From positions 1-53,667 of the forward strand of contig JBDRPD010000099.1 in the NCBI GenBank assembly GCA_043827405.1: 53,667 bases of DNA, written 5' to 3'. Shown one piece after another: positions 1-53,667 of the stretch (position 1 is the stretch's first letter; every line of letters starts with the position of its first letter). The stretch comes from Elusimicrobiota bacterium (GTDB lineage: Bacteria > Elusimicrobiota > Elusimicrobia > UBA1565). The notes beneath the pieces are model-generated. The model had not been told where the DNA came from, ran no database searches, and was given only the letters and a program-made list of their open reading frames with translations. Both the position numbers and the translations under genes were made by a program.

Positions 1-3000
1 GGGACGTAGTTCATCCGGCCGCCGAAGAACGGGGAGCCCTGCGGATGCTCGCCGCCGTCCGGTCCGCCGCCGCCCGCAGCGCCGGTCCCGCCGCCTGCTC
101 CTCCGCCGCCGCCTCCGCCGCCTCCACCGCCTCCACCACCGCCTCCACCGCTGTCGCCGCCGCCGACGTCGCCTTTGCCCTGGCCGTCATCAACGCCGGC
201 GGCGTCGCCGCCGCTGGTCATATCATCGTCACCGGAGAAACTTCCGGTGGTTTTCTTGTTGTCCGGGACCGTCGGGGGGACAACGGGGTCCTTGTCGGGA
301 TTCGCTTTATCCGACTTCTGCGTAGCGATGATGCGGATATCGATGGAAGACAGCTTATTCCCATCGGTCGCGAGCACGGTGAGAATAAATTCGCCCGCCT
401 TGCTGACCACCAGGCTCCCATCGACCCGGCTGGGGGTGATATCGACGTCCATCATTTGGTATTCGCTCTCGCTGGTAATCCGCACCGCCGGATCCGCGAC
501 GCTCAGCTGCACCTCAACAGACTGATCGGGCTTGATCGTCTCCTGGATGCGGTCCTTTTCCGGCAGCTCTTCATTCTGCGCCCGTTCCTCTTCGGTCAGC
601 TCTACGATCTTGCCGTCATCGGCCACCAGCACCGCGAAGTCCGCGCTCGCGGACTGGACACCCGGGGGGATATCGATCATCAGGAATTTGCTGTGCCCCG
701 CTCCGCTGGCGCCCTTGGGGTCAAGGAAGGTAATAACGGGCGCCCCGTTATCGCCGCGGATCGGCGGAACTTCTTCCATTTCCTTCAGCTTCTCGCGCAG
801 GCGGTCGATTCGCTCCTGGTTCTCCAGAATCCAGATCGGTATCACCGGCTGCAGGCCGATCTTGCCCAGCCAGGCCTTGAAGCGCCCGCGCAGGCTGTAG
901 GGCTCGCGCTCGTACTCGCCCTTGCGGCGCAGGATCGACATTTTATTCTTGCCCGCCGTGGCGAAGCGCTTGATCTGCTGCTTGATCCAGGTCTTTTCCG
1001 CCGGCGTACGGCCGCGGGCGACAGCGGATTTCTTGGCGTTGCCGGCGGCCTTCTGATACTTCGGCAGCCGCGCGTTCACGGCGTCCAGCTCGACCTGCAG
1101 CTTGCGCAGCAGCGACTTGGCCTTGCTCAGCTGGCGTCCCTTGAGCTGGCCCCCATCCACCTTGCTCTTCAACCCGTTGATCTCGCCCTCGAGCATCCGC
1201 CGGTCCGAGAACGCGCGCTGAAACTTCAGCTGGGCGTCGACGGTATTGCGCAGGGCCTGGTTCGTCGTGCGGTTCATGGAGCGGCGCAGTCCGAGCTTTT
1301 CTCCGACGTACTTGTCGAACATCCGCACCAGCGCGCTGCGCTCCATGAAGCCCGGCTTCTCGAACGCTTCCACATGATGCTTGCGCGCCGCGCGGTCGAT
1401 CACCTTGCGCAGGAAGCCCGTCTGCTCCGCATGTGTTATCACGTCGCCCGCGGTCTGCCGCAGCTCGGTGACTTTGCTCTGCTGCGACGTTATCTCGGCG
1501 TCCAGCTGTTTGATCTGCCGCTCCATAACCAGCTTCTTGAACTTGTTGACCAGCCCTTTACCGCCGCTCTGCTTGACGGCGTTGAGCCGCTCCTGCAAGG
1601 TCAGCCGGTCGGTCGCGGCGCGATCCAGCTCCATCCGGGCCCGTTCGGTCTGAAACTTGACCTGTGCGGCATCGCGCAGAGGCTGCTTGGCGTCGTAGCG
1701 CTCGATAAACTTGCGCGCCGAGTCGCCGCTCTTTCCCTTGAGTATTTTGGCCTTCATCCGCATCAAGCCCCGCTGGAGCTTGGTGGTCGGCTGCTGGCCC
1801 ATATTGAGGATGTCCTGCGGCGTGGCTTTCGCACCTTTGACTCCCGGGGCGAGCCGGCCGGGCTTCGCCGCCGCCGCTCCCGCGGTCTCGGCGATAAAAG
1901 GCGCTTTGCCGGGGAGCTGGGATGCGGGGGTCATGCGCGCCAAGGCGTCGGTGAGCCGGCCCTGATATTGCTGGACCCGGCCCCGGGCGCCCGCGGCCTG
2001 CTGCTGCGCGCTCTCGAAGCGCTGCTGCGCTTTCGCGATATCGGTTTTGCTGCCGTTCTTCTTGACCGCGTCCAAGTCGAGCCGCGCCCGCTGGGTACTC
2101 GCCTCGTACTCGGCCAGCTTCTGCTGGTTATGCTGCAAATTCCTGCCCACCCGTGCGGCTTCAGCTTTGGCTTCGGCGCGCATCCCCTTGTCGGCCTTCT
2201 CGAGCCGCACCTCGGCGTCCTTCAGCTTCTGGGCATGCTTATCGACCAAGCCCCGGGAGCGCTCGGCGCCGGCCTCCGCCTTCTTGATCGCCAGTTCCGC
2301 CTTCTTGACGGCGGCGGCGTCCTTAACCTGCTGCGCCTTGGCCATATCGGCCTTGGCCCGCTTGGCCGCCGTCTCATGCTCGACGAGCTTCTTCTGATTG
2401 CTTTGCAGGTTCTTCTTGGCGGCGCCCTGATCGACCTTAGCCTGCTTGGCCTGCTGCTCGAGCGCCGCCGTCTTCTTTGCGGCCGGAACCTCGGGCTTGC
2501 CCTTGGCCGGCGTCTGCACCTTGGGCTCGGTTTTAACGACCTTCGACTGCGTCGTCACCGGCTTGGGCGGGACCTTCGGCGGGTTCGTATTCGCCGGCAC
2601 GCGCGCCGGATTGTTGGGCATCCTCGCCGAGGCTACCTGCACCTCGCCCTGGCCGCTGCGGCCGGTATTCTGCGCCCCGCTTCCCCGGTTCGATGCCGGG
2701 CTGCCGGCATTCTGCGTCGTATTCGGCTCCGCCGTGAACTGTCCGCCCTTCGACGGGCCCTTGGGAACCTGCGGTTGAGACTGGGGATTGCTGCTGCGCA
2801 CCTGCTGAACAGTCTGTGCTGCCGGCGGCGGCTTATAGCTCGCCGGCGGCTTATTGACGAACTGCGAGGGCTGGGCGTTCTGGTATGCCGTTTTGGGAGC
2901 GTACTTCCCGCCGTTGGGCTGTCCTTTGGCGTAGCGCACTTTCCCGGCGCTGTCGGTGAAGAACTTGGTGCCGCCGCTGCTGCCGCCCGGCCGGCCGCTG

Positions 3001-6000
3001 GACATGCTTGCCGCGCCCGGCGTGTCGAGAGTGCTGTTGCTGAGCTCCATCGATTTGGCGGACAGCTCGGCCTTGGGCACGAACTGGCCGCCTTTGGGAT
3101 GTCCTTTGGGGTAATGCGCGCGCCCCTTGGCATCAAACGTGTATTCCGTCGCCGGCTTCACCGCCTCCGGCTGCGGCTTTATCTGATTCGGCCTTACCTT
3201 GGCGGCATCCGGCTGCGGCTTCACCTTGGCGGCATCCGGCTGCGGCTTCACCTTGGCGGCATCCGGCTGCGGCTTTACCTTGGCGGCATCCGGCTGCGGC
3301 TTCACCTTGGCGGCGTCCGGCTGCGGCTTCACCTTGGCGGCATCCGGCTGCCGGCCCGCGTCCTGCTGGCCCTTCGCCTTGCTTCCGGTATCGGCCGCCT
3401 TGCCTTGCGCACCGCGGCCGCGGCCCTTCCAGCGGCTGCGGATTCCCTTATAGCCCTTATACGCCATCGGCAGCGCGATCATGAGCACCGTGCCGCCGGA
3501 GGCCACCATGGCGCGCACCGCCTCGGCCTTGTCCTCGAGCGTCGTCGCCTGGCTGTACAGCTTCTTCGCCTCGAAAAACTGGATGGCGCCCTGGGTGCCG
3601 AAGTAGATGCCGGCGCCCATCTGCACGTAGTTGAAGATCATGGCCGCGGTCTTAAAGCCCTGGAGTATATGTCCGACGCCGCCCATGGCGACCATCATTA
3701 CGCCGGCCTGGAACGTCAGCTTGGCGCCGGCGCCGATGCCGGCGGCCCAGAGCCGGGACTTCTCCTCGCCGACGCCGGCCCATCGCAGGCCCTTGAACGC
3801 CTGGTCCTCTACCCATTCTCCCAGCGGCGCGGCGACCGGCTCCAGCGTGGCCCAGGAGAGGGCGCCGTAGCTGACCCGCTCGCCCTGCACTTCCGGCATG
3901 GTGATCTTGCGGCCGGTCCCGTCGTAGAGGACGTACTCGTCCTGGTTGTACGTGTGCTTGTCGCTCCAGAAGTGCTTGCGCTCCTCCCAGGCCTGCTTGG
4001 GCCGGTGCTTGTACAGGTGCGGCGCCGCCTTGGTGCTGTAGCCTTCCATGCGCAGGAAGCCCATGTTCTTTTTGGCGTCGATGTCGTACATGCTCATCCC
4101 GGTCCAGGCCTTGCCGCGTTCGTCCTTGATCGTGCTGTAGCCGAAAGCGATGGTCTTGCCGCCGTCGTAGAGCTGCGAGAAGGCGCCGTTCCACTTCTCG
4201 TCCATGGTAAGCCAGACGTCGCCCGTGGCGGTCTGCACGCTCTGGTTTCCCGGGTTGTGCACGAAGTTCATCGCCGCGGCCGCCAGGCTGTCCGGCTTCT
4301 GCTGATAGTCGGCGGCCGCCTTGGGCATGCGGCGCCGTACCGTTCTGAAAACGCGCTGGAGCTTGGCATAGCGCTCGGTGTCGGAGAGGTCTTCGAGCTT
4401 GATCGTGCCCTGCACGCCGAGCCACTGATCTTTATTCGCGCCGACGCCGATATGCTGGTCCCGGTAGCCGCGTGAATCCGGCGGCGCCTCACGCCAATCC
4501 TTGAGGCTCCGCGGATTCTCCGCGACCAGGTGCTTGGCCAGCAACCCGTCCAGCTCCCCGTCCTGGGCGATCCAGCGTACGCCGTTGTACTCCTCCTTAC
4601 CCTCCACCTTCTCGACTTCAAATATCTGGGTGATGCGGTCGCCCTCGCGGTCGACGCGCTTTAGGGTATCCGAGCGGCCGCTATTAACCAGATTGAGCGC
4701 ATACTCGTAGGATTTCCTGCCCTGCTCGAAAGTTTGCATGTGCCGCTTATTGTCGATCGTTACCGTACCGCCGGCAACGGCGAGGGTCGCCTTGGTGCGG
4801 CGCAGCCGGCCGTCGAAGTTGATCTCAAGCTCGCTGAGCTCGCTGGTATCCAGGGAGTACATATGGCCCGTACCGCGCAGCACTTGGCCGAGGCCGGGGA
4901 CGAGTTCCTTGTGCTCATAGACGAAGCGTTTGCGGAAAGCCGAGAAATCTTCGAGATCATCCTGCATGCCGACCAGCTTGCCGCCGACCAGAGAGTAGTG
5001 CTGCCCCGTTTCGCTATCGACAAAAATTTCGACCTTGGCCGCGCCGGCGGGCAGAGACTTGGTTATGCCGTCCGGCAGCTCGAGCGGCACCATAAGCATC
5101 TTCCTGCCCTTGTATTCCATGGGCACGCGCGCCAGCGACACCGTCAGGGTATGGCGGCCGTCGATGGTGGCGAAGACGCTGGTGTCGTTCGTGCGCACCG
5201 TGTATACGCCGGCGCCCAGCCCCCTGCCGCCGTATTCTTCAATGCGCCGTCCCGTGCGCACGTCGACATAGCCCGTACCGTCATCCGACGTCCGCTCCGG
5301 CTCGCCGTCGGCGGTTTTACGCAGCCCTCCGGCTCCCTGATTGCGCTTGACCTTATGGTCTTTGCGCACCAGGTGGGCGATGTCCTCTTCGATCAGGAAC
5401 GGCGCGAAATCGGGACCGCCCTCGAACTTCAGCTTGGGAAACAGGCTGCTCGGCATCACCGCCCGAACTTCGGGCAGGAAGCTGTGCTGCTGCGAGGACT
5501 CGGTGATGCGCCGCGACAGGATGCGCCGCGCGTCGAACATGCCGATCACCGCGGCCTGCTCGCGCTGCCCGGTACCGTTCCAGGCTTCCTCCGCCGCATG
5601 CTTGCGCTTGAAGGCCGCCACCATATTGGCCAGCGAGGCGCGCACCCCGGTCTCCAGCGAAGCGCCGTGCGTCTTGAGGTACTTCTCGCCCTCCACCCCG
5701 ATGATGCGCTGCTGGTAGCCGCGGGAGATATCGGCGAAGGAATCCCGCAGGCTCTTGAGCTGCGTCAGCTCAAAGGACTCGGCGACCGCGCCCAGCCGGC
5801 CGTAGTCGCCTTTAGCCACCACGTCATGGATCCACTTCTCATCGAGGACCGCGAAGGTGTCGGCGCCGGGGGATTTCGCCGCGGCGAGCTCATCATGGAT
5901 GGCGCGCAGGGATTCCAGCGCATTCTGCGCGCCGTCCGGTCCTTTGAGCAGCGCGGCAGCGGCGTACTTCTTGGCGGCGCTCCGGCGCTGCTCGATATCG

Positions 6001-9000
6001 GCGTCACTGAAGCTCTCCTTAACGACGACGTCCCGATACTTCGCCAGCAGCTGGCCGAGCGCCCCCGCATGGGCCGCGACGGCCTCGCGTATCTCTCCGC
6101 GCGTCTCGGCGAACTGGAGCAGATCGAGAAACTTTTCCGCCTCGGCGCGCAGCTCCTCGGGAATCTCCCAGTCCATGGCGACGAATAGAATCTGGTCCTG
6201 CGCCGTCGTGAAGCCGGCGTCCGTCTTCAGCTGGCGCAGGACTTCCGCCGGCTCCCAGGCTTTGCCGTCGCGGATGGCGCGATTGCGGCTGCGCCGCGCC
6301 TCGGCGTTGAGCAGGCCGGCGTACTCTTCCCAATCCTCGAGCAGCCGGCGCTGCTTGGTCGTCCGCTGGTCTTCCGGCAGCGCCATGACCCGCTGGATCT
6401 CGACCAGCAGGCCGGCGGTAATGTTCTTCGAATCCCGGACCTTTGCGAGCAGGTCGCGCACCTGCTGGCGCTCGGCGACGCAGTCCGGCTTCTGCAGCGC
6501 GTCCGCGCCGCCGCAGCCCGCCTTGAACCCGGACTTCGCCTTCTCCTTCAGCTTGCCGACCGCGGGCGAGACCCCCAGGTCGTCGGTCTTGAATACGTCC
6601 CGGAGCACCATGGTCAGGTTATCGCGCATCCAGCGGTCGAGCTTCTCTTTTTCCGCCGGGCTTCCGGCCGCCGCGCGCTGGCGCACATTATTGAGGTGCG
6701 CTTCGTAGACCGCTTCGACCAGCGCCGACTGGCCGTCCATCTCGACGAGCTTCTTGAAATCCATCCCGGCGAAGGCGGCCACGTCGCTTTCAACCTTGAA
6801 CTGGGACAGCAGCGTGCCGTCCCGGTTGAGCTTGACGAAGGCGTCCAGCGCCTGCTGGTACTTGCCCTGCGCGCGCTCCAGCTCGATCTTGCGCTTGAGC
6901 GGCTCGATGCCGTCGGCCAGCTCCAGCCCCTGCGCCGCCAGGGAGAACAGCCCCGCCTGGCGGTCCGCACCGGTGCCGGTATCGCTCAAGGACGGCGCGT
7001 CCCGGCCCTGTACCAGCGCCTCGTAGGCGGCCATGAACTTCTCCGCCTTCTGCTTGAACGCCGGATCAGCCAGGGCTTTGGGATTCTGCTTCAGGTAGTC
7101 GTAGACCGAGGCGCTGTAGAACTGGAAGCCGACGGCCAGCCGGTTTTCGAGCGCCGTATGCTCGGCGTTGCGCGCCAGCGCGCCGACGCTGAAGTTGTGC
7201 ATGTAGGCCGCGGTTTGGCGCAGAGTCTGCAGCGTGGCGCGCGCCTTCTTGGCGTCGGTTTTTCGCTCCTCGGCCAGCTGCTTGAACAGACCGGCCAGCT
7301 GCCTGTTTTCGCCCAGCAGCTCCGCGTACTCGTTGCCGGCGCCCTGGTCGAAGAGTCCGTCGAGCATGGACTGCAGCTTCTTTTCGTCGCCGCCGTGCTT
7401 GACGAAGACCTCGTCGAGCTTGGCGAGGAAGCCTTCCAGCTGCTTGAGCTTTTCCCGGCCCTTCTGCGACCGGTCCTCCAGCATGAGGTAGTACTCGCCG
7501 ACGGACTGGATATCTCCCTCGGCGCTCTTGGTGAGGAGCGCCTTGCGGTAAGCGGGCGAGATCCGGCGCACATCCACGCCCCGGGCCTCCAGCTGGCGGA
7601 TGATCTTCTGCGCGTCCGCGAAGCGCGCCGCCCGCTCCTCCGTCTTGAGGACCGACAAAAACTCGACCGCTTTGAGCCGCAGCAGCAGCTCATCGATGCG
7701 TTCAAGAACCTGCAGGCTTTCCTGATACGCCTTCTCCTGCATGCTGGTGCGCGACTTATCGAGCTGGACGCGCAGTTCCGCCAGCTGCTCCGGCAGCGGG
7801 GGCTGAGCTTTGGCCAGTTGGTCGAGCAGCGCTTTCGCCTCCGCCGCCGCGGTGAATACGGCGGGATCGACAGCGCCGTCCACATTCGGCACCAGGAGCA
7901 GCAGCTTGGGCGGCATCCCGCTCTGGATAAGCTCGACCACCCCCTGCAGGCGCCGCCGGGCGCCGTCGCGCGCCTCGTTGGCGCTGCGCACATGCGCCAG
8001 CAGGGCGTCGAGATCCCGGCGGATGGCGTGCTTCTCGGGGATAGTGATGAAGCGCTCATCGGCGATCAGCTTATTGGGCGTTATGTTGTCGAAAAAATCC
8101 ATCAGCTCGCGCAGCGCTGTCTCGTCGGGGAGCTCCTGCAGGCCGGCGCTGCGCGCCGCCGGGTCGACGGCGTCGAGCTCTTTAAGCACCTCCTTGAGGC
8201 TGGCGGCCTCGCGGCGCTTGGCGGCGAGCTCGTCGAAATACTCGCGAAACAGCAGCAGGTACGCGGCGTCCTCGAGCTTGGCCGCGTAGTCGGCGGGCGG
8301 CGCCCGCGCCTTGATCTTCGCGTAGTCCTCGCTCAGCTTGCGGTATTGGTGGATCAGGGCCTCGATCTTCGTCTTGGCGGTTATGGTCGCCGGGAGCCCG
8401 GACTGCTTCGTGTACAGCTCAAGCTCCTTGTCGAGGGCGTCCTTGCGCTCCTGGAAGCTGCCGGAGATGCGGACATCCAGCTCGCCTATTTTCGTGTCCG
8501 CCGACGCGACGAAAGCGCCGAGGTTCTCGCCGGCGGTGCGGGCGATGACCGCCGCCGAGCCGCAGTCGATCAGCTTGGCGCCCACGGCGACGATATTGGA
8601 CCAGCCGATATTCTCCCTGGGCGCGCAGTCCGCGGCGACCTTGAGCGCCTTGTCGCGCGCCCCGACATAGGTCTTCTCGACCTGCCGCTTCTTCTCCTCC
8701 AGGTACTCGCGGGCGCGCTTTTTCTTGAGCTCCCACCAATTCAGCTGCTCTTCTTCCCGCCGCACTTTTTCCCGCTGCTGGGCGGCCAGCTGCCGCTGGT
8801 CGACTTCGGGGACCGGCAGATGCTCGCGGTTCTTGAGCCACTCGGGAATCTGCACCGCGGGAGCTTTGGGATCCGGGACCTGCCCGCTGGCGGCCTGCTT
8901 GCCCGCGGAGATCATCTTCATCTTGACTTCCGGCGCGATGTGCTGGTTCTCGTAAATCAGCGCCAGATTGCGTTCCATGGCGCCGGGGGAACTTACCTTG

Positions 9001-9851
9001 AGCTTAAGCGCCAGCCCCGCGATGATTTTCTGGTCGACGCCCGCCTTCTTCAGCTCTTCGATGTAGGCCTCATCGATCCGGTCCTGGATCTGCCGCTCCG
9101 GCGGCTTGGTGAAGAACGCATCAATGGGGGGGAAACGTTTCTTGACGACGGCCAGGCGCGACTTGAGCGCCGCGGCGACCTCGTCGTAGCGCTTCAGATA
9201 CTCTTCCGGCGGCAGGGGGTCGACCTTGCGCGTGAGCTCATCGGCCTTGAAGGAAGAGAGCGCCGCGTCGACCTCGTTGTAGTAGGCCTTGGTCGACTCC
9301 CATTCTTTCTTGGCGTACTGCCAGTCGGGCTCCGTCAGCTGGCCGAGATTCACCTGGGTCAGCTTCTCGATTTTATCGACCTTGGCGTCGAGAGCGGTAA
9401 TCCGCTCCTGGGCATTGAGCATGGGCAGGAAGGTCTTCAGCTGCGCCTCGGCGTGACGCAGGCCGAGGATCTTCTGGTGCTCGGTCGCGGTCCCGCTTTG
9501 CAGATGCTCCAGAAGAAGGGGCAGGATGCCGGTCAGCGTCTGCGCTTCCTTGGCCTGCGCTATGACCGCCTTCGCTTCGAGCTTATCCTGCTTGAGCGAA
9601 TCCATCATAAAGGTGACGCGCCCCAGATAGTACTCCGGAGCGCCCAGCTCGGCGATGCTGCGCGCGACAAACACCTTGCGCGCATGCGGAGGCTCTTCGT
9701 CGAACTTCTTCAGCAGGTCGGGAACCTTTTTGAATGCTTCGGGGAGGGTATATCCGGCGGCGAATACCGCCACCGGCTGCCACGGGAGGAGGCACGCGGT
9801 TAGAACGACCGCGAGCGCCCTTTTCCAAATAGGCCCTTCGGTCCGGCTCAT
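1..9851 (-). CDS. Giant exported protein, >3283 aa, 3'-partial: signal peptide, long helical/coiled-coil region, hydrophobic segments, repeats, basic region, Ig-like segment, Gly-rich linker
   Basis: ATG at 9851 gives MSRTEGPIWKRALAVVLTACLLPWQPVAVFA (signal peptide). My manual translation found no stop down to base 3. The three long + ORFs (45-4475, 4734-6188, 6696-9803) are all in its antisense register, and the track lists no minus ORF in this frame, as expected for an ORF running off the edge. Confidence 0.9.
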   Translation of the reverse strand, partial: MSRTEGPIWKRALAVVLTACLLPWQPVAVFAAGYTLPEAFKKVPDLLKKFDEEPPHARKVFVARSIAELGAPEYYLGRVTFMMDSLKQDKLEAKAVIAQAKEAQTLTGILPLLLEHLQSGTATEHQKILGLRHAEAQLKTFLPMLNAQERITALDAKVDKIEKLTQVNLGQLTEPDWQYAKKEWESTKAYYNEVDAALSSFKADELTRKVDPLPPEEYLKRYDEVAAALKSRLAVVKKRFPPIDAFFTKPPERQIQDRIDEAYIEELKKAGVDQKIIAGLALKLKVSSPGAMERNLALIYENQHIAPEVKMKMISAGKQAASGQVPDPKAPAVQIPEWLKNREHLPVPEVDQRQLAAQQREKVRREEEQLNWWELKKKRAREYLEEKKRQVEKTYVGARDKALKVAADCAPRENIGWSNIVAVGAKLIDCGSAAVIARTAGENLGAFVASADTKIGELDVRISGSFQERKDALDKELELYTKQSGLPATITAKTKIEALIHQYRKLSEDYAKIKARAPPADYAAKLEDAAYLLLFREYFDELAAKRREAASLKEVLKELDAVDPAARSAGLQELPDETALRELMDFFDNITPNKLIADERFITIPEKHAIRRDLDALLAHVRSANEARDGARRRLQGVVELIQSGMPPKLLLLVPNVDGAVDPAVFTAAAEAKALLDQLAKAQPPLPEQLAELRVQLDKSRTSMQEKAYQESLQVLERIDELLLRLKAVEFLSVLKTEERAARFADAQKIIRQLEARGVDVRRISPAYRKALLTKSAEGDIQSVGEYYLMLEDRSQKGREKLKQLEGFLAKLDEVFVKHGGDEKKLQSMLDGLFDQGAGNEYAELLGENRQLAGLFKQLAEERKTDAKKARATLQTLRQTAAYMHNFSVGALARNAEHTALENRLAVGFQFYSASVYDYLKQNPKALADPAFKQKAEKFMAAYEALVQGRDAPSLSDTGTGADRQAGLFSLAAQGLELADGIEPLKRKIELERAQGKYQQALDAFVKLNRDGTLLSQFKVESDVAAFAGMDFKKLVEMDGQSALVEAVYEAHLNNVRQRAAAGSPAEKEKLDRWMRDNLTMVLRDVFKTDDLGVSPAVGKLKEKAKSGFKAGCGGADALQKPDCVAERQQVRDLLAKVRDSKNITAGLLVEIQRVMALPEDQRTTKQRRLLEDWEEYAGLLNAEARRSRNRAIRDGKAWEPAEVLRQLKTDAGFTTAQDQILFVAMDWEIPEELRAEAEKFLDLLQFAETRGEIREAVAAHAGALGQLLAKYRDVVVKESFSDADIEQRRSAAKKYAAAALLKGPDGAQNALESLRAIHDELAAAKSPGADTFAVLDEKWIHDVVAKGDYGRLGAVAESFELTQLKSLRDSFADISRGYQQRIIGVEGEKYLKTHGASLETGVRASLANMVAAFKRKHAAEEAWNGTGQREQAAVIGMFDARRILSRRITESSQQHSFLPEVRAVMPSSLFPKLKFEGGPDFAPFLIEEDIAHLVRKDHKVKRNQGAGGLRKTADGEPERTSDDGTGYVDVRTGRRIEEYGGRGLGAGVYTVRTNDTSVFATIDGRHTLTVSLARVPMEYKGRKMLMVPLELPDGITKSLPAGAAKVEIFVDSETGQHYSLVGGKLVGMQDDLEDFSAFRKRFVYEHKELVPGLGQVLRGTGHMYSLDTSELSELEINFDGRLRRTKATLAVAGGTVTIDNKRHMQTFEQGRKSYEYALNLVNSGRSDTLKRVDREGDRITQIFEVEKVEGKEEYNGVRWIAQDGELDGLLAKHLVAENPRSLKDWREAPPDSRGYRDQHIGVGANKDQWLGVQGTIKLEDLSDTERYAKLQRVFRTVRRRMPKAAADYQQKPDSLAAAAMNFVHNPGNQSVQTATGDVWLTMDEKWNGAFSQLYDGGKTIAFGYSTIKDERGKAWTGMSMYDIDAKKNMGFLRMEGYSTKAAPHLYKHRPKQAWEERKHFWSDKHTYNQDEYVLYDGTGRKITMPEVQGERVSYGALSWATLEPVAAPLGEWVEDQAFKGLRWAGVGEEKSRLWAAGIGAGAKLTFQAGVMMVAMGGVGHILQGFKTAAMIFNYVQMGAGIYFGTQGAIQFFEAKKLYSQATTLEDKAEAVRAMVASGGTVLMIALPMAYKGYKGIRSRWKGRGRGAQGKAADTGSKAKGQQDAGRQPDAAKVKPQPDAAKVKPQPDAAKVKPQPDAAKVKPQPDAAKVKPQPDAAKVRPNQIKPQPEAVKPATEYTFDAKGRAHYPKGHPKGGQFVPKAELSAKSMELSNSTLDTPGAASMSSGRPGGSSGGTKFFTDSAGKVRYAKGQPNGGKYAPKTAYQNAQPSQFVNKPPASYKPPPAAQTVQQVRSSNPQSQPQVPKGPSKGGQFTAEPNTTQNAGSPASNRGSGAQNTGRSGQGEVQVASARMPNNPARVPANTNPPKVPPKPVTTQSKVVKTEPKVQTPAKGKPEVPAAKKTAALEQQAKQAKVDQGAAKKNLQSNQKKLVEHETAAKRAKADMAKAQQVKDAAAVKKAELAIKKAEAGAERSRGLVDKHAQKLKDAEVRLEKADKGMRAEAKAEAARVGRNLQHNQQKLAEYEASTQRARLDLDAVKKNGSKTDIAKAQQRFESAQQQAAGARGRVQQYQGRLTDALARMTPASQLPGKAPFIAETAGAAAAKPGRLAPGVKGAKATPQDILNMGQQPTTKLQRGLMRMKAKILKGKSGDSARKFIERYDAKQPLRDAAQVKFQTERARMELDRAATDRLTLQERLNAVKQSGGKGLVNKFKKLVMERQIKQLDAEITSQQSKVTELRQTAGDVITHAEQTGFLRKVIDRAARKHHVEAFEKPGFMERSALVRMFDKYVGEKLGLRRSMNRTTNQALRNTVDAQLKFQRAFSDRRMLEGEINGLKSKVDGGQLKGRQLSKAKSLLRKLQVELDAVNARLPKYQKAAGNAKKSAVARGRTPAEKTWIKQQIKRFATAGKNKMSILRRKGEYEREPYSLRGRFKAWLGKIGLQPVIPIWILENQERIDRLREKLKEMEEVPPIRGDNGAPVITFLDPKGASGAGHSKFLMIDIPPGVQSASADFAVLVADDGKIVELTEEERAQNEELPEKDRIQETIKPDQSVEVQLSVADPAVRITSESEYQMMDVDITPSRVDGSLVVSKAGEFILTVLATDGNKLSSIDIRIIATQKSDKANPDKDPVVPPTVPDNKKTTGSFSGDDDMTSGGDAAGVDDGQGKGDVGGGDSGGGGGGGGGGGGGGGGGAGGGTGAAGGGGPDGGEHPQGSPFFGGRMNYV
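60..175 (-). repeat. GGC/GGA-rich low-complexity tract encoding a poly-Gly linker
   Basis: Runs of ccgccg/cctcc on + translate to GGGDSGGGGG...GAGGGTG in the giant ORF. Confidence 0.85.
3196..3351 (-). repeat. 27-bp coding tandem repeat, ~5.8 copies (QPDAAKVKP)
   Basis: Unit ACCTTGGCGGCATCCGGCTGCGGCTTC at 3196, 3223, 3250, 3277, 3304 and 3331 (last copy partial), with few substitutions. Confidence 0.95.
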
Positions 9852-9910
9852 ACCGTAATTGTAGACCCAAAAGCGCCTATTTTAAAGGGCTTATATGCCT
9901 ACAAAGTTTT

Positions 9911-9948
9911 TTGGCCCTTAGGCCTATGCGCATAGGACTTTAGGCCTA
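9911..9948. promoter_or_regulatory. Two 16-bp palindromic operator-like sites upstream of the giant gene
   Basis: TTGGCCCTTAGGCCTA (9911-9926) and TAGGACTTTAGGCCTA (9933-9948), starts 22 bp apart; candidate -10 TAAAAT on minus at 9879-9884. Confidence 0.65.
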
Positions 9949-10057
9949 CGCCTCTGAGCCCCGCTCGCGCATCTTCTTTAACCTAAGCCAGCAAAAGGCT
10001 TCACCGGCGGCGGAGAAAAGAGCTTGTGCGCGAAGTGCCGCTAGGCGCAGCCCGACG

Positions 10058-11092
10058 TCACTTCAGCGAGGCCAGGTCGATAACGTAGCGGTAGCGCACC
10101 TTGCCGGCCACGGTATTGTCGTAAGCCTCGTTGACCCGCCGCATCGGGATGACCTCGATCCAGGAGCCGATGCCGTGCTTCCCGCAGAAGTCGAGCATCT
10201 CCTGGGTCTCGGCGATCCCGCCGATCAGCGAGCCGGCGACGCGGCGGCGCCCGACCAGCAGCGGGAAGATAGGAAGGCCCACCGGCTTGTCCGGAACCCC
10301 GACGACGACCATTGAGCCGTCGCGCTTGAGCAGCCCGAGGTAGGGAGCGAGGTCAAGCGGCGCCGAAACCGTATTGACGATGAGGTCCAGAGTCCCGGCG
10401 AGCCGCTTGACGGCGTCCGGACCGGCGGCATATTCTTTCGCGCCCATCTTCAGGGCGTCCGCTTTCTTGACCTCCGAGCGGCTGAACACGGTCACCTCGG
10501 CGCCCATCGCGGCCGCCAGCTGCACGCCCATATGTCCCAGCCCGCCCAAGCCCATGATGCCGACCTTGCTGCCCTTGCCGACTTTCCAGTGGCGGAGGGG
10601 GGAATAAAGGGTGATCCCCGCGCACAGCAGAGGGGCCGCCTTGGCCAGCTCGATGTTGGCCGGGATGCGGAGCACGAAATCCTGGTGGCAGACCATCTCG
10701 GTCGAGTACCCGCCCTGGGTGGTCTGGCCCTCTTTGTCGACGCCGTTGTAGGTCACAACCATCTTGGAGCAGAACTGCTCCAAGCCTTCCTTGCAGGGGT
10801 CGCACTCGCGGCAGGAATCGACGAGGCAGCCGACTCCCACCTTGTCGCCGGCCTTAAACTTCTTGACGCCGCCGCCGACGGCGATAACGGTGCCGACAAG
10901 CTCGTGGCCCGGAACCATCGGGAAGGCCGACCCGCCCCATTCGTCGCGGGCCTGGTGGATGTCCGAGTGGCAGATGCCGCAGTATTCGATCTTGAAGCGC
11001 ACGTCGTCGGCGCCGACATCGCGGCGCTGGAAATTGAAAGGCTCAAGAGGCGATTTCGCCGCCATAGCGGCGTAGCCTTTGACGTCGATCAT
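10058..11092 (-). CDS. Zn-dependent NAD(P)-dependent alcohol dehydrogenase (AdhC/YahK, cinnamyl-ADH-like)
   Basis: CGICHSD, PGHE, structural Zn motif CRECDPC...C, LLCAG, GLGGLG, C-terminal RYVID. Confidence 0.95.
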   Translation of the reverse strand: MIDVKGYAAMAAKSPLEPFNFQRRDVGADDVRFKIEYCGICHSDIHQARDEWGGSAFPMVPGHELVGTVIAVGGGVKKFKAGDKVGVGCLVDSCRECDPCKEGLEQFCSKMVVTYNGVDKEGQTTQGGYSTEMVCHQDFVLRIPANIELAKAAPLLCAGITLYSPLRHWKVGKGSKVGIMGLGGLGHMGVQLAAAMGAEVTVFSRSEVKKADALKMGAKEYAAGPDAVKRLAGTLDLIVNTVSAPLDLAPYLGLLKRDGSMVVVGVPDKPVGLPIFPLLVGRRRVAGSLIGGIAETQEMLDFCGKHGIGSWIEVIPMRRVNEAYDNTVAGKVRYRYVIDLASLK

Positions 11093-11225
11093 GGGAACCT
11101 CCGGGAGTTGCCGGCTTGGTCAGATTTTACGTTTCTCGGCGGGATTTGGGAAGGTGGCGTGCTTACTGAAAGCGTGATATCATGTTTTTGCTGTTTGTGA
11201 TATGGCAGATGGGCGAGAGGTGAGC

Positions 11226-11660
11226 ATGAGGGTGTTCGCGGGTTTTTTTGCGCTTGGTCTTTCCCTGACGCTGCTTGAATGCGTTCATGCGACGAAGCCA
11301 TGCGCGCCTAGTTCGTGGTTTTCAAACAGGAACCGGTCTTCGGCCGAATGGTCTAGAATGGCCAAGTGGGTCGCTATCGCGAAAGTGACAAAGCGCAAAG
11401 AGATCATCGAACCTTATGCCAACTGCTATGTCGAAGATCGCTCCACGTGCGCCATGGAAGATCGATCCATCATCACGGTGAAAGTGATCCGCTTTGAAAA
11501 AGGCAAAGAGAAGATCAAGCGCCTGACGAAGAGCTATTGCGCCCCTCCGCCGCCGATCACCACTGGAGAGACGCTCCGATTCTATGGCGCAGATCCAGAG
11601 ACCTACATCTATTTTGAACGGCTGCAAGCTGCCCCGGCGGAGCCGAAACAGGAGAAATGA
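11226..11660 (+). CDS. Small exported Cys-containing hypothetical protein
   Basis: GAGG upstream of ATG 11226; hydrophobic N-terminus MRVFAGFFALGLSLTLL; stop abuts the next start. Confidence 0.7.
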   Translation: MRVFAGFFALGLSLTLLECVHATKPCAPSSWFSNRNRSSAEWSRMAKWVAIAKVTKRKEIIEPYANCYVEDRSTCAMEDRSIITVKVIRFEKGKEKIKRLTKSYCAPPPPITTGETLRFYGADPETYIYFERLQAAPAEPKQEK

Positions 11661-13052
11661 ATGAAAAATACGTTCTTATGTGTTCCAATTATTGGCATGC
11701 TTGTCGCGCTGGCGGGATGCGGGACAGGGTTGACGCGGGCGGCAAAACATGGAGATGTAACCACCCTGCAGAAACTGCTGGACCAGGGCGCGGATATTAA
11801 TAAAAGCGCCATGGGGTCCGGGACCATGGCGGCAGGGACGCCCTTATTTTACGCCGCGTATAACTGCCGCGCTGACGCGGCCCGGTATCTGGTGAACAAA
11901 GGGGCCGATGTCGAGGTCGCTGGCTACTTCAGGGGCGGTTTCTTCGTTGGGCGGCCCCTGCATGCTGCCGTCGAGAAGGACTGCGTTGAAGTGGCGCAGA
12001 TTCTTCTGGACGCCGGCGCAGATATTAATGCGAAGACCAAAACAAATGACTCGGCCCTGGCTAGTGCGGCTCGCCGCGGCAACATAAAGATATTGAAATA
12101 CCTGATTGCACGGGGTGCGGATGTTGATGATGCGACCAGCGTTCTGAGAAAAGATGGTGCGACCGGCATTCTGAGAAAAGATGGACATTCTGACGGTCTG
12201 GCCCTGCTTGAAAAATATGGCAGCCCTATCGTGTCGGCCGAAAAGCGGCCAAAAGAGCCTGCTGCGCCGCTGATCATATCTGATGTGGATGCACTTCCCC
12301 CGATGTTCGTCAAGCACGCCCGCAACGCCTACGCCATAGTAATAGGAATAGAGAACTATCGCCAGAAACTCCCCACAGCAGACTTTGCAGTCAAAGATGC
12401 TCGGACGGTAACCGATTATTTGACAAAGGTGCTGGGATATCCCGAAGAGAATGTCATCACACTCCTGAACGATCGTGCATCCAATGTCGATCTTGCCAAA
12501 TATTTCGAAAAGTGGCTGCCGAACAATGTCGAACGGGACAGTGCGGTTTTTGTCTATTATTCCGGCCATGGCGCCCCGAATCTCAAGACGGGTGATGCCT
12601 ATCTTGTCCCCTATGACGGCGACCCGTCTTTTATTGAGCAGACGGGATATTCATTGAAGAGAATGTATCAAGCTCTGGGCAAACTTCCGGCAAAAGAAAT
12701 TGTCGTTGCCCTGGATGCTTGTTTTTCAGGAGCGGGTGGAAGATCGGTTGTGGCGGAGGGCGCGCGACCGCTGGTGATGGAGCTTCAGACTTCTTTCGTT
12801 CTTACAAAGAATATCCAGGTCATGACCGCCGCTGCCGGCGATCAAATCAGTTCGACTTATAAAGATGAAGGGCACGGGCTTTTTACCTACTTCATGCTCA
12901 AGGGGATCAAGAACGAGAATGTCCTCAATCCGGACGGTTCCATCAAAATGAACGATCTGTTCGGTTACCTCAGGCCGCAGGTGGAACGTATCGCCCGGAA
13001 GCAATACAACAATGAACAGACGCCGCAGTTGATTGGGGCGACAAAGGATTAG
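11661..13052 (+). CDS. Lipoprotein with ankyrin repeats and a caspase-like peptidase C14 domain
   Basis: Lipobox LAGC; ankyrin motifs GTPLFYAA, PLHAAV, GADINAK; C14 motifs AIVIGIENY, YYSGHG, DACFSG, GLFTY, QTPQ. Confidence 0.9.
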   Translation: MKNTFLCVPIIGMLVALAGCGTGLTRAAKHGDVTTLQKLLDQGADINKSAMGSGTMAAGTPLFYAAYNCRADAARYLVNKGADVEVAGYFRGGFFVGRPLHAAVEKDCVEVAQILLDAGADINAKTKTNDSALASAARRGNIKILKYLIARGADVDDATSVLRKDGATGILRKDGHSDGLALLEKYGSPIVSAEKRPKEPAAPLIISDVDALPPMFVKHARNAYAIVIGIENYRQKLPTADFAVKDARTVTDYLTKVLGYPEENVITLLNDRASNVDLAKYFEKWLPNNVERDSAVFVYYSGHGAPNLKTGDAYLVPYDGDPSFIEQTGYSLKRMYQALGKLPAKEIVVALDACFSGAGGRSVVAEGARPLVMELQTSFVLTKNIQVMTAAAGDQISSTYKDEGHGLFTYFMLKGIKNENVLNPDGSIKMNDLFGYLRPQVERIARKQYNNEQTPQLIGATKD

Positions 13053-13311
13053 GAGACGGAAAATAGCTTCTCTAACCAACGACTATAGCGCGGCGTAATC
13101 CCAGGCGGCGTCCCGAGTCGTGTGGAAATTTTCCGCGTAGACCCTGGGCTGGTTCTTTGATGCGACCCCTTGTCATCCCTAAACCAGTCAACTCGACGTC
13201 AATTCTTGGCTCTTACGCTTCATGGCGCTCTCCGGTCGCCGCCCCAACTTGAAGGGCCAATATAGCACTTCAATTCCTCCTATTCCGGGGACGCGAGCTG
13301 AAAAAGGTCAT

Positions 13312-13977
13312 CTACAGGATGGGAGGTTCGCGATCGTTCGTCAAAGGACAGGAGCTGAGCGAAGCAGAGCGGTTTTGAGAAAATAAACTATTAGCTGCAT
13401 AAAGCCACGATCTCTCGATGGCATTCCTTAACGCGATATTGATCGGCAGACTCTCACGCGACAGCTCCGGGTCGATCGACGATGCCCGCATGACCCAATC
13501 CGCCAGGATCGGCGGCATGATCCTGCCGGAAGCGACATCCGAGAGCGCCTTCTCGGCCAGGACCGGCTGCGCCTTCCTGATGACCCGGCATGTCACCAGC
13601 CGGACATGGCCGCGCTTGTCCCTGTTGCCGGCAAAAGCAAAAAGCCGGCAGATCAACGGACGCAGCGGGTAAGCACGGCAGCAGCCGGGCTCCTGGTCCG
13701 ACGGCGAAGGAAGGAAGAACACGCACCGGCCGTCATCCCCCAGCGCTTCGACACGAGAACACAAGGCTTCCGCTTCCCCGTTGCGGATAAGCACCTCCGC
13801 CAAGGGGAGCATCTCCAGGACGGTCGCCTCAATGTGCGGGCTTTCACAGCAGGCCCCGCAACGCACGCGGCAGCTCAAGCCGGTCTTTTTTTGAAACGCC
13901 CTTGTCCGGCGGCTGATTTTGAAAAAGAGCGCCAGGAGATCCCTGATCCTGCGCCCATGTTGTGAAACTTTGCGCAT
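13312..13977 (-). CDS. YkgJ-family cysteine-cluster protein
   Basis: CRVRCGACC, CVFF and CRAYPLRPLICR motifs; start codon uncertain. Confidence 0.85.
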   Translation of the reverse strand: MRKVSQHGRRIRDLLALFFKISRRTRAFQKKTGLSCRVRCGACCESPHIEATVLEMLPLAEVLIRNGEAEALCSRVEALGDDGRCVFFLPSPSDQEPGCCRAYPLRPLICRLFAFAGNRDKRGHVRLVTCRVIRKAQPVLAEKALSDVASGRIMPPILADWVMRASSIDPELSRESLPINIALRNAIERSWLYAANSLFSQNRSASLSSCPLTNDREPPIL

Positions 13978-14099
13978 GAAGATGCTCGATAAACTCGCCC
14001 GATGCGCGCCTCCGGACCCGGCACGGGTCCGGCCCGCATCCAGTAAGCTAAGCATAACTCGTGCGGCGGGAACGTGCCAGGGTCGGGGAACGGCTGCGT

Positions 14100-15410
14100 C
14101 TAGACGGGCACGGCGGTCAGGTCATATTCGGAGGCGGCCGTGACATTGACGCGGGCGAACTCGCCGATGCGCAGGGCCGGCCTGGCGGCGGGAACGAGGA
14201 CTTCGTTGTCCACCTCGGGAGAGTCATGTTCGGTGCGCCCGACGAAGTGCCCGCCCTCCTTGCGGTCCACGAGGATGGTGATTGTCTTTCCGACCTTGGC
14301 CGCGTTGATCTCGAGGGAGATCTCCTGCTGGAGGGCCATCACCGCCTCGGTCCGCCGCTTCTTCTCCTTGGCCGGGACGTCGTCTTTCAGCGTGAAGGCG
14401 TGCGTGTTCTCCTCGTGGGAGTAGGCGAACATGCCGAGGCGGTCGAAGCGCGTCTTTTCCACCCAGTCCAGCATCTCGGCGTGATCCTTCCGGGTCTCGC
14501 CGGGGTAGCCCGCGATGAGGGTCGTGCGCAGCGCGATGCCGGGGACCTTCTCACGGATCGTCGCGACCAGCGCCTCGGTCTTGGCCTTCGTGGTGCCGCG
14601 GCGCATGGAAGCCAGCATCCGGTCGCTGATATGCTGGAGCGGAATGTCGAGGTACTTGCAGATGTTGGGACGCTCGCGCATCGCGTCCAGCACGTCCAGC
14701 GGGAAGCCCGCCGGAAAGGCGTAGTGCAGACGGATCCAGCCGATGCCCTTCACGTCGGACAAGGCCCGCAGGAGGTCGGACAGGCGCCGCTTGCCGTAGA
14801 TATCCAGGCCGTAGGAGGTGGAGTCCTGCGCGATGAGCAGGATCTCGCGCGTACCGGCGGCGGACAGGCGCTTCGCCTCGGCCACCAGGTCCTTAATGGG
14901 CGTGGAGACATGCCTGCCGCGCATCAACGGGATCGCGCAGAAGGAGCAGGGGCGGTCGCAGCCTTCGGAGATCTTGAAGTAGGCGTAATGGCGCGGGGTG
15001 GTGAGGAGCCTCTCGCCGACAAGCTCCTTCATGTAATCCGCGTTCAATGCCTTGAGAAGGCGCGGGAGGTCCGTCGTCCCGAAGTAGGCGTTCACCTCCG
15101 GGATCTGAGCGGAGAGGTCCGCTTTGTAGCGCTCGGAAAGGCAGCCGGTGACGAACAGCTTCTCGACCAACCCCTTCTTCTTCGCGTCGGCGTAGCGCAG
15201 GATGGTATCGATGGATTCCTGCTTGGCTTTGTCGATGAAGCCGCAGGTATTGATGATGACGATGGCGGCGTCGTCGGGGTCGGTCTCGTGCTCCACCTCG
15301 AAACGGTTCGCCTTGAGCTGCCCCATCAGGACCTCTGAATCATAGAGGTTCTTGGAGCAGCCCAAGGTGACGACGTGGACCTTGTTCTTCTTAAGGGTCT
15401 TGGTGCGCAT
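14100..15410 (-). CDS. rimO: Ribosomal protein S12 methylthiotransferase RimO
   Basis: LGCSKN, INTCGFI, VTGCL, radical-SAM EGCDRPCSFC, WIRLHYAFP, C-terminal TRAM with SPEVD. Confidence 0.93.
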   Translation of the reverse strand: MRTKTLKKNKVHVVTLGCSKNLYDSEVLMGQLKANRFEVEHETDPDDAAIVIINTCGFIDKAKQESIDTILRYADAKKKGLVEKLFVTGCLSERYKADLSAQIPEVNAYFGTTDLPRLLKALNADYMKELVGERLLTTPRHYAYFKISEGCDRPCSFCAIPLMRGRHVSTPIKDLVAEAKRLSAAGTREILLIAQDSTSYGLDIYGKRRLSDLLRALSDVKGIGWIRLHYAFPAGFPLDVLDAMRERPNICKYLDIPLQHISDRMLASMRRGTTKAKTEALVATIREKVPGIALRTTLIAGYPGETRKDHAEMLDWVEKTRFDRLGMFAYSHEENTHAFTLKDDVPAKEKKRRTEAVMALQQEISLEINAAKVGKTITILVDRKEGGHFVGRTEHDSPEVDNEVLVPAARPALRIGEFARVNVTAASEYDLTAVPV

Positions 15411-15626
15411 GGCTTGTAAGAGACGGCCCATCGATGGTGAGAGCTCGGGTCGAGGTTCCGCCTTTGCCTTCACGCCGACTAAGTAGGGAATATTAAGCCG
15501 CTTCCCCGCTTCCTCCCTTTATATCATCGACCTTCTGGAAAGTATACCCCGCGCGCGCGCGGCGCGAAAGTCTTTTTCCGCCGCTTTCAGCCGCGTATCG
15601 CCGAATGATCCACACGCTATTCAGAG

Positions 15627-16057
15627 CGACCTGCCCCCCTTCACTGGGCCGTTGTTAGGAAACTCTCAAGCGTAGTTTGAGCCGTTTTGTTGTCGTCAAA
15701 CTGCCTCGCAAATGTTTCTGGCGCAAGGTAGTCGAGCGAACTATGCGGCCGATACTTATTATAGTCGATTCTCCAGTCCTCAATTATTTGCCGCGCGTCT
15801 TTAACCGTCACGAACCATCCGTCGTTTAAGCATTCATCCCGAAATTTGCCGTTGAAGCTTTCGACATAGGCGTTGTCGTTCGGCTTTCCTGGACGAATGA
15901 AGTCGAGTTTGATCTTAACCCCGTATGCCCACGCATCGAGGGCGCGTCCGATGAACTCGGGGCCATTGTCGATCCGAATGCCTCTGGGGAGCCCGCGGGC
16001 CTTCACGATCATCTCGAGCTCCAAAACGACTCTTTTCCCCGTGAGCGACGTATCAAC
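15627..16057 (-). pseudogene. IS3-family transposase C-terminal (rve) fragment with degenerate right end
   Basis: VDTSLTGKRVV...DNGPEF...PGKPNDNAYVESFNGKFRDECLN...RPHSSL; end-like sequence cgacctgcccccc at ~15627; the N-terminal part is missing. Confidence 0.9.
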
Positions 16058-16100
16058 TGACCTTTCCCCCGAAATCTCTACCAGCTAAATGTTAGTCTGG
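16058..16100 (+). mobile_element. Isolated IS3-like terminal sequence
   Basis: TGACCTTTCCCCCGAAATCTCTACCAGCTAAATGTTAG resembles IS3-family ends and the end at 15627; it starts exactly where transposase similarity stops. Confidence 0.55.
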
Positions 16101-16312
16101 AACGAGATGACGTCCCCTTAAGACCGGCGGGCTTTGCGCCGGCGCATCCGCCGACACAGAAGGCCCCCCTGAAAAATGATATGATGGGTTCGTCGCGCAC
16201 CGGTCCGTCGTCTTAGGTTGGCGAGGATACACGCGGAAAAGTTCGGTGCCATTTTGGTGCCATTGCGTGTTTGGGCCGGTTCGGCGATGCCGAAAAGTGT
16301 TGGAAAACACTA

Positions 16313-16355
16313 GATAGGTGAGGTGCGTGAGCGGCTTAAACGGACGGTTTGCTAA
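16313..16355 (+). repeat. Left att core: 43-bp copy of the tRNA-Ser 5' half plus 4 upstream bases
   Basis: GATAGGTGAGGTGCGTGAGCGGCTTAAACGGACGGTTTGCTAA is identical at 16313-16355 and 24894-24936; then one mismatch and CCGTT. No T-arm follows the left copy. Confidence 0.95.
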
Positions 16356-16449
16356 TCCGTTTCGGCGCCCTCGAAGGACCCGCCCTTGACGTTCTCTCCG
16401 ACGACAGTTCCGATCAGCAGCGATCCCTTGGTATCACGTTTGCGCGTTG

Positions 16450-16470
16450 AAGTGTTGTAAAAAGTGTTGT
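16450..16470 (+). repeat. Putative integrase arm-type site, left end
   Basis: AAGTGTTGTAAAAAGTGTTGT (tandem AAGTGTTGT), identical to 24832-24852. Confidence 0.75.
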
Positions 16471-16529
16471 AAGTCCGAATGGGTCCTTGGGCTCTGGCGC
16501 CGCGCCCTCCGAAGTGATATCATCCCTTT

Positions 16530-16802
16530 ATGCCCGCCAAGAAGAACGGCAGCAAGCCCGCCACACAAGCCGATGTCCAAAGGCTCGACAAGAAGATCGA
16601 CCGTTTCGGGATCGAGATAGTCAAGACGCAGGACGAAATCCGAACGATCAAGCACGACATGAAGAGCATGGCCACCAAGGACGACGTGTCGCGCATCCTG
16701 GCAGCAATCGATTCGTTCGCGCAGAAGGGCGAAACCTACGACCGCAAGGCGCTCAGCCACGGCCACATCCTCTCGGAACACGAGTCGAAACTCCGCTCTT
16801 AA
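16530..16802 (+). CDS. Small coiled-coil hypothetical protein
   Basis: 90 aa, heptad-like pattern with ATQADV and ATKDDV motifs; normal composition. Confidence 0.75.
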   Translation: MPAKKNGSKPATQADVQRLDKKIDRFGIEIVKTQDEIRTIKHDMKSMATKDDVSRILAAIDSFAQKGETYDRKALSHGHILSEHESKLRS

Positions 16803-16871
16803 GGGGGCAGATTTGGCCCAGGACAGCAGAATCCGCGTTGTTTCGGTTAAGGCTTTCTAATCGAGGCTACG

Positions 16872-16970
16872 TAGGCCAAAGGTCACATGGGCGAATGAGC
16901 CATTAGTCCCTATTATAGCGGGGCGGTTCGTGGGATAATAGACCCCTAAGACTTTAGGTCTTTGGGTCTA
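16872..16970 (+). promoter_or_regulatory. Cluster of 16-bp palindromic sites around a candidate -10
   Basis: TAGGCCAAAGGTCACA (16872), TGAGCCATTAGTCCCT (16896), GATAAT (16934-16939), TAAGACTTTAGGTCTT (16947), TAGGTCTTTGGGTCTA (16955). Confidence 0.6.
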
Positions 16971-16996
16971 GAGAGAATGCAGCGCGCCGGGGTGGA

Positions 16997-17749
16997 ATGC
17001 TGAAAATCTTCTCATCATTACTATCAGTATCGCTTCTTCCAGGTCTTGTCTTTGGGGGAGAAGTTTCTGGAAAAGTGCAACTTGCGGGCGAGAGTTCCCA
17101 TGCCGGCATAGTCATAGAGGTGTGGGGAACGCCTGTCAAGGCGGAAACTGACGACCTTGGCAGTTATCTGATTCCCGATTTCCCTTCAGGTTCACATCAT
17201 GTGATCGCTTGGAAGTCTGGCTGGATGGCAGCGCAAGTATCTAATTTCAATTCTACCAATAGCGCACAAATCCCACTGATGGTTTTGAATCGTCCTTCTC
17301 CCGGGATGGAAGCTGCCGTCCTTGTCGAGAATCATGGTGAAAGCATGTGGGTTTCTGCCAATCAGGAATCCGTCGCCAAGATGATGGCTGAGTATGATCA
17401 ATACCAGGGATGGTGGATCGGTGGGATAGTGCGCAAGGATGAGTTTCAGGAGCATAAGTTCTTCTTTGATCCTTCGACTATTATCATTGCTGAATATGTT
17501 GCCGAACAGGGCCTACAAGCGACAATTCGGAAGATCAGAGATGACGTCGATGCTCATGAGGGGCAAAGACGATATATCGAAGCCAAGTTCACTGGATACA
17601 GGAATCTCCACAAGTCCTTTTCTGGTTCGGTGTCAGATTTCTGGAATCGACCTATCGGTGCAAGTTTAAGCCCTGTAAAGGATTTGATTGATCAGAAATT
17701 TGGACTTGGTTTAGAGCAGCCCCCATATAGGTACTGGGATTCGGAATAA
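16997..17749 (+). CDS. Exported protein with N-terminal carboxypeptidase-regulatory-like beta-sandwich
   Basis: Signal peptide, then VSGKV...ETDDLGSYLIPDFPSGSHHVIAWKSGW, the pattern typical of that domain. Confidence 0.7.
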   Translation: MLKIFSSLLSVSLLPGLVFGGEVSGKVQLAGESSHAGIVIEVWGTPVKAETDDLGSYLIPDFPSGSHHVIAWKSGWMAAQVSNFNSTNSAQIPLMVLNRPSPGMEAAVLVENHGESMWVSANQESVAKMMAEYDQYQGWWIGGIVRKDEFQEHKFFFDPSTIIIAEYVAEQGLQATIRKIRDDVDAHEGQRRYIEAKFTGYRNLHKSFSGSVSDFWNRPIGASLSPVKDLIDQKFGLGLEQPPYRYWDSE

Positions 17750-17808
17750 TGATTTATACGCCTCACAAGTCGTGCGCAAGTTATTCGAGATGCGTCGTGG
17801 AGGAGAAT

Positions 17809-18855
17809 ATGAGATCAAAGTATTTCAGTCTTTTATTTGTGGTTTTTCTAGCTTGCTTGTTGCTAACTCCAGCGATTTCCGCTGCTGCCACCGTCGAAGA
17901 AATTAAAGGGTCCAGCTCCGAAGAGCTTCAGGAGACTCAAGCTCTTCTCCAGAAGATGCTATCTGAACGTGCCAATAACCCCGAATCAACTAAAGTGGCA
18001 ATTCCATCACAAGGCCGACAGAAGGCTGAGGCCGAAGTCGGAAGATTCGGCCCACTCATGCACCGGCATCCCAAAACAGAGAAGCTGACAGAAGCCTCGA
18101 TCGCTGATGACGAATTTGAAACCAGGCCGGGCTACGTCGTGCGATATGGGGTTAGTTGTCCTAATACGAGTAAGCCCACCAACTTCTGTCTTGGCGTGGA
18201 TATCCTCAGCGTGCAAGGCCATCTTAACCATGGACCGGCCCCGTCTATCGAATATCTGTCACCGCAGTGCCATCTAAGGGTCCCCGGGAATAACCCTGTG
18301 TATTGGGAGTTCGTTGCTCCCAGCTTCGCATCACAAATTAGACTGGTTGTGGTCGCCTCAGGGGGATGCGGGAACACCTTGATGTGGAACGGCGATGTTA
18401 AGATCCCCGGACTAAAGAAGCTCGTCCCGGGTGAGGGCTATGAATTAATCGGAGCCACTCAAGCCCACCCTGAGACTCATTATTTGATGCCGGAAGTTGA
18501 AACTAATCTGCGGGGGATTGCGTCGAGCTATGCGGCGAGCTTCCCCGATGCGAAGCCGCTTCAAATTCACGACATAAGTCTGCCCTTGGGGGGGGTGCTT
18601 GATGTCTATTACTCTTTTAAACATCCCCATACTACCCATTGGTGGGGATATGAAGCCGATATTCCCCGTGATGAAATCCCTGAGGACCACAGAGCCAGAC
18701 TGGAGCAGATCATGGAAGAAGCCGGCGCAAGAGTGCTTGTCGAGCAGGTGCCTTACACGCAATCAACGCATTATCATCTAGATTTTACTCCTCCAGGTCA
18801 TGAGAGCTATTTGGAAACACCTTGGTGCTACTGCTTTCTGGGAGCGTGCAAGTAA
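17809..18855 (+). CDS. Exported MepA-like (LAS-type Zn) murein endopeptidase-family protein
   Basis: RBS GGAGGAG; signal peptide; C-terminal DISLPLGG...HPHTTHWWGYEADI (H-x6-D) and HYHL (HxH). Confidence 0.7.
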   Translation: MRSKYFSLLFVVFLACLLLTPAISAAATVEEIKGSSSEELQETQALLQKMLSERANNPESTKVAIPSQGRQKAEAEVGRFGPLMHRHPKTEKLTEASIADDEFETRPGYVVRYGVSCPNTSKPTNFCLGVDILSVQGHLNHGPAPSIEYLSPQCHLRVPGNNPVYWEFVAPSFASQIRLVVVASGGCGNTLMWNGDVKIPGLKKLVPGEGYELIGATQAHPETHYLMPEVETNLRGIASSYAASFPDAKPLQIHDISLPLGGVLDVYYSFKHPHTTHWWGYEADIPRDEIPEDHRARLEQIMEEAGARVLVEQVPYTQSTHYHLDFTPPGHESYLETPWCYCFLGACK

Positions 18856-18897
18856 GGAGGTCGGCGTTTTTGCTACTTCAATTCGCGGGGTGTTTGT

Positions 18898-20115
18898 ATG
18901 ACTAAGCAGATCTTTTCAAAAATCGCTGCGATCACGATTCTCACCGCTGTCGTTCTCGGCGCCAGTAGTTCTTTGCGAGCGAAATCGCCTGTCATCGATT
19001 TTGATAATGGCAGCGATTCAACAGGGACTATCGAAACGGCTCGTGAAAAGGGAGGATTGCGGCACCTCCTTCCTCGTTTCCTAGACCTTAAACCAGGGCT
19101 ACAGCCGGAAGAACTTAAACTGATTGAGGCTCCCTGGCCTTCGCCGGCGCCTGCTGTTTCGGATTCCAGCCAGGATTCGCTTTCACTGTTACAAGAGTTG
19201 CCACTCCCTAGTAGACTCCCCTGCGAAATTTATCCCGTTCATGAGGATGACTCGGGAGGCGAAACGCCCTCGCTCTGTGGTAATGCCCGAAAGACGAGCC
19301 AGAACCTCATGCCTTCAAAGGGCAAACGCGCCGTGAAAACTGTCGGTCGCTACGAACAGCTTATTACGGAAAACGAAGATTACAAGAAGGGGCTCGAGCT
19401 CAAAGAACAGCTTGGGTCTGTCGGAGAGGGCATACATTTTACAAATATCCACAATACGGGCGTTCCTGCTCCCGTACGCAACGCTTTGCTGGTGCAGTGG
19501 CAGGGGATCGAGTCAAGTAAAGGGGAATTGCTTCCGGATGCACGGGCGCTTGACGCTGGGGAAATCGATCAGCGTCGATTCGCAGTTAGACTGAACACTT
19601 GGTACAACAGATTGATTACCCGCAAAGAAGAGTACGAGAGCCAATACGCCACCTTTAAACGACTATGCCTGGGGCGAGGATTGCCACCCGACGAGTATGC
19701 GCAGTGTAAAGCATTCCAAGATGCCTTGTACTCCTGTGGGACGGCTCACAACCAGTCCGCGCAGGCTCATAGCGACTTGGTTGCACTTTGGAGAAGAAAC
19801 AAGGAGTGTCTTGAAACTAAAGGCGCTACACTACTGGAAAAGATAAAGAAATGGGCCGAGGAACTTATTCAGCCCTGGATAAAAAAGGCTCAGAGGGCTT
19901 TGCAAGGGGATTATGATTGCGCCGCAATTCCGCCCCCATCTCTTGCTAACAACAACGGGATTTGGGCGCTGCATTGCCGCTATCGATGTGGGTCTTACAC
20001 GGGGACATGCGGGATCGCAAGAGCCTTTGATCACGAGCCTACAGTGGGCGAGATTACTGCTGCCTGCCCGGACTTGTCAAAACGGCCGCCGGTAATATGC
20101 CCCGCTCCGTTTTGA
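18898..20115 (+). CDS. Secreted coiled-coil protein with Cys-rich C-terminal domain (polymorphic toxin candidate A)
   Basis: Signal peptide, PVIDFDNG motif, helical core paralleling 20546-21718, unrelated ~70 aa C-terminus with 6 Cys. Confidence 0.75.
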   Translation: MTKQIFSKIAAITILTAVVLGASSSLRAKSPVIDFDNGSDSTGTIETAREKGGLRHLLPRFLDLKPGLQPEELKLIEAPWPSPAPAVSDSSQDSLSLLQELPLPSRLPCEIYPVHEDDSGGETPSLCGNARKTSQNLMPSKGKRAVKTVGRYEQLITENEDYKKGLELKEQLGSVGEGIHFTNIHNTGVPAPVRNALLVQWQGIESSKGELLPDARALDAGEIDQRRFAVRLNTWYNRLITRKEEYESQYATFKRLCLGRGLPPDEYAQCKAFQDALYSCGTAHNQSAQAHSDLVALWRRNKECLETKGATLLEKIKKWAEELIQPWIKKAQRALQGDYDCAAIPPPSLANNNGIWALHCRYRCGSYTGTCGIARAFDHEPTVGEITAACPDLSKRPPVICPAPF

Positions 20116-20210
20116 TTTCAACGGACAGCCGCCCTGATGTTCGGAATATCTAGCGGAACGGCCAAGAGGAGAATTCTCTAGCGGAGATGGATTAAAGTTC
20201 AGGTCAGCCT

Positions 20211-20474
20211 ATGTTGAAATTTGAAGACATCGCGAACATCCCTGACCAGGAGTTGTTCCAGATCAACAACGACCTAACCCCTTCGGTTTTGGCAAAGGTC
20301 ATTAAAACCGCACCGAAAGAAATAGCCAAGAAGATTTTGTCGAACATCCGCTCCGACGTAGCGATGATGATTGAAAATATGGCGGAGAAACTTGGCGACC
20401 TTTCTCCATCTGATATTGAGTCTGCCCGCCAGAAAGTCCTTGAAGTGGCCGAAAATTACTACAGGACAAACTAA
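20211..20474 (+). CDS. Stand-alone FliG C-terminal-domain-like protein (immunity candidate A)
   Basis: FEDI...LAKVIKTAPKEIAKKILSNI...LGDLSPSDIESARQKV follows the FliG_C pattern; no flagellar genes nearby. Confidence 0.7.
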   Translation: MLKFEDIANIPDQELFQINNDLTPSVLAKVIKTAPKEIAKKILSNIRSDVAMMIENMAEKLGDLSPSDIESARQKVLEVAENYYRTN

Positions 20475-20545
20475 AGTGGTCGCACTGTTTTGCTGCTGAC
20501 GGATTTCTTTGAAGCTGTATTCTCTTAGCCATCGGAGACATAGAC

Positions 20546-21718
20546 ATGAATAGAAACTTCCTTTCTAGAATAGTTATCGGGTTGCTTGTCGCCATGGGGG
20601 CCCTAAGTTTCAGTCTCATTAGTCAAGCCGAGGCTCCCGCTATAGATTTTGAGCAAGGTTTTGAGTTACGCCCGGTGCTCGAGAACGTCAAGGGCAATGC
20701 CGCAAATGCCAAGGGATTGGAGAAGCTTATCGGCCCTGGGCAGGTTGCCGGTCTTATCCCGATGTTGCAGCCAGCCCCTTTGCCCCCAGAGCTTCAAGCC
20801 TTGAAGAAAGCCATGATGGCAGGATGGGTCTTTGGGCCATGGCAGCCGAAAATTTACCAGCACCCGTCTTATTTAAAAGCTCGACAGTATCCTCCGAAAG
20901 TTAATCAGCTCCCACCGGACGTTAGCGGACCCCTTCAGGCAGAGTGGAGGGAAAGAATTGCGGAGGGGAATGGAGCGATTGAGACCGCGAAGCAGCTCGA
21001 ACCCCAAGATCAGAAGCTTTATGACGATGGCGTCTTGCTGATTAAAGAGAAGGAGTGGCTGGACTCTGAGTCTGCAGAGATCGATGCGTGGCGGGCAAGA
21101 TATCAAAATAGGTGCTGGGTGGAGAATCCTCCTTCGGACTGCGAGGATGAGAGGCTCCGACTGAACGCGCGTATAGCAGCATTCAACGCAAGAGTCGGCG
21201 TTTACAATTCTAACCTCTCAGATTGGAGGCAACGCCGCGATAATATCAAGGACTCCGGCGAGAAACTCGATGCCAGAATCGCGGCTTGGGGGGAAAAACT
21301 TGATACCTATAGTGCAAAAGCCGAGAAGGCCTTAGAGGAAGCGGGCTGGACAACAGTTGTTTTCCAAGCACAAGGCGATGATATGCCTGATGGCGGCAAG
21401 TCTACTAAAGCAGATCTGCCAGGTCCCTTATGCCTAGAAGCAGGAGAACAACGGCTTATGGATCTCCAGTTATTGCTCACGGCCCGCGAACTTAGAGAAA
21501 GAGATCAGGCCATCGTTCAAGCTGCTACTTGGATGAGAAGTGCGGCTGCCGCCGGAGGATTACGTGGACGTCAACCTAACAAACCTTTTTACAATCCCAA
21601 CCCAACCCCCCGAAATGCGAGAATTGATATTGAAGTATTCCGAGGGTGGGCGTTTGTCCATTGCCCCGCTGCCCTTGAGCTAGTTGTGAGTGAAGATGAG
21701 CCAGGAACCAAAGAATAA
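20546..21718 (+). CDS. Secreted coiled-coil protein with distinct C-terminal domain (polymorphic toxin candidate B)
   Basis: RBS GGAG; signal peptide; PAIDFEQG; shared helical core; C-terminal QAQG...RELRER...GG...RIDIEVFRGWAF. Confidence 0.8.
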   Translation: MNRNFLSRIVIGLLVAMGALSFSLISQAEAPAIDFEQGFELRPVLENVKGNAANAKGLEKLIGPGQVAGLIPMLQPAPLPPELQALKKAMMAGWVFGPWQPKIYQHPSYLKARQYPPKVNQLPPDVSGPLQAEWRERIAEGNGAIETAKQLEPQDQKLYDDGVLLIKEKEWLDSESAEIDAWRARYQNRCWVENPPSDCEDERLRLNARIAAFNARVGVYNSNLSDWRQRRDNIKDSGEKLDARIAAWGEKLDTYSAKAEKALEEAGWTTVVFQAQGDDMPDGGKSTKADLPGPLCLEAGEQRLMDLQLLLTARELRERDQAIVQAATWMRSAAAAGGLRGRQPNKPFYNPNPTPRNARIDIEVFRGWAFVHCPAALELVVSEDEPGTKE

Positions 21719-21959
21719 TCCAGAAATATCTCAGAAGGTGAAGAAGCTAGAAGTCGAAAGGGCTCCTGGGTTCATGTACTTCATTGATGAAGAAGGTGAC
21801 GTCAGTCGCGTGGTTATGACTGATAAGATCGGCGGCCGAGATGCGATGGAGAAGGTCGTCAAGTTAGGACTCAATCGAGAGCCGGGGTTTTTGTACTTCC
21901 TTGATTCTGAAGGGGATATCTCTCGGTCTAAGGAAGCGCCTCCCCAAGAAACGCAATAG
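21696..21959 (+). CDS. Small two-repeat protein, CC1 chromatin-protein-like motif (immunity candidate B)
   Basis: KVKKLEVERAPGFMYFIDEEGDVSR and KVVKLGLNREPGFLYFLDSEGDISR; overlaps the 3' end of the upstream gene. Confidence 0.7.
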   Translation: MSQEPKNNPEISQKVKKLEVERAPGFMYFIDEEGDVSRVVMTDKIGGRDAMEKVVKLGLNREPGFLYFLDSEGDISRSKEAPPQETQ

Positions 21960-22061
21960 CGGCCGCTAATATCCTTCCCGGCGACACTAGTTTCTGTTTC
22001 CATTTCCCGACTCTATTACCCCCCAACCAACTCAGAAACAAAACAATCCAACGATTCTCAG

Positions 22062-22505
22062 CTATTTATCTTCCTGCGGGCGACCTGCGGGCATTGTCCG
22101 CAGCTTGACCATCCATATCCTCTGACGCAGAAGATTCTTTTGATCCCGGATCTTCTTGGGCGGAACATGCACCAACGGGGTTAGTCCGGCTTTCAGAATC
22201 GCGGCATGCGTCGTCGCATCGATCTTGTCGGTTTTTGTGAAGGTCTCAGCGATTAGGCGCATTCTCAATGGGTTGGCCAGCTTGGGGTTGAGCGACAACT
22301 CTTCCAACGCATCGTAGAGCACCCCCCAGTTTCGTCCTGCCTCCAAGACAGATTGAACCGATTCCCCCACAGGAAGAGATTCCTTCAGCTCCCGGAAGGC
22401 TTCCGGCTCGCTGCCCATCTTTCCGTCCCACAGAATTTCTCCCGTGTCGTTAATTACGACGACGTGAGAGAACTTTTTGTGATGGTCGATGCCAATGTGT
22501 ACCAT
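22062..22505 (-). pseudogene. Truncated IS110-family transposase (N-terminal DEDD domain only)
   Basis: HIGID, VLEAG, LANP and KTDKIDA motifs; ends after 147 aa with no C-terminal domain; RBS AGGAG upstream. Confidence 0.9.
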
Positions 22506-22597
22506 GTTAATGGGTCTCCTGTGTTTAGGGTATGGTTGATGTCCATAGCCCTGGAAGTCTAACACGGGAGGCCCTTCGCTTTCATCATGTTATCTGC
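22506..22597 (-). ncRNA. Structured IS110 upstream non-coding region (bridge/seekRNA-like candidate)
   Basis: Outer stem gggtctcctgtgtt (22512-22525) / aacacgggaggccc (22561-22574) and inner stem agggtatgg / ccatagccct, separated by an asymmetric internal loop. Confidence 0.4.
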
Positions 22598-23275
22598 GGC
22601 GAGCGGCTTCCGCCCTGCCCAACTGCGCTGGCCGGAACGAAAGCTCGACCAGAAGTGGCTCAGGTTTCGCTTCAAGCATCGGATGTCATATTTTCAGGAG
22701 ATCGTGGGAGTTGGTAGGAAAATGGACGGCTCGATTGCATTATAGAGTGAGGGAGCTTGAGCATTTGTATGGAAAAAGTGGGGACAAAATGGACGGCTCA
22801 AACGCATATGGGGGTGAGGGGAGTGCGCTCTAAAATTACTCGTTACTTTGGCCGGGGAAATTTTTTCTCAACATGGGAAAATGCCTTTAGGTCCCGGCAG
22901 AAACCGCATGTGCCGGCGCCTGAAAATCGGGATAAAGTGTCAACGATTTGGGGTGCTCGCCGGAATAGTGTAGGGGGGTATGCTGGCGGGAATCTGCGGA
23001 GAAGCGTCAACGATTCGGGGTCTTCGATCGAATGATTAAGTAGGAACTCTGGGAGGAAATGTGTGCGGAATCGGCGTGCTCGATTGAATGATTAAGTGAG
23101 AGCTTAAGGAATTGGGAACAACAGCGAAACGGAGACGGACGCGGCGGCGGATGTCCCCTTTTTGCGGGGTCGTGGGAATATTAAATGAGGGGTGACTTTG
23201 CGAAAAACCTGCCAGCAATTTGGGCGCATCGAGCGGATGATTATGCGGGGAACCCACCGATGAATAACCTTCTTG

Positions 23276-23299
23276 CCCCCTCTAACGTGTTAGAGGGGG
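23276..23299. repeat. Inverted repeat with perfect 11-bp arms
   Basis: CCCCCTCTAAC-GT-GTTAGAGGGGG in the long non-coding stretch upstream of xis. Confidence 0.8.
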
Positions 23300-23570
23300 G
23301 TGTGAATAACTGCGGGTACGGAATTGCGTCGATTACTCCTGCCGATATGCGCCCGCCTCGCCACCGGCTGCGCCGGTTTCGCCTCCCGACCCCGCTCCCC
23401 CAACCACAAGTGGTAAGTGGGAACGGGGTCGGGAGGAGGGCGGGCAAGGGCAGGAGTAAAGGACAGAAAAAGGGAGGTAAAGAGATCAGAAAACAACGGA
23501 AGGAACAACGGAGGAAACGGCAACCACACAGCAGAAAAACCAACAACTTAACTGCACAGGAAGGAGGTCC

Positions 23571-23816
23571 ATGGAAGCGGCAAAACATGACCTGAACCGG
23601 CCTAATCAGGGACGCTACCTCAACGAAAAAGAGCTCGGAACCTACGTCCGGATTTCACCGGCCAGCATCCGCAGACTTGTGCGGAACCAATCCATACCCT
23701 ACATCGTATTACCATTAGGAGAGGGCTGCCGGCGGACGATCCGCTTCAAGACTTCGGCCATCGACAAGTGGCTCGAGGCGCTTGAGCGTAAGCCTTTGAG
23801 GAAGGCGAGGGGATAA
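23571..23816 (+). CDS. Excisionase-like helix-turn-helix protein
   Basis: RBS AGGAGG; YLNEKELGTYVRISPASIRRLV...IPY...IRF...IDKWL; lies directly upstream of the integrase. Confidence 0.85.
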   Translation: MEAAKHDLNRPNQGRYLNEKELGTYVRISPASIRRLVRNQSIPYIVLPLGEGCRRTIRFKTSAIDKWLEALERKPLRKARG

Positions 23817-23836
23817 CATATAATCAGGGGGAAGAC

Positions 23837-24874
23837 ATGGCGCTATTCAAGAGACCGAGCTCACAGTACTGGTACTACTCGCTGCAGATAAACGGCAAGC
23901 GGGTGTTCAAGTCCACCCGCGAAACCGACCGCAAGCGGGCCAAGCTGGTATGGATCGACAGCCTGCGCCGCTTCCGCGACCGCGAGCTCCACGGCGCTCC
24001 TTCCCGGATCACTTTGGGCGAGATGATAGAGCTCTATATGCGCGACCACAGCGCCCGTTTGAAGGCCCGGACGCACGAGACCGACCGCAGCCTCAAGAAC
24101 CGGATTCTGCGCGGCTTCAGCCCCAATATCAAGCTGAGAAGCCTCACCCCGCACCATATCGAGCGCTACATCGCCAAGCGCTCCGGCCGCGTCAAGCCCG
24201 GCACGATCAACCGCGAACTGACCTTCCTGCAGGGGCTCTTCACCAAGGCCGTGCGCTGGGGATTCGCCGCGACCAATCCCCTTACCCTGATCAAGAAGCT
24301 CAAGGAAGAGCGCAAGCCCGAGCGCTTTCTGGCCCCGGCCCAAAAGGACAAGCTCCTGGCTTCCTGCCGCGACAGCCTAAAACCCCTGGTCGGCTTCGCC
24401 ATGAAGACCGGCATGCGGATGTCGGAGATAATCGAGCTCGAGTGGAAGAACGTCAACCTCGATAAGAACCGCGTCTACGCGGTCGGAACCAAGGCCCACA
24501 AGACCCGCGTGATCCCGATCTCCCCGGCCACCCGGGAGACGCTAAAGCGCCTGCCCAAGCGGAGCGACCGCGTCTTCACTCAGGATAGCGGCAAGCCCTG
24601 GATCGTGGCAACGCTCGGCAAGTGGTTCGTCCGCGCCGCCCGCAAGGCCCGGCTGCCCCAAGATTTCACGTTCCACGATTTACGGCACACCTTCGCCCGG
24701 GATCTCCTAGACCGCGGAGTAGATATCTACACCGTATCCAGGCTTTTGGGGCACAGTTCCCTGCGCGTGACCGAGAGATACCTCTCGCATAACATGCCCG
24801 GGGCCGAGGAGGCTATTGGCAAGTTGGACCAAAGTGTTGTAAAAAGTGTTGTCAGTCGTTATTCGGCGGCCTAG
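23837..24874 (+). CDS. Tyrosine recombinase / phage-type integrase
   Basis: N-terminal arm-binding-like region; TGMRMSE, TKAHK, FHDLRHTFA, LGHSS, TERY (R-K-H-R-H-Y intact). Confidence 0.97.
   Translation: MALFKRPSSQYWYYSLQINGKRVFKSTRETDRKRAKLVWIDSLRRFRDRELHGAPSRITLGEMIELYMRDHSARLKARTHETDRSLKNRILRGFSPNIKLRSLTPHHIERYIAKRSGRVKPGTINRELTFLQGLFTKAVRWGFAATNPLTLIKKLKEERKPERFLAPAQKDKLLASCRDSLKPLVGFAMKTGMRMSEIIELEWKNVNLDKNRVYAVGTKAHKTRVIPISPATRETLKRLPKRSDRVFTQDSGKPWIVATLGKWFVRAARKARLPQDFTFHDLRHTFARDLLDRGVDIYTVSRLLGHSSLRVTERYLSHNMPGAEEAIGKLDQSVVKSVVSRYSAA
24832..24852 (+). repeat. Putative integrase arm-type site, right end (inside the int 3' end)
   Basis: Identical 21-mer to 16450-16470, 41 bp before the att core. 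Confidence 0.75.
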
Positions 24875-24897
24875 AAACCGCCGGATTGTCGTCGATA

Positions 24898-24987
24898 GGT
24901 GAGGTGCGTGAGCGGCTTAAACGGACGGTTTGCTAAACCGTTGTACGGGGTAAACCCGTACCGAGGGTTCGAATCCCTCCCTCACCG
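24898..24987 (+). tRNA. tRNA-Ser(GCT)
   Basis: Acceptor GGTGAGG/CCTCACC, anticodon arm ACGGT-TTGCTAA-ACCGT, long variable arm, T-arm GAGGG-TTCGAAT-CCCTC, discriminator G; CCA not encoded. Confidence 0.96.
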
Positions 24988-25001
24988 ATCTTTTTCCTGC
25001 C

Positions 25002-25367
25002 ATGAACCTCAACGAGAAGTTCGACGTACGCCCCGAGAAGGTTCGCGCGCTTAAAGAGCGCATCGTCCGGCTGCGAATAGACCTCAACGCGATAGCCGAA
25101 GGCTTCACCAAAGGCGGGGGGAAAGGCGGCCAGAAGGTCAACAAGACCTCCAACTGCGTCGTCCTGCGCTACCCGCCGCTGGAGCTCACCGTGCGCTGCG
25201 CCAAGGAGCGGCGCCGCACCGTCAACCGCTTCCTCGCCCTGCGCGAGCTCGTCGACCAAATAGAAATGCAGGTCTCACCCGCGACATCGCAGCGGCTCAA
25301 GGATGTAGAGAAGCTGCGCAAGAAAAAGAAGCGCAAGCGCCGCAATTCCTTAATGAAGCACGCCTAA
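25002..25367 (+). CDS. Stand-alone RF-1-domain (GGQ) peptidyl-tRNA hydrolase, ribosome-rescue-factor-like
   Basis: GGKGGQKVNKTSNCV motif, NRFLA and a basic C-terminal tail. Confidence 0.88.
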   Translation: MNLNEKFDVRPEKVRALKERIVRLRIDLNAIAEGFTKGGGKGGQKVNKTSNCVVLRYPPLELTVRCAKERRRTVNRFLALRELVDQIEMQVSPATSQRLKDVEKLRKKKKRKRRNSLMKHA

Positions 25368-25418
25368 CTGCTTGCGTATCGCTTCGCATAGAGTATTCGC
25401 GAGCTCCTTCCGCTTCAA
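25350..25418 (-). pseudogene. Internally deleted HicA-like toxin remnant
   Basis: TTG overlaps the hicB stop; reads MKRKELANTLCEAIRKQLGVLH*, i.e. HicA-like N- and C-terminal ends with no core. Confidence 0.6.
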
Positions 25419-25615
25419 GCAGGAACAGGGATGGATATGGACTTAGTGGGGTGGTTGATTACCGGCCGGTCGTCGAGCATCAGCCGGTAGGCGTGCAGAA
25501 TATTCTTACGCAGCGACTTCAGCGTTTTCCCCTGACTGATCACGCCCGGGACCTCAACGAGCCGCCCGACGTACCGGCCTTCATCTTTCCAATATTCCAG
25601 TGTCATCCTAGCCAT
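25415..25615 (-). CDS. hicB: Short HicB-family antitoxin
   Basis: YWKDEGRYVGRLVEVPGVISQGKTLKSLRKNI is the typical HicB pattern. Confidence 0.85.
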   Translation of the reverse strand: MARMTLEYWKDEGRYVGRLVEVPGVISQGKTLKSLRKNILHAYRLMLDDRPVINHPTKSISIPVPA

Positions 25616-25739
25616 CCCTACTAGTATAGCCCTGAACGTAAACTTCAACAAGCAAACGATACCCTAAAATACGAACAAGCCCGGCCATTAGTTCCGTCCA
25701 ATAATTCCAATAAGTTGAAGGCCGGTACCGTTACTTATT

Positions 25740-28700
25740 TTAGTGGGCGACGGGCAGGGTGAGGTAGGGGAAAGCCGTGCGGGACATTATCTGGCGCAGC
25801 GGCGGGCCGACGGCGGTCAGCGCCTTGACCGTCTCGCGCCGGGCCTTCTCGGCGACGGTCTGGCCCTCGAGCCGCGCGACTTCATCGGCGAGCTGCTGCA
25901 GCGAGGTCCCGCCGGCCGCCGGCTTGGCGAGCTCCCGGCGCAGGTGGTCGGCGCGGTCCGAGTACTGCCGCGAGCCGAGCCGGACCTGGGTCTCGGCGCG
26001 CACGCTGTCGACTTCGATATGGCCCGGATCGGCTTCCCAGGTGCCGGTGCCGCCGGCGCCCACCAGGCCGCCCATCTCGTTGAGAACCCGGTCGACGGCC
26101 TGCGAGCCGGTGAGGTGGTCGACCTTGGCGTTGGGATAGGTGCCGGCGCGGCCGCGGACCGTCTCGACGAAGGTCTGCTTGACGCCGCCGTTGAAGGCGC
26201 CGAGGATGCGGCCCCGGGCGTCCTCGATGTCCTCGCCGGCGTAGCGCACGTAGCGCAGCAGGCTGCCCGTGCCGAAGTGGATCTTCCGGCGCTCGGTCTG
26301 CGGGCCCTTCTCATGCTGCCACTCACCGACCCGGGTGGCCGAATCGTTCTCCACGGCATCCGGGAACTGGCTCGGATCCATGTAGCGGTCCACCTTGTCG
26401 GGCAGCAGCTCGAAGATATCGAGGAAGTGCACGATCTGCCCCATGGCGCCGCGGCGCACGGTGGCGCCGCCGTCGGTGCGGCGCATGTAGACGCGGCCGA
26501 TATAGCCGTGCTGGTTCGGGTCGCGCCCGGTGATCAGCTCGATCGGCGTCTTGATGATGCCGCGCGGCGTCTCAAAGACGATATTCGCCCAGTTCCAGGG
26601 CATGTAGGCCCAGCGGCCGACAGCGCCGAGCTCGTCGGCCGCTTCGTCCAGGCGCTGCTGCAGGATCTTGCGGCCCAGCAGGACGGGCAGCTTGGTCTCC
26701 GGGTCGATGTAGCGCTTGAGCCGGTAGGTGGGGGACATCTTGTAGTCTTCCTGCTTCCACACCCGGCCGGACATGTCCTCGATCCACCACTTCTCCGAGA
26801 GCTTCTTGAGCTCCTGGAGGTCCTGGAAGATGCGCACCAGCGCGCCCTTGGAGTCGAGCTCGATGGCGTGGACTTCACCGCTGACCCAGCGCGCCGCGGC
26901 GGCGCCGAGGCCGCGGGAGAAATCGGACTTGCGGTCGCGGATCTCGGCGAGCGTGCCGTCGGACGCCAGGCCCCATTCGAGATCCGTGGTGAGGTGGAAG
27001 CTCCACTTGAGCCGCGGGTCCGCCGCGGTCTCTTCGTCCTGCTCTTCCTTAACCTGTCCTTTCTTGAGCTTGGCGGCTGCGGCGGCGAGCTCTTTGCGCA
27101 TCGCCTGGTACTCGGCCTTGCTCATGTAGACCGCCGCGATGCCGCCGTCCTCGTCGATCGCGAAGGCGTAGGCTTCCAGCTTGAGATTGATCCAGCCCAG
27201 CTGCCGCGCGCGCTGCGCCTTGTCGTCGGCCTCGCGGATCAGGCTCTTGATGCCCTTGGCGCCGGTCCGGATCCGGCTGAAGTTCGCGGCCTCGGGGGAG
27301 CGCTCCAGAGCTTCCAGGCTGGCATAGAGGCCGAAGGCGGCGCCGCCCTCGGGCGCGGCGACCACGATCAGCTCGGAGGGGGCTTTCTTCTGCGCCGCGA
27401 TCGGGTGGATGGCGCGGCGCAGGCCGGTCGCCGGATCGGCCTCGCGGGAGAAGTAGAGCACGCGTCCCTCGGCTTCCAGGCGGCGCAGCTCTTCGAGGTC
27501 GAGCTTCTTGCCGGGCCGTCCGTCGGCGCCGACCATGACGAACTCGGCCTGCTTGAGCACGCTCTCGACTTCCTGTCCGGCGCGGGCCCGCTGCAGCTTT
27601 TCGCGCGCCTCGCTCAGCTCCTCGTCGAGCGCGTCCTGCCCGGCGCGCAGCTCGCTGGCGCCCAGCTGCTCGAGCTCCTTGACGGTCTGCGGCTGCTTGC
27701 CGGCATGCTCCGCCGGCAGGAGCCAGCGCCGGCCGTCGACGCGGACGATCCGCTGCGCCCGCTCAAAACCCTTGACGTCATCGCGCGTAAGCCAGTTCTC
27801 CACGCTCTCGTCCGCCTTGACGACGGCGTAGAGCGAGCGGATTTTGCGCGGATTCTCGAGCCAGCGCTTCTTCAGGTTTTCCAGATAGGCCAGCCGCTGG
27901 GCCACCGGCAGCTCCGCCGAGCGGCCGGCCTGCTGGTACTGCAGGGCCCGCAGATGCGCCTGCTCAACGGCGATCAGGGCGTCGACCGCGAGCATCGCGC
28001 GGCCCTGCTTAAGGAGCGTGCTGCGGCGCTCGATGCTGCGGCGCAGCGGGAACAGCTCGTTGAGGACCCCCGCGGCGCTCGGGTCCTGGCGCACCGCCTG
28101 CAGCGTGTAGGCGCGAACCACGGCCTGGTCGAACTCAATAACGGACCGCAGGTAGCTGTCGAGCGCCTTGTCCTTAAGGACGAAATCCTCGGGACGGGCC
28201 TGCGCGTCCAGGTAGCTCTCGAGCAGACCCTGGCGCAAGTCGTCCATGCGGCCGCGCAGCGTCTCGAGACCGGCGAAGATCTCTTCGACGGCGGGGGTCA
28301 GCTCGACGCTGCCCCAGCGCGCCTGGCGCATGCCGGCGAGCAGCTGCTGCTGCTGGGCGATCTGCTCCGCGGAGAGGGTGGTGCGGCCGCGCACGTCTTC
28401 GAGCAGGAAGCCGTTGAGCTGGCCCCACGGGGCGCTGCCCGAGCGCCGCGCCTGGTCGAGCGCCCGGTAGACCATGCCCTCCAGCTTCAGACGCTTGCCT
28501 TCGACGTCCAGCCGGGTGAGCAGGTCCAGCTTCTTGGCGGCGTCGATCTCCGAATGGTAGCGCGTCGCCTGCGCGGCTTCGAGCACCGTGCGGTAGACGG
28601 CGGCCTGCTCGGCGATCGCCGCGCGGTCATGCGCGGAAACGACGCCTTTGCCGTCGAACATGCCGTCGAGCGCCGAGGCGAAGTCGCCGTCGGCCAGCCG

Positions 28701-31700
28701 CTGCGAGATGTAGCGGGCCACATCGTCGAGCGTCCTGGAGCCGGGAGCCTCATCCGCGGCGCGGCTGCGGCGCGGCCGGAACGGGCCGGCGGCGGACCGG
28801 GACGGCTGGCCGAGGGCTTTGAGCTCGGTAACGAGATGGATGAAGTCGATGCGCAGGCCCGAGAGGGTGTCGATGAAATCCTCCCAGGCGGCGATGACGC
28901 CGCGCTGGGCCGAGGCGAGCTCTTCGCTGGTGGACTGTCCGCGCTCGAAGAGGGCGAGCATGCCGCTGAGATTGTCCTGCGCGGCGCGCAAGCGCGCCTG
29001 CTGCGCTTCGAGCAGCCGGGTCTTATCGATGACCGAGGCCATGAGCGCGTGCAGCTTGAGCGCCAGCCCCTTCAGGCGATCCTGCGACTGGAGCTCCTGG
29101 CGCAGGGCGTCTTCCAGTATCCCGCGCAGGCTGCTCTCGATCTTGCTCGGGTCCGGGGCCTCGAGGAAGGCGCCGGAGACCCAGCGTCCCCGGAACATGC
29201 CGATGGCGCCGACCGGCGTGAAGCCCTTGAAGCTCATCTTCTCGGCGATCAGGTTGGACTTGAGCTGGACCAGCAGGTCGCCGGCGCCCGAGAGCTCCTC
29301 GGGCAGCCCGCTGGTGAACAGGGAAGCGCGCAGCGCCTCGATATTGGTCTCCTCGATCTCGCGCAGGAAAACGCGGGCGGTCTCCGCCGGGCTGACCGCT
29401 TCGTCGCGCGGGATGAGCGGCAAAATCGCGTCGACCTGGATGTCGCGGCGCAGTCCGAGATGCGCCGCCACCTCGGAAAGGTCGCGGCTCACGCCGCGCT
29501 CGAGCTCCTCGAGCCACAGGCGGTTGACCGCGCCGCGGCCCTCGCCGCGCGCCCAGCTCAGCAGGCCGGCGTTGAGGCGCAGCCGCGCGAGCAGCACGCG
29601 CGCCCGGCCGCTCGCCTGGGCGATCGCCGCGCGGTGGATGTGATCCGCCTTCTCCTTCTGCAGCCCCGCCAGCGCCAGCAGAGCTTCGGGCGGCGTGGTC
29701 CGGCTCTTGAGCCGCACTTCGACCCAGCCCTCAATGAACTGCTTGCCGATCGGGTTCTTGCCGATCGACATGCGCGAATCGAAGAAGCGGATAAAGCCGT
29801 CGGCCGTCACCCGCTGGCCGCTGGCCGGAGCGCCGATCATACCCGACGCCCCGCCGATACCCGAGGAAGGCGTCTCGGCCTGGAACGCCGCGATCAGCCG
29901 GTTCTGCAGCTCGGCGAAGGTGGCGGGCAGGCCGGCGGCGGGCGCGGCGCCGGCGGCGTCGAAGCCGAACATCGCCATCTGCGCCCGCAGGCCGAACACG
30001 CGGGTTCTAAGGTTGTTGGCCTCGATGCGGGAGTTTACGTCGGAGCGGTACTCGAGCTCGTCGAGCCGCCGCGCCGACTGCTCCAGCTCGAAGTTGAGCC
30101 GCGCGCGCAGGGCGGGAAGCTCGCGCTCGAAGGCGCGCAGGTCGCGTTCCGCCTCCAGGGTCTGGTGCCGCGCCAGCGCTACCAGCTCCGGCGAGGCGTC
30201 GCCCGATCCCGAAAGCGCCGCGACCAGCCGTCCCAGCGCCCGCCCGATCAGGGAAATGGGCTCCACCCGGATGTCCTGCACCCGCAGGTTCTTGTCGACG
30301 ATCGTCTCCACGCTGCGGGCGACTGCGACCCGCTCGCGCAGGACGCCGAGCCGCGCGGCGAGGGGCGAGGCGGCGCCGAAGCGCTCGAGCATCTCGGCGA
30401 GGACCTCCGCGGGGTCCTTTTGCATATCCAGCTGCGCTCCCGCCGGCCGGCCGAGCAGGTAGTTGACGGTGACCAGGAGCTGATTCTCCTGACCGATCAA
30501 GGTGTTGATCTGGCTGCGGATGCGGGTCAAGGCATGCTGGTCCGCGGCCGAGCCGTTGGCCGCCGCGCGCTCGCGGGCGGGCAGAACTTCATTGCGCAGC
30601 ATGGCGAGCGTGTTCTGGACGCCGCGGTAGCTGGTATAGGCGGCGAAGAACTGGAAAGCGAGGTCCGCATCGAGGTTCTGCTTGAGATGCTCGAGCATGG
30701 CCGACTCGCCGCCGCGCCGGCCGCTCTGCAGCTCCTTAAGCTCTTCGGGCTTCATGCGCATCCCGACGATGGGGAAGATGCCGAGCCCGGTCAGGCCGAG
30801 CGCCGGCAGCAGGCTCACGCCGTCCGCGGTCACATTGGCGCCGACGCTGACGTCGACGGAAACCTTCTCCATGCGCTGTCCCGCCGCGCGCAGCAGCTCC
30901 GCCACCGCCTCGGAGCGCTTGGCCAGCGACTCCAAGGAATGGCTGTTGGCGAGCGCGGAGCGCATCGCGCCGTCGAGATCGGTGACGGGGGCGGCGGGGG
31001 CGGAGCCGGGATGCCCGCGGCGCAGGTCGATCTCGCCGCCCTGGCGGTAGTCCAGCGCCGCCCAGGCCCGGCTGAGCGCCTCGCGGGCGCGGGCGTCGAA
31101 GAGCCGCGTGATGTTCCAGTGCCAGCGCTCGAAGGCGGTCCACAGCGCGTCCTGGCCGGAAAGCCCGTTGCGGTACTTCTGAATCTCTTTGCCCAGCGCC
31201 CGCGCGGCCTCGGGCGCGGCCTCGCGCAGCATCTCGACCTGGGACTTGTAGGACGCGGCTTCCTGCAGCTCCTTGGCGGCCCGCAGCTGGAAGCCGCCGT
31301 AGACGTCCTTCATGTCGCTGATGATCGCCTCGGACTCCAGGGTCATCGCCTTCTCGTGCAGCTTGCTGTTGGGGTCGTAGATCGGGAGGCGGATGGAAAT
31401 TCCCGCGCCCAGGACCTGGTTGCCCAGCAGATCGTGGAGCTGGGCGCCGAAGGACAAGGTCATCTGCTCGATCCACGGGATCCAGTCCATAAGGTTGAAG
31501 GACTGCTCCGGCTGCGGGAGCTCCGAGCGGTCGAGCTTCTTGAGCAGCAGGCTCAGACGCAGCGGCCGGTCGAGGAGCTTTCCGAGAATTCCCAGCAGGG
31601 CGTCCATATCCTGCGGGTTGACGTCGTTGAAGGGCGGCATGGCGTCGGGCGAGCGGCCGGTCAGCAGGTTGTACTGCAGCTGCGCCTGGCGGTAGCGCGC

Positions 31701-34700
31701 CTCGGCTTCGATCATGAGCGCCCGGCCCTTCTTCGCCGTCACCTCGTCCTGCGCGTTGGCGGTCATAAACAGCGCCAGCTCGCGCTCCCAGCGCGACTGC
31801 AGGATCTCGGCGACCGCCTCCTGCCAGTTCTTGGTCAGCTCGAGCAGCCGCACCTGCAGGCGCAGGCCGCCGGCGTAGAGCGAGGAAATCTTCTTGGCCA
31901 CCAGCGCCTTCTGCGTCTTGGTCAGGGTCAGCTCGGTGCTGGTACCGACCTGGAAGCCGCCGCCCGCCACCCGGTCCGCCGTGTCCGTGCCGACGGGGTT
32001 GGTCACAAAGCCCACCATCGCCCGCGTCCGGGTATTATCGAGGACGGCGCCGGCGCGGCGCAGCTCGGCGATATCGCGCGTCAGGCGGCCGATCTCGAGG
32101 CTGAGCACCCGGCGGCCCACATCCCCTTCGAACACACGCTGCAGCTCCTTGATCAGCGGCGTGTCGTACTCTTCCGCCTGGAAGAACTTGCTGAGGTCCT
32201 CGTTGAACTCCTCGAGGGTGCGGCCGCCGAGCAGGTCCTCGGCCGTCTGTCCCGCCACCGAGCGCCACAGCTCGCCGAGCGTGAAGACGGTGTTGACGCC
32301 GAGGGTGAGCCGGTTGTTGATGCCGACGTAGCGGCTGCCCCATGAGGCGAAGGCCTCGGTGTTGGGGCCGAGCTTCTTGCGCATCTCGACCAGATAGCTC
32401 TTGGCGTCGCCCAGGAACTTGCCCTGGCCCGAAAGCACCAAGCCCTGGTTGGGCAGCTCGAAGCTGGTGCGCAGCGAGCCGCTGTTGTACTTGGTCCCCA
32501 GCTCGGCGGAGCCCCCGACCTCGGTGCGCACCGGGATGCCGCCGACCTTGAAGGCGAAGCCCTTCAGGATCGAGGCGCCGATGGTCTGCTGGCTGATGTC
32601 GTCGGTCCCGCTGACGTTGGTGCCGAAGAAGTCCACCTCAAAGCTCTCGGCGGTCTTGAGCGCCTTCTGCAGATCGAGCTGGGTGCCGACCTTTTCGCGG
32701 CGGAAGCGCTTCTGGTCGCCGCGGGCGTCGATCACGTAGTCCCGGTCGAACGTCGGATCGTAGCCGGTGAAGTCGAGGTTGACCTTCTGCAGGAAGCGCC
32801 GGGGATCCTTGGCGAAGAGGATGGACTCCTCGGCGGTGAGCTTCATGATCTCGCTGAACTTGATCGAGGTCTTGAAGTTTCCGCCGTAGTAGTGGGGCTT
32901 GTTGAGCGGATCGTTGAGCGCGAAGTCGCCGAAGCCCGTGGCCCCGAAGTAGAGCTTGTCGCCGGCCAGCATCACGGCGAAGTCCTCGAACACCATCATG
33001 CGCGACTCGGCCACCTGCGAACCGGCGTTGAGCTCCTCGGGGATGTCCTGAATGAACTTATGGAAGGTGATGTCGAGGTAGTTGACCCAGTTTTTGCCCT
33101 GCAGGGACTCGACGCGCACCGTGACGCCCTGGTCGCCGAACGGCGCATTGCCGTCGCTGGGCGGGCTGGCGAAGCGGTGGCCGACCACGCTGACGTTGTT
33201 GTCGCCCAGCCGCAGGGCATTGCCCAAGGTGACCGAGCTCTCGGTCTCCAGGCCGCCCGGGGTGGAGAAGCGGCTGCTGTAAACCAGGTAGAAGCCGTCC
33301 GGGTCATCGCCCAGCTCGAGCATGCGCGAGTTGGGCAGCAGCTGCGCCAGCGCCATCGGGTTCTTGAGCAGCTCCTCGCGCAGGCGGTACATGTCCCGCG
33401 CCGAAGACTCGCCCTCGAAGGAGCCGAAGAGCATGCCCAGAAAGTTCGAGAACTCCGACTTCTTGATGATCAAGGACTGCGGCCCGCGCGACGAATTGGC
33501 CAGCCAGGCCGGCCCGCCGAGGCCGATCTGCTCGATGCGGTCGGCCAGGACCGGCGACAGGTCGGCGAGGTCGATGCCTTCGATGCTCTCGCCGAGCGCG
33601 CTCTGCTCGCGCTCGAGAGCCTGCAGCGTCTCCTGCAGGCGGGTCGCGGCGGAGTCAAAGCTCTTCTTGTTCTTCTGGTAGTTGATGTTGGACTCCAGGA
33701 CGCCCCGCGTTTTGTCCTGGATCGCCGACAGGTTGTCCGCCACCCGCCGCAGCGCGCTCTCGTGCGGATCGTTGAGCTGCTTGAGCCAGCCCAGCACCGT
33801 CTTTTTCTGATCGAGCAGGGGATCGAGCGTCTTCTGCAGCTCTTCCTTGTACTTGTTCGCGGCCTGCACCTCGGCGTCCAGCGCGTCGGCGCTCTTGCCG
33901 TAAATATCCTCGAGCGAGCTGTAGTAGCCCCGGATGCTCTCGACGGTATCGAAGGACCCGGTATCCCAGCCGATCTTCTGGTTGAACAGCGTGGCGCCTT
34001 CGCCCGCGGTGTCGCGCACGATCGTGAAGGCGGTGATCTTGCGCGCAAACAGCGCCGCGGGCGTCTCGCCGCGCGAAGCGACGTAGGCCGCGTCGGCGTC
34101 GAGGTCGGCGAAGATGCGGTCGATGGCCGCTTCACCCTTGTCGAGGAACTTCTCGAAGATCGGAATCTGCTCCTCAAGAGACTCCTGCGACGCGTCGGCC
34201 ACCCCGTCGGTGAACAGGTAGCGCGCCACCACCTCGGTCAAGGAGTCGGTATTGGAGGCCGCGCTGCTCGGCACCAGCCGCTTGATGGCCTCGAGCGCGG
34301 TCACCGCCAGCTGCTGCTGGTCCGACAGCGTCACGTCGGGCTGCTCGCCGGTGGGGATGCCCTCGCCGCCGCCGATGTCCATGCCGCCTTCGCTGCCCGC
34401 GGCGAGCGCCGCGTCGGCGATGCGCTTGAGCGCGTCCGCCAGGTTGGGGATGCGATTGGCGTCGACGATCGCCGTCAGGCGGTCGGCGCTCGCCTGGTCC
34501 GTCGCGACGTCGGTCGGAATGCGGAAGCGCTCCACCAGCTTATGGCTGCCGCCGGTCTTGCCGTCGATATCCGTGAGGATGGTATTGATCTCGGCGCCCA
34601 GGCGGTTGATCTGCTCCGCCCGCCGCGCGGTCTCGGCGCGGTATTCCTTGATGCGCTTGACCAGCGAGAAGGGCATCATTTCGCCGTAGACTTCCTCCAC

Positions 34701-37700
34701 GTCGGCGCCGCTGGGGTCGCGGCGGCGGCGGATATCGTCCTTGAAGTCCACGATGAGTTGGCGGTATTCGTTGTACTTGGTGCGCTGCTCCTCGATCTTG
34801 GCGCGGGCGCCGGCGGCGTCGCCTTTGGCCGCGCCCTGCGAGGCCAGGCTCCACGGGATGGTTTCCTCATAAGACTCGAGGACCTTGCGGTAGACATTGG
34901 CCTTTTCCTCGTAGAGCGTGGCCATGCTGTCGCCCGCGGCGTTCGGCGCGACGGAGTCGATCTGCTCCTGCTGGAAAGGGATGAGACGATCCTGCAGGAA
35001 GCTCTTCATGCGCTCCAGCATGGGCTTCATCTCGCCGCTGACCAGGCGGCGCTTGCGGTCGATAAGGCTCTGCGCCTGCGCGGCCGGGAAGCCGGCCTTG
35101 ACGTAGGCGACGTCTTCCTCGATGTCGCGGATCACCGCGTCGACGGCCGCCGTCACGTCCTCGAAGCGGCTGCGCGCCTCGGGCAGGATGCCCTTGACCG
35201 CCTCGTCGATAATCTCGGCCGTCTTTTCGGCCTGGACCCAGCGGACGACCGCGTCGCCCATGAAGGGCAGCAGCCGGGCGATGGCCAGCATCTCGATCTT
35301 CGCCAGCGTCCCCTCATCGGTGTCCGGGAAGTTGAGGGTCATCAGCCGGTCGGGATAATCGGGGAGCAGGGTCCGCAGCTCCGCGCTGCCGCGCCCGCCC
35401 AGGGGGGGGAGGCTGCCGCCGCCGCTCTGCGCGATGACGCGCGCCCGGGCGTCGATATCGGCGGCGAAGCGCTGGGCGTCCTTCTGCGCGGCCGCCGCCT
35501 TGTCCTGCTCTTCCCGCCGGTACACGGTATATGACTCCGGCACCGAATCGCCGAAATCGTCAAGCACGCGCCTGGAGCCGCCGCCCAGCCCCGCCACGAT
35601 GCTGTCGAGCTGCTTCTGGTACTCGGCCCGCTCTTCCCGCCAGAAGGTGCGGCGCTCGTCGAGAATTCTGAGCGCGGTCGCCTCATCGGGGTTGGAAACG
35701 CTAACCGCCGGGATGCCGGGAACCGCGATGACGAGCACGCCGGCGAACTCGGTCGGCACCGTATCGAACTGCTTTTCGCCGTCGAGAACCTTCTGCAGAT
35801 ACTCCTCGACCCGGTCCACCTCGGTGCGCAGGCGGGTCAGCGAGAGCTTGGAGACCGAGCCGTCGTCCTCGGGATAGCCGTGCTCCCGGTATTCCTGGAG
35901 CTTCGGCAGCAGCGCCAGGCGCCGCGCGTATTCGGTCAGGGCGTCGCCGCTCTGTCCCCGATCGCGCGCGTTGATCAGCTCGAGGAGCCCCGGCACATCC
36001 GTGCGGTAGGCCCGCAAGGCCTCGACGAACTTGCCGGCCTGCTCGCCGAGCTTGGTGAACAGGCCCTCGTTCTCCTTGTTGTCGGCGATCTTCTTGCGCA
36101 CGTCCTGCTCCCACTCGTCGCCGCGCGCGCTGTTCTTCTTCGCGTCTTCGAGCGCCCGGCGGCTGCGCTCCCGCTGGGCGTCGATATCCTTAAGCTTGCC
36201 GTCGACGAGGGCCTTCATCCCCTCGATCGCGTTTTGCGCCGCCTGAATGACATTGAGGCTGTAGGACAGGTCCATGACCATGGCCAGGCGGGAGAAGTTC
36301 TTGCGGAACTCCGTCATGTCCCGCTCGTCGCGGCGGCGGCGCAGAGACGCGTCGCGCATGCGGTCGGCCATGGCCAGCAGCTGGCCGGCGGCTTCGCGCT
36401 CCGCCAGCTCGGCCTGGGCCTTGGCTTTGAGGCGCTCGATACGCTCCGTGTGCTCGGCCAGCGCGCGCTCCCGCGGGGTTCCCGCCAGCGGCGGCTTGCG
36501 CTCAGGGCCCGCCGAGCCGCCGTCGCGGCCCGTCAGCAGATCCTGCAGGCCGCGCTGCAGACGCTCGAGCCGGGCGCGTTCGATCTCGTTGGTCTCGGTA
36601 TAGCCCAAAGAGGAGTTGGCGGGCCCGCCCGCGATCCCGTCGTACATGTCCAGAAGGTCCTTGAGCGCCCCGAGCTCCTTTTCGTCGCCCTTATTAAGCA
36701 GATCCGCGCGCTGCGAGAGCTTGCGCAGCAGGTAGAGCCGGTCGCGATTGCGCTGCAGCGCGGCGAGGTCGCTGGAAAGCTGCTGCTCGAGCCGCTCGCG
36801 GCTGCTGTCGTCGCTGCCGCGCAGGCCGGCCAGCGCCTGCTCGCCGCGGTGGATCGCGAGCTCACGGCTGAGCTCGTTTTCGCGGCTGTGGGTGGCGGCG
36901 AGCTCCCGTTGAAACAAGCCCGCCCCGCCCGCCGGGGCGGCCTGAGGAAGGACCGCCGCGGCGGACGCTTTAAAGGGGGACTGCGCGCCGCTCGTCTGCG
37001 CGCGGTCCGCGCGCGGCTGGAGAACCTGCTCCGCGCGGGTCCGCACAGCGCGCGCTTGCGACTCCAAAGTCTCCGCCGTGGGTTCCGCCGTCAGGCCCAG
37101 ATGCTCCCGGAGCTGCGGCAGCTCCGCCCGCGCCGCGGCCTCCGCATCCCGGGAGCCTTGCGCAAACTGCAGGTGGCGGCTGATCCAGCCCGCGAGCTCG
37201 CGGTCCGAGCCCTGCGGCACGCCCAGCGTCCGCAGCTTGCTGGCCTGAAAGCGCAGCCAGGAGGGCTGCGGGGAGCCGGCGGCCAGACCGGCGGCCAGCG
37301 CGGCATAGGAGTAGCCCCGAAGGACCTGGTGCAGCTCGCGGCCCGTGCGGGTCAAAGTCTCCCGCTCGGCAGCCGCGGCGGGATCCTTGGCCAGCCGCAT
37401 CCAGCTGGTACGGACCCCGGCGGCCTGCTTCCAAAGCTCGGACTCCATGACGCCGCCCTGCTCTGCGGCGGTACGGGAGGCCTCCAGGTACGGCATCAGC
37501 TCCGCCGCCACCGTATTGGGGCCTACCGCCCGTCCGGCGCTGATCCGGGGCGCCTGGAATGACGGCTGGGAGACGTTCACCGCGGCCGCGGGAAGGCCGC
37601 CGTCGAATACTCCGGGAGCGGCCTGGAGGCGCGAGACGCCGCGGGCCAGCTTGCCCGCCGTGCCCGGCACCGCGGCCGTCGCCGCCGCGCCCGGATAGGC

Positions 37701-37823
37701 GGGCGCCGCGGCGGCGCCGAAAGCGCGGACCGCGGCGAAAGCCGGTGCTTGAGCGGAAAGGGCGAAGGAAAGAGCTAGGGCGAGGGGCTGGCGCAAGCTA
37801 TTTTTCTGCAGGCGTTTTAGCAT
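25740..37823 (-). CDS. Giant 4027 aa exported protein: coiled coil, beta-barrel-like domain, multiple TolC/OEP-like repeats, unknown C-terminal region
   Basis: Signal peptide ending APAFA; beta-strand-rich block at ~32270-33300; TolC-like motifs between ~28800 and 32150. The CDS is secure; the domain calls are by eye. Confidence 0.85.
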   Translation of the reverse strand: MLKRLQKNSLRQPLALALSFALSAQAPAFAAVRAFGAAAAPAYPGAAATAAVPGTAGKLARGVSRLQAAPGVFDGGLPAAAVNVSQPSFQAPRISAGRAVGPNTVAAELMPYLEASRTAAEQGGVMESELWKQAAGVRTSWMRLAKDPAAAAERETLTRTGRELHQVLRGYSYAALAAGLAAGSPQPSWLRFQASKLRTLGVPQGSDRELAGWISRHLQFAQGSRDAEAAARAELPQLREHLGLTAEPTAETLESQARAVRTRAEQVLQPRADRAQTSGAQSPFKASAAAVLPQAAPAGGAGLFQRELAATHSRENELSRELAIHRGEQALAGLRGSDDSSRERLEQQLSSDLAALQRNRDRLYLLRKLSQRADLLNKGDEKELGALKDLLDMYDGIAGGPANSSLGYTETNEIERARLERLQRGLQDLLTGRDGGSAGPERKPPLAGTPRERALAEHTERIERLKAKAQAELAEREAAGQLLAMADRMRDASLRRRRDERDMTEFRKNFSRLAMVMDLSYSLNVIQAAQNAIEGMKALVDGKLKDIDAQRERSRRALEDAKKNSARGDEWEQDVRKKIADNKENEGLFTKLGEQAGKFVEALRAYRTDVPGLLELINARDRGQSGDALTEYARRLALLPKLQEYREHGYPEDDGSVSKLSLTRLRTEVDRVEEYLQKVLDGEKQFDTVPTEFAGVLVIAVPGIPAVSVSNPDEATALRILDERRTFWREERAEYQKQLDSIVAGLGGGSRRVLDDFGDSVPESYTVYRREEQDKAAAAQKDAQRFAADIDARARVIAQSGGGSLPPLGGRGSAELRTLLPDYPDRLMTLNFPDTDEGTLAKIEMLAIARLLPFMGDAVVRWVQAEKTAEIIDEAVKGILPEARSRFEDVTAAVDAVIRDIEEDVAYVKAGFPAAQAQSLIDRKRRLVSGEMKPMLERMKSFLQDRLIPFQQEQIDSVAPNAAGDSMATLYEEKANVYRKVLESYEETIPWSLASQGAAKGDAAGARAKIEEQRTKYNEYRQLIVDFKDDIRRRRDPSGADVEEVYGEMMPFSLVKRIKEYRAETARRAEQINRLGAEINTILTDIDGKTGGSHKLVERFRIPTDVATDQASADRLTAIVDANRIPNLADALKRIADAALAAGSEGGMDIGGGEGIPTGEQPDVTLSDQQQLAVTALEAIKRLVPSSAASNTDSLTEVVARYLFTDGVADASQESLEEQIPIFEKFLDKGEAAIDRIFADLDADAAYVASRGETPAALFARKITAFTIVRDTAGEGATLFNQKIGWDTGSFDTVESIRGYYSSLEDIYGKSADALDAEVQAANKYKEELQKTLDPLLDQKKTVLGWLKQLNDPHESALRRVADNLSAIQDKTRGVLESNINYQKNKKSFDSAATRLQETLQALEREQSALGESIEGIDLADLSPVLADRIEQIGLGGPAWLANSSRGPQSLIIKKSEFSNFLGMLFGSFEGESSARDMYRLREELLKNPMALAQLLPNSRMLELGDDPDGFYLVYSSRFSTPGGLETESSVTLGNALRLGDNNVSVVGHRFASPPSDGNAPFGDQGVTVRVESLQGKNWVNYLDITFHKFIQDIPEELNAGSQVAESRMMVFEDFAVMLAGDKLYFGATGFGDFALNDPLNKPHYYGGNFKTSIKFSEIMKLTAEESILFAKDPRRFLQKVNLDFTGYDPTFDRDYVIDARGDQKRFRREKVGTQLDLQKALKTAESFEVDFFGTNVSGTDDISQQTIGASILKGFAFKVGGIPVRTEVGGSAELGTKYNSGSLRTSFELPNQGLVLSGQGKFLGDAKSYLVEMRKKLGPNTEAFASWGSRYVGINNRLTLGVNTVFTLGELWRSVAGQTAEDLLGGRTLEEFNEDLSKFFQAEEYDTPLIKELQRVFEGDVGRRVLSLEIGRLTRDIAELRRAGAVLDNTRTRAMVGFVTNPVGTDTADRVAGGGFQVGTSTELTLTKTQKALVAKKISSLYAGGLRLQVRLLELTKNWQEAVAEILQSRWERELALFMTANAQDEVTAKKGRALMIEAEARYRQAQLQYNLLTGRSPDAMPPFNDVNPQDMDALLGILGKLLDRPLRLSLLLKKLDRSELPQPEQSFNLMDWIPWIEQMTLSFGAQLHDLLGNQVLGAGISIRLPIYDPNSKLHEKAMTLESEAIISDMKDVYGGFQLRAAKELQEAASYKSQVEMLREAAPEAARALGKEIQKYRNGLSGQDALWTAFERWHWNITRLFDARAREALSRAWAALDYRQGGEIDLRRGHPGSAPAAPVTDLDGAMRSALANSHSLESLAKRSEAVAELLRAAGQRMEKVSVDVSVGANVTADGVSLLPALGLTGLGIFPIVGMRMKPEELKELQSGRRGGESAMLEHLKQNLDADLAFQFFAAYTSYRGVQNTLAMLRNEVLPARERAAANGSAADQHALTRIRSQINTLIGQENQLLVTVNYLLGRPAGAQLDMQKDPAEVLAEMLERFGAASPLAARLGVLRERVAVARSVETIVDKNLRVQDIRVEPISLIGRALGRLVAALSGSGDASPELVALARHQTLEAERDLRAFERELPALRARLNFELEQSARRLDELEYRSDVNSRIEANNLRTRVFGLRAQMAMFGFDAAGAAPAAGLPATFAELQNRLIAAFQAETPSSGIGGASGMIGAPASGQRVTADGFIRFFDSRMSIGKNPIGKQFIEGWVEVRLKSRTTPPEALLALAGLQKEKADHIHRAAIAQASGRARVLLARLRLNAGLLSWARGEGRGAVNRLWLEELERGVSRDLSEVAAHLGLRRDIQVDAILPLIPRDEAVSPAETARVFLREIEETNIEALRASLFTSGLPEELSGAGDLLVQLKSNLIAEKMSFKGFTPVGAIGMFRGRWVSGAFLEAPDPSKIESSLRGILEDALRQELQSQDRLKGLALKLHALMASVIDKTRLLEAQQARLRAAQDNLSGMLALFERGQSTSEELASAQRGVIAAWEDFIDTLSGLRIDFIHLVTELKALGQPSRSAAGPFRPRRSRAADEAPGSRTLDDVARYISQRLADGDFASALDGMFDGKGVVSAHDRAAIAEQAAVYRTVLEAAQATRYHSEIDAAKKLDLLTRLDVEGKRLKLEGMVYRALDQARRSGSAPWGQLNGFLLEDVRGRTTLSAEQIAQQQQLLAGMRQARWGSVELTPAVEEIFAGLETLRGRMDDLRQGLLESYLDAQARPEDFVLKDKALDSYLRSVIEFDQAVVRAYTLQAVRQDPSAAGVLNELFPLRRSIERRSTLLKQGRAMLAVDALIAVEQAHLRALQYQQAGRSAELPVAQRLAYLENLKKRWLENPRKIRSLYAVVKADESVENWLTRDDVKGFERAQRIVRVDGRRWLLPAEHAGKQPQTVKELEQLGASELRAGQDALDEELSEAREKLQRARAGQEVESVLKQAEFVMVGADGRPGKKLDLEELRRLEAEGRVLYFSREADPATGLRRAIHPIAAQKKAPSELIVVAAPEGGAAFGLYASLEALERSPEAANFSRIRTGAKGIKSLIREADDKAQRARQLGWINLKLEAYAFAIDEDGGIAAVYMSKAEYQAMRKELAAAAAKLKKGQVKEEQDEETAADPRLKWSFHLTTDLEWGLASDGTLAEIRDRKSDFSRGLGAAAARWVSGEVHAIELDSKGALVRIFQDLQELKKLSEKWWIEDMSGRVWKQEDYKMSPTYRLKRYIDPETKLPVLLGRKILQQRLDEAADELGAVGRWAYMPWNWANIVFETPRGIIKTPIELITGRDPNQHGYIGRVYMRRTDGGATVRRGAMGQIVHFLDIFELLPDKVDRYMDPSQFPDAVENDSATRVGEWQHEKGPQTERRKIHFGTGSLLRYVRYAGEDIEDARGRILGAFNGGVKQTFVETVRGRAGTYPNAKVDHLTGSQAVDRVLNEMGGLVGAGGTGTWEADPGHIEVDSVRAETQVRLGSRQYSDRADHLRRELAKPAAGGTSLQQLADEVARLEGQTVAEKARRETVKALTAVGPPLRQIMSRTAFPYLTLPVAH

Positions 37824-37829
37824 CCTTTC

Positions 37830-37939
37830 TAGACCCTAGGTCCTAGAGCTGCGGGCCATTAGATCTATTGAAAGTATACCTACAGGGCCCGTAATTAGTA
37901 GAGTCAGAAGGCCTATTTTTAATTAGGCCCAAGGACCTA
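37830..37939 (-). promoter_or_regulatory. Four 16-bp palindromic sites flanking a candidate -10 (TATACT)
   Basis: TAGACCCTAGGTCCTA (37830), CGGGCCATTAGATCTA (37852), AGAGTCAGAAGGCCTA (37900), TAGGCCCAAGGACCTA (37924); -10 on minus at 37873-37878. Confidence 0.7.
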
Positions 37940-38063
37940 TACGAAAATGGGCCGGTCAGACTTAAGATTTTAAGATAGCCGCACCTTCCCAGTATACGGC
38001 CCCTCAACGACTAAGAGTCTTAAGTCTGTCACTTCGGGGGACAAAGACCAGCCGTTCGGCGGT

Positions 38064-39647
38064 CTAGGCGGCAGGCCGGAGCGCCTCAAGGCGGGCCGCA
38101 AAAACGTCTAGCGACTTCATTCGTGCGGCCGGATCCGCTTCCATAGCCTCGGCCAGAAGCGGCCCCATGCCGGGAGGAAGATTCTCCGATTTCAGGTCAT
38201 CATCCGGCGGGGCGCCGGTGAAGAGGAAATGAGTACAGGCGCTCGCCGAGTATACGTCATGTACGGCGCCGGCCTTGCGCACATCGGCTTCAGGCGGAAG
38301 ATACTCATTGGCTTTAAACTCGTTGAGGATACGCGATATGCCGAAGTCCAGCAGCTTCACATGGCCGGAAGAGGAGATATGAATATTATCCGGCGACAGC
38401 GTACCGTGGTACAAGCCGGCCTGGTGAGCAGCGCCGAGAGCCGCGCATACCGCGTCCATAATCGCAAAGGCCTGTGCGGGAGGAATTAAGCCGAGCTCCT
38501 TAACCAGCTCCTGCGCCGTCCGGCCCCGGAGCGATTCCCGCACAAGAAACAGGCCCTGCGGCAGATCAAGGACCTCGTAGATATCCACGATATTCGGATG
38601 GCTCAGCGCCGCGATCCGCTGCGCGGTCTCCACATAGGCCTGGCTGACTTTGACGGGCGCCGCCATCGATTCCTTCAGCACTTTCTGAATAATGACCGCG
38701 CGTTCAAGCGAGTGATCCGTCGCATGCCACAACTGACTGCCGCTGCCGTATTCGATAATATCGCCGCACTCATACTTGCCGGCGATGTATTCCTCACCGC
38801 CGATATCCACGCCCATGGCGCCTTTCTTCGCACCGGCCTCCGGCTGCGGCGCCGGGCGCGCCGCGGCAGCCCTGCGGCGCCACAGGAAAGACGTCAGCAG
38901 GAACCCTCCGATTCCCACCACCAAGCCGCCGAGCACGAACGGCAGCGGAGAGCCGCCCGCCTCCTCCCCGGACCGCGCGCTGGGCAAAGACCAGGCCACC
39001 GAACCGCTGGCGTCGAACAGGCTCCTGCCCGTCAGCAGCAGAGCCGCAGAGTCCGCGGCCTGTTTTAGCCGCCCCATGCGCAGCTGCGCTCCGGCGATTA
39101 CCTTGTACGCCCGCCGGTCGCCGGAATCCCTCCTAAGCGCCTCATGGGCGGCCTCCACGGCGGTGCGGTAGTTTCCGAGCTCCAAGAGGATTTGCGCCTT
39201 GGTAAGAAAGCCTCCCGCGATATCCGGATTAATCGCCAGCGCCTTCTCCGCCGAGTAAAGAGCATCATTGAGCCGGCCGCGCGCCAGCAGCTGCCGCGAA
39301 TCCTTGATCAGCTCGGCGGCCAAATCGCGAAAGCGGCGCGGCTGGCTTTCGCCTTTGGCCCGATCGCCGAGATAAATGACGGCCGTTTTGATCGCCCGCC
39401 GCTCCGCCTGGAGCAGCTCGGCCCGCAGCCGGCCGATCTCGACTTGCCGCTCGGCACGCGCTTCACCCTTTGTCGCCGCCAGCTCATCCTCGGCGTCCGC
39501 CAGCCGCATCTCGATATCGATATAGCGCTCGACCGAGCGGTCGAATTGCTGATACGTGGGATCGACGGCGGCTGCCGCCGCCGTCGCGAGCAGCAGCATG
39601 ATCAGCGGCAGGCACGCCGAACCCGGACGCCGCGGGAAATGCTTCAT
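38064..39647 (-). CDS. TPR-TM-Hanks-type pseudokinase
   Basis: Start overlaps the upstream stop (ATGA); signal peptide, TPRs, TM helix; EYGSGS, VIIQK and HGTLSPDN replace the canonical motifs; DFG is kept. Confidence 0.85.
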   Translation of the reverse strand: MKHFPRRPGSACLPLIMLLLATAAAAAVDPTYQQFDRSVERYIDIEMRLADAEDELAATKGEARAERQVEIGRLRAELLQAERRAIKTAVIYLGDRAKGESQPRRFRDLAAELIKDSRQLLARGRLNDALYSAEKALAINPDIAGGFLTKAQILLELGNYRTAVEAAHEALRRDSGDRRAYKVIAGAQLRMGRLKQAADSAALLLTGRSLFDASGSVAWSLPSARSGEEAGGSPLPFVLGGLVVGIGGFLLTSFLWRRRAAAARPAPQPEAGAKKGAMGVDIGGEEYIAGKYECGDIIEYGSGSQLWHATDHSLERAVIIQKVLKESMAAPVKVSQAYVETAQRIAALSHPNIVDIYEVLDLPQGLFLVRESLRGRTAQELVKELGLIPPAQAFAIMDAVCAALGAAHQAGLYHGTLSPDNIHISSSGHVKLLDFGISRILNEFKANEYLPPEADVRKAGAVHDVYSASACTHFLFTGAPPDDDLKSENLPPGMGPLLAEAMEADPAARMKSLDVFAARLEALRPAA

Positions 39648-41410
39648 GCGCTCTTGCTGCCCAAAGTCTCCAGCCGCTGCGCGAACTCCCGGGCCGACTG
39701 CACGCGGGTTTTCTGGTTGGGATCGAGGGTCTCGAATATCAGAGCGTCCACCGTCTCGGGCAGGTCGGGGAGATACTGGCGCACCCGCGGGTATCTCCGC
39801 TGCAGCTTGTCCTGCTCGTCCCCGGAATCGAAGGGCAGGCGCCCGGTGAGCATCTCGTAGCAGCAAACACCCAGCGTATAGATGTCGGTCAGCGTCGAGA
39901 CCACGCCCTTCTGGGCCTCGGGCGGCATATACTGTGGGGTGCCGACGATGGTCCGCGTCTTCGCCATCAAGATGCCTTCAGGACCCGGGGCGTTCAGCTG
40001 TGCGGCGTCCGCGGTCTGAATGCGCTCGTCGATGCGGCGGGCGATGCCGAAATCCATAACTTTAACGAAACCCTGCTCGGTGACCATGATATTGGCCGGC
40101 TTGAGATCGCGATGGACGAAGCCCCGTCCGTGCGCGAAATCCAGCGCGTCGCATACCGGGCGCAGGATTTTCCATACGCGCCGCAGGGAGATACGCTTCT
40201 CTTCCGCCAGGATATGCTGCACGGTCTTGCCCATGGCGAGCTCGAACACCAGATAAATACCCGACGGCAAATCCAGAATCTCATAGATGCCTATAATATG
40301 GGGATGATCCAGCGAGGCGACCGTTCGCGCCTCTTTCAAATAGTACGTTCTCGCGGTGGAACCCAGCTCGCCGAGCTCCTGCGTCATCTTCTTGATCGCG
40401 ACCTTGCGGTTAAGCGTGACGTCAACCGCCTCCCAAACGTGGCCCATCCCGCCCTTGCCGATCACCCGCGACAGATCATACTTCCCGCCGAGCCGCTTCT
40501 CGTCTTCCGCTGCGGCGACCGGCACCGGCGGCGCGGCGGCGGGCTCCTCGCGCGCTACGCCGAACTGCAGATAGCCTACCACCGCGGCGCACAGCAGCAG
40601 GAACAGCACCACAGTCAGCAGCGCGCCTTTGGGAAATCCTCGACGGCTCGGCGGCGGCGGGCGGCGTTCGTTCTGCGGGTAGAATAAACGTTTACCGGCC
40701 TGCAGCCGCTTCAGGTAGCTGTCGAACTGCTCCTCATCGATGCGGCTCGCGGTCTCGATGGCGGCGCTCTTCTCACGAGCATGCATCGCCCGGTCCTCCC
40801 GGGCCTGCACCCGCAGCTCCAGCCCCTCGTGCGCGAAGGCCGTGACGGCGTACAGCATGGCCAGCGCCCGGCGCTCCTTAGGCGTAATCTGGTCGCTCGT
40901 TTTTTCCCGCATCCCCTGCACCGCGCTTTGGATGGCGCCGGGGTAGTCCTCCTGCTCGAGCAAAGCGAAGGCGAGGTTCTGATACGCCTCCAGGCTCTTG
41001 CGGTTGAGAGCGACCGCCTTGCGCGCCGACGCCTCGGCGCCGGTGAAGTCGCGCAGCAGAATCTGCGCGTTCGCCTTCCTGTTGTAGAGGCCGTACTGAT
41101 CAGGGAGAATCTCGAGCGCGCGATTATAGTTGATCAACGCCTGATGCGTCGCCGCCGCGACGAGATGCTGCTCGGCGATCTTGAAGTATTCCTCCGCGTG
41201 CCGGACATCCTCCAGCGATACCTGCTTGGCGGCGAAGGGATCTCCGACGGGAGGGATAGCGTTTTGCTCACGCTGCTCGCCGACGGTCCGCTGCAGGGAT
41301 GGAGATTCAAAGGTCTGGCTTCGCGCCGGCAGCGCGGAACAAAGAAAAAGCGCCGTCGATATCGCGGCGCACGCCTGTCGCAGGCGGAGGGGGGGGGAGG
41401 TGTCGAGCAT
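39644..41410 (-). CDS. TPR-TM-Ser/Thr protein kinase
   Basis: Signal peptide, TPRs, TM helix, GKGGMG, VAIKK, HRDLKPAN, DFG, GTPQYMPPE. Confidence 0.95.
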   Translation of the reverse strand: MLDTSPPLRLRQACAAISTALFLCSALPARSQTFESPSLQRTVGEQREQNAIPPVGDPFAAKQVSLEDVRHAEEYFKIAEQHLVAAATHQALINYNRALEILPDQYGLYNRKANAQILLRDFTGAEASARKAVALNRKSLEAYQNLAFALLEQEDYPGAIQSAVQGMREKTSDQITPKERRALAMLYAVTAFAHEGLELRVQAREDRAMHAREKSAAIETASRIDEEQFDSYLKRLQAGKRLFYPQNERRPPPPSRRGFPKGALLTVVLFLLLCAAVVGYLQFGVAREEPAAAPPVPVAAAEDEKRLGGKYDLSRVIGKGGMGHVWEAVDVTLNRKVAIKKMTQELGELGSTARTYYLKEARTVASLDHPHIIGIYEILDLPSGIYLVFELAMGKTVQHILAEEKRISLRRVWKILRPVCDALDFAHGRGFVHRDLKPANIMVTEQGFVKVMDFGIARRIDERIQTADAAQLNAPGPEGILMAKTRTIVGTPQYMPPEAQKGVVSTLTDIYTLGVCCYEMLTGRLPFDSGDEQDKLQRRYPRVRQYLPDLPETVDALIFETLDPNQKTRVQSAREFAQRLETLGSKSA

Positions 41411-41418
41411 GGAGTTAA

Positions 41419-43950
41419 TCAGATATGGTTGACTGGTTCCGGAACAGCCTCCATGCGCCTAAGGAACTCCGTTACGGCTCCCGGCCGGGCCTGCGGATCC
41501 GGCGCGACACAGGACTGGATCAGGGCATCGAACTCGCCGGGGATACCGGGCATCCGTCGCGACGCCGGCATGAATATCCGGTCCGTTCCCGTATTCGCCC
41601 TAAAAGGCAGCGCCCCCGTCACCATCTCGTAGAAGATAATTCCCAGCGCATAGATGTCGACATGCGGAGAATATACTCCTTTGTACGCCTCCGGAGCCAT
41701 ATACATCGGCGTCCCGGCGACCGTCTGTGTATGATGGGTCGACGGCTGCGACAGGGGCAGAGTCCGCGGCCCGCCGAGCGTCGGGTAGCCGTTCCCCGCC
41801 GGCGGCGCGGCGGCGTCTTCGCCAGCCTGGCGTGCAATGCCGAAATCCATGACCTTCACGTAGCCCTGCTCGGTCACCATGATATTGGACGGCTTCAGAT
41901 CGCGATGGATGATGCCATGCTTATGCGCCAGCTCAAGCGCGGCGCAGACCGAACGCAGGACCTTCTTGGCCTCGCGAATCGGGATGCGCTTTTTCTCGAG
42001 CACCAGCTGTTCGAGCGTCTTGCCCTTGAGGAGCTCGAAAACCAAGTGCAGGCCCGATCCCTGGTCGATGATCTCGAAAATATCGACGATATTGGGATGG
42101 TGCACCTGGGCCAAAGTACGCGCCTCCTTTAAGTACATCTGCCGCCCCTCCTCGGTAGCCATCGGACCCTGGAGAGCCATCTTCTTAATTGCCACCAAGC
42201 GGTCGAGGGAATGGTCGCGCGCTTCCCATATCTGCCCCATGCCGCCCTTGCCGATAATACGCGTCAGCTGATACTTGCCTCCGATGAGCCCGCTGGCATC
42301 CGGCCGCACGCCGGTTTTCAGCTTGCCGGCGAGCTCCGCGCGCGCGTTCTGCTTGCCGCGGGAGAGCTTGCGCCGCAGCAGCAAGACGGCGATGACGAAG
42401 GCCGCCGCCCCCAGCACGAGCAGCATCCTGTCGCGCAGCGGCGCGGCCGGCGCGCCGGCGCCCTGGGCGAACGGATCCAGCAGCTTGTACGAATCCTTAA
42501 CATTGGGGTCGAAAAGCTTGCCGCCGTTAAGCACCCGGTCCAGATGCGCCTGATACGCCGCGTCGAGCTCGGCCGCCTGGCGCACGTCGGCGAGAACGCC
42601 GTCGGCATTGCCCATTCTCTCGTGCACTATGGCGCGCGCGATATAGGCCTTGGCGTCCCGGGGATCGAGCCGCACCGCCTGGTTGAGGCTGGACAGCGCG
42701 TCGCGCAGCTTGTCCTGGTTGAGCTGGGCCCAGCCCAAATTCTTGAAGGCGCGGGCATTGGTCGGATCGAGCTGGGTCGCTCGATAAGCGGCGAGCTCGG
42801 CCTCGGCGTGCCGCCCCAGATGTCCCAGGGCCTCCGCCTTGGCGACATAAGCGTTGGCGTTATTCGGATCGGCGGCGATGGCCTTGTCGGCCGCCGCGAT
42901 CGCCGCCTTGTAATCGCTCATCCGGATTTTGCTCTCGGCCTGGGCGGTCAAAGCGTCGGACTCGGCCGTCTTCTTGGCCTCGGCGTCGGTATAGGACTGG
43001 ACACCGGGCACAAGGGACGGTTTCGTCGGCGGATGCGCCGCCTGCTGCGCCGCCTTTAGCGCGGCCTCGGGGAGCATGCGGGAGCTGGCGAGCTGGCCCT
43101 CCGCCGCATCATCGGCGCCGCCGGAAACGGGAGCCGCGTTCTCAATCTCCGCGTTGCCCAGGTTGAAGCCGGCCTCCTCGACGCGTTTTTTGTCCTCATC
43201 GCTCAAGCCGTAGCCGTCGTTGCCCGTCTCCACGACCACGACTCCGGGCAGTTCCTCGCCCAATACGGCGCCGCCGGACTCTCCCTCTTCGACCGCGGCC
43301 CCGGGGTCGCCCGGATTAGCTGCGGAAGCGAGATTCGTCGAATCCTGGCCATCGCGGTCGCTGCTGCCGCCGCTCGGAGCCGGCGCGGTTGCGGGCGGCG
43401 TGTTGGCGCCGCCCCGCTGGTCGAAAACATCGCCGCCGCCCGGCTTCTTGCCCTTCCCCGGTTTCCCTTGCCGGGCGCCGCTGACCGCCTCCTTGATGTC
43501 CTCGGTGTATTCCTTGACTCGCTTCTTGACCTTGTTGCCCCACTTGGACAACAGCTTCATCCAATCCCCGCGCTCAGCTTCGCCCCGCTTTGCCTCCTGG
43601 ACGAGTTTCTCCTTTTCCCGCTGGAACTGCTGCCGCCCTTTCTGCAAGTCCTGGCGGAAATCCTGATTCGTGTCCCGGATTTCTTTGCCAAGCTTGCGGG
43701 CCGCTGGGGCGTTTTGATTGCGGAGCTGCACCTGCACCTGCTGTGCCTTCTGCTGCACCTGCTGCGCCTTCTGGACCGGCTGCTGAAAAGGATTGCTCTT
43801 GCTGCCGCCGGAATTGGCGCCGCTGTTGCCGCTGCTTGAACCGCGCTTTTTCCAGCTGTTCATTCCGGCATTGGAAAATTCCGGGGCGAGGGCCGCCCCC
43901 GCGAGCGAAAGAGATAAAATAAATATCAACAAGCGGGGAATTATTTTCAT
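41419..43950 (-). CDS. TPR-TM-Ser/Thr protein kinase with long low-complexity N-terminal region
   Basis: RBS GGAG before ATG 43950; signal peptide; TPRs; TM helix; GKGGMG, VAIKK, HRDLKPSN, DFG, GTPMYMAPE. Confidence 0.95.
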   Translation of the reverse strand: MKIIPRLLIFILSLSLAGAALAPEFSNAGMNSWKKRGSSSGNSGANSGGSKSNPFQQPVQKAQQVQQKAQQVQVQLRNQNAPAARKLGKEIRDTNQDFRQDLQKGRQQFQREKEKLVQEAKRGEAERGDWMKLLSKWGNKVKKRVKEYTEDIKEAVSGARQGKPGKGKKPGGGDVFDQRGGANTPPATAPAPSGGSSDRDGQDSTNLASAANPGDPGAAVEEGESGGAVLGEELPGVVVVETGNDGYGLSDEDKKRVEEAGFNLGNAEIENAAPVSGGADDAAEGQLASSRMLPEAALKAAQQAAHPPTKPSLVPGVQSYTDAEAKKTAESDALTAQAESKIRMSDYKAAIAAADKAIAADPNNANAYVAKAEALGHLGRHAEAELAAYRATQLDPTNARAFKNLGWAQLNQDKLRDALSSLNQAVRLDPRDAKAYIARAIVHERMGNADGVLADVRQAAELDAAYQAHLDRVLNGGKLFDPNVKDSYKLLDPFAQGAGAPAAPLRDRMLLVLGAAAFVIAVLLLRRKLSRGKQNARAELAGKLKTGVRPDASGLIGGKYQLTRIIGKGGMGQIWEARDHSLDRLVAIKKMALQGPMATEEGRQMYLKEARTLAQVHHPNIVDIFEIIDQGSGLHLVFELLKGKTLEQLVLEKKRIPIREAKKVLRSVCAALELAHKHGIIHRDLKPSNIMVTEQGYVKVMDFGIARQAGEDAAAPPAGNGYPTLGGPRTLPLSQPSTHHTQTVAGTPMYMAPEAYKGVYSPHVDIYALGIIFYEMVTGALPFRANTGTDRIFMPASRRMPGIPGEFDALIQSCVAPDPQARPGAVTEFLRRMEAVPEPVNHI

Positions 43951-44056
43951 GGCGTTTACTCCCATTTAAGTATGTAGCCGATAGCTTGCATTGTCAATGG
44001 GAAATTAGCCGATATCATATTGCAAAAAGACCGTAATATTAAGGTAAAATAAGAAC

Positions 44057-44347
44057 ATGTCGGTATTGGGCCAAGAACAGACGATAGAGAAAAATGAGAC
44101 CTCGGACGGCACGGGAACCGGAACCGGCTGGCGGGTAGTATTATTCAACTGCGACTGCCATTCCTTCGACGAGGTTGAACGCCAACTGCTCAAAGCGGTG
44201 CGCTGCTCCTTGGCGCAGGCGAGAAACTGGTCCAATGAAGTACATAACAAGGGTTCCGCCGTTGTCTACAAGGGACCGCGCGAACGCTGCGAGGCGGTTG
44301 CGGGCGTACTCGAAGACATTCGTCTTAAGGTAAAGGTAGCGCAATGA
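44057..44347 (+). CDS. clpS: ClpS-family adaptor protein
   Basis: WRVVLFNCDCHSFDEV...EVHNKGSAVV...E pattern of ClpS. Confidence 0.8.
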   Translation: MSVLGQEQTIEKNETSDGTGTGTGWRVVLFNCDCHSFDEVERQLLKAVRCSLAQARNWSNEVHNKGSAVVYKGPRERCEAVAGVLEDIRLKVKVAQ

Positions 44348-45342
44348 AAGCAGCGGCCAAGCTCACCCGGCGCCCGCTGGGACGCACCGGAATCCTGGTC
44401 TCCGAGATCGGCTTCGGCGGCTGGGGAATAGGCAAATCGATGTGGGGGCGCACCGACGACACGGACTCGCTTGCGGCCCTCCGGAGCGCGCTCAAATCCG
44501 GCATCAACTATTTCGATACCGCCGCCGTCTACGGCCATGGGCACAGCGAGCGCCTCATCGCGCAGGTGATACGCGAGGCGCGCGCCGATGCGGTCATCGG
44601 CACCAAGGTGCCGCCGAAGAATATGGAATGGCCGGCGCATTCTTCGACGCGGCTGGGCCACGCCTTCCCCGCGGACTGGGTGCTGACGCGCACGGAGCGT
44701 TCGCTGCACAATCTACGCGCCGACTGCGTCGACCTGCTGATGTTCCACGTATGGACCGACAAGTGGCTCAAAGACGCTCTGTGGGAGGACACGCTGGCCG
44801 CCTTTGTGCGCCTTAAGGAGCAGGGCAAAATCCGCGCTATCGGCATATCCATCAACTCCGATGATCCCGACTCAGCCCTGCAGGTCGTCGAAACGGGAAA
44901 CATCGACATGGTACAGGTCATCCTCAACTTGTTTGATCAGCGCGCGGTAAAACGGCTGTTCCCCTTGTGCCGCAAGCACAACGTCGGCATCGTCGTACGC
45001 TGCCCGTTCGACGAAGGCGGGCTGACCGGAACGCTGACGCCCGACACGCGCTTTGAGCCGGAGGACTTCCGCAGCTACTACTTCGGGCAGGGCCGCCTGG
45101 CGGAGACCTGCCAGCGGGCGGAGGTCCTCAAGAAGCTTCTCGTCGGCAAGCATGCGGAGACCATGGCGCAGGCGGCGCTCAAATTCTGTCTAAGCTTCCC
45201 CGAAGTCTCCAGCGTCATCCCGGGGATGCGCCTCGCCAGCCACGTGGAAGAGAACATCCGCGCGGCGAACAACCGCTATTTCGATCCGGCCCTGCTCGAA
45301 GAGCTTGCGCGGCATGCCTGGGTCAGGGATTTTTACCGCTGA
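44344..45342 (+). CDS. Aldo/keto reductase
   Basis: LGRTG..VSEIGFG, FDTAAVYG, TK, GKIRAIGIS, VIPG motifs. Confidence 0.95.
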   Translation: MKAAAKLTRRPLGRTGILVSEIGFGGWGIGKSMWGRTDDTDSLAALRSALKSGINYFDTAAVYGHGHSERLIAQVIREARADAVIGTKVPPKNMEWPAHSSTRLGHAFPADWVLTRTERSLHNLRADCVDLLMFHVWTDKWLKDALWEDTLAAFVRLKEQGKIRAIGISINSDDPDSALQVVETGNIDMVQVILNLFDQRAVKRLFPLCRKHNVGIVVRCPFDEGGLTGTLTPDTRFEPEDFRSYYFGQGRLAETCQRAEVLKKLLVGKHAETMAQAALKFCLSFPEVSSVIPGMRLASHVEENIRAANNRYFDPALLEELARHAWVRDFYR

Positions 45343-45433
45343 TTCGCGACGGCGGTGTTCTTGAATATTTAACATGCATTCCTTATCCTTTCGACAAGCG
45401 GGCGGAATAAACGGAAGCGCCGCGCGCGGGATA

Positions 45434-48406
45434 ATGAAAAGCCTGGTTATTGCGGTCATCTTAACGACAGCGGCGGCATGCCCCGCGCATGCCCGCAGCG
45501 TCGGCAAGGCTCAGGAGTTCCTCGACAAAGCGCACGACCAATACCGTGAGGGGGATTTCAACTCCGCGCTGAGCTCCCTGTCCAAATCTCTTTCGCAGCA
45601 TTCGGGCTTTCTGCCCGCCTACGCGCTGCGCGCCCAAATTCGGCACGTCCTTAACGACCGCGAAGGGATGGAGCGTGATATACATCAGGCGCTGCGCATA
45701 TCCTCGCCTCGCAAACCGGAAATGCTGACGCTGCGCGGCGACGTCCGCCTTATGAGCGGCGATATCTCGGGAGCCCTGGCGGATTTCCAGGCGGCCACTG
45801 AGCTCGACAGCGAGTACCCGGATGCGCACCTGGGCTTGGGGCGGCTGTACCGCCTGCAGGGCCGGCAGAAGGAAGCCCTCCAGGAGTGGCAGAAAGCACT
45901 CAAGCTCGACCCCAACCTCTACATTGTCCGCTACGACCTCGCCCGCGCCTACTATGAGACCGGCGAGCACGACCGGGCGATCCGTGAGGCCACGCGGGCG
46001 CTGCGCGGCAACCCGTCCTTCTTTCTGCCGTTCAACATACTCGGACTCATCTTCGCGGAACGCGGCGACTATGAGCGCGCCTTCAAATCCTATTCCAAGG
46101 CCGTCCACCTCCAGCCGCAGTTCAGCTACGCTTATATGGGCCGCGGCTTGGCCTACCTTAAGACCGGCAAGACGCGGCTCGGCCTCAACGACCTCAAGCA
46201 GGCGATCAGCACGGCCCCTGGAGACTACGCTCCGCTCTACAACCGCGGCGAGGTCTACTTCCGCCTCGGCCGCGTCGAAGAGGCCTTCGTCGACTACAAG
46301 AGGACTCTCAGCCTGCCGGTGCCGCATCCGCCCGCGGCGCAGATGATCGGCAAACGCTTCCTGGAAGCGGGCAAGGTTAACGAGGCGGCCGAGATGTTCA
46401 CCAAGGCTTTGCTGGCCGCCGAGACCCATCCGGACGCCGCCATGCAGGCATGGCGCACCAAGGCGCTGCTGAGCCGGGCCGTCGCCCTCGAGGGCATGCG
46501 TAAATACCAGCGCGCGCTCACCGATCTAAACCAGGCGGTAGCGATCAGCAGCACCTCCGCTCAGGCCTGGACCGCGCGCGGCCGCCTCTACCACCGGCTG
46601 GGCAAAGACGGTCTCGCGCTCAATGACTTCAACGAAGCCCTGAAGCTCGATCCCAATTTCGCGGCAGCCCTCTTCGCACGGGGGAACGTGCATGCCAAAG
46701 CCCGCAAATACGTCGAAGCGCTGAAAGACTATAGCGCGGCGATTACCGCCAATGACGCGTATGCCGATGCCTACAACAACCGCGGCGTGCTCTATGCCAA
46801 CGCCTTCGACGAATACGACCGGGCGGTGGACGATCTGGATCGGGCGGTCGCCCTGGAGGGGACAAACGCGGGCTATCACCTAAACCTCGGCATCGTCCGC
46901 TTCATGCGCCGGGACTACTGGAAGGCCATCGAAATCCTCGAAACGGCGGAGCAGAAGCGGGCGCCCCGCGGGCGCGTCCTGCTGTACCGGGCGCGCGCAC
47001 GCTTCGCCCTGGGCGATATCATCGGCGCCCACGCGGATATCGACGAAGCGATCAAGCTTAAGCCGAATGATTCCGACCTGTATGCGAGCAAGGGGGATTT
47101 CCTGCTCCGTTCGCGCGAATACAATCAGGCGCTCAAAACCCTCAAGAAATCCATCCGGCTGGACAAAAAGAACGACACGGCGCTCGTCTTTGAGGGCCTG
47201 GCCTACGGCGGCCAGGGCGAATACAGCCGGGCCTCGCGCAGCTTCCGGGAAGCCGCCAAGTGGGCCGAAAAGCCGTCCAAGGCGCTGACCTACCTCTGTC
47301 AGTCCGAACGCCTGCGGGGCCGCGCGCGGCGGGCGGTGAACGAATGCGAGAAAGCCCTGCGCTACAACCCGGAATTCGGCCCCGCCTACGTCCAGCGCGG
47401 GCTGGCGTTTCTCGAGTTGGGGGACTACCCGAAATCCATCCGCGACCTGGACGACGGCTCACGGCTTACGCCCGCCAGCGCCGAAGTCTACCTGGCGCGC
47501 TCCATCGCCCATGTCCCGCTTAAGCAGTACCGGGAAGCGGACGAGGCTTACCGCGAAGCCGTGGCGCTCGATTACAGCGTCAAGTTCGCGGACCTGACCC
47601 TCGGGCTCCAGCCGACGGCCAAGTGGGACTACGAGCGGAGCATCGACTCGTTCGCCCGCCAGCTGGAACGCGACGGAGACAACCCCTACACCAATCTTGT
47701 CCGCGGCAACGCTCTACATAACGCCGGCTACTTCGACCGCGCTATTCTGGAATATACGCGCGCGATGGAGATCAACGGACGCCTGACCGCGGCCTACCTC
47801 GACCGCGGCGCGGCGCTCGCCGCCCAGGAATCGCTCGACGCCGCCGAGTTCGACTTCCGCCGCGCAGTCGAACTGAGCCCGCATGATCCGGATACCCACA
47901 TCGGGCTGGTGACGCTGCTGACCTCGCGCAGCAAGTACGCGCAGGCCCTCAAGACCGTCATCGCCGCGCTCAAGAAGCAGTCGGACAACCCGAACCCGCA
48001 GACCTTCGTCCAGGCCGGCAACCTCCGCTACTTCCTGAAGGACATCCGGCGGGCGATGGTCAACTTCAAGCTGGCGCTGAAATTCGACCCGCAGCACGCC
48101 GCCGCCTATAACGGCCTGGGCCTCTGCCATTTTGCCCGCCGCGAGCACAAGGAGGCGCTGGAGAACTTCAGCCGGGCCATCGCTCTCGAACCCCAGCGCG
48201 ACCGCTTCCTGCGCAACCGCGCCTCCACCTTCGTCAACCTCCGCGACTTCGCCAACGCGGCCGCCGACTACCGCCTGGCGCTCCGCGTCAACCGGGACCC
48301 CGAAAAAGTCGACGAATACCAGAATCTGATCGCGAACAGCGAACGCATGATCAAGGACGGACCCGGCGCTTCCGCCAAGAAGACAACCAAGAGCCCCGGT
48401 CAATGA
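45434..48406 (+). CDS. Exported multi-TPR protein (~990 aa)
   Basis: Signal peptide MKSLVIAVILTTAAACPAHA, then continuous TPR periodicity (YNRG, A..D...A..LDP). Confidence 0.92.
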   Translation: MKSLVIAVILTTAAACPAHARSVGKAQEFLDKAHDQYREGDFNSALSSLSKSLSQHSGFLPAYALRAQIRHVLNDREGMERDIHQALRISSPRKPEMLTLRGDVRLMSGDISGALADFQAATELDSEYPDAHLGLGRLYRLQGRQKEALQEWQKALKLDPNLYIVRYDLARAYYETGEHDRAIREATRALRGNPSFFLPFNILGLIFAERGDYERAFKSYSKAVHLQPQFSYAYMGRGLAYLKTGKTRLGLNDLKQAISTAPGDYAPLYNRGEVYFRLGRVEEAFVDYKRTLSLPVPHPPAAQMIGKRFLEAGKVNEAAEMFTKALLAAETHPDAAMQAWRTKALLSRAVALEGMRKYQRALTDLNQAVAISSTSAQAWTARGRLYHRLGKDGLALNDFNEALKLDPNFAAALFARGNVHAKARKYVEALKDYSAAITANDAYADAYNNRGVLYANAFDEYDRAVDDLDRAVALEGTNAGYHLNLGIVRFMRRDYWKAIEILETAEQKRAPRGRVLLYRARARFALGDIIGAHADIDEAIKLKPNDSDLYASKGDFLLRSREYNQALKTLKKSIRLDKKNDTALVFEGLAYGGQGEYSRASRSFREAAKWAEKPSKALTYLCQSERLRGRARRAVNECEKALRYNPEFGPAYVQRGLAFLELGDYPKSIRDLDDGSRLTPASAEVYLARSIAHVPLKQYREADEAYREAVALDYSVKFADLTLGLQPTAKWDYERSIDSFARQLERDGDNPYTNLVRGNALHNAGYFDRAILEYTRAMEINGRLTAAYLDRGAALAAQESLDAAEFDFRRAVELSPHDPDTHIGLVTLLTSRSKYAQALKTVIAALKKQSDNPNPQTFVQAGNLRYFLKDIRRAMVNFKLALKFDPQHAAAYNGLGLCHFARREHKEALENFSRAIALEPQRDRFLRNRASTFVNLRDFANAAADYRLALRVNRDPEKVDEYQNLIANSERMIKDGPGASAKKTTKSPGQ

Positions 48407-49269
48407 GGCTGACCGAGCTCTTTGCCGGGACCGCGCCGGTCTTCTCTTTTGAATTTTTCCTGCCCAAAACCACGGACGACATGGCGCGCTTCAAGCGCAT
48501 GGTCGGCCGTCTGCAGGCGCTCGAGCCCTCCTTTGTTACCATAACCTACGGCGCCGGCGGCTCGGAGCGCGGCCGCACGATCGAAACGGCGGGAATGATC
48601 CAGCGCGAGCTCGGCATCGAGACGGCCGCCCACCTCACCTGCATCGGCCACACCCGCTCCGAGATCGAGGACATCCTGCGGCGCATCGGCGACTACGGCA
48701 TTGAGAACATCGTCGCCCTGCGCGGCGACCAGCCCAAGGACGCGGCGGCGGTCTCCGCCGCGGGGCGGGAGCTGCCCTACGCCCGCGACCTGGTCGAGAT
48801 CATCCGTGCCCGCAGGGGATTCGCCGTCGCGGTCGCGGGCTACCCGGAGACGCACCCGGAAGCCGCCGATGCCGCGACCGACCTCGCGCACCTGAAGGCC
48901 AAGGTGGACGCGGGCGCCGACTGGATCATCACCCAGCTGTTCTTTCGCAACGCGGATTATTTCAGCTTTGTCGAGCGCGCCCGGGCCGCCGGCATCACCT
49001 GCCCGATCGTCCCGGGCATCATGCCGGTAACGAGCTTCGCCCAGACCAAGCGCTTCAGCGAAATGTGCGGCGCCACCCTGCCCGACGAGATGACCGAAGC
49101 GCTCAGCCGCATCGCCGAAGACAAAGAAGCCATTGTGCGCTACGGCGTCGAGTACGCGACCCGGCAATGCCGCGAGCTGCTCGAAAAGGGCGCGCCCGGA
49201 GTGCACTTCTACACCATCAACAAATCACGCTCGACGGCCGACATTCTTTCACGTCTCAGAAAGGCATGA
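48403..49269 (+). CDS. metF: Methylenetetrahydrofolate reductase
   Basis: SFEFF, VTITYGAGG, AHLTC, ALRGD, GYPETHPE, ITQLFF, PGIMP, HFYT. Confidence 0.97.
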   Translation: MRLTELFAGTAPVFSFEFFLPKTTDDMARFKRMVGRLQALEPSFVTITYGAGGSERGRTIETAGMIQRELGIETAAHLTCIGHTRSEIEDILRRIGDYGIENIVALRGDQPKDAAAVSAAGRELPYARDLVEIIRARRGFAVAVAGYPETHPEAADAATDLAHLKAKVDAGADWIITQLFFRNADYFSFVERARAAGITCPIVPGIMPVTSFAQTKRFSEMCGATLPDEMTEALSRIAEDKEAIVRYGVEYATRQCRELLEKGAPGVHFYTINKSRSTADILSRLRKA

Positions 49270-50951
49270 GCGGCCGCCTGCCGCTGGGCCTGCTGCTGGC
49301 GGCCTGCTTCGCCGCGCCCGCGGCGGCCGGCACGCCGGAGGCGCCGCGAATACGCGATGTCCGCATCGAACGCGTCAATGTATTCGATCCCAAGGTCCCC
49401 GGTGAGGACTGGCTGCTGTTCCGCATCGCCAACCGGATCCATATTCCGACGCGCCGGCGCGTCATCCTGCAGGAGAACCTGCTGCCTCCAGGAAGCCCCT
49501 GGGATCCCGTAAAGGCCATCGAAATTGAACGCAACCTGCGCTCGCTCGGATTCATCCGCGGGGCCGCGGTCCGCTCGCTGCCGGCGGAGCCGGGGCGTAT
49601 CGACCTCGAGATCCGCTCGCAGGACTCCTGGACGCTGCAGCCGACCCTCGGCGTCGGCACCGAGGGAGGGGACAGCTATTTCGTCTATGGGGTAGAGGAA
49701 AACAACCTGCTCGGGCTGGGCAAGACGGTCAGCTTTTATCGCTCGCATAAGAAGGGAGAGCGGCGCAGCGAGGCGACCTACGGAGATCCCCGCGTATGGG
49801 GGACGCGCCAGAAACTCACGGCGCTGTACGCCCGCCAGGAGGAAGGCGATGAACTCGGCGTGCGCGTCGACCGCCCGTTCTTTTCTTTCGAGGCGCCGTT
49901 CGCTACCGACATCTCATGGGCCCGGACCAACGAGGTCAACCAGCTCTACCGCAACGGCGAGGAAATCTCGGAGTTTAACCACAACTTCCACGCCGTACGC
50001 TCGGAGTTCGCGGCCCGGGTCGGACGATCCAAGACCTGGGTTCAGCGCGTGCATGTGGGCACGATCTACGAGCGTGAGCGATTTTTCAACAAGGCGGAAA
50101 CGGCGGGCGGAACCCTGCCCGGCGACCGCACGCTGTCGGGGCCGATGTTCGGCTATTCCTGGATTCAGCCGCAGTACCTCCGCGAAACGAATATCGACAA
50201 AATGCACCGGGTGGAAGACTTCAATCTCGGCAACGAGTTCTCCGCCGGAGTCGCTCCGATCCTGAACTCCTGGGGCGCCGACGCCGACCGCCTCATGTTC
50301 TCGGCGCTCACCCAGCAGGGCTACGCCCTCACGGACGGACGCTTCATCCTCGGCCAGGTCGGAACCCAAGGCCGGCTCGCGGACGGCGACCGTCTTGAAA
50401 ACGCGATGATCTTCTGCAACCTCAATCTGTTCTGGAAGCACCGCTGGCCTTTTCCCCAGACCTTTGTCGGGCATCTGGAGTTCAATAACGCCAAGAACCT
50501 GGACGGCGAGAAACAGATTCTGCTCGGCGGCAAGACCGGCCTGCGCGGCTACAAGCAAAACAGCTTCACCGGCTCGCGCAGCATCCTGCTTAATATCGAA
50601 AACCGGTTCTTCTACGATCGTGAAATTATGCATCTCATGCATGCGGGCGCCGTGGTCTTTTTCGATATCGGCGCGGTGGCGCGCGAGGGCTACCCATCGC
50701 GTCACGACCAATTCAAGTCGGATGTCGGCTTCGGCTTCCGGCTGAGCGGTTCGCGAGCGGCCACCGGCACCGTCCTGCGCGGCGATGTGGCCTACGCCCT
50801 CAACCGCGGGCCGGGTCCGGACCGCTGGGTTTTTTCCTTGGTCGCGGGGCAAGGCTTCGCCATTTTCAACAGCTCGAACCGCCAGCTCTTCAGCCAGCCC
50901 GACAACGCTCTTACCGACAGCGGGAACAAGAACCGCCTCATCCGCCGCTAG
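49266..50951 (+). CDS. Omp85-superfamily (BamA/TamA-like) outer-membrane protein
   Basis: Signal peptide, POTRA-like ERNLRSLGF, QDSWTL, ENNLLGLG, LGG..GLRGY, FFDIG, GFGFR. Confidence 0.85.
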   Translation: MSGRLPLGLLLAACFAAPAAAGTPEAPRIRDVRIERVNVFDPKVPGEDWLLFRIANRIHIPTRRRVILQENLLPPGSPWDPVKAIEIERNLRSLGFIRGAAVRSLPAEPGRIDLEIRSQDSWTLQPTLGVGTEGGDSYFVYGVEENNLLGLGKTVSFYRSHKKGERRSEATYGDPRVWGTRQKLTALYARQEEGDELGVRVDRPFFSFEAPFATDISWARTNEVNQLYRNGEEISEFNHNFHAVRSEFAARVGRSKTWVQRVHVGTIYERERFFNKAETAGGTLPGDRTLSGPMFGYSWIQPQYLRETNIDKMHRVEDFNLGNEFSAGVAPILNSWGADADRLMFSALTQQGYALTDGRFILGQVGTQGRLADGDRLENAMIFCNLNLFWKHRWPFPQTFVGHLEFNNAKNLDGEKQILLGGKTGLRGYKQNSFTGSRSILLNIENRFFYDREIMHLMHAGAVVFFDIGAVAREGYPSRHDQFKSDVGFGFRLSGSRAATGTVLRGDVAYALNRGPGPDRWVFSLVAGQGFAIFNSSNRQLFSQPDNALTDSGNKNRLIRR

Positions 50952-50970
50952 ATTTTTATAGGATGACAGC

Positions 50971-53049
50971 ATGAATAAACATGCGCACTCATCGTCGCTG
51001 GGCAAATGGATTCTCATCGGCGCGGGCGGCCTCGTCCTGCTGCTGGCCGGTGCCGCCATAACTCTCAAGCTCATGTTCCCGGCCGCGAAAATACAACGCA
51101 TCGCGCTGGAGAAGCTGCAGTCGGCCCTCGAGCGCGAGGTGCGCATCGCCGACGCCTCCATCGGGATCGGCGGTGCCCGGCTGGAGGGCCTCGAGGTTTC
51201 ACAGCGCCCGGATTTCGCCGCCGGGACTTTGCTTACAGCACAAACTCTCGATATCCGGCTCCGCCTGCTGCCGCTGCTGCTGCGCCGGGAAGTTCAGATC
51301 GTACGGATTTCACTGGTGGACTGGAAAGTAAGCATCGCGGCCGGTCAAGCCGCAGGCTCTCCGCCGCAGAGCGGCGCCGCGGCGGCGTCCGCCGGCGCTC
51401 CCGCCCTGGCGATCGCCCAGCTGCGCATTAAGGGCGGCGAGGTTGAATACCAAGACAAGAAGGCCGGCACCTCGGTGCGCCTTACCGATATAGCGGGAGA
51501 AGCGGACGATATCCGCCTCGACCAAGCCTTTGCCGCGCGGCTCGCTTTTTCCTATGCGCTGGGCCAAGGGGAAGAAGCCGCCACGGGCACTATCGACTTC
51601 GCCGGTACCGTCGATGCGGGCGGCGGAGATCCCGCCAAGATCAAGCTGCGGGCACAACCCCTCAAAGCGGACTACGCCGGGCTGCGGCTGGAGCTGGCCG
51701 GCGAGCTCGTCGGCGCCGATAAGCCCGCGTTGGACTGCGAGCTTTCCATACCGGCTCTGCCCTACGCGAAGCTCAAGAAGCTCGCCGGCGGAGTCCCCGC
51801 GGGGCTGGACCTCCCCGCGCTTAAAGGCAGGCTGCGGGTGCGCTACGCCGATGGGCTGGTTGACCTCAAGGAGCTGGAGCTCAAGGGCAAGGGAGCCGCG
51901 CTGAAGCTCGCCGCGCGGCAGTCGACAAAGAGCTGGTCCATCGCGCCGTCCCGCCTGCAGTGGCAGAGCTTTGACCTGCAGTTCCGCGGTGAGGTAAATC
52001 CGCCGCCGAAAAAGAACGGCGAGATGCGGCTGGATCTCAAGCTCGATTCCAACCGCATCGCGCTGGCCGAGCTGGCCGCCGCCGCGCCGAAGGCCGTACC
52101 GGAAGGCCTGACCGGCAACGCCGAGTTTCACGTTCGCGTAAGCGGAAATGCCTCGGCGCCGGCGGTCGCGGGCAGCGCGCAGTTCACCGGAGTGGGCTTC
52201 GCCGCTTCCGGTCAGCAGCTGAGCGGATTGGAAGGCAAGGTCGATTTCTCGCCGCAGACGGTGAAAGGCGAGCTCAAGGGGATGATGAACAACGGCGCTC
52301 TGCAGCTGCGCCTCGACGCGCGCGATTACAGCGGCCGGCGCCCGAGCTACCAGCTCGACGGCTCGCTCTCGGAGCTCGATCTCGGCAAGCTGCCTTCCGC
52401 CCCGGCATCCGCGCCGGCAGCGGACGGCAAGAGCGCGCCGGCCGCCGCCGCGGACGCCCAGCCCATCGCCACCGGAGGGAGCTTCGAAATCGGGAAAATC
52501 ATGCACCCGAAGTTCCAGGCGGGAAAGACCACCGTCCGCTGGGACCTCAAAGAGCTGACGCCCGATCTAAAGCGCCTCGGCGGCACGCTGAAGTTCGACG
52601 TCGGGCAGGGACAGTTCAAAGACCTGAAAAGTCTCAGCGACAAGCCGCTGGTTAAAATCGTGCTGATGCCGGTCATCATCCTGCAGAAGGTCGCGCACCT
52701 GGTCAAGGTCCCGCTGTTTCCCAAGTTCGACCAGGTGGACTTCAAGGAGATCACCGGGGACTACAGCTTCGCCAAGGGCATCATGCAGGTCAAGGAATCC
52801 CATCTCGACTCCAGGATCGCCTATGCCGGTATGACGGGCAGCGCCGACCTGGGGAAAGACCGTCTCGACCTGCGCGTTTCCACCCGGCTCCCCGTCAAGC
52901 AGATCGCCGGACCAATCGGCTTTAAGGTCCGCGGCACGCTGGCGCAACCCGAGGTCAAGCTCGACACCGCGGCCATTCTGAAGCAGCCGGCGGTGGAGCA
53001 GGCCCTCGATCAGGGCAAGAAGCTCCTTGAAGGTCTTTTTAGACGCTAA
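50971..53049 (+). CDS. AsmA-family protein
   Basis: N-terminal TM anchor, LEREVRI...LRLLPLL, repeated beta-strand segments, C-terminal KVRGTLAQPEV. Confidence 0.85.
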   Translation: MNKHAHSSSLGKWILIGAGGLVLLLAGAAITLKLMFPAAKIQRIALEKLQSALEREVRIADASIGIGGARLEGLEVSQRPDFAAGTLLTAQTLDIRLRLLPLLLRREVQIVRISLVDWKVSIAAGQAAGSPPQSGAAAASAGAPALAIAQLRIKGGEVEYQDKKAGTSVRLTDIAGEADDIRLDQAFAARLAFSYALGQGEEAATGTIDFAGTVDAGGGDPAKIKLRAQPLKADYAGLRLELAGELVGADKPALDCELSIPALPYAKLKKLAGGVPAGLDLPALKGRLRVRYADGLVDLKELELKGKGAALKLAARQSTKSWSIAPSRLQWQSFDLQFRGEVNPPPKKNGEMRLDLKLDSNRIALAELAAAAPKAVPEGLTGNAEFHVRVSGNASAPAVAGSAQFTGVGFAASGQQLSGLEGKVDFSPQTVKGELKGMMNNGALQLRLDARDYSGRRPSYQLDGSLSELDLGKLPSAPASAPAADGKSAPAAAADAQPIATGGSFEIGKIMHPKFQAGKTTVRWDLKELTPDLKRLGGTLKFDVGQGQFKDLKSLSDKPLVKIVLMPVIILQKVAHLVKVPLFPKFDQVDFKEITGDYSFAKGIMQVKESHLDSRIAYAGMTGSADLGKDRLDLRVSTRLPVKQIAGPIGFKVRGTLAQPEVKLDTAAILKQPAVEQALDQGKKLLEGLFRR

Positions 53050-53055
53050 AGGCAG

Positions 53056-53667
53056 CTAGTCCTTAGTCGCCAGTATCTGCTTGACGACGCTGACTTTTCC
53101 GTCGAGGACGGAAGCGTAGGTCAAAAACAGGTGCCAGGCCCGCTCGATCGTCGGGTTGATCAGATGCCGCGTTCGCGGCAGGTTCTCGACGTAGCGCCGG
53201 TACCAGTGGCGCAAAGTCTTGCCATAGTGCCCGTAGCGGTAATGCACCTGCCGCACCTTGAAGCCTGCCTCCTCCATGACCTGCAGGTGCACATGTACCG
53301 GAAACTGGAAATGATCGGGGAATACGTACTTCTGGCTGAAGGTCCCCGACAGCGAGTTGTAGTTGTCTATGCCGTCCTGGTTGGCGGGCGGCACGATCCC
53401 GTGCATCCAGAACCTGCCGCCGCTCTTGAGCAGGCCGTAGACGTGCCGGTAGTAGCGCCGGATTTCGGAGCGGTCGAGATGCGACACCATGCCGCAGGTG
53501 TAGATCTTGTCGCAGCTCCCGTCAGCCGGCAGGTCGAAGTAATGCCGCAGGTCCATATTTTTGGAGTACCCTTCGTCGATCTGGTGCTGCGACAGCGTAA
53601 TGCCGCGCGCGTCGCGGCAGCCGAACTCCGTTTCCGCCAGCCGCACCATGTAGCCGTAGCCGCAGCC
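53056..53667 (-). CDS. SAM-dependent methyltransferase, cyclopropane-fatty-acid-synthase-like (5'-partial)
   Basis: GCGYG, GITLS..Q, KYVFP, HYGKTLRHW; the frame is open at the right edge. Confidence 0.8.
   Translation of the reverse strand, partial: GCGYGYMVRLAETEFGCRDARGITLSQHQIDEGYSKNMDLRHYFDLPADGSCDKIYTCGMVSHLDRSEIRRYYRHVYGLLKSGGRFWMHGIVPPANQDGIDNYNSLSGTFSQKYVFPDHFQFPVHVHLQVMEEAGFKVRQVHYRYGHYGKTLRHWYRRYVENLPRTRHLINPTIERAWHLFLTYASVLDGKVSVVKQILATKD

Follow-up and report, generated by a model that had tools for sequence, protein, structure and literature searches.

Two trunk-sharing proteins on a mobile island of an uncultured Elusimicrobiota bacterium as candidates for a new polymorphic toxin family

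Two large proteins encoded side by side in an uncultured Elusimicrobiota bacterium (contig JBDRPD010000099.1; the window analyzed is the whole stretch of 53,667 nt) are each followed by a small gene, raising the question of whether they represent a new family of polymorphic toxins with swappable tips, as a preliminary description had proposed. In the sections of Zhang 2012 (PMC3482391) that bear on their architecture, polymorphic toxins have a conserved N-terminal trafficking region with recombining variable C-termini, toxin domains common to several carriers, tip-specific partner genes or strings of such genes, orphan tip cassettes downstream, and a partner that neutralizes toxicity. Comparisons at the sequence level support the proposal, and it is very probable that the proteins (A and B) belong to such a new family, which would combine one conserved trunk with exchangeable tips and a partner gene that varies with the tip.

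The four open reading frames of the locus (A, iA, B, and iB) are present at the positions originally given, on a low-GC mobile island with an integrase and attachment-like repeats, all of whose features except one transposase fragment lie on the forward strand. The left attachment-like repeat (16313..16361) matches 48 of 49 nt of the right one (24894-24942), which covers the 5' part of a tRNA-Ser(GCT) at 24898-24987 (repeat and tRNA together, 24894..24987). Upstream of A are a gene for a 250-aa protein (16997..17749) with a hydrophobic N-terminus and a sub-cut-off carboxypeptidase-regulatory-like match, absent beside the other trunk-family members seen, and a gene for a 368-aa protein without family (17749..18855), a homolog of which (32% identity) also lies upstream of the other tandem trunk locus (L059). 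The latter protein gave no match in a sequence search of the PDB and has a histidine-rich C-terminus that we take to be reminiscent of MepA-type murein endopeptidases. Domain matches identify an IS110 transposase fragment (22062..22511, reverse strand), an HTH_17 excisionase-like gene (23571..23816), and a tyrosine integrase (23837..24874) downstream of iB. No excision joint of the island was found in the contigs. Elsewhere in the family, trunk genes are likewise inserted singly or in pairs at scattered positions, patchily across genomes, and in 35 of 39 loci the trunk gene has a lower GC content than the DNA preceding it.

Proteins A (405 aa; 18898..20115) and B (390 aa; 20546..21718) both consist of a predicted signal peptide, an FDxG leader, the trunk, and a tip, which is Cys-rich in A and of the QAQG type in B. 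The trunk spans residues 150-337 of A (19345..19908; E 3e-52 against a profile that contains A) and residues 97-265 of B (20834..21340; assigned from the trunk profile and the structure model). All of the motifs originally listed occur in the same order in both proteins (IDFxxG at residue 31 of each; QW at A200 and EW at B133; the cysteine pairs C257..C270 of A and C190..C199 of B; WRR at A298 and WRQ at B227; KKWAE at A317 and AAWGE at B246; KAQRAL at A330 and KAEKAL at B258). Similarity between the trunks is weak yet above chance, with a BLASTP E-value of 4e-4 (22% identity across 98 aa) and an alignment score of 74 against a best score of 55 among 1000 shuffles. Separate searches with A and B converge, eight of the nine outside matches of A being also within the 14 of B, and a profile-profile comparison, not fully independent because the profile members were partly picked with a profile holding both proteins, gives a probability of 99.9% with an alignment ending at A337/B265. 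The C-termini diverge fully, as claimed, their alignment score being at chance (733 of 1000 shuffles scored as high). Regarding the signal peptides ascribed to both proteins, the hydrophobic N-termini are borne out by a hydrophobicity count and by inspection, while the signal peptides themselves stand as predictions; a hydrophobic N-terminus is present in 68 of 97 full-length family members by a simple count, and a lipobox in only one of the 97.

The common trunk of ~170 residues is matched by no Pfam family. Its separation from RHS, CdiA, LXG, and MafB, made by eye at first, holds in model searches, with no RHS, haemagglutinin, LXG, or DUF1020 match in A or B (Pfam and NCBIfam, E ≤ 0.1) and no RHS, CdiA, LXG, or MafB signature domain in 14 trunks at E ≤ 1e-4. 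The trunk is predicted to be a two-helix hairpin ~100 Å long (67 residues at 1.5 Å each); the AlphaFold trunk model has two 67-residue helices with the cysteine pair at the turn, and that of B (hairpin pLDDT >90) has a short helical cap followed by one helix from 124 to 190 and a second from 199 to 265, C190 and C199 lying at the turn. Since the hairpin turns back on itself, the tip would return to its base. Whole B had no Foldseek match at E ≤ 0.001, and the structures matched by the trunk are helical hairpins of a generic kind (best Z 10.2), a background that includes PDB 7nna ('toxin import through TolC'; Z 8.8, rmsd 3.9, 145 aligned). Among PDB sequences, the trunk has two generic coiled-coil matches only. 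The trunk profile, corresponding to the conserved N-terminal region of polymorphic toxins, matches 29 of 393 genomes of the class (Elusimicrobiota) at E ≤ 1e-5 and 139 representatives among 1.84 billion at E ≤ 1e-10, and the homologs retrieved bear diverse C-termini and varied downstream genes, as anticipated. Distant hairpin relatives outside the phylum carry a short Cys tip only.

A reading of the IDFxxG motif as the hallmark of the trunk family was rejected, since the motif also occurs in trunk-less exported proteins; judging from its occurrence, the N-terminal FDxG/FDQG motif is a lineage-wide leader common to unrelated exported proteins. A dedicated upstream export gene was also considered and dropped, as the upstream regions of 39 loci fall into 37 clusters with no conserved export or processing gene.

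The C-termini vary among homologs, with tips swapping on a constant trunk. The exchange expected of polymorphic toxins is visible in near-identical trunks with unrelated tips (e.g., two paralogs in genome G264, 99.4% identical over 857 nt before continuing into unrelated tips and partners) and in the scattered placement of tips on the trunk tree, where starred branches force 6 of the 8 changes required by the B-type tip and 9 of the 18 required by the Ntox16 tip. The 129 distinct tips of at least 45 aa comprise 40 Ntox16-like, 25 B-type, 18 Ig-like (by eye), 5 A-type, and 41 others, and a Pfam scan of 111 relatives gives Ntox16 above its cut-off in 28. Ntox16 appears as a polymorphic-toxin domain in the relevant part of Zhang 2012 (PMC3482391) and is itself a predicted toxin. 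The B tip (residues 266-372; 21341..21661), modeled as an alpha+beta domain of ~107 aa (pLDDT 93) with conserved residues Q274, Q276, R319, R359, and D361, is also C-terminal on an RHS protein (P0160, E 2.6e-23) and on a DUF637-bearing protein (P0161, E 2e-4), and trunk-less B-type tips occur in other taxa (L079, L080). Tips common to other carriers are thus found for Ntox16 and the B tip, not for the A tip (residues 338-405; 19909..20112), a 68-aa segment without family whose six cysteines are all kept in five A-type proteins. Neither tip falls in a known toxin family. The closest relatives of B are P0002 and P0159, and its tip has no PDB sequence match, no usable Atlas neighbor, and no Foldseek match at E ≤ 0.001 (best VIA Z, 3.8), which is no proof of a new fold. 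Orphan tip cassettes beside trunk genes were not noticed in 43 loci, for most of which ~1-3 kb downstream are visible.

The downstream genes also vary among homologs and track the tip. Across the 43 loci, the same partner was found in 81 of 114 same-tip pairs versus 4 of 789 other pairs, a count dominated by 14 Ntox16 loci and related genomes, so that the covariation is weaker than its permutation value suggests. Partners overlap the trunk gene or start ≤20 nt after it in 39 of 43 cases, and a hydrophobic N-terminus is seen in only 1 of 41. The Ntox16 tip is followed by a DUF6714 partner in 12 of its 14 loci, whereas the Ntox16 row in a table of Zhang 2012 (PMC3482391) gives no partner. Tip-specific partners and partner strings (DUF6714 x2, FliG_C x3, and one sub-cut-off Imm50 match) are therefore both present, iB being a single case, and one string also follows the gene of an unrelated, Ntox16-tipped trunk (L111). 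The B-type tips pair with two unrelated families, namely basic HEAT-repeat proteins at the four other B-type trunk loci among the 43, and an acidic protein of 131-146 aa at L079 and L080; the suggestion that B-type partners are all acidic DNA mimics was rejected because the HEAT partners have a pI of ~10. At other loci, among them L057 with its Ig-like tip, the partner slot holds a lone EF-G fragment (EF-G III-V). Such fragments are not restricted to toxin loci, an idea that was discarded when a third was seen in a non-toxin context (G491).

Many tips are small and Cys-rich, with at least four cysteines in 95 of 129, an even number in 106 of 129, and a CxYxC module in 42 of 129 that also occurs in a protein having the leader but no trunk. 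Together with the Ig-like tips and the short Cys tip ending the hairpin relatives outside the phylum, these features would suit non-toxic variable recognition proteins, surface-bound or secreted (for kin, prey, or surfaces), with the partner acting as a chaperone or in signaling. This explanation is improbable given the Ntox16 tips and those shared with RHS proteins, the partner strings (including that behind the unrelated trunk of L111), the partners without export signals, and the patchy low-GC insertions. The many-Cys tips nevertheless count against the toxin reading, since they fit extracellular disulfide domains and not cytoplasmic enzymes, in conflict with cytoplasmic partners.

The 87-aa gene described downstream of A is present, and its product iA (20211..20474) is a lone FliG C-terminal domain (FliG_C, PF01706; E 4e-15) that covers positions 18-99 of 108 and begins where solved FliG structures have their MFxF motif. 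Unlike the 39 closely coupled partners, iA starts 95 nt past the A stop. FliG_C follows the A-type tip in all three loci with context, so iA is likely the cognate partner of the A tip. Whereas FliG also has N and M domains, iA retains the C domain only, and the FliG_C copies here are lone genes of 85-90 aa within toxin-partner strings. The 660-aa FliG-like protein of the host is 30% identical to iA and scores 65-73 bits with the iA profile, versus 50 bits for solved flagellar FliG; these scores would suit descent of iA from this protein, but in a tree the seven short copies fall outside its clade on long branches. Five host proteins carry FliG_C domains, and the 98%-complete genome shows no match to flagellin, FlhA, or rod/hook domain (PF00669, PF00771, PF06429).

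The 87-aa gene reported downstream of B is likewise present. iB (21696..21959; 87 aa from ATG, or 89 aa from GTG 21690) is an additional copy of a core protein that is normally single-copy (core copy at C83:153113-153346); iB is acidic (pI 4.85), whereas the core protein is basic (pI ~10). Among 101 genomes of the order, a second intact copy occurs only in G000 (two others have two partial matches). Its Atlas neighbors are unnamed proteins, it has no PDB sequence match, and, like iA, it matches no known immunity family. By sequence, iA and iB are both altered extra copies of ordinary host proteins. From its position, iB is a possible partner of the B tip. Since other B-type loci have HEAT partners (four in all), iB may instead be a passenger, and a considerable possibility, if short of an even one, is that the toxin family is real while one or both small genes of the window are non-cognate, leaving B an unprotected or inactive allele. 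The single occurrence of an iB-type second copy is consistent with this, as is the net charge of the B tip plus tail (-3, as against a net positive charge in 19 of the 24 other distinct B-type tips listed). Pointing the other way, iB overlaps the end of B (by 23 nt) as typical partners do, its shift in pI looks like repurposing, iA recurs with its tip, and the two unrelated partner families of B-type tips have a precedent in a toxin with unrelated immunity families, reported in 10.64898/2026.09.22.753552.

Among known systems, MafB (MAFB-N/DUF1020) and Microscilla-N, Sec-exported polymorphic toxins with lineage-specific N-domains in the passages of PMC3482391 that treat them, resemble A and B in their signal peptide, lineage-restricted constant domain, variable C-terminus, and adjacent partner. 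Unlike MafB, the trunk has no DUF1020 match and is predicted to form a long hairpin rather than a globular domain, its genes are insertions scattered singly or in pairs, and the 37 upstream clusters of the 39 loci include no conserved MafA-like lipoprotein or anchor. The predicted order in A and B (poorly ordered N-part, long hairpin, tip at its base, coupled partner) would resemble that of colicins. Colicins and pyocins have a long coiled-coil receptor arm and the toxin at the C-terminus, but colicins typically lack a signal peptide, are released by lysis, and depend on receptors and Tol/Ton for uptake, whereas the trunk family has disulfides and signal peptides by prediction, and A and B have hydrophobic N-termini. 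RHS toxins and Ntox16 (PF15523) carriers have tips in common with the trunk family, although A and B are without RHS repeats. Myxobacterial SitA toxins are lipoproteins with a lipobox after the signal peptide, a feature that sets them and the APD lipoprotein toxins apart from this family. The layout of signal peptide, lineage N-domain, and variable C-ends also fits the Amoebophilus APD1/APD2 effectors as PMC3482391 describes them, which would be compatible with effectors directed against prey or eukaryotic hosts instead of kin. This is very improbable, as having a dedicated partner for each tip implies toxicity to the producer itself, the proteins that the partners resemble are bacterial (FliG, EF-G), and the lipobox is nearly absent.

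As polymorphic toxins, A and B would likely be exported to act against other bacteria, with the partners likely neutralizing them. Export would proceed through Sec by way of the predicted signal peptide, the FDxG leader may serve a lineage-specific step common to other exported proteins, disulfides would form outside the cytoplasm, and the hairpin would extend to a related cell and meet a receptor or channel there. The tip would act in the cytoplasm because the partners lack export signals. iA would bind the A tip and iB probably the B tip, both presumably recruited from host proteins as target decoys or generic binding scaffolds. That the partners are stripped-down target copies soaking up toxin tips is a tentative and rather unlikely idea; the tips would then bind and block conserved proteins in related cells, namely a FliG-like rotor belonging to a MotA/MotB machine that lacks a flagellum, the universal small basic protein, and EF-G, delivered on a Sec-exported, disulfide-tipped stalk of ~100 Å with an N-terminal FDQG sorting leader. 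If so, the neighboring gene would name the toxin target. An open-licence literature search returned nothing on the trunk family, FliG_C partners, decoy immunity, or such a route of export and entry; the trunk family is unnamed and, like the B tip, could stand under another name in the supplements of PMC3482391. The family would give the polymorphic toxins a further, unnamed delivery trunk from a phylum that has barely been studied, along with more than 100 tips, most without family, and their partner pairs. Among these, the B tip is a confidently modeled domain that recurs on other carriers and has no clear match among solved structures. The locus further points to two unexplained host features, the shared FDQG leader of exported proteins and a flagellum-free FliG/MotAB machine. 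Antibiotic gene clusters provide self-resistance through extra target copies, and the presence of a second, diverged core-gene copy (FliG_C, the core basic protein, EF-G III-V) next to a weapon gene is similar in kind, but here the weapon is a protein and the copies, being fragments or charge-reversed, could titrate and hardly replace a target.

The large proteins A (18898-20115) and B (20546-21718), each followed by an 87-aa gene for a putative partner (iA, 20211-20474; iB, 21696-21959), probably belong to a family of toxin-immunity systems. All four ORFs and every motif named in the preliminary description are present at their places. The similarity proposed there between the two trunks (the part common to A and B) is borne out by an alignment score of 74 against a best of 55 in 1000 shuffles, as is the complete divergence of the C-terminal tips, which score at chance level in a test of equal size. 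By BLASTP the similarity of A and B is weak (E 4e-4). Separate searches of 301 phylum genomes, own genome counted, returned matches for B in 8 and for A in 6; the two sets share most of their loci, the majority of the matches end near B265/A340, and the hits that carry a name are Elusimicrobia. An 8.6-kb island contains both genes; it is flanked by 49-nt repeats (16313-16361 and 24894-24942) matching the 5' portion of a tRNA-Ser. The island also encodes an integrase and an HTH_17 gene, and its GC content is 0.46-0.54 (17000-22999) versus 0.63 for the genome. In a public sequencing run from which the window's DNA may derive, a single contig covers 18168-23400 without differences. The layout recurs at L059 (G480:C82), where a homologue of the gene at 17749 precedes a tandem pair of trunk genes, each with its partner; the tip of the second is a doubled Ntox16-like one.

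The C-termini of homologues are diverse, as anticipated. The best 150 protein representatives and 48 genome loci yielded 157 members reaching the trunk end and 136 distinct tails; with labels assigned by local profiles and motifs, the 129 tails of at least 45 aa comprise Ntox16-like (40), B-type (25), Ig-like (18), A-type (5), and other (41) tips. Pfam Ntox16 exceeds its cut-off in 28 of 111 members scanned. Exchange is evident in a G264 paralogue pair sharing 857 nt at 99.4% identity, beyond which tips and partners are unrelated. In a rapidly built tree with 124 trunks (five rows, distant or short, omitted), the B-type tip needs 8 changes (6 forced by starred branches) and Ntox16 needs 18 (9 forced); tip labels nonetheless cluster more than they do in shuffles. 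The tip of B (pLDDT 93 when modelled alone) also forms the C-terminus of an RHS protein (E 2.6e-23) and of a DUF637 protein (E 2e-4). It occurs without a trunk, with an acidic gene downstream, in two further genomes, one a Poribacteria record and the other from an uncultured bacterium (L079:2483-3232 and L080:2414-3253, one ORF cut short).

Downstream genes vary with the tips, again in line with the preliminary description. At 43 loci the tip is complete and a gene is called downstream of it. Among these, a partner cluster is common to 81 of 114 same-tip pairs versus 4 of 789 different-tip pairs, a count inflated by related genomes and 14 Ntox16 loci, with the automatic choice of gene questionable at a few loci (L041, L045); none of 2000 permutations reached 81. 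One cluster, DUF6714 where scanned, accompanies 12 of these 14. As a rule, partner genes begin before the tip gene's stop codon and their products lack a hydrophobic N-terminus.

The likely partner iA consists of a single FliG C-terminal domain, and a FliG_C gene comes next at all three A-type loci with context (the window; L051, in three tandem copies; L074). Domains of this type occur in 178 of 393 class genomes, among the matches listed (all but the 51 weakest) nearly always within a ~660-aa protein; the short copies listed are those of A-type loci and two more, both in partner strings. One (G180) stands in second place after a trunk locus; the other (G174) stands third, after DUF6714 and an unknown gene, in the string that follows a 966-aa Ntox16-ending carrier at L111. 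This second carrier (L111:723-5235, G174:C9) is unrelated to the trunk and has trypsin-like and Ig-like parts. The host's 660-aa protein comprises FliG_M, FliG_C, and TPR, with FlbD, MotA, and MotB genes nearby; no domain match to flagellin, FlhA, or rod/hook proteins was found in the host genome. Five large FliG_C proteins of this genome (C49:9646-11628, with FlbD, MotA, and MotB genes nearby; C54:~21047-22585; C42:~20688-23174; C52:~14007-15305; C68:~31379-33080) combine a hydrophobic N-terminal stretch with a region outside the cytoplasm that by eye recalls FliF, plus a membrane segment and FliG_C, and are candidates for a flagellum-less rotary machine. The FliG_C domain of the C49 protein is of the type counted in those 178 class genomes.

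Of 101 order genomes, 93 encode a member of the iB family, in nearly every case just one; a second intact copy is found in the host genome only. The core copy there (C83:153113-153346, minus strand) has rpsF/ssb/rplI-like genes nearby; core copies are highly conserved, basic, two-repeat proteins of 73-79 aa, and the 11 extracted have a pI of 9.9-10.3 versus 4.85 for iB, which has no match in Pfam or PDB. Basic HEAT partners at the four other B-type trunk loci count against iB as the cognate partner; a single toxin paired with acidic immunity proteins that are unrelated to each other has a precedent (10.64898/2026.09.22.753552). A third partner that looks borrowed is a gene for EF-G domains III-V alone, whose start overlaps the end of an Ig-like-tip gene in G496; its product is 46% identical to the full-length EF-G of G496. 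In G291, of the same genus, a copy with 74% identity stands second after a trunk locus, and a third fragment (G491) lies away from any trunk locus. Since an NCBIfam scan of 16 other downstream or partner-type genes gave no match and only 4 of 43 first partners resemble own-genome proteins (BLAST, HEAT repeats aside), borrowing from host proteins is a minority pattern. The boldest reading, in which partners mimic the toxins' targets and act as decoys, is possible but rather unlikely.

With a threshold of E<=1e-5, a 172-position profile built from 14 trunks has matches in 29 of the 393 genomes of the class, confined to three families (4 of 16 others in the own family, 16 of 78 in f3, 8 of 80 in f5; 0 of 145 in f4). 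It matches 9 of 301 genomes of an even phylum sample, none outside the class. Among 1.84 billion representatives, 139 match at E<=1e-10, the weakest including generic coiled coils, and 68 at E<=1e-30. AlphaFold on B (22 sequences; mean pLDDT 85, pTM 0.71) predicts, from the N-terminus onward, a 70-residue stretch of low confidence, a helical cap, a pair of helices (124-190 and 199-265) joined at a turn that carries both invariant cysteines, and the tip last; structural matches are generic, and Pfam gives only scattered coiled-coil matches on trunks. The cysteine-capped hairpin is retained in some profile matches near E 1e-9 to 1e-11 that carry names from other phyla, so the hairpin may predate the family. 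Such distant proteins are P0132, P0140, P0141, P0146, and P0149, with Alphaproteobacteria and Ca. Sungiibacteriota among the names given; the last domain of P0132 is Cys/His amidase-like by eye. Trunk-partner cassettes often lie within core translation operons: after fusA (L005, L021), between rplJ- and rplL-like genes (L013), or before rplD-like (L047) or rplM-like (L058) genes. The L005 ORF start resembles the first residues of EF-Tu by eye.

The N-terminal P-x-IDF-x-x-G motif proved not to mark the family. A strict FDxG motif behind a hydrophobic N-terminus is found in 33 of 97 full-length trunk members, and this leader also opens six unrelated exported-looking proteins of the host genome by pattern search and a seventh by a profile of those six (E 1e-7). 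FDxG is a lineage-wide leader, with a possible, perhaps lineage-specific, sorting role. The form FDQG[VI]D stands straight after the predicted signal peptide of unrelated exported host proteins (C53:180309, C54:33541, C54:39610, C54:105597, C76:2440, C83:188491, C83:191066), one subtilase-like by eye, and at L059:7047-8063.

In the most likely mechanism, the trunk protein would be exported by Sec and released under guidance of the leader; the disulfide-capped stalk would engage a related cell, and the tip would act in the cytoplasm, where the partner would bind it. What fits least well with cytoplasmic action is the richness in cysteine of 95 of 129 tips. The 4027-aa protein right of the island (25740-37823, minus strand) is a possible export or entry route. 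The layout resembles that of colicins. In its workings the family would be comparable to the toxins described in Zhang 2012 (PMC3482391) that combine Sec export with N-domains specific to a lineage. That the trunk is not RHS, CdiA, LXG, or MafB holds, as it failed the signature tests for each and for lipoprotein toxins, and searches of open-licence literature listings returned no description of the family. At the left end of the window (45-13052) there is possibly a second island, made up of large genes that have no counterpart in NCBIfam (45-4475, 4734-6188, 6696-9803) and a gene for a protein with ankyrin and caspase parts (11661-13052; GC ~0.51-0.58).

Follow-up and report, generated by a model that had tools for sequence, protein, structure and literature searches.

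A giant Elusimicrobiota envelope protein in which one chain probably builds a TolC-type channel

A groundwater Elusimicrobiota bacterium carries a gene for a giant protein of 4,027 amino acids, a single chain that probably forms a channel usually assembled from three subunits. Our preferred reading, to which we give a probability of roughly 0.7, is that of a Sec-exported giant envelope protein carrying a porin-like barrel and three fused TolC equivalents, the three equivalents together forming a pseudo-threefold duct. To our knowledge, TolC-family ducts always consist of three separate chains, and the PDB entries returned for the module described here are all ducts of that kind. A full-text search of the literature turned up no naturally occurring TolC that is fused or made of a single chain, in line with the preliminary description of this DNA, which had named no comparable system. 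The same search found no account of Elusimicrobia giants of this kind; Elusimicrobia receive only passing mention in passages of two giant-protein papers (10.1101/2023.11.21.568195 and PMC11573180).

The gene occupies positions 25740..37823 of the window, by which we mean the whole stretch of 53,667 nucleotides that was analysed, and comprises 4,027 codons and a stop; it lies on the reverse strand, as do all of the features given below. A second giant open reading frame in the window (P0002) is unrelated to it. The product opens with a Sec-type signal peptide (aa 1-31, 37731..37823) with cleavage between AFA and AV, a site judged by eye; a hydropathy peak at aa 14-32 corresponds to it, and the family consensus has a similar N-terminus. 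Apart from the signal peptide there are only short hydrophobic stretches, at aa 691 and aa 2335, and by sequence and hydropathy an inner-membrane anchor is absent. The protein has no cysteine. Across 33 homologs, conservation extends from aa ~450 to ~3950, the first ~450 residues being poorly conserved.

Two long arms flank the central modules, and no Pfam family reaches its cut-off in either. The N-terminal arm (aa 32-1429, 33537..37730) varies by over 1,000 residues in length between the two paralog groups, and contains a tandem internal duplication of aa 703-968 (34920-35717) and aa 992-1301 (33921-34850), detected by self-comparison with hhalign at 98% probability (P 3e-14). The C-terminal arm (aa 3016-4027, 25743..28778) begins with a Pro/Arg/Ser-rich linker directly after the third TolC-like unit and includes a strongly conserved core (aa ~3700-3900, 26124-26726). 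As a weak lead, its ESM features lie nearest to phage hypothetical proteins and LPD38 (0.93-0.94). Pfam and NCBIfam searches of the whole protein returned nothing useful, Pfam searches of nine further pieces from the N- and C-terminal parts returned nothing above cut-off, and no passenger-type domain was found by Pfam in the whole protein or in pieces.

Between the arms, at aa ~1856-3015, lies the TolC-like module. By its predicted secondary structure it consists of six repeats, each a beta-hairpin, a long helix, and a return helix, which is the equivalent of three TolC protomers. Unit boundaries place it at 28779-32258, close to the 28800-32150 first proposed, and the eight TolC-like motifs that prompted that proposal are real: all are found in the 4,027-residue product, no more than ~40 bases from where they had been put, starting at aa 2046, 2139, 2216, 2282, 2392, 2453, 2784, and 2958 (31688, 31409, 31178, 30980, 30650, 30467, 29474, and 28952). 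Repeats 1 and 2 make up unit 1 (aa 1856-2267, 31023..32258), which has hairpins at 31920-32033 and 31377-31466 and carries the tip motif YRNGL (aa 2217-2221). Repeats 3 and 4 form unit 2 (aa 2268-2630, 29934..31022), with hairpins at 30753-30872 (17+17 residues) and, less certainly, at 30189-30290. Repeats 5 and 6 form unit 3 (aa 2631-3015, 28779..29933), which has hairpins at 29712-29807 and 29157-29219 and the OEP-type tip motif LFERGQSTSEELASAQ.

The likeness of this module to TolC exceeds chance. Against a profile built from five canonical TolC genes in the same genome, hhalign aligned each unit near full length (319-352 aligned columns), with probabilities of 93% for unit 1 (P 2.9e-7; TolC 22-418 on unit residues 17-390), 88% for unit 2 (P 3.3e-6), and 77% for unit 3 (P 2.1e-5; TolC 42-434 on 4-381). 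This upholds the proposal of about six repeats, or three protomers, in one chain. When the family alignment was scanned in 19 windows of 400 residues, the TolC signal was limited to aa 1801-3200, where all six windows gave probabilities of 24-91%; the remaining 13 gave ≤1.2%. An unrelated adaptor (MFP) profile, built from three genes of the same genome, gave ≤0.5% in all 19 windows. The units have diverged from one another: hhalign relates unit 1 to unit 2 (73%, P 3e-5) and detects no likeness between units 1 and 3 or 2 and 3, and self-comparison of the whole segment gives a weak repeat signal (19.5%).

Simpler sequence searches see much less. Pfam OEP (PF02321; gathering score 22 bits) does not match the whole giant, gives 22.1 bits at aa 2139-2250 in unit 1 when a 400-residue piece is searched, and falls under the cut-off in other pieces (21 and 19 bits; 19-21 for aa 2902-2985 in unit 3). 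Among 40 homologous segments, four match at E ≤ 0.01 and none scores above the cut-off; a distant giant (P0116) reaches 28.7 bits. Because the OEP model scores at or below its cut-off, the giant carries the label “hypothetical.” Neither phmmer with the segment nor hmmsearch with the family profile found TolC-family chains among PDB sequences; phmmer and hmmsearch with profiles A2 and A3 gave chance matches only (E ≥ 0.28).

The predicted structure carries the argument further. AF2 modelled aa 1856-3045 (1,190 residues, 58 sequences) with a pLDDT of 79.1 and a pTM of 0.76, and its secondary structure has six repeats of hairpin, long helix, and return helix, the long helices running to 47-69 residues. 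The small beta-barrel that the module would form has 10 strands predicted confidently and 2 uncertain ones. The fourth hairpin is poorly predicted (pLDDT <50 at segment positions 667-686), and hydrophobic alternation is strong in hairpins 1-3 and poor in hairpins 4 and 6. In a Foldseek search with the model, ranks 1-39 are all TolC-family channels (E 1.9e-5 to 3e-3), including TolC, OprM, OprN, CusC, SilC, ST50, CmeC, VceC, MtrE, and TOprJ1, each aligned to roughly a third of the model. The resemblance to TolC that had been predicted holds at the level of the modelled fold, with only TolC-family outer-membrane factors matched. In VIA, unit 1 superposes on CusC (model 33-405 on 44-438, Z 12.0) and unit 2 on 5azp_B (426-767 on 41-441, Z 14.9, rmsd 4.2 Å, 316 aligned). 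The VIA list contains no separate structural match for unit 3, which is identified by its profile and secondary-structure pattern.

Whether three such units close into one ring is a separate matter. A pTM of 0.76 implies that the thirds of the module are confidently arranged relative to each other in the model. Units 1 and 3, predicted as a pair, scored 0.62 against 0.34 for the best control, a pass that may stem from likeness to solved TolC trimers; 116 of 157 solved complexes attain the mark used, as do 2 of 215 mismatched pairs. Agreement between runs was 82% of contacts or higher, and the partner pLDDT was 59 or higher. To the predicted interface unit 3 contributes its last long helix (segment 1049-1096) and unit 1 its first up-helices (47-58 and 171-204), with confident contacts between helices only and none involving strands; we take this interface to be the inter-protomer seam that closes the ring in TolC trimers. 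From the pTM and the pair prediction together we infer ring closure. The single-chain closed channel first envisaged thus gains the support of the pair prediction, while its closure comes from model scores and its fourth hairpin has low confidence.

Directly upstream of the module is a second outer-membrane element, which the preliminary description missed. This transmembrane beta-barrel domain (aa ~1517-1850, 32274..33275), preceded by a small alpha/beta subdomain (aa 1430-1516, 33276-33536), is the most conserved part of the giant and has about 16-19 predicted strands. AF2 (alignment A3, 72 sequences) gave a pLDDT of 74.2 and a pTM of 0.58, and in the predicted structure it is a closed antiparallel meander barrel like solved outer-membrane barrels. 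Among the 49 Foldseek ranks listed, all are membrane beta-barrel proteins; VIA superposes it on FhaC, OccK, Wzi, AlgE, and Tom40 (Z 14-16.5, rmsd 4-5 Å over 230-260 residues), and its best structural matches include FhaC and CdiB. ESM features lie nearest to the clusters of outer-membrane barrels and porins (0.90-0.91). The domain shares its closed meander barrel with the Omp85 proteins FhaC and CdiB, the OccK/OprD porins, Wzi, and AlgE, and unlike them it is fused to a TolC-like module. Pfam and a PDB profile search detected no sequence likeness to any of them, and no POTRA domain was found with the barrel.

The architecture is not peculiar to one genome. About 100 giant genes retain the complete module, and its architecture is preserved in all full-length homologs examined. 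In a sample of 201 genomes the full module was found in a single Elusimicrobiota order, where two paralogs are often present; 16 uninterrupted matches were found in 12 genomes of the phylum sample. At least 28 representatives of at least 3,357 residues carry the 1,188-position module in one stretch, and four distant giants match it at 98.6-99.5% probability. Look-alike open reading frames of 3,785 and 3,817 residues occur in two genomes of the same class (G094 and G128, family f8). Searched against 1.84 billion representatives, the family profile found a canonical OEP protein of 422 residues (E 1.2e-4), whose own Pfam OEP match is 1e-58. In the phylum sample it weakly found open reading frames of 460-530 residues, which are of canonical TolC size by length alone. 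DNA runs with the giant's sequence are groundwater and aquatic metagenomes; the 9 runs returned include no RNA run.

TolC and related outer-membrane factors act together with an adaptor in the periplasm and a pump in the inner membrane, the genes for which are often close by. At the loci examined the giant has no such linkage: MFP, ABC, RND, and MFS genes are absent from the 15 commonest neighbour clusters at 60 loci, and none lies within the window. A partner may be encoded elsewhere in the genome. The host also has 8 ordinary TolC-type genes, two of which adjoin adaptor genes.

Taken against known outer-membrane factors (1ek9, OprM, OprN, CusC, SilC, MtrE, CmeC, VceC), the units share the two-repeat protomer fold, in which each repeat is a beta-hairpin, a long down-helix, and a return helix; they share OEP-type tip motifs and long helices of up to 69 residues (~100 Å), and the homology is detectable by profile-profile comparison. 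Where TolC assembles three identical subunits into a duct of 12 strands and 12 helices, the giant has non-identical protomer equivalents in one chain; unlike the homotrimer, its duct would be an asymmetric pseudo-trimer of three diverged, fused protomers. Also unlike these factors, the module sits inside a protein of 4,027 residues, adjoins a second beta-barrel, has no linked adaptor or pump genes, and scores at or below the Pfam OEP cut-off.

On our preferred reading, the giant would be exported by Sec, with its two outer-membrane modules in mid-protein. What speaks for it is computational throughout, namely the homology of every third to TolC, the fold, the conservation of the module as a whole, and the predicted contact of the last unit with the first. 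The three TolC-like units would fold onto each other into one pseudo-threefold TolC-type duct, with a small beta-barrel set in the outer membrane and, reaching into the periplasm, a helical tunnel of ~100 Å. Because the three units would form one duct, a single polypeptide would do the job of three TolC subunits and, with symmetry lost, each third would be free to diverge. A TolC protomer has its two termini at the periplasmic equatorial belt; for that reason the 1,400-residue N-terminal and 1,000-residue C-terminal arms would both be periplasmic, where they may replace adaptor proteins or reach an inner-membrane partner. As fused adaptors the arms have no sequence support, the MFP profile giving ≤0.5% in the 19 windows. 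A bolder and unlikely version is an envelope machine made of one polypeptide, of a type without known precedent, in which the asymmetric duct and the porin-like barrel would lie next to each other in the outer membrane, the long arms would replace the adaptors, and one of these arms may be threaded out through the duct, making the giant a TolC-type autotransporter.

Self-export is the alternative that survives best, and we regard it as possible if unlikely: in the manner of an autotransporter, the duct or the adjacent barrel would take the giant's own N- or C-terminal arm to the surface. Type V secretion proteins run from a signal peptide through a long variable N-terminal arm to a beta-barrel, and the giant resembles them in that its signal peptide is followed by a long non-membrane region and then by an outer-membrane barrel. 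The variable N-terminal arm, the linker after unit 3, the absence of cysteine, the lack of a linked pump or adaptor, and the structural matches of the barrel to FhaC and CdiB all fit. However, nothing locates either arm outside the cell, the searches detected no passenger-type or POTRA domain, and the barrel has 16-19 strands against the 12 of classical autotransporters. Unlike a type V protein, the giant continues past its barrel into a TolC-like duct and a further arm of 1,000 residues, and self-export leaves the need for two outer-membrane modules unexplained.

A structural strut is less probable again. Here the TolC fold would serve as a rigid, periplasm-spanning rod that ties the outer membrane to deeper layers and transports nothing, which suits the absence of linked transporter genes, the ordinary TolC-type genes available to the host, and flanks that are long and not enzyme-like. 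Against it, the invariant or nearly invariant positions include the OEP-type tip motif residues R2218, N2219, and L2221, which suggests that the periplasmic entrance matters, and a strut would be expensive to build as a hollow duct of six repeats. We consider it very unlikely that the units do not close on themselves, so that chains swap units or oligomerise into a wider or multi-chain pore, the former already considered in the preliminary description: closure has been read from model scores rather than observed directly and hairpin 4 is uncertain, but the confident mutual arrangement of the thirds in a chain of 1,190 residues, the predicted binding of unit 3 to unit 1, and a count of six repeats, exactly one TolC ring, all speak against it. 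That a coiled-coil-rich stretch merely looks like TolC, as weak or absent Pfam and HMMER signals might suggest, is scarcely credible and is contradicted by a fold search returning TolC-family chains only, by structural alignment, by a profile-profile signal specific against 13 other windows and the MFP profile, and by the canonical OEP protein recovered from 1.84 billion representatives.

If our preferred reading is true, a natural fused pseudo-trimer would mean that the TolC fold tolerates triplication and fusion, and the fusion would extend the duplication that produced the two-repeat protomer. The three faces of the duct could specialise after the loss of symmetry, and structural and engineering work would gain a monomeric TolC scaffold. 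In a poorly known phylum, it raises the question of what a duct lacking a linked pump, fused to a second barrel and to 2,400 residues of arms, transports or holds together.

A single open reading frame on the reverse strand, at 25740-37823 and with 4,027 codons, contains the whole TolC-like finding. Its product, here called the giant, begins with a typical signal peptide as read by eye (aa 1-31) and is devoid of cysteine. By hydropathy, strong hydrophobicity beyond the signal peptide is limited to short stretches at aa 691 and at aa 2335, the latter falling within a predicted beta-hairpin.

The preliminary description had read eight motifs in this protein as about three fused TolC protomers, that is, six repeats. 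All eight motifs are found in the giant, at most about 40 bases from where they had been placed. Single-sequence methods give a weak TolC signal. Pfam does not detect OEP, the model of the TolC-family outer-membrane channels, on the whole giant; on pieces, it scores 22.1 bits at aa 2139-2250 against a cut-off of 22, with 19 bits at aa 2902-2985 and 21 bits on a 1,117-aa piece against the same cut-off. Among 40 homologous segments, OEP appears at E ≤ 0.01 in four and at the cut-off in none, and neither phmmer nor a family profile finds a TolC chain for the segment among the PDB sequences.

Profile-profile comparison of the segment with TolC gives a clear signal. The host genome holds eight ORFs with 15 OEP matches, and the TolC profile was made from five canonical TolC genes, all from the giant's own genome. 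It yields four alignments along the uncut segment. When the segment is cut into thirds (units 1-3) and each is aligned with this profile by hhalign, all three match end to end: unit 1 (aa 1856-2267) at 93% probability and P 2.9e-7, unit 2 (aa 2268-2630) at 88% and P 3.3e-6, and unit 3 (aa 2631-3015) at 77% and P 2.1e-5. Scanning the whole giant in 19 overlapping 400-aa windows, the TolC profile responds (24-91%) only in six, all between aa 1801 and 3200, and gives at most 1.2% in the remaining 13; an adaptor-protein profile stays at or below 0.5% in every one of these windows. Units 1 and 2 retain a detectable likeness to each other (73%, hhalign), the same method detects none between unit 3 and either of them, and self-comparison of the whole segment gives a weak repeat signal. 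Searched against 1.84 billion representatives, the giant-family profile returns 105 proteins, nearly all giants or giant fragments, and a canonical 422-aa OEP protein is among them (E 1.2e-4).

AlphaFold2, run on aa 1856-3045 with an alignment of 58 sequences, models this module with a mean pLDDT of 79.1 and a pTM of 0.76. A beta-hairpin, a long helix of 47-69 residues and a return helix recur six times which, with the end-to-end matches of the thirds, upholds the proposed three protomers and six repeats. In segment numbering, the hairpins span 76-113, 265-294, 463-502, about 657-690, 818-849 and 1014-1034; prediction is poor for the fourth (pLDDT < 50 at 667-686), and the hydrophobic alternation expressed as a family average is strong in hairpins 1-3, moderate in 5 and poor in 4 and 6. 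The suggested comparison with TolC also came out in its favor: the first 39 Foldseek ranks are taken up by TolC-family channels alone, each matching about one third of the model, and matches beyond rank 39 have low probability. VIA-align places model residues 426-767 on 5azp_B 41-441, a whole protomer of this channel family (Z 14.9, rmsd 4.2 Å, 316 residues), and residues 33-405 on CusC 44-438 (Z 12.0). As these matches span entire protomers, units 1 and 2 are predicted to be complete protomers in canonical register; unit 3 has no VIA-align row of its own.

Do the three units close? The evidence on this point is indirect. A pTM of 0.76 over 1,190 residues implies a confident relative placement of the three thirds. 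Units 1 and 3, which are not adjacent in sequence, were also folded together as a pair, scoring 0.62 against 0.34 for the best control and passing a mark cleared by 116 of 157 solved complexes and by 2 of 215 mismatched pairs. Contact agreement between runs is at least 82%, and partner pLDDT at least 59. High-confidence contacts run from the last long helix of unit 3 (1049-1096), and from the return helix of that unit, to unit 1's first up-going helices (47-58 and 171-204), an interface at the place of the seam between adjoining protomers in the TolC structure. Strand contacts are absent from the confident set, and solved TolC trimers that the predictor had learned may have contributed to the pass; closure of the three units into one predicted ring is therefore graded as likely.

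The region just upstream of the module is the most conserved portion of the giant. AlphaFold2 on aa 1430-1870 (alignment of 72 sequences) gives about 19 long antiparallel strands, with a pLDDT of 74.2 and a pTM of 0.58. All Foldseek matches listed are membrane beta-barrel proteins, VIA alignments with FhaC, OccK porins, Wzi, AlgE, CdiB and Tom40 have Z 14-16.5, and ESM features point weakly in the same direction. Taken together with the TolC-like module, these matches indicate that the giant, as modeled, is built with two outer-membrane modules in succession.

Neither arm, N-terminal (aa 32-1429) nor C-terminal (aa 3016-4027), matched a family in Pfam, on the whole protein or on pieces, or in NCBIfam. 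The N-terminal arm carries a tandem duplication of a domain of about 290 aa (aa 703-968 and 992-1301; 33921-35717, reverse strand; hhalign 98% probability, P 3e-14). The homolog alignment shows strong conservation in a C-terminal core at aa ~3700-3900, whose nearest neighbors by ESM features are phage hypothetical proteins and LPD38, a weak lead.

The giant belongs to the short of two paralog groups. In the long group, a 301-aa gene with no Pfam match (for example, L034:1524-2426, at the locus of a related giant) lies on the same strand directly upstream of the giant in 16 loci, and its cluster is represented in 22 of 60; it is absent beside the giant described here. Neighbors shared with the short group are an aldo/keto reductase, a large TPR protein and TPR-kinases. 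Directly upstream, on the same strand, are three tandem genes whose products combine TPR with a Ser/Thr protein kinase (38064-43965, reverse strand); comparable TPR-kinases stand beside a few related giants (a cluster of four proteins in three loci). Directly downstream, a low-G+C stretch (~16000-24900; 51-54% vs 61-70% in flanking 2-kb blocks) holds a phage-type integrase (23837-24874, forward), an IS110-type transposase (22062-22565, reverse) and four ORFs without a family (16997-21718, forward), and is probably an inserted mobile element.

Elsewhere in the window, a second giant ORF (3-9851, reverse; at least 3,283 aa, continuing beyond the edge) has a signal-peptide-like start, six PQPDAAKVK-type repeats, a hydrophobic glycine-rich stretch and a long terminal glycine run; it has no Pfam match and, on comparison, is unrelated to the TolC-bearing giant. 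A gene pair at 49065-53049 (forward) resembles TamA/TamB: its first ORF (628 aa) has a weak, below-cut-off ShlB/FhaC-type match (E 1.2e-3), and its second (692 aa) is AsmA/YhdP/DUF748-like. At 11661-13052 (forward), an ankyrin-repeat protein is fused to a caspase-like peptidase C14 domain.

Homologs of the giant are labeled hypothetical in databases, and neither a natural fused TolC nor an account of this family was found in the portions of the literature consulted. The predicted TolC-type fold of the module is that of the known channels; however, the giant differs in having three protomers fused in one chain, and in that no conserved pump or adaptor gene lies near giants in 60 loci. Ordinary TolC-adaptor pairs are present elsewhere in the host genome.

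The giant has 33 full-length homologs of 3,314-5,617 aa (33-56% identity across the module). Species-representative genomes encode relatives in 104 stretches, and the 80 loci kept are titled Elusimicrobia or Elusimicrobiota (74), Candidatus Endomicrobium trichonymphae (2) or only "bacterium" (4). Several genomes have two loci each; the host has a second paralog, a 5,460-aa open frame on a separate contig. Among 201 genomes sampled from the phylum, 12 have a full-length match, namely the host and all 11 sampled from three families of the same order (f1-f3), with distant giants in two genomes of family f8. In a further 14 the only hits are weak ones, to ORFs of 210-530 aa, most of which have the size of an ordinary TolC. 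The whole module is matched by four distant giants (98.6-99.5% probability), and a distant relative, P0127 (4,593 aa), carries it at the extreme N-terminus (residues 7-954; 92%) instead of mid-protein, so that the fused module apparently passes from one giant architecture to another. Judged by this spread and by the whole-module matches in distant giants, the fused module is an old, conserved unit.
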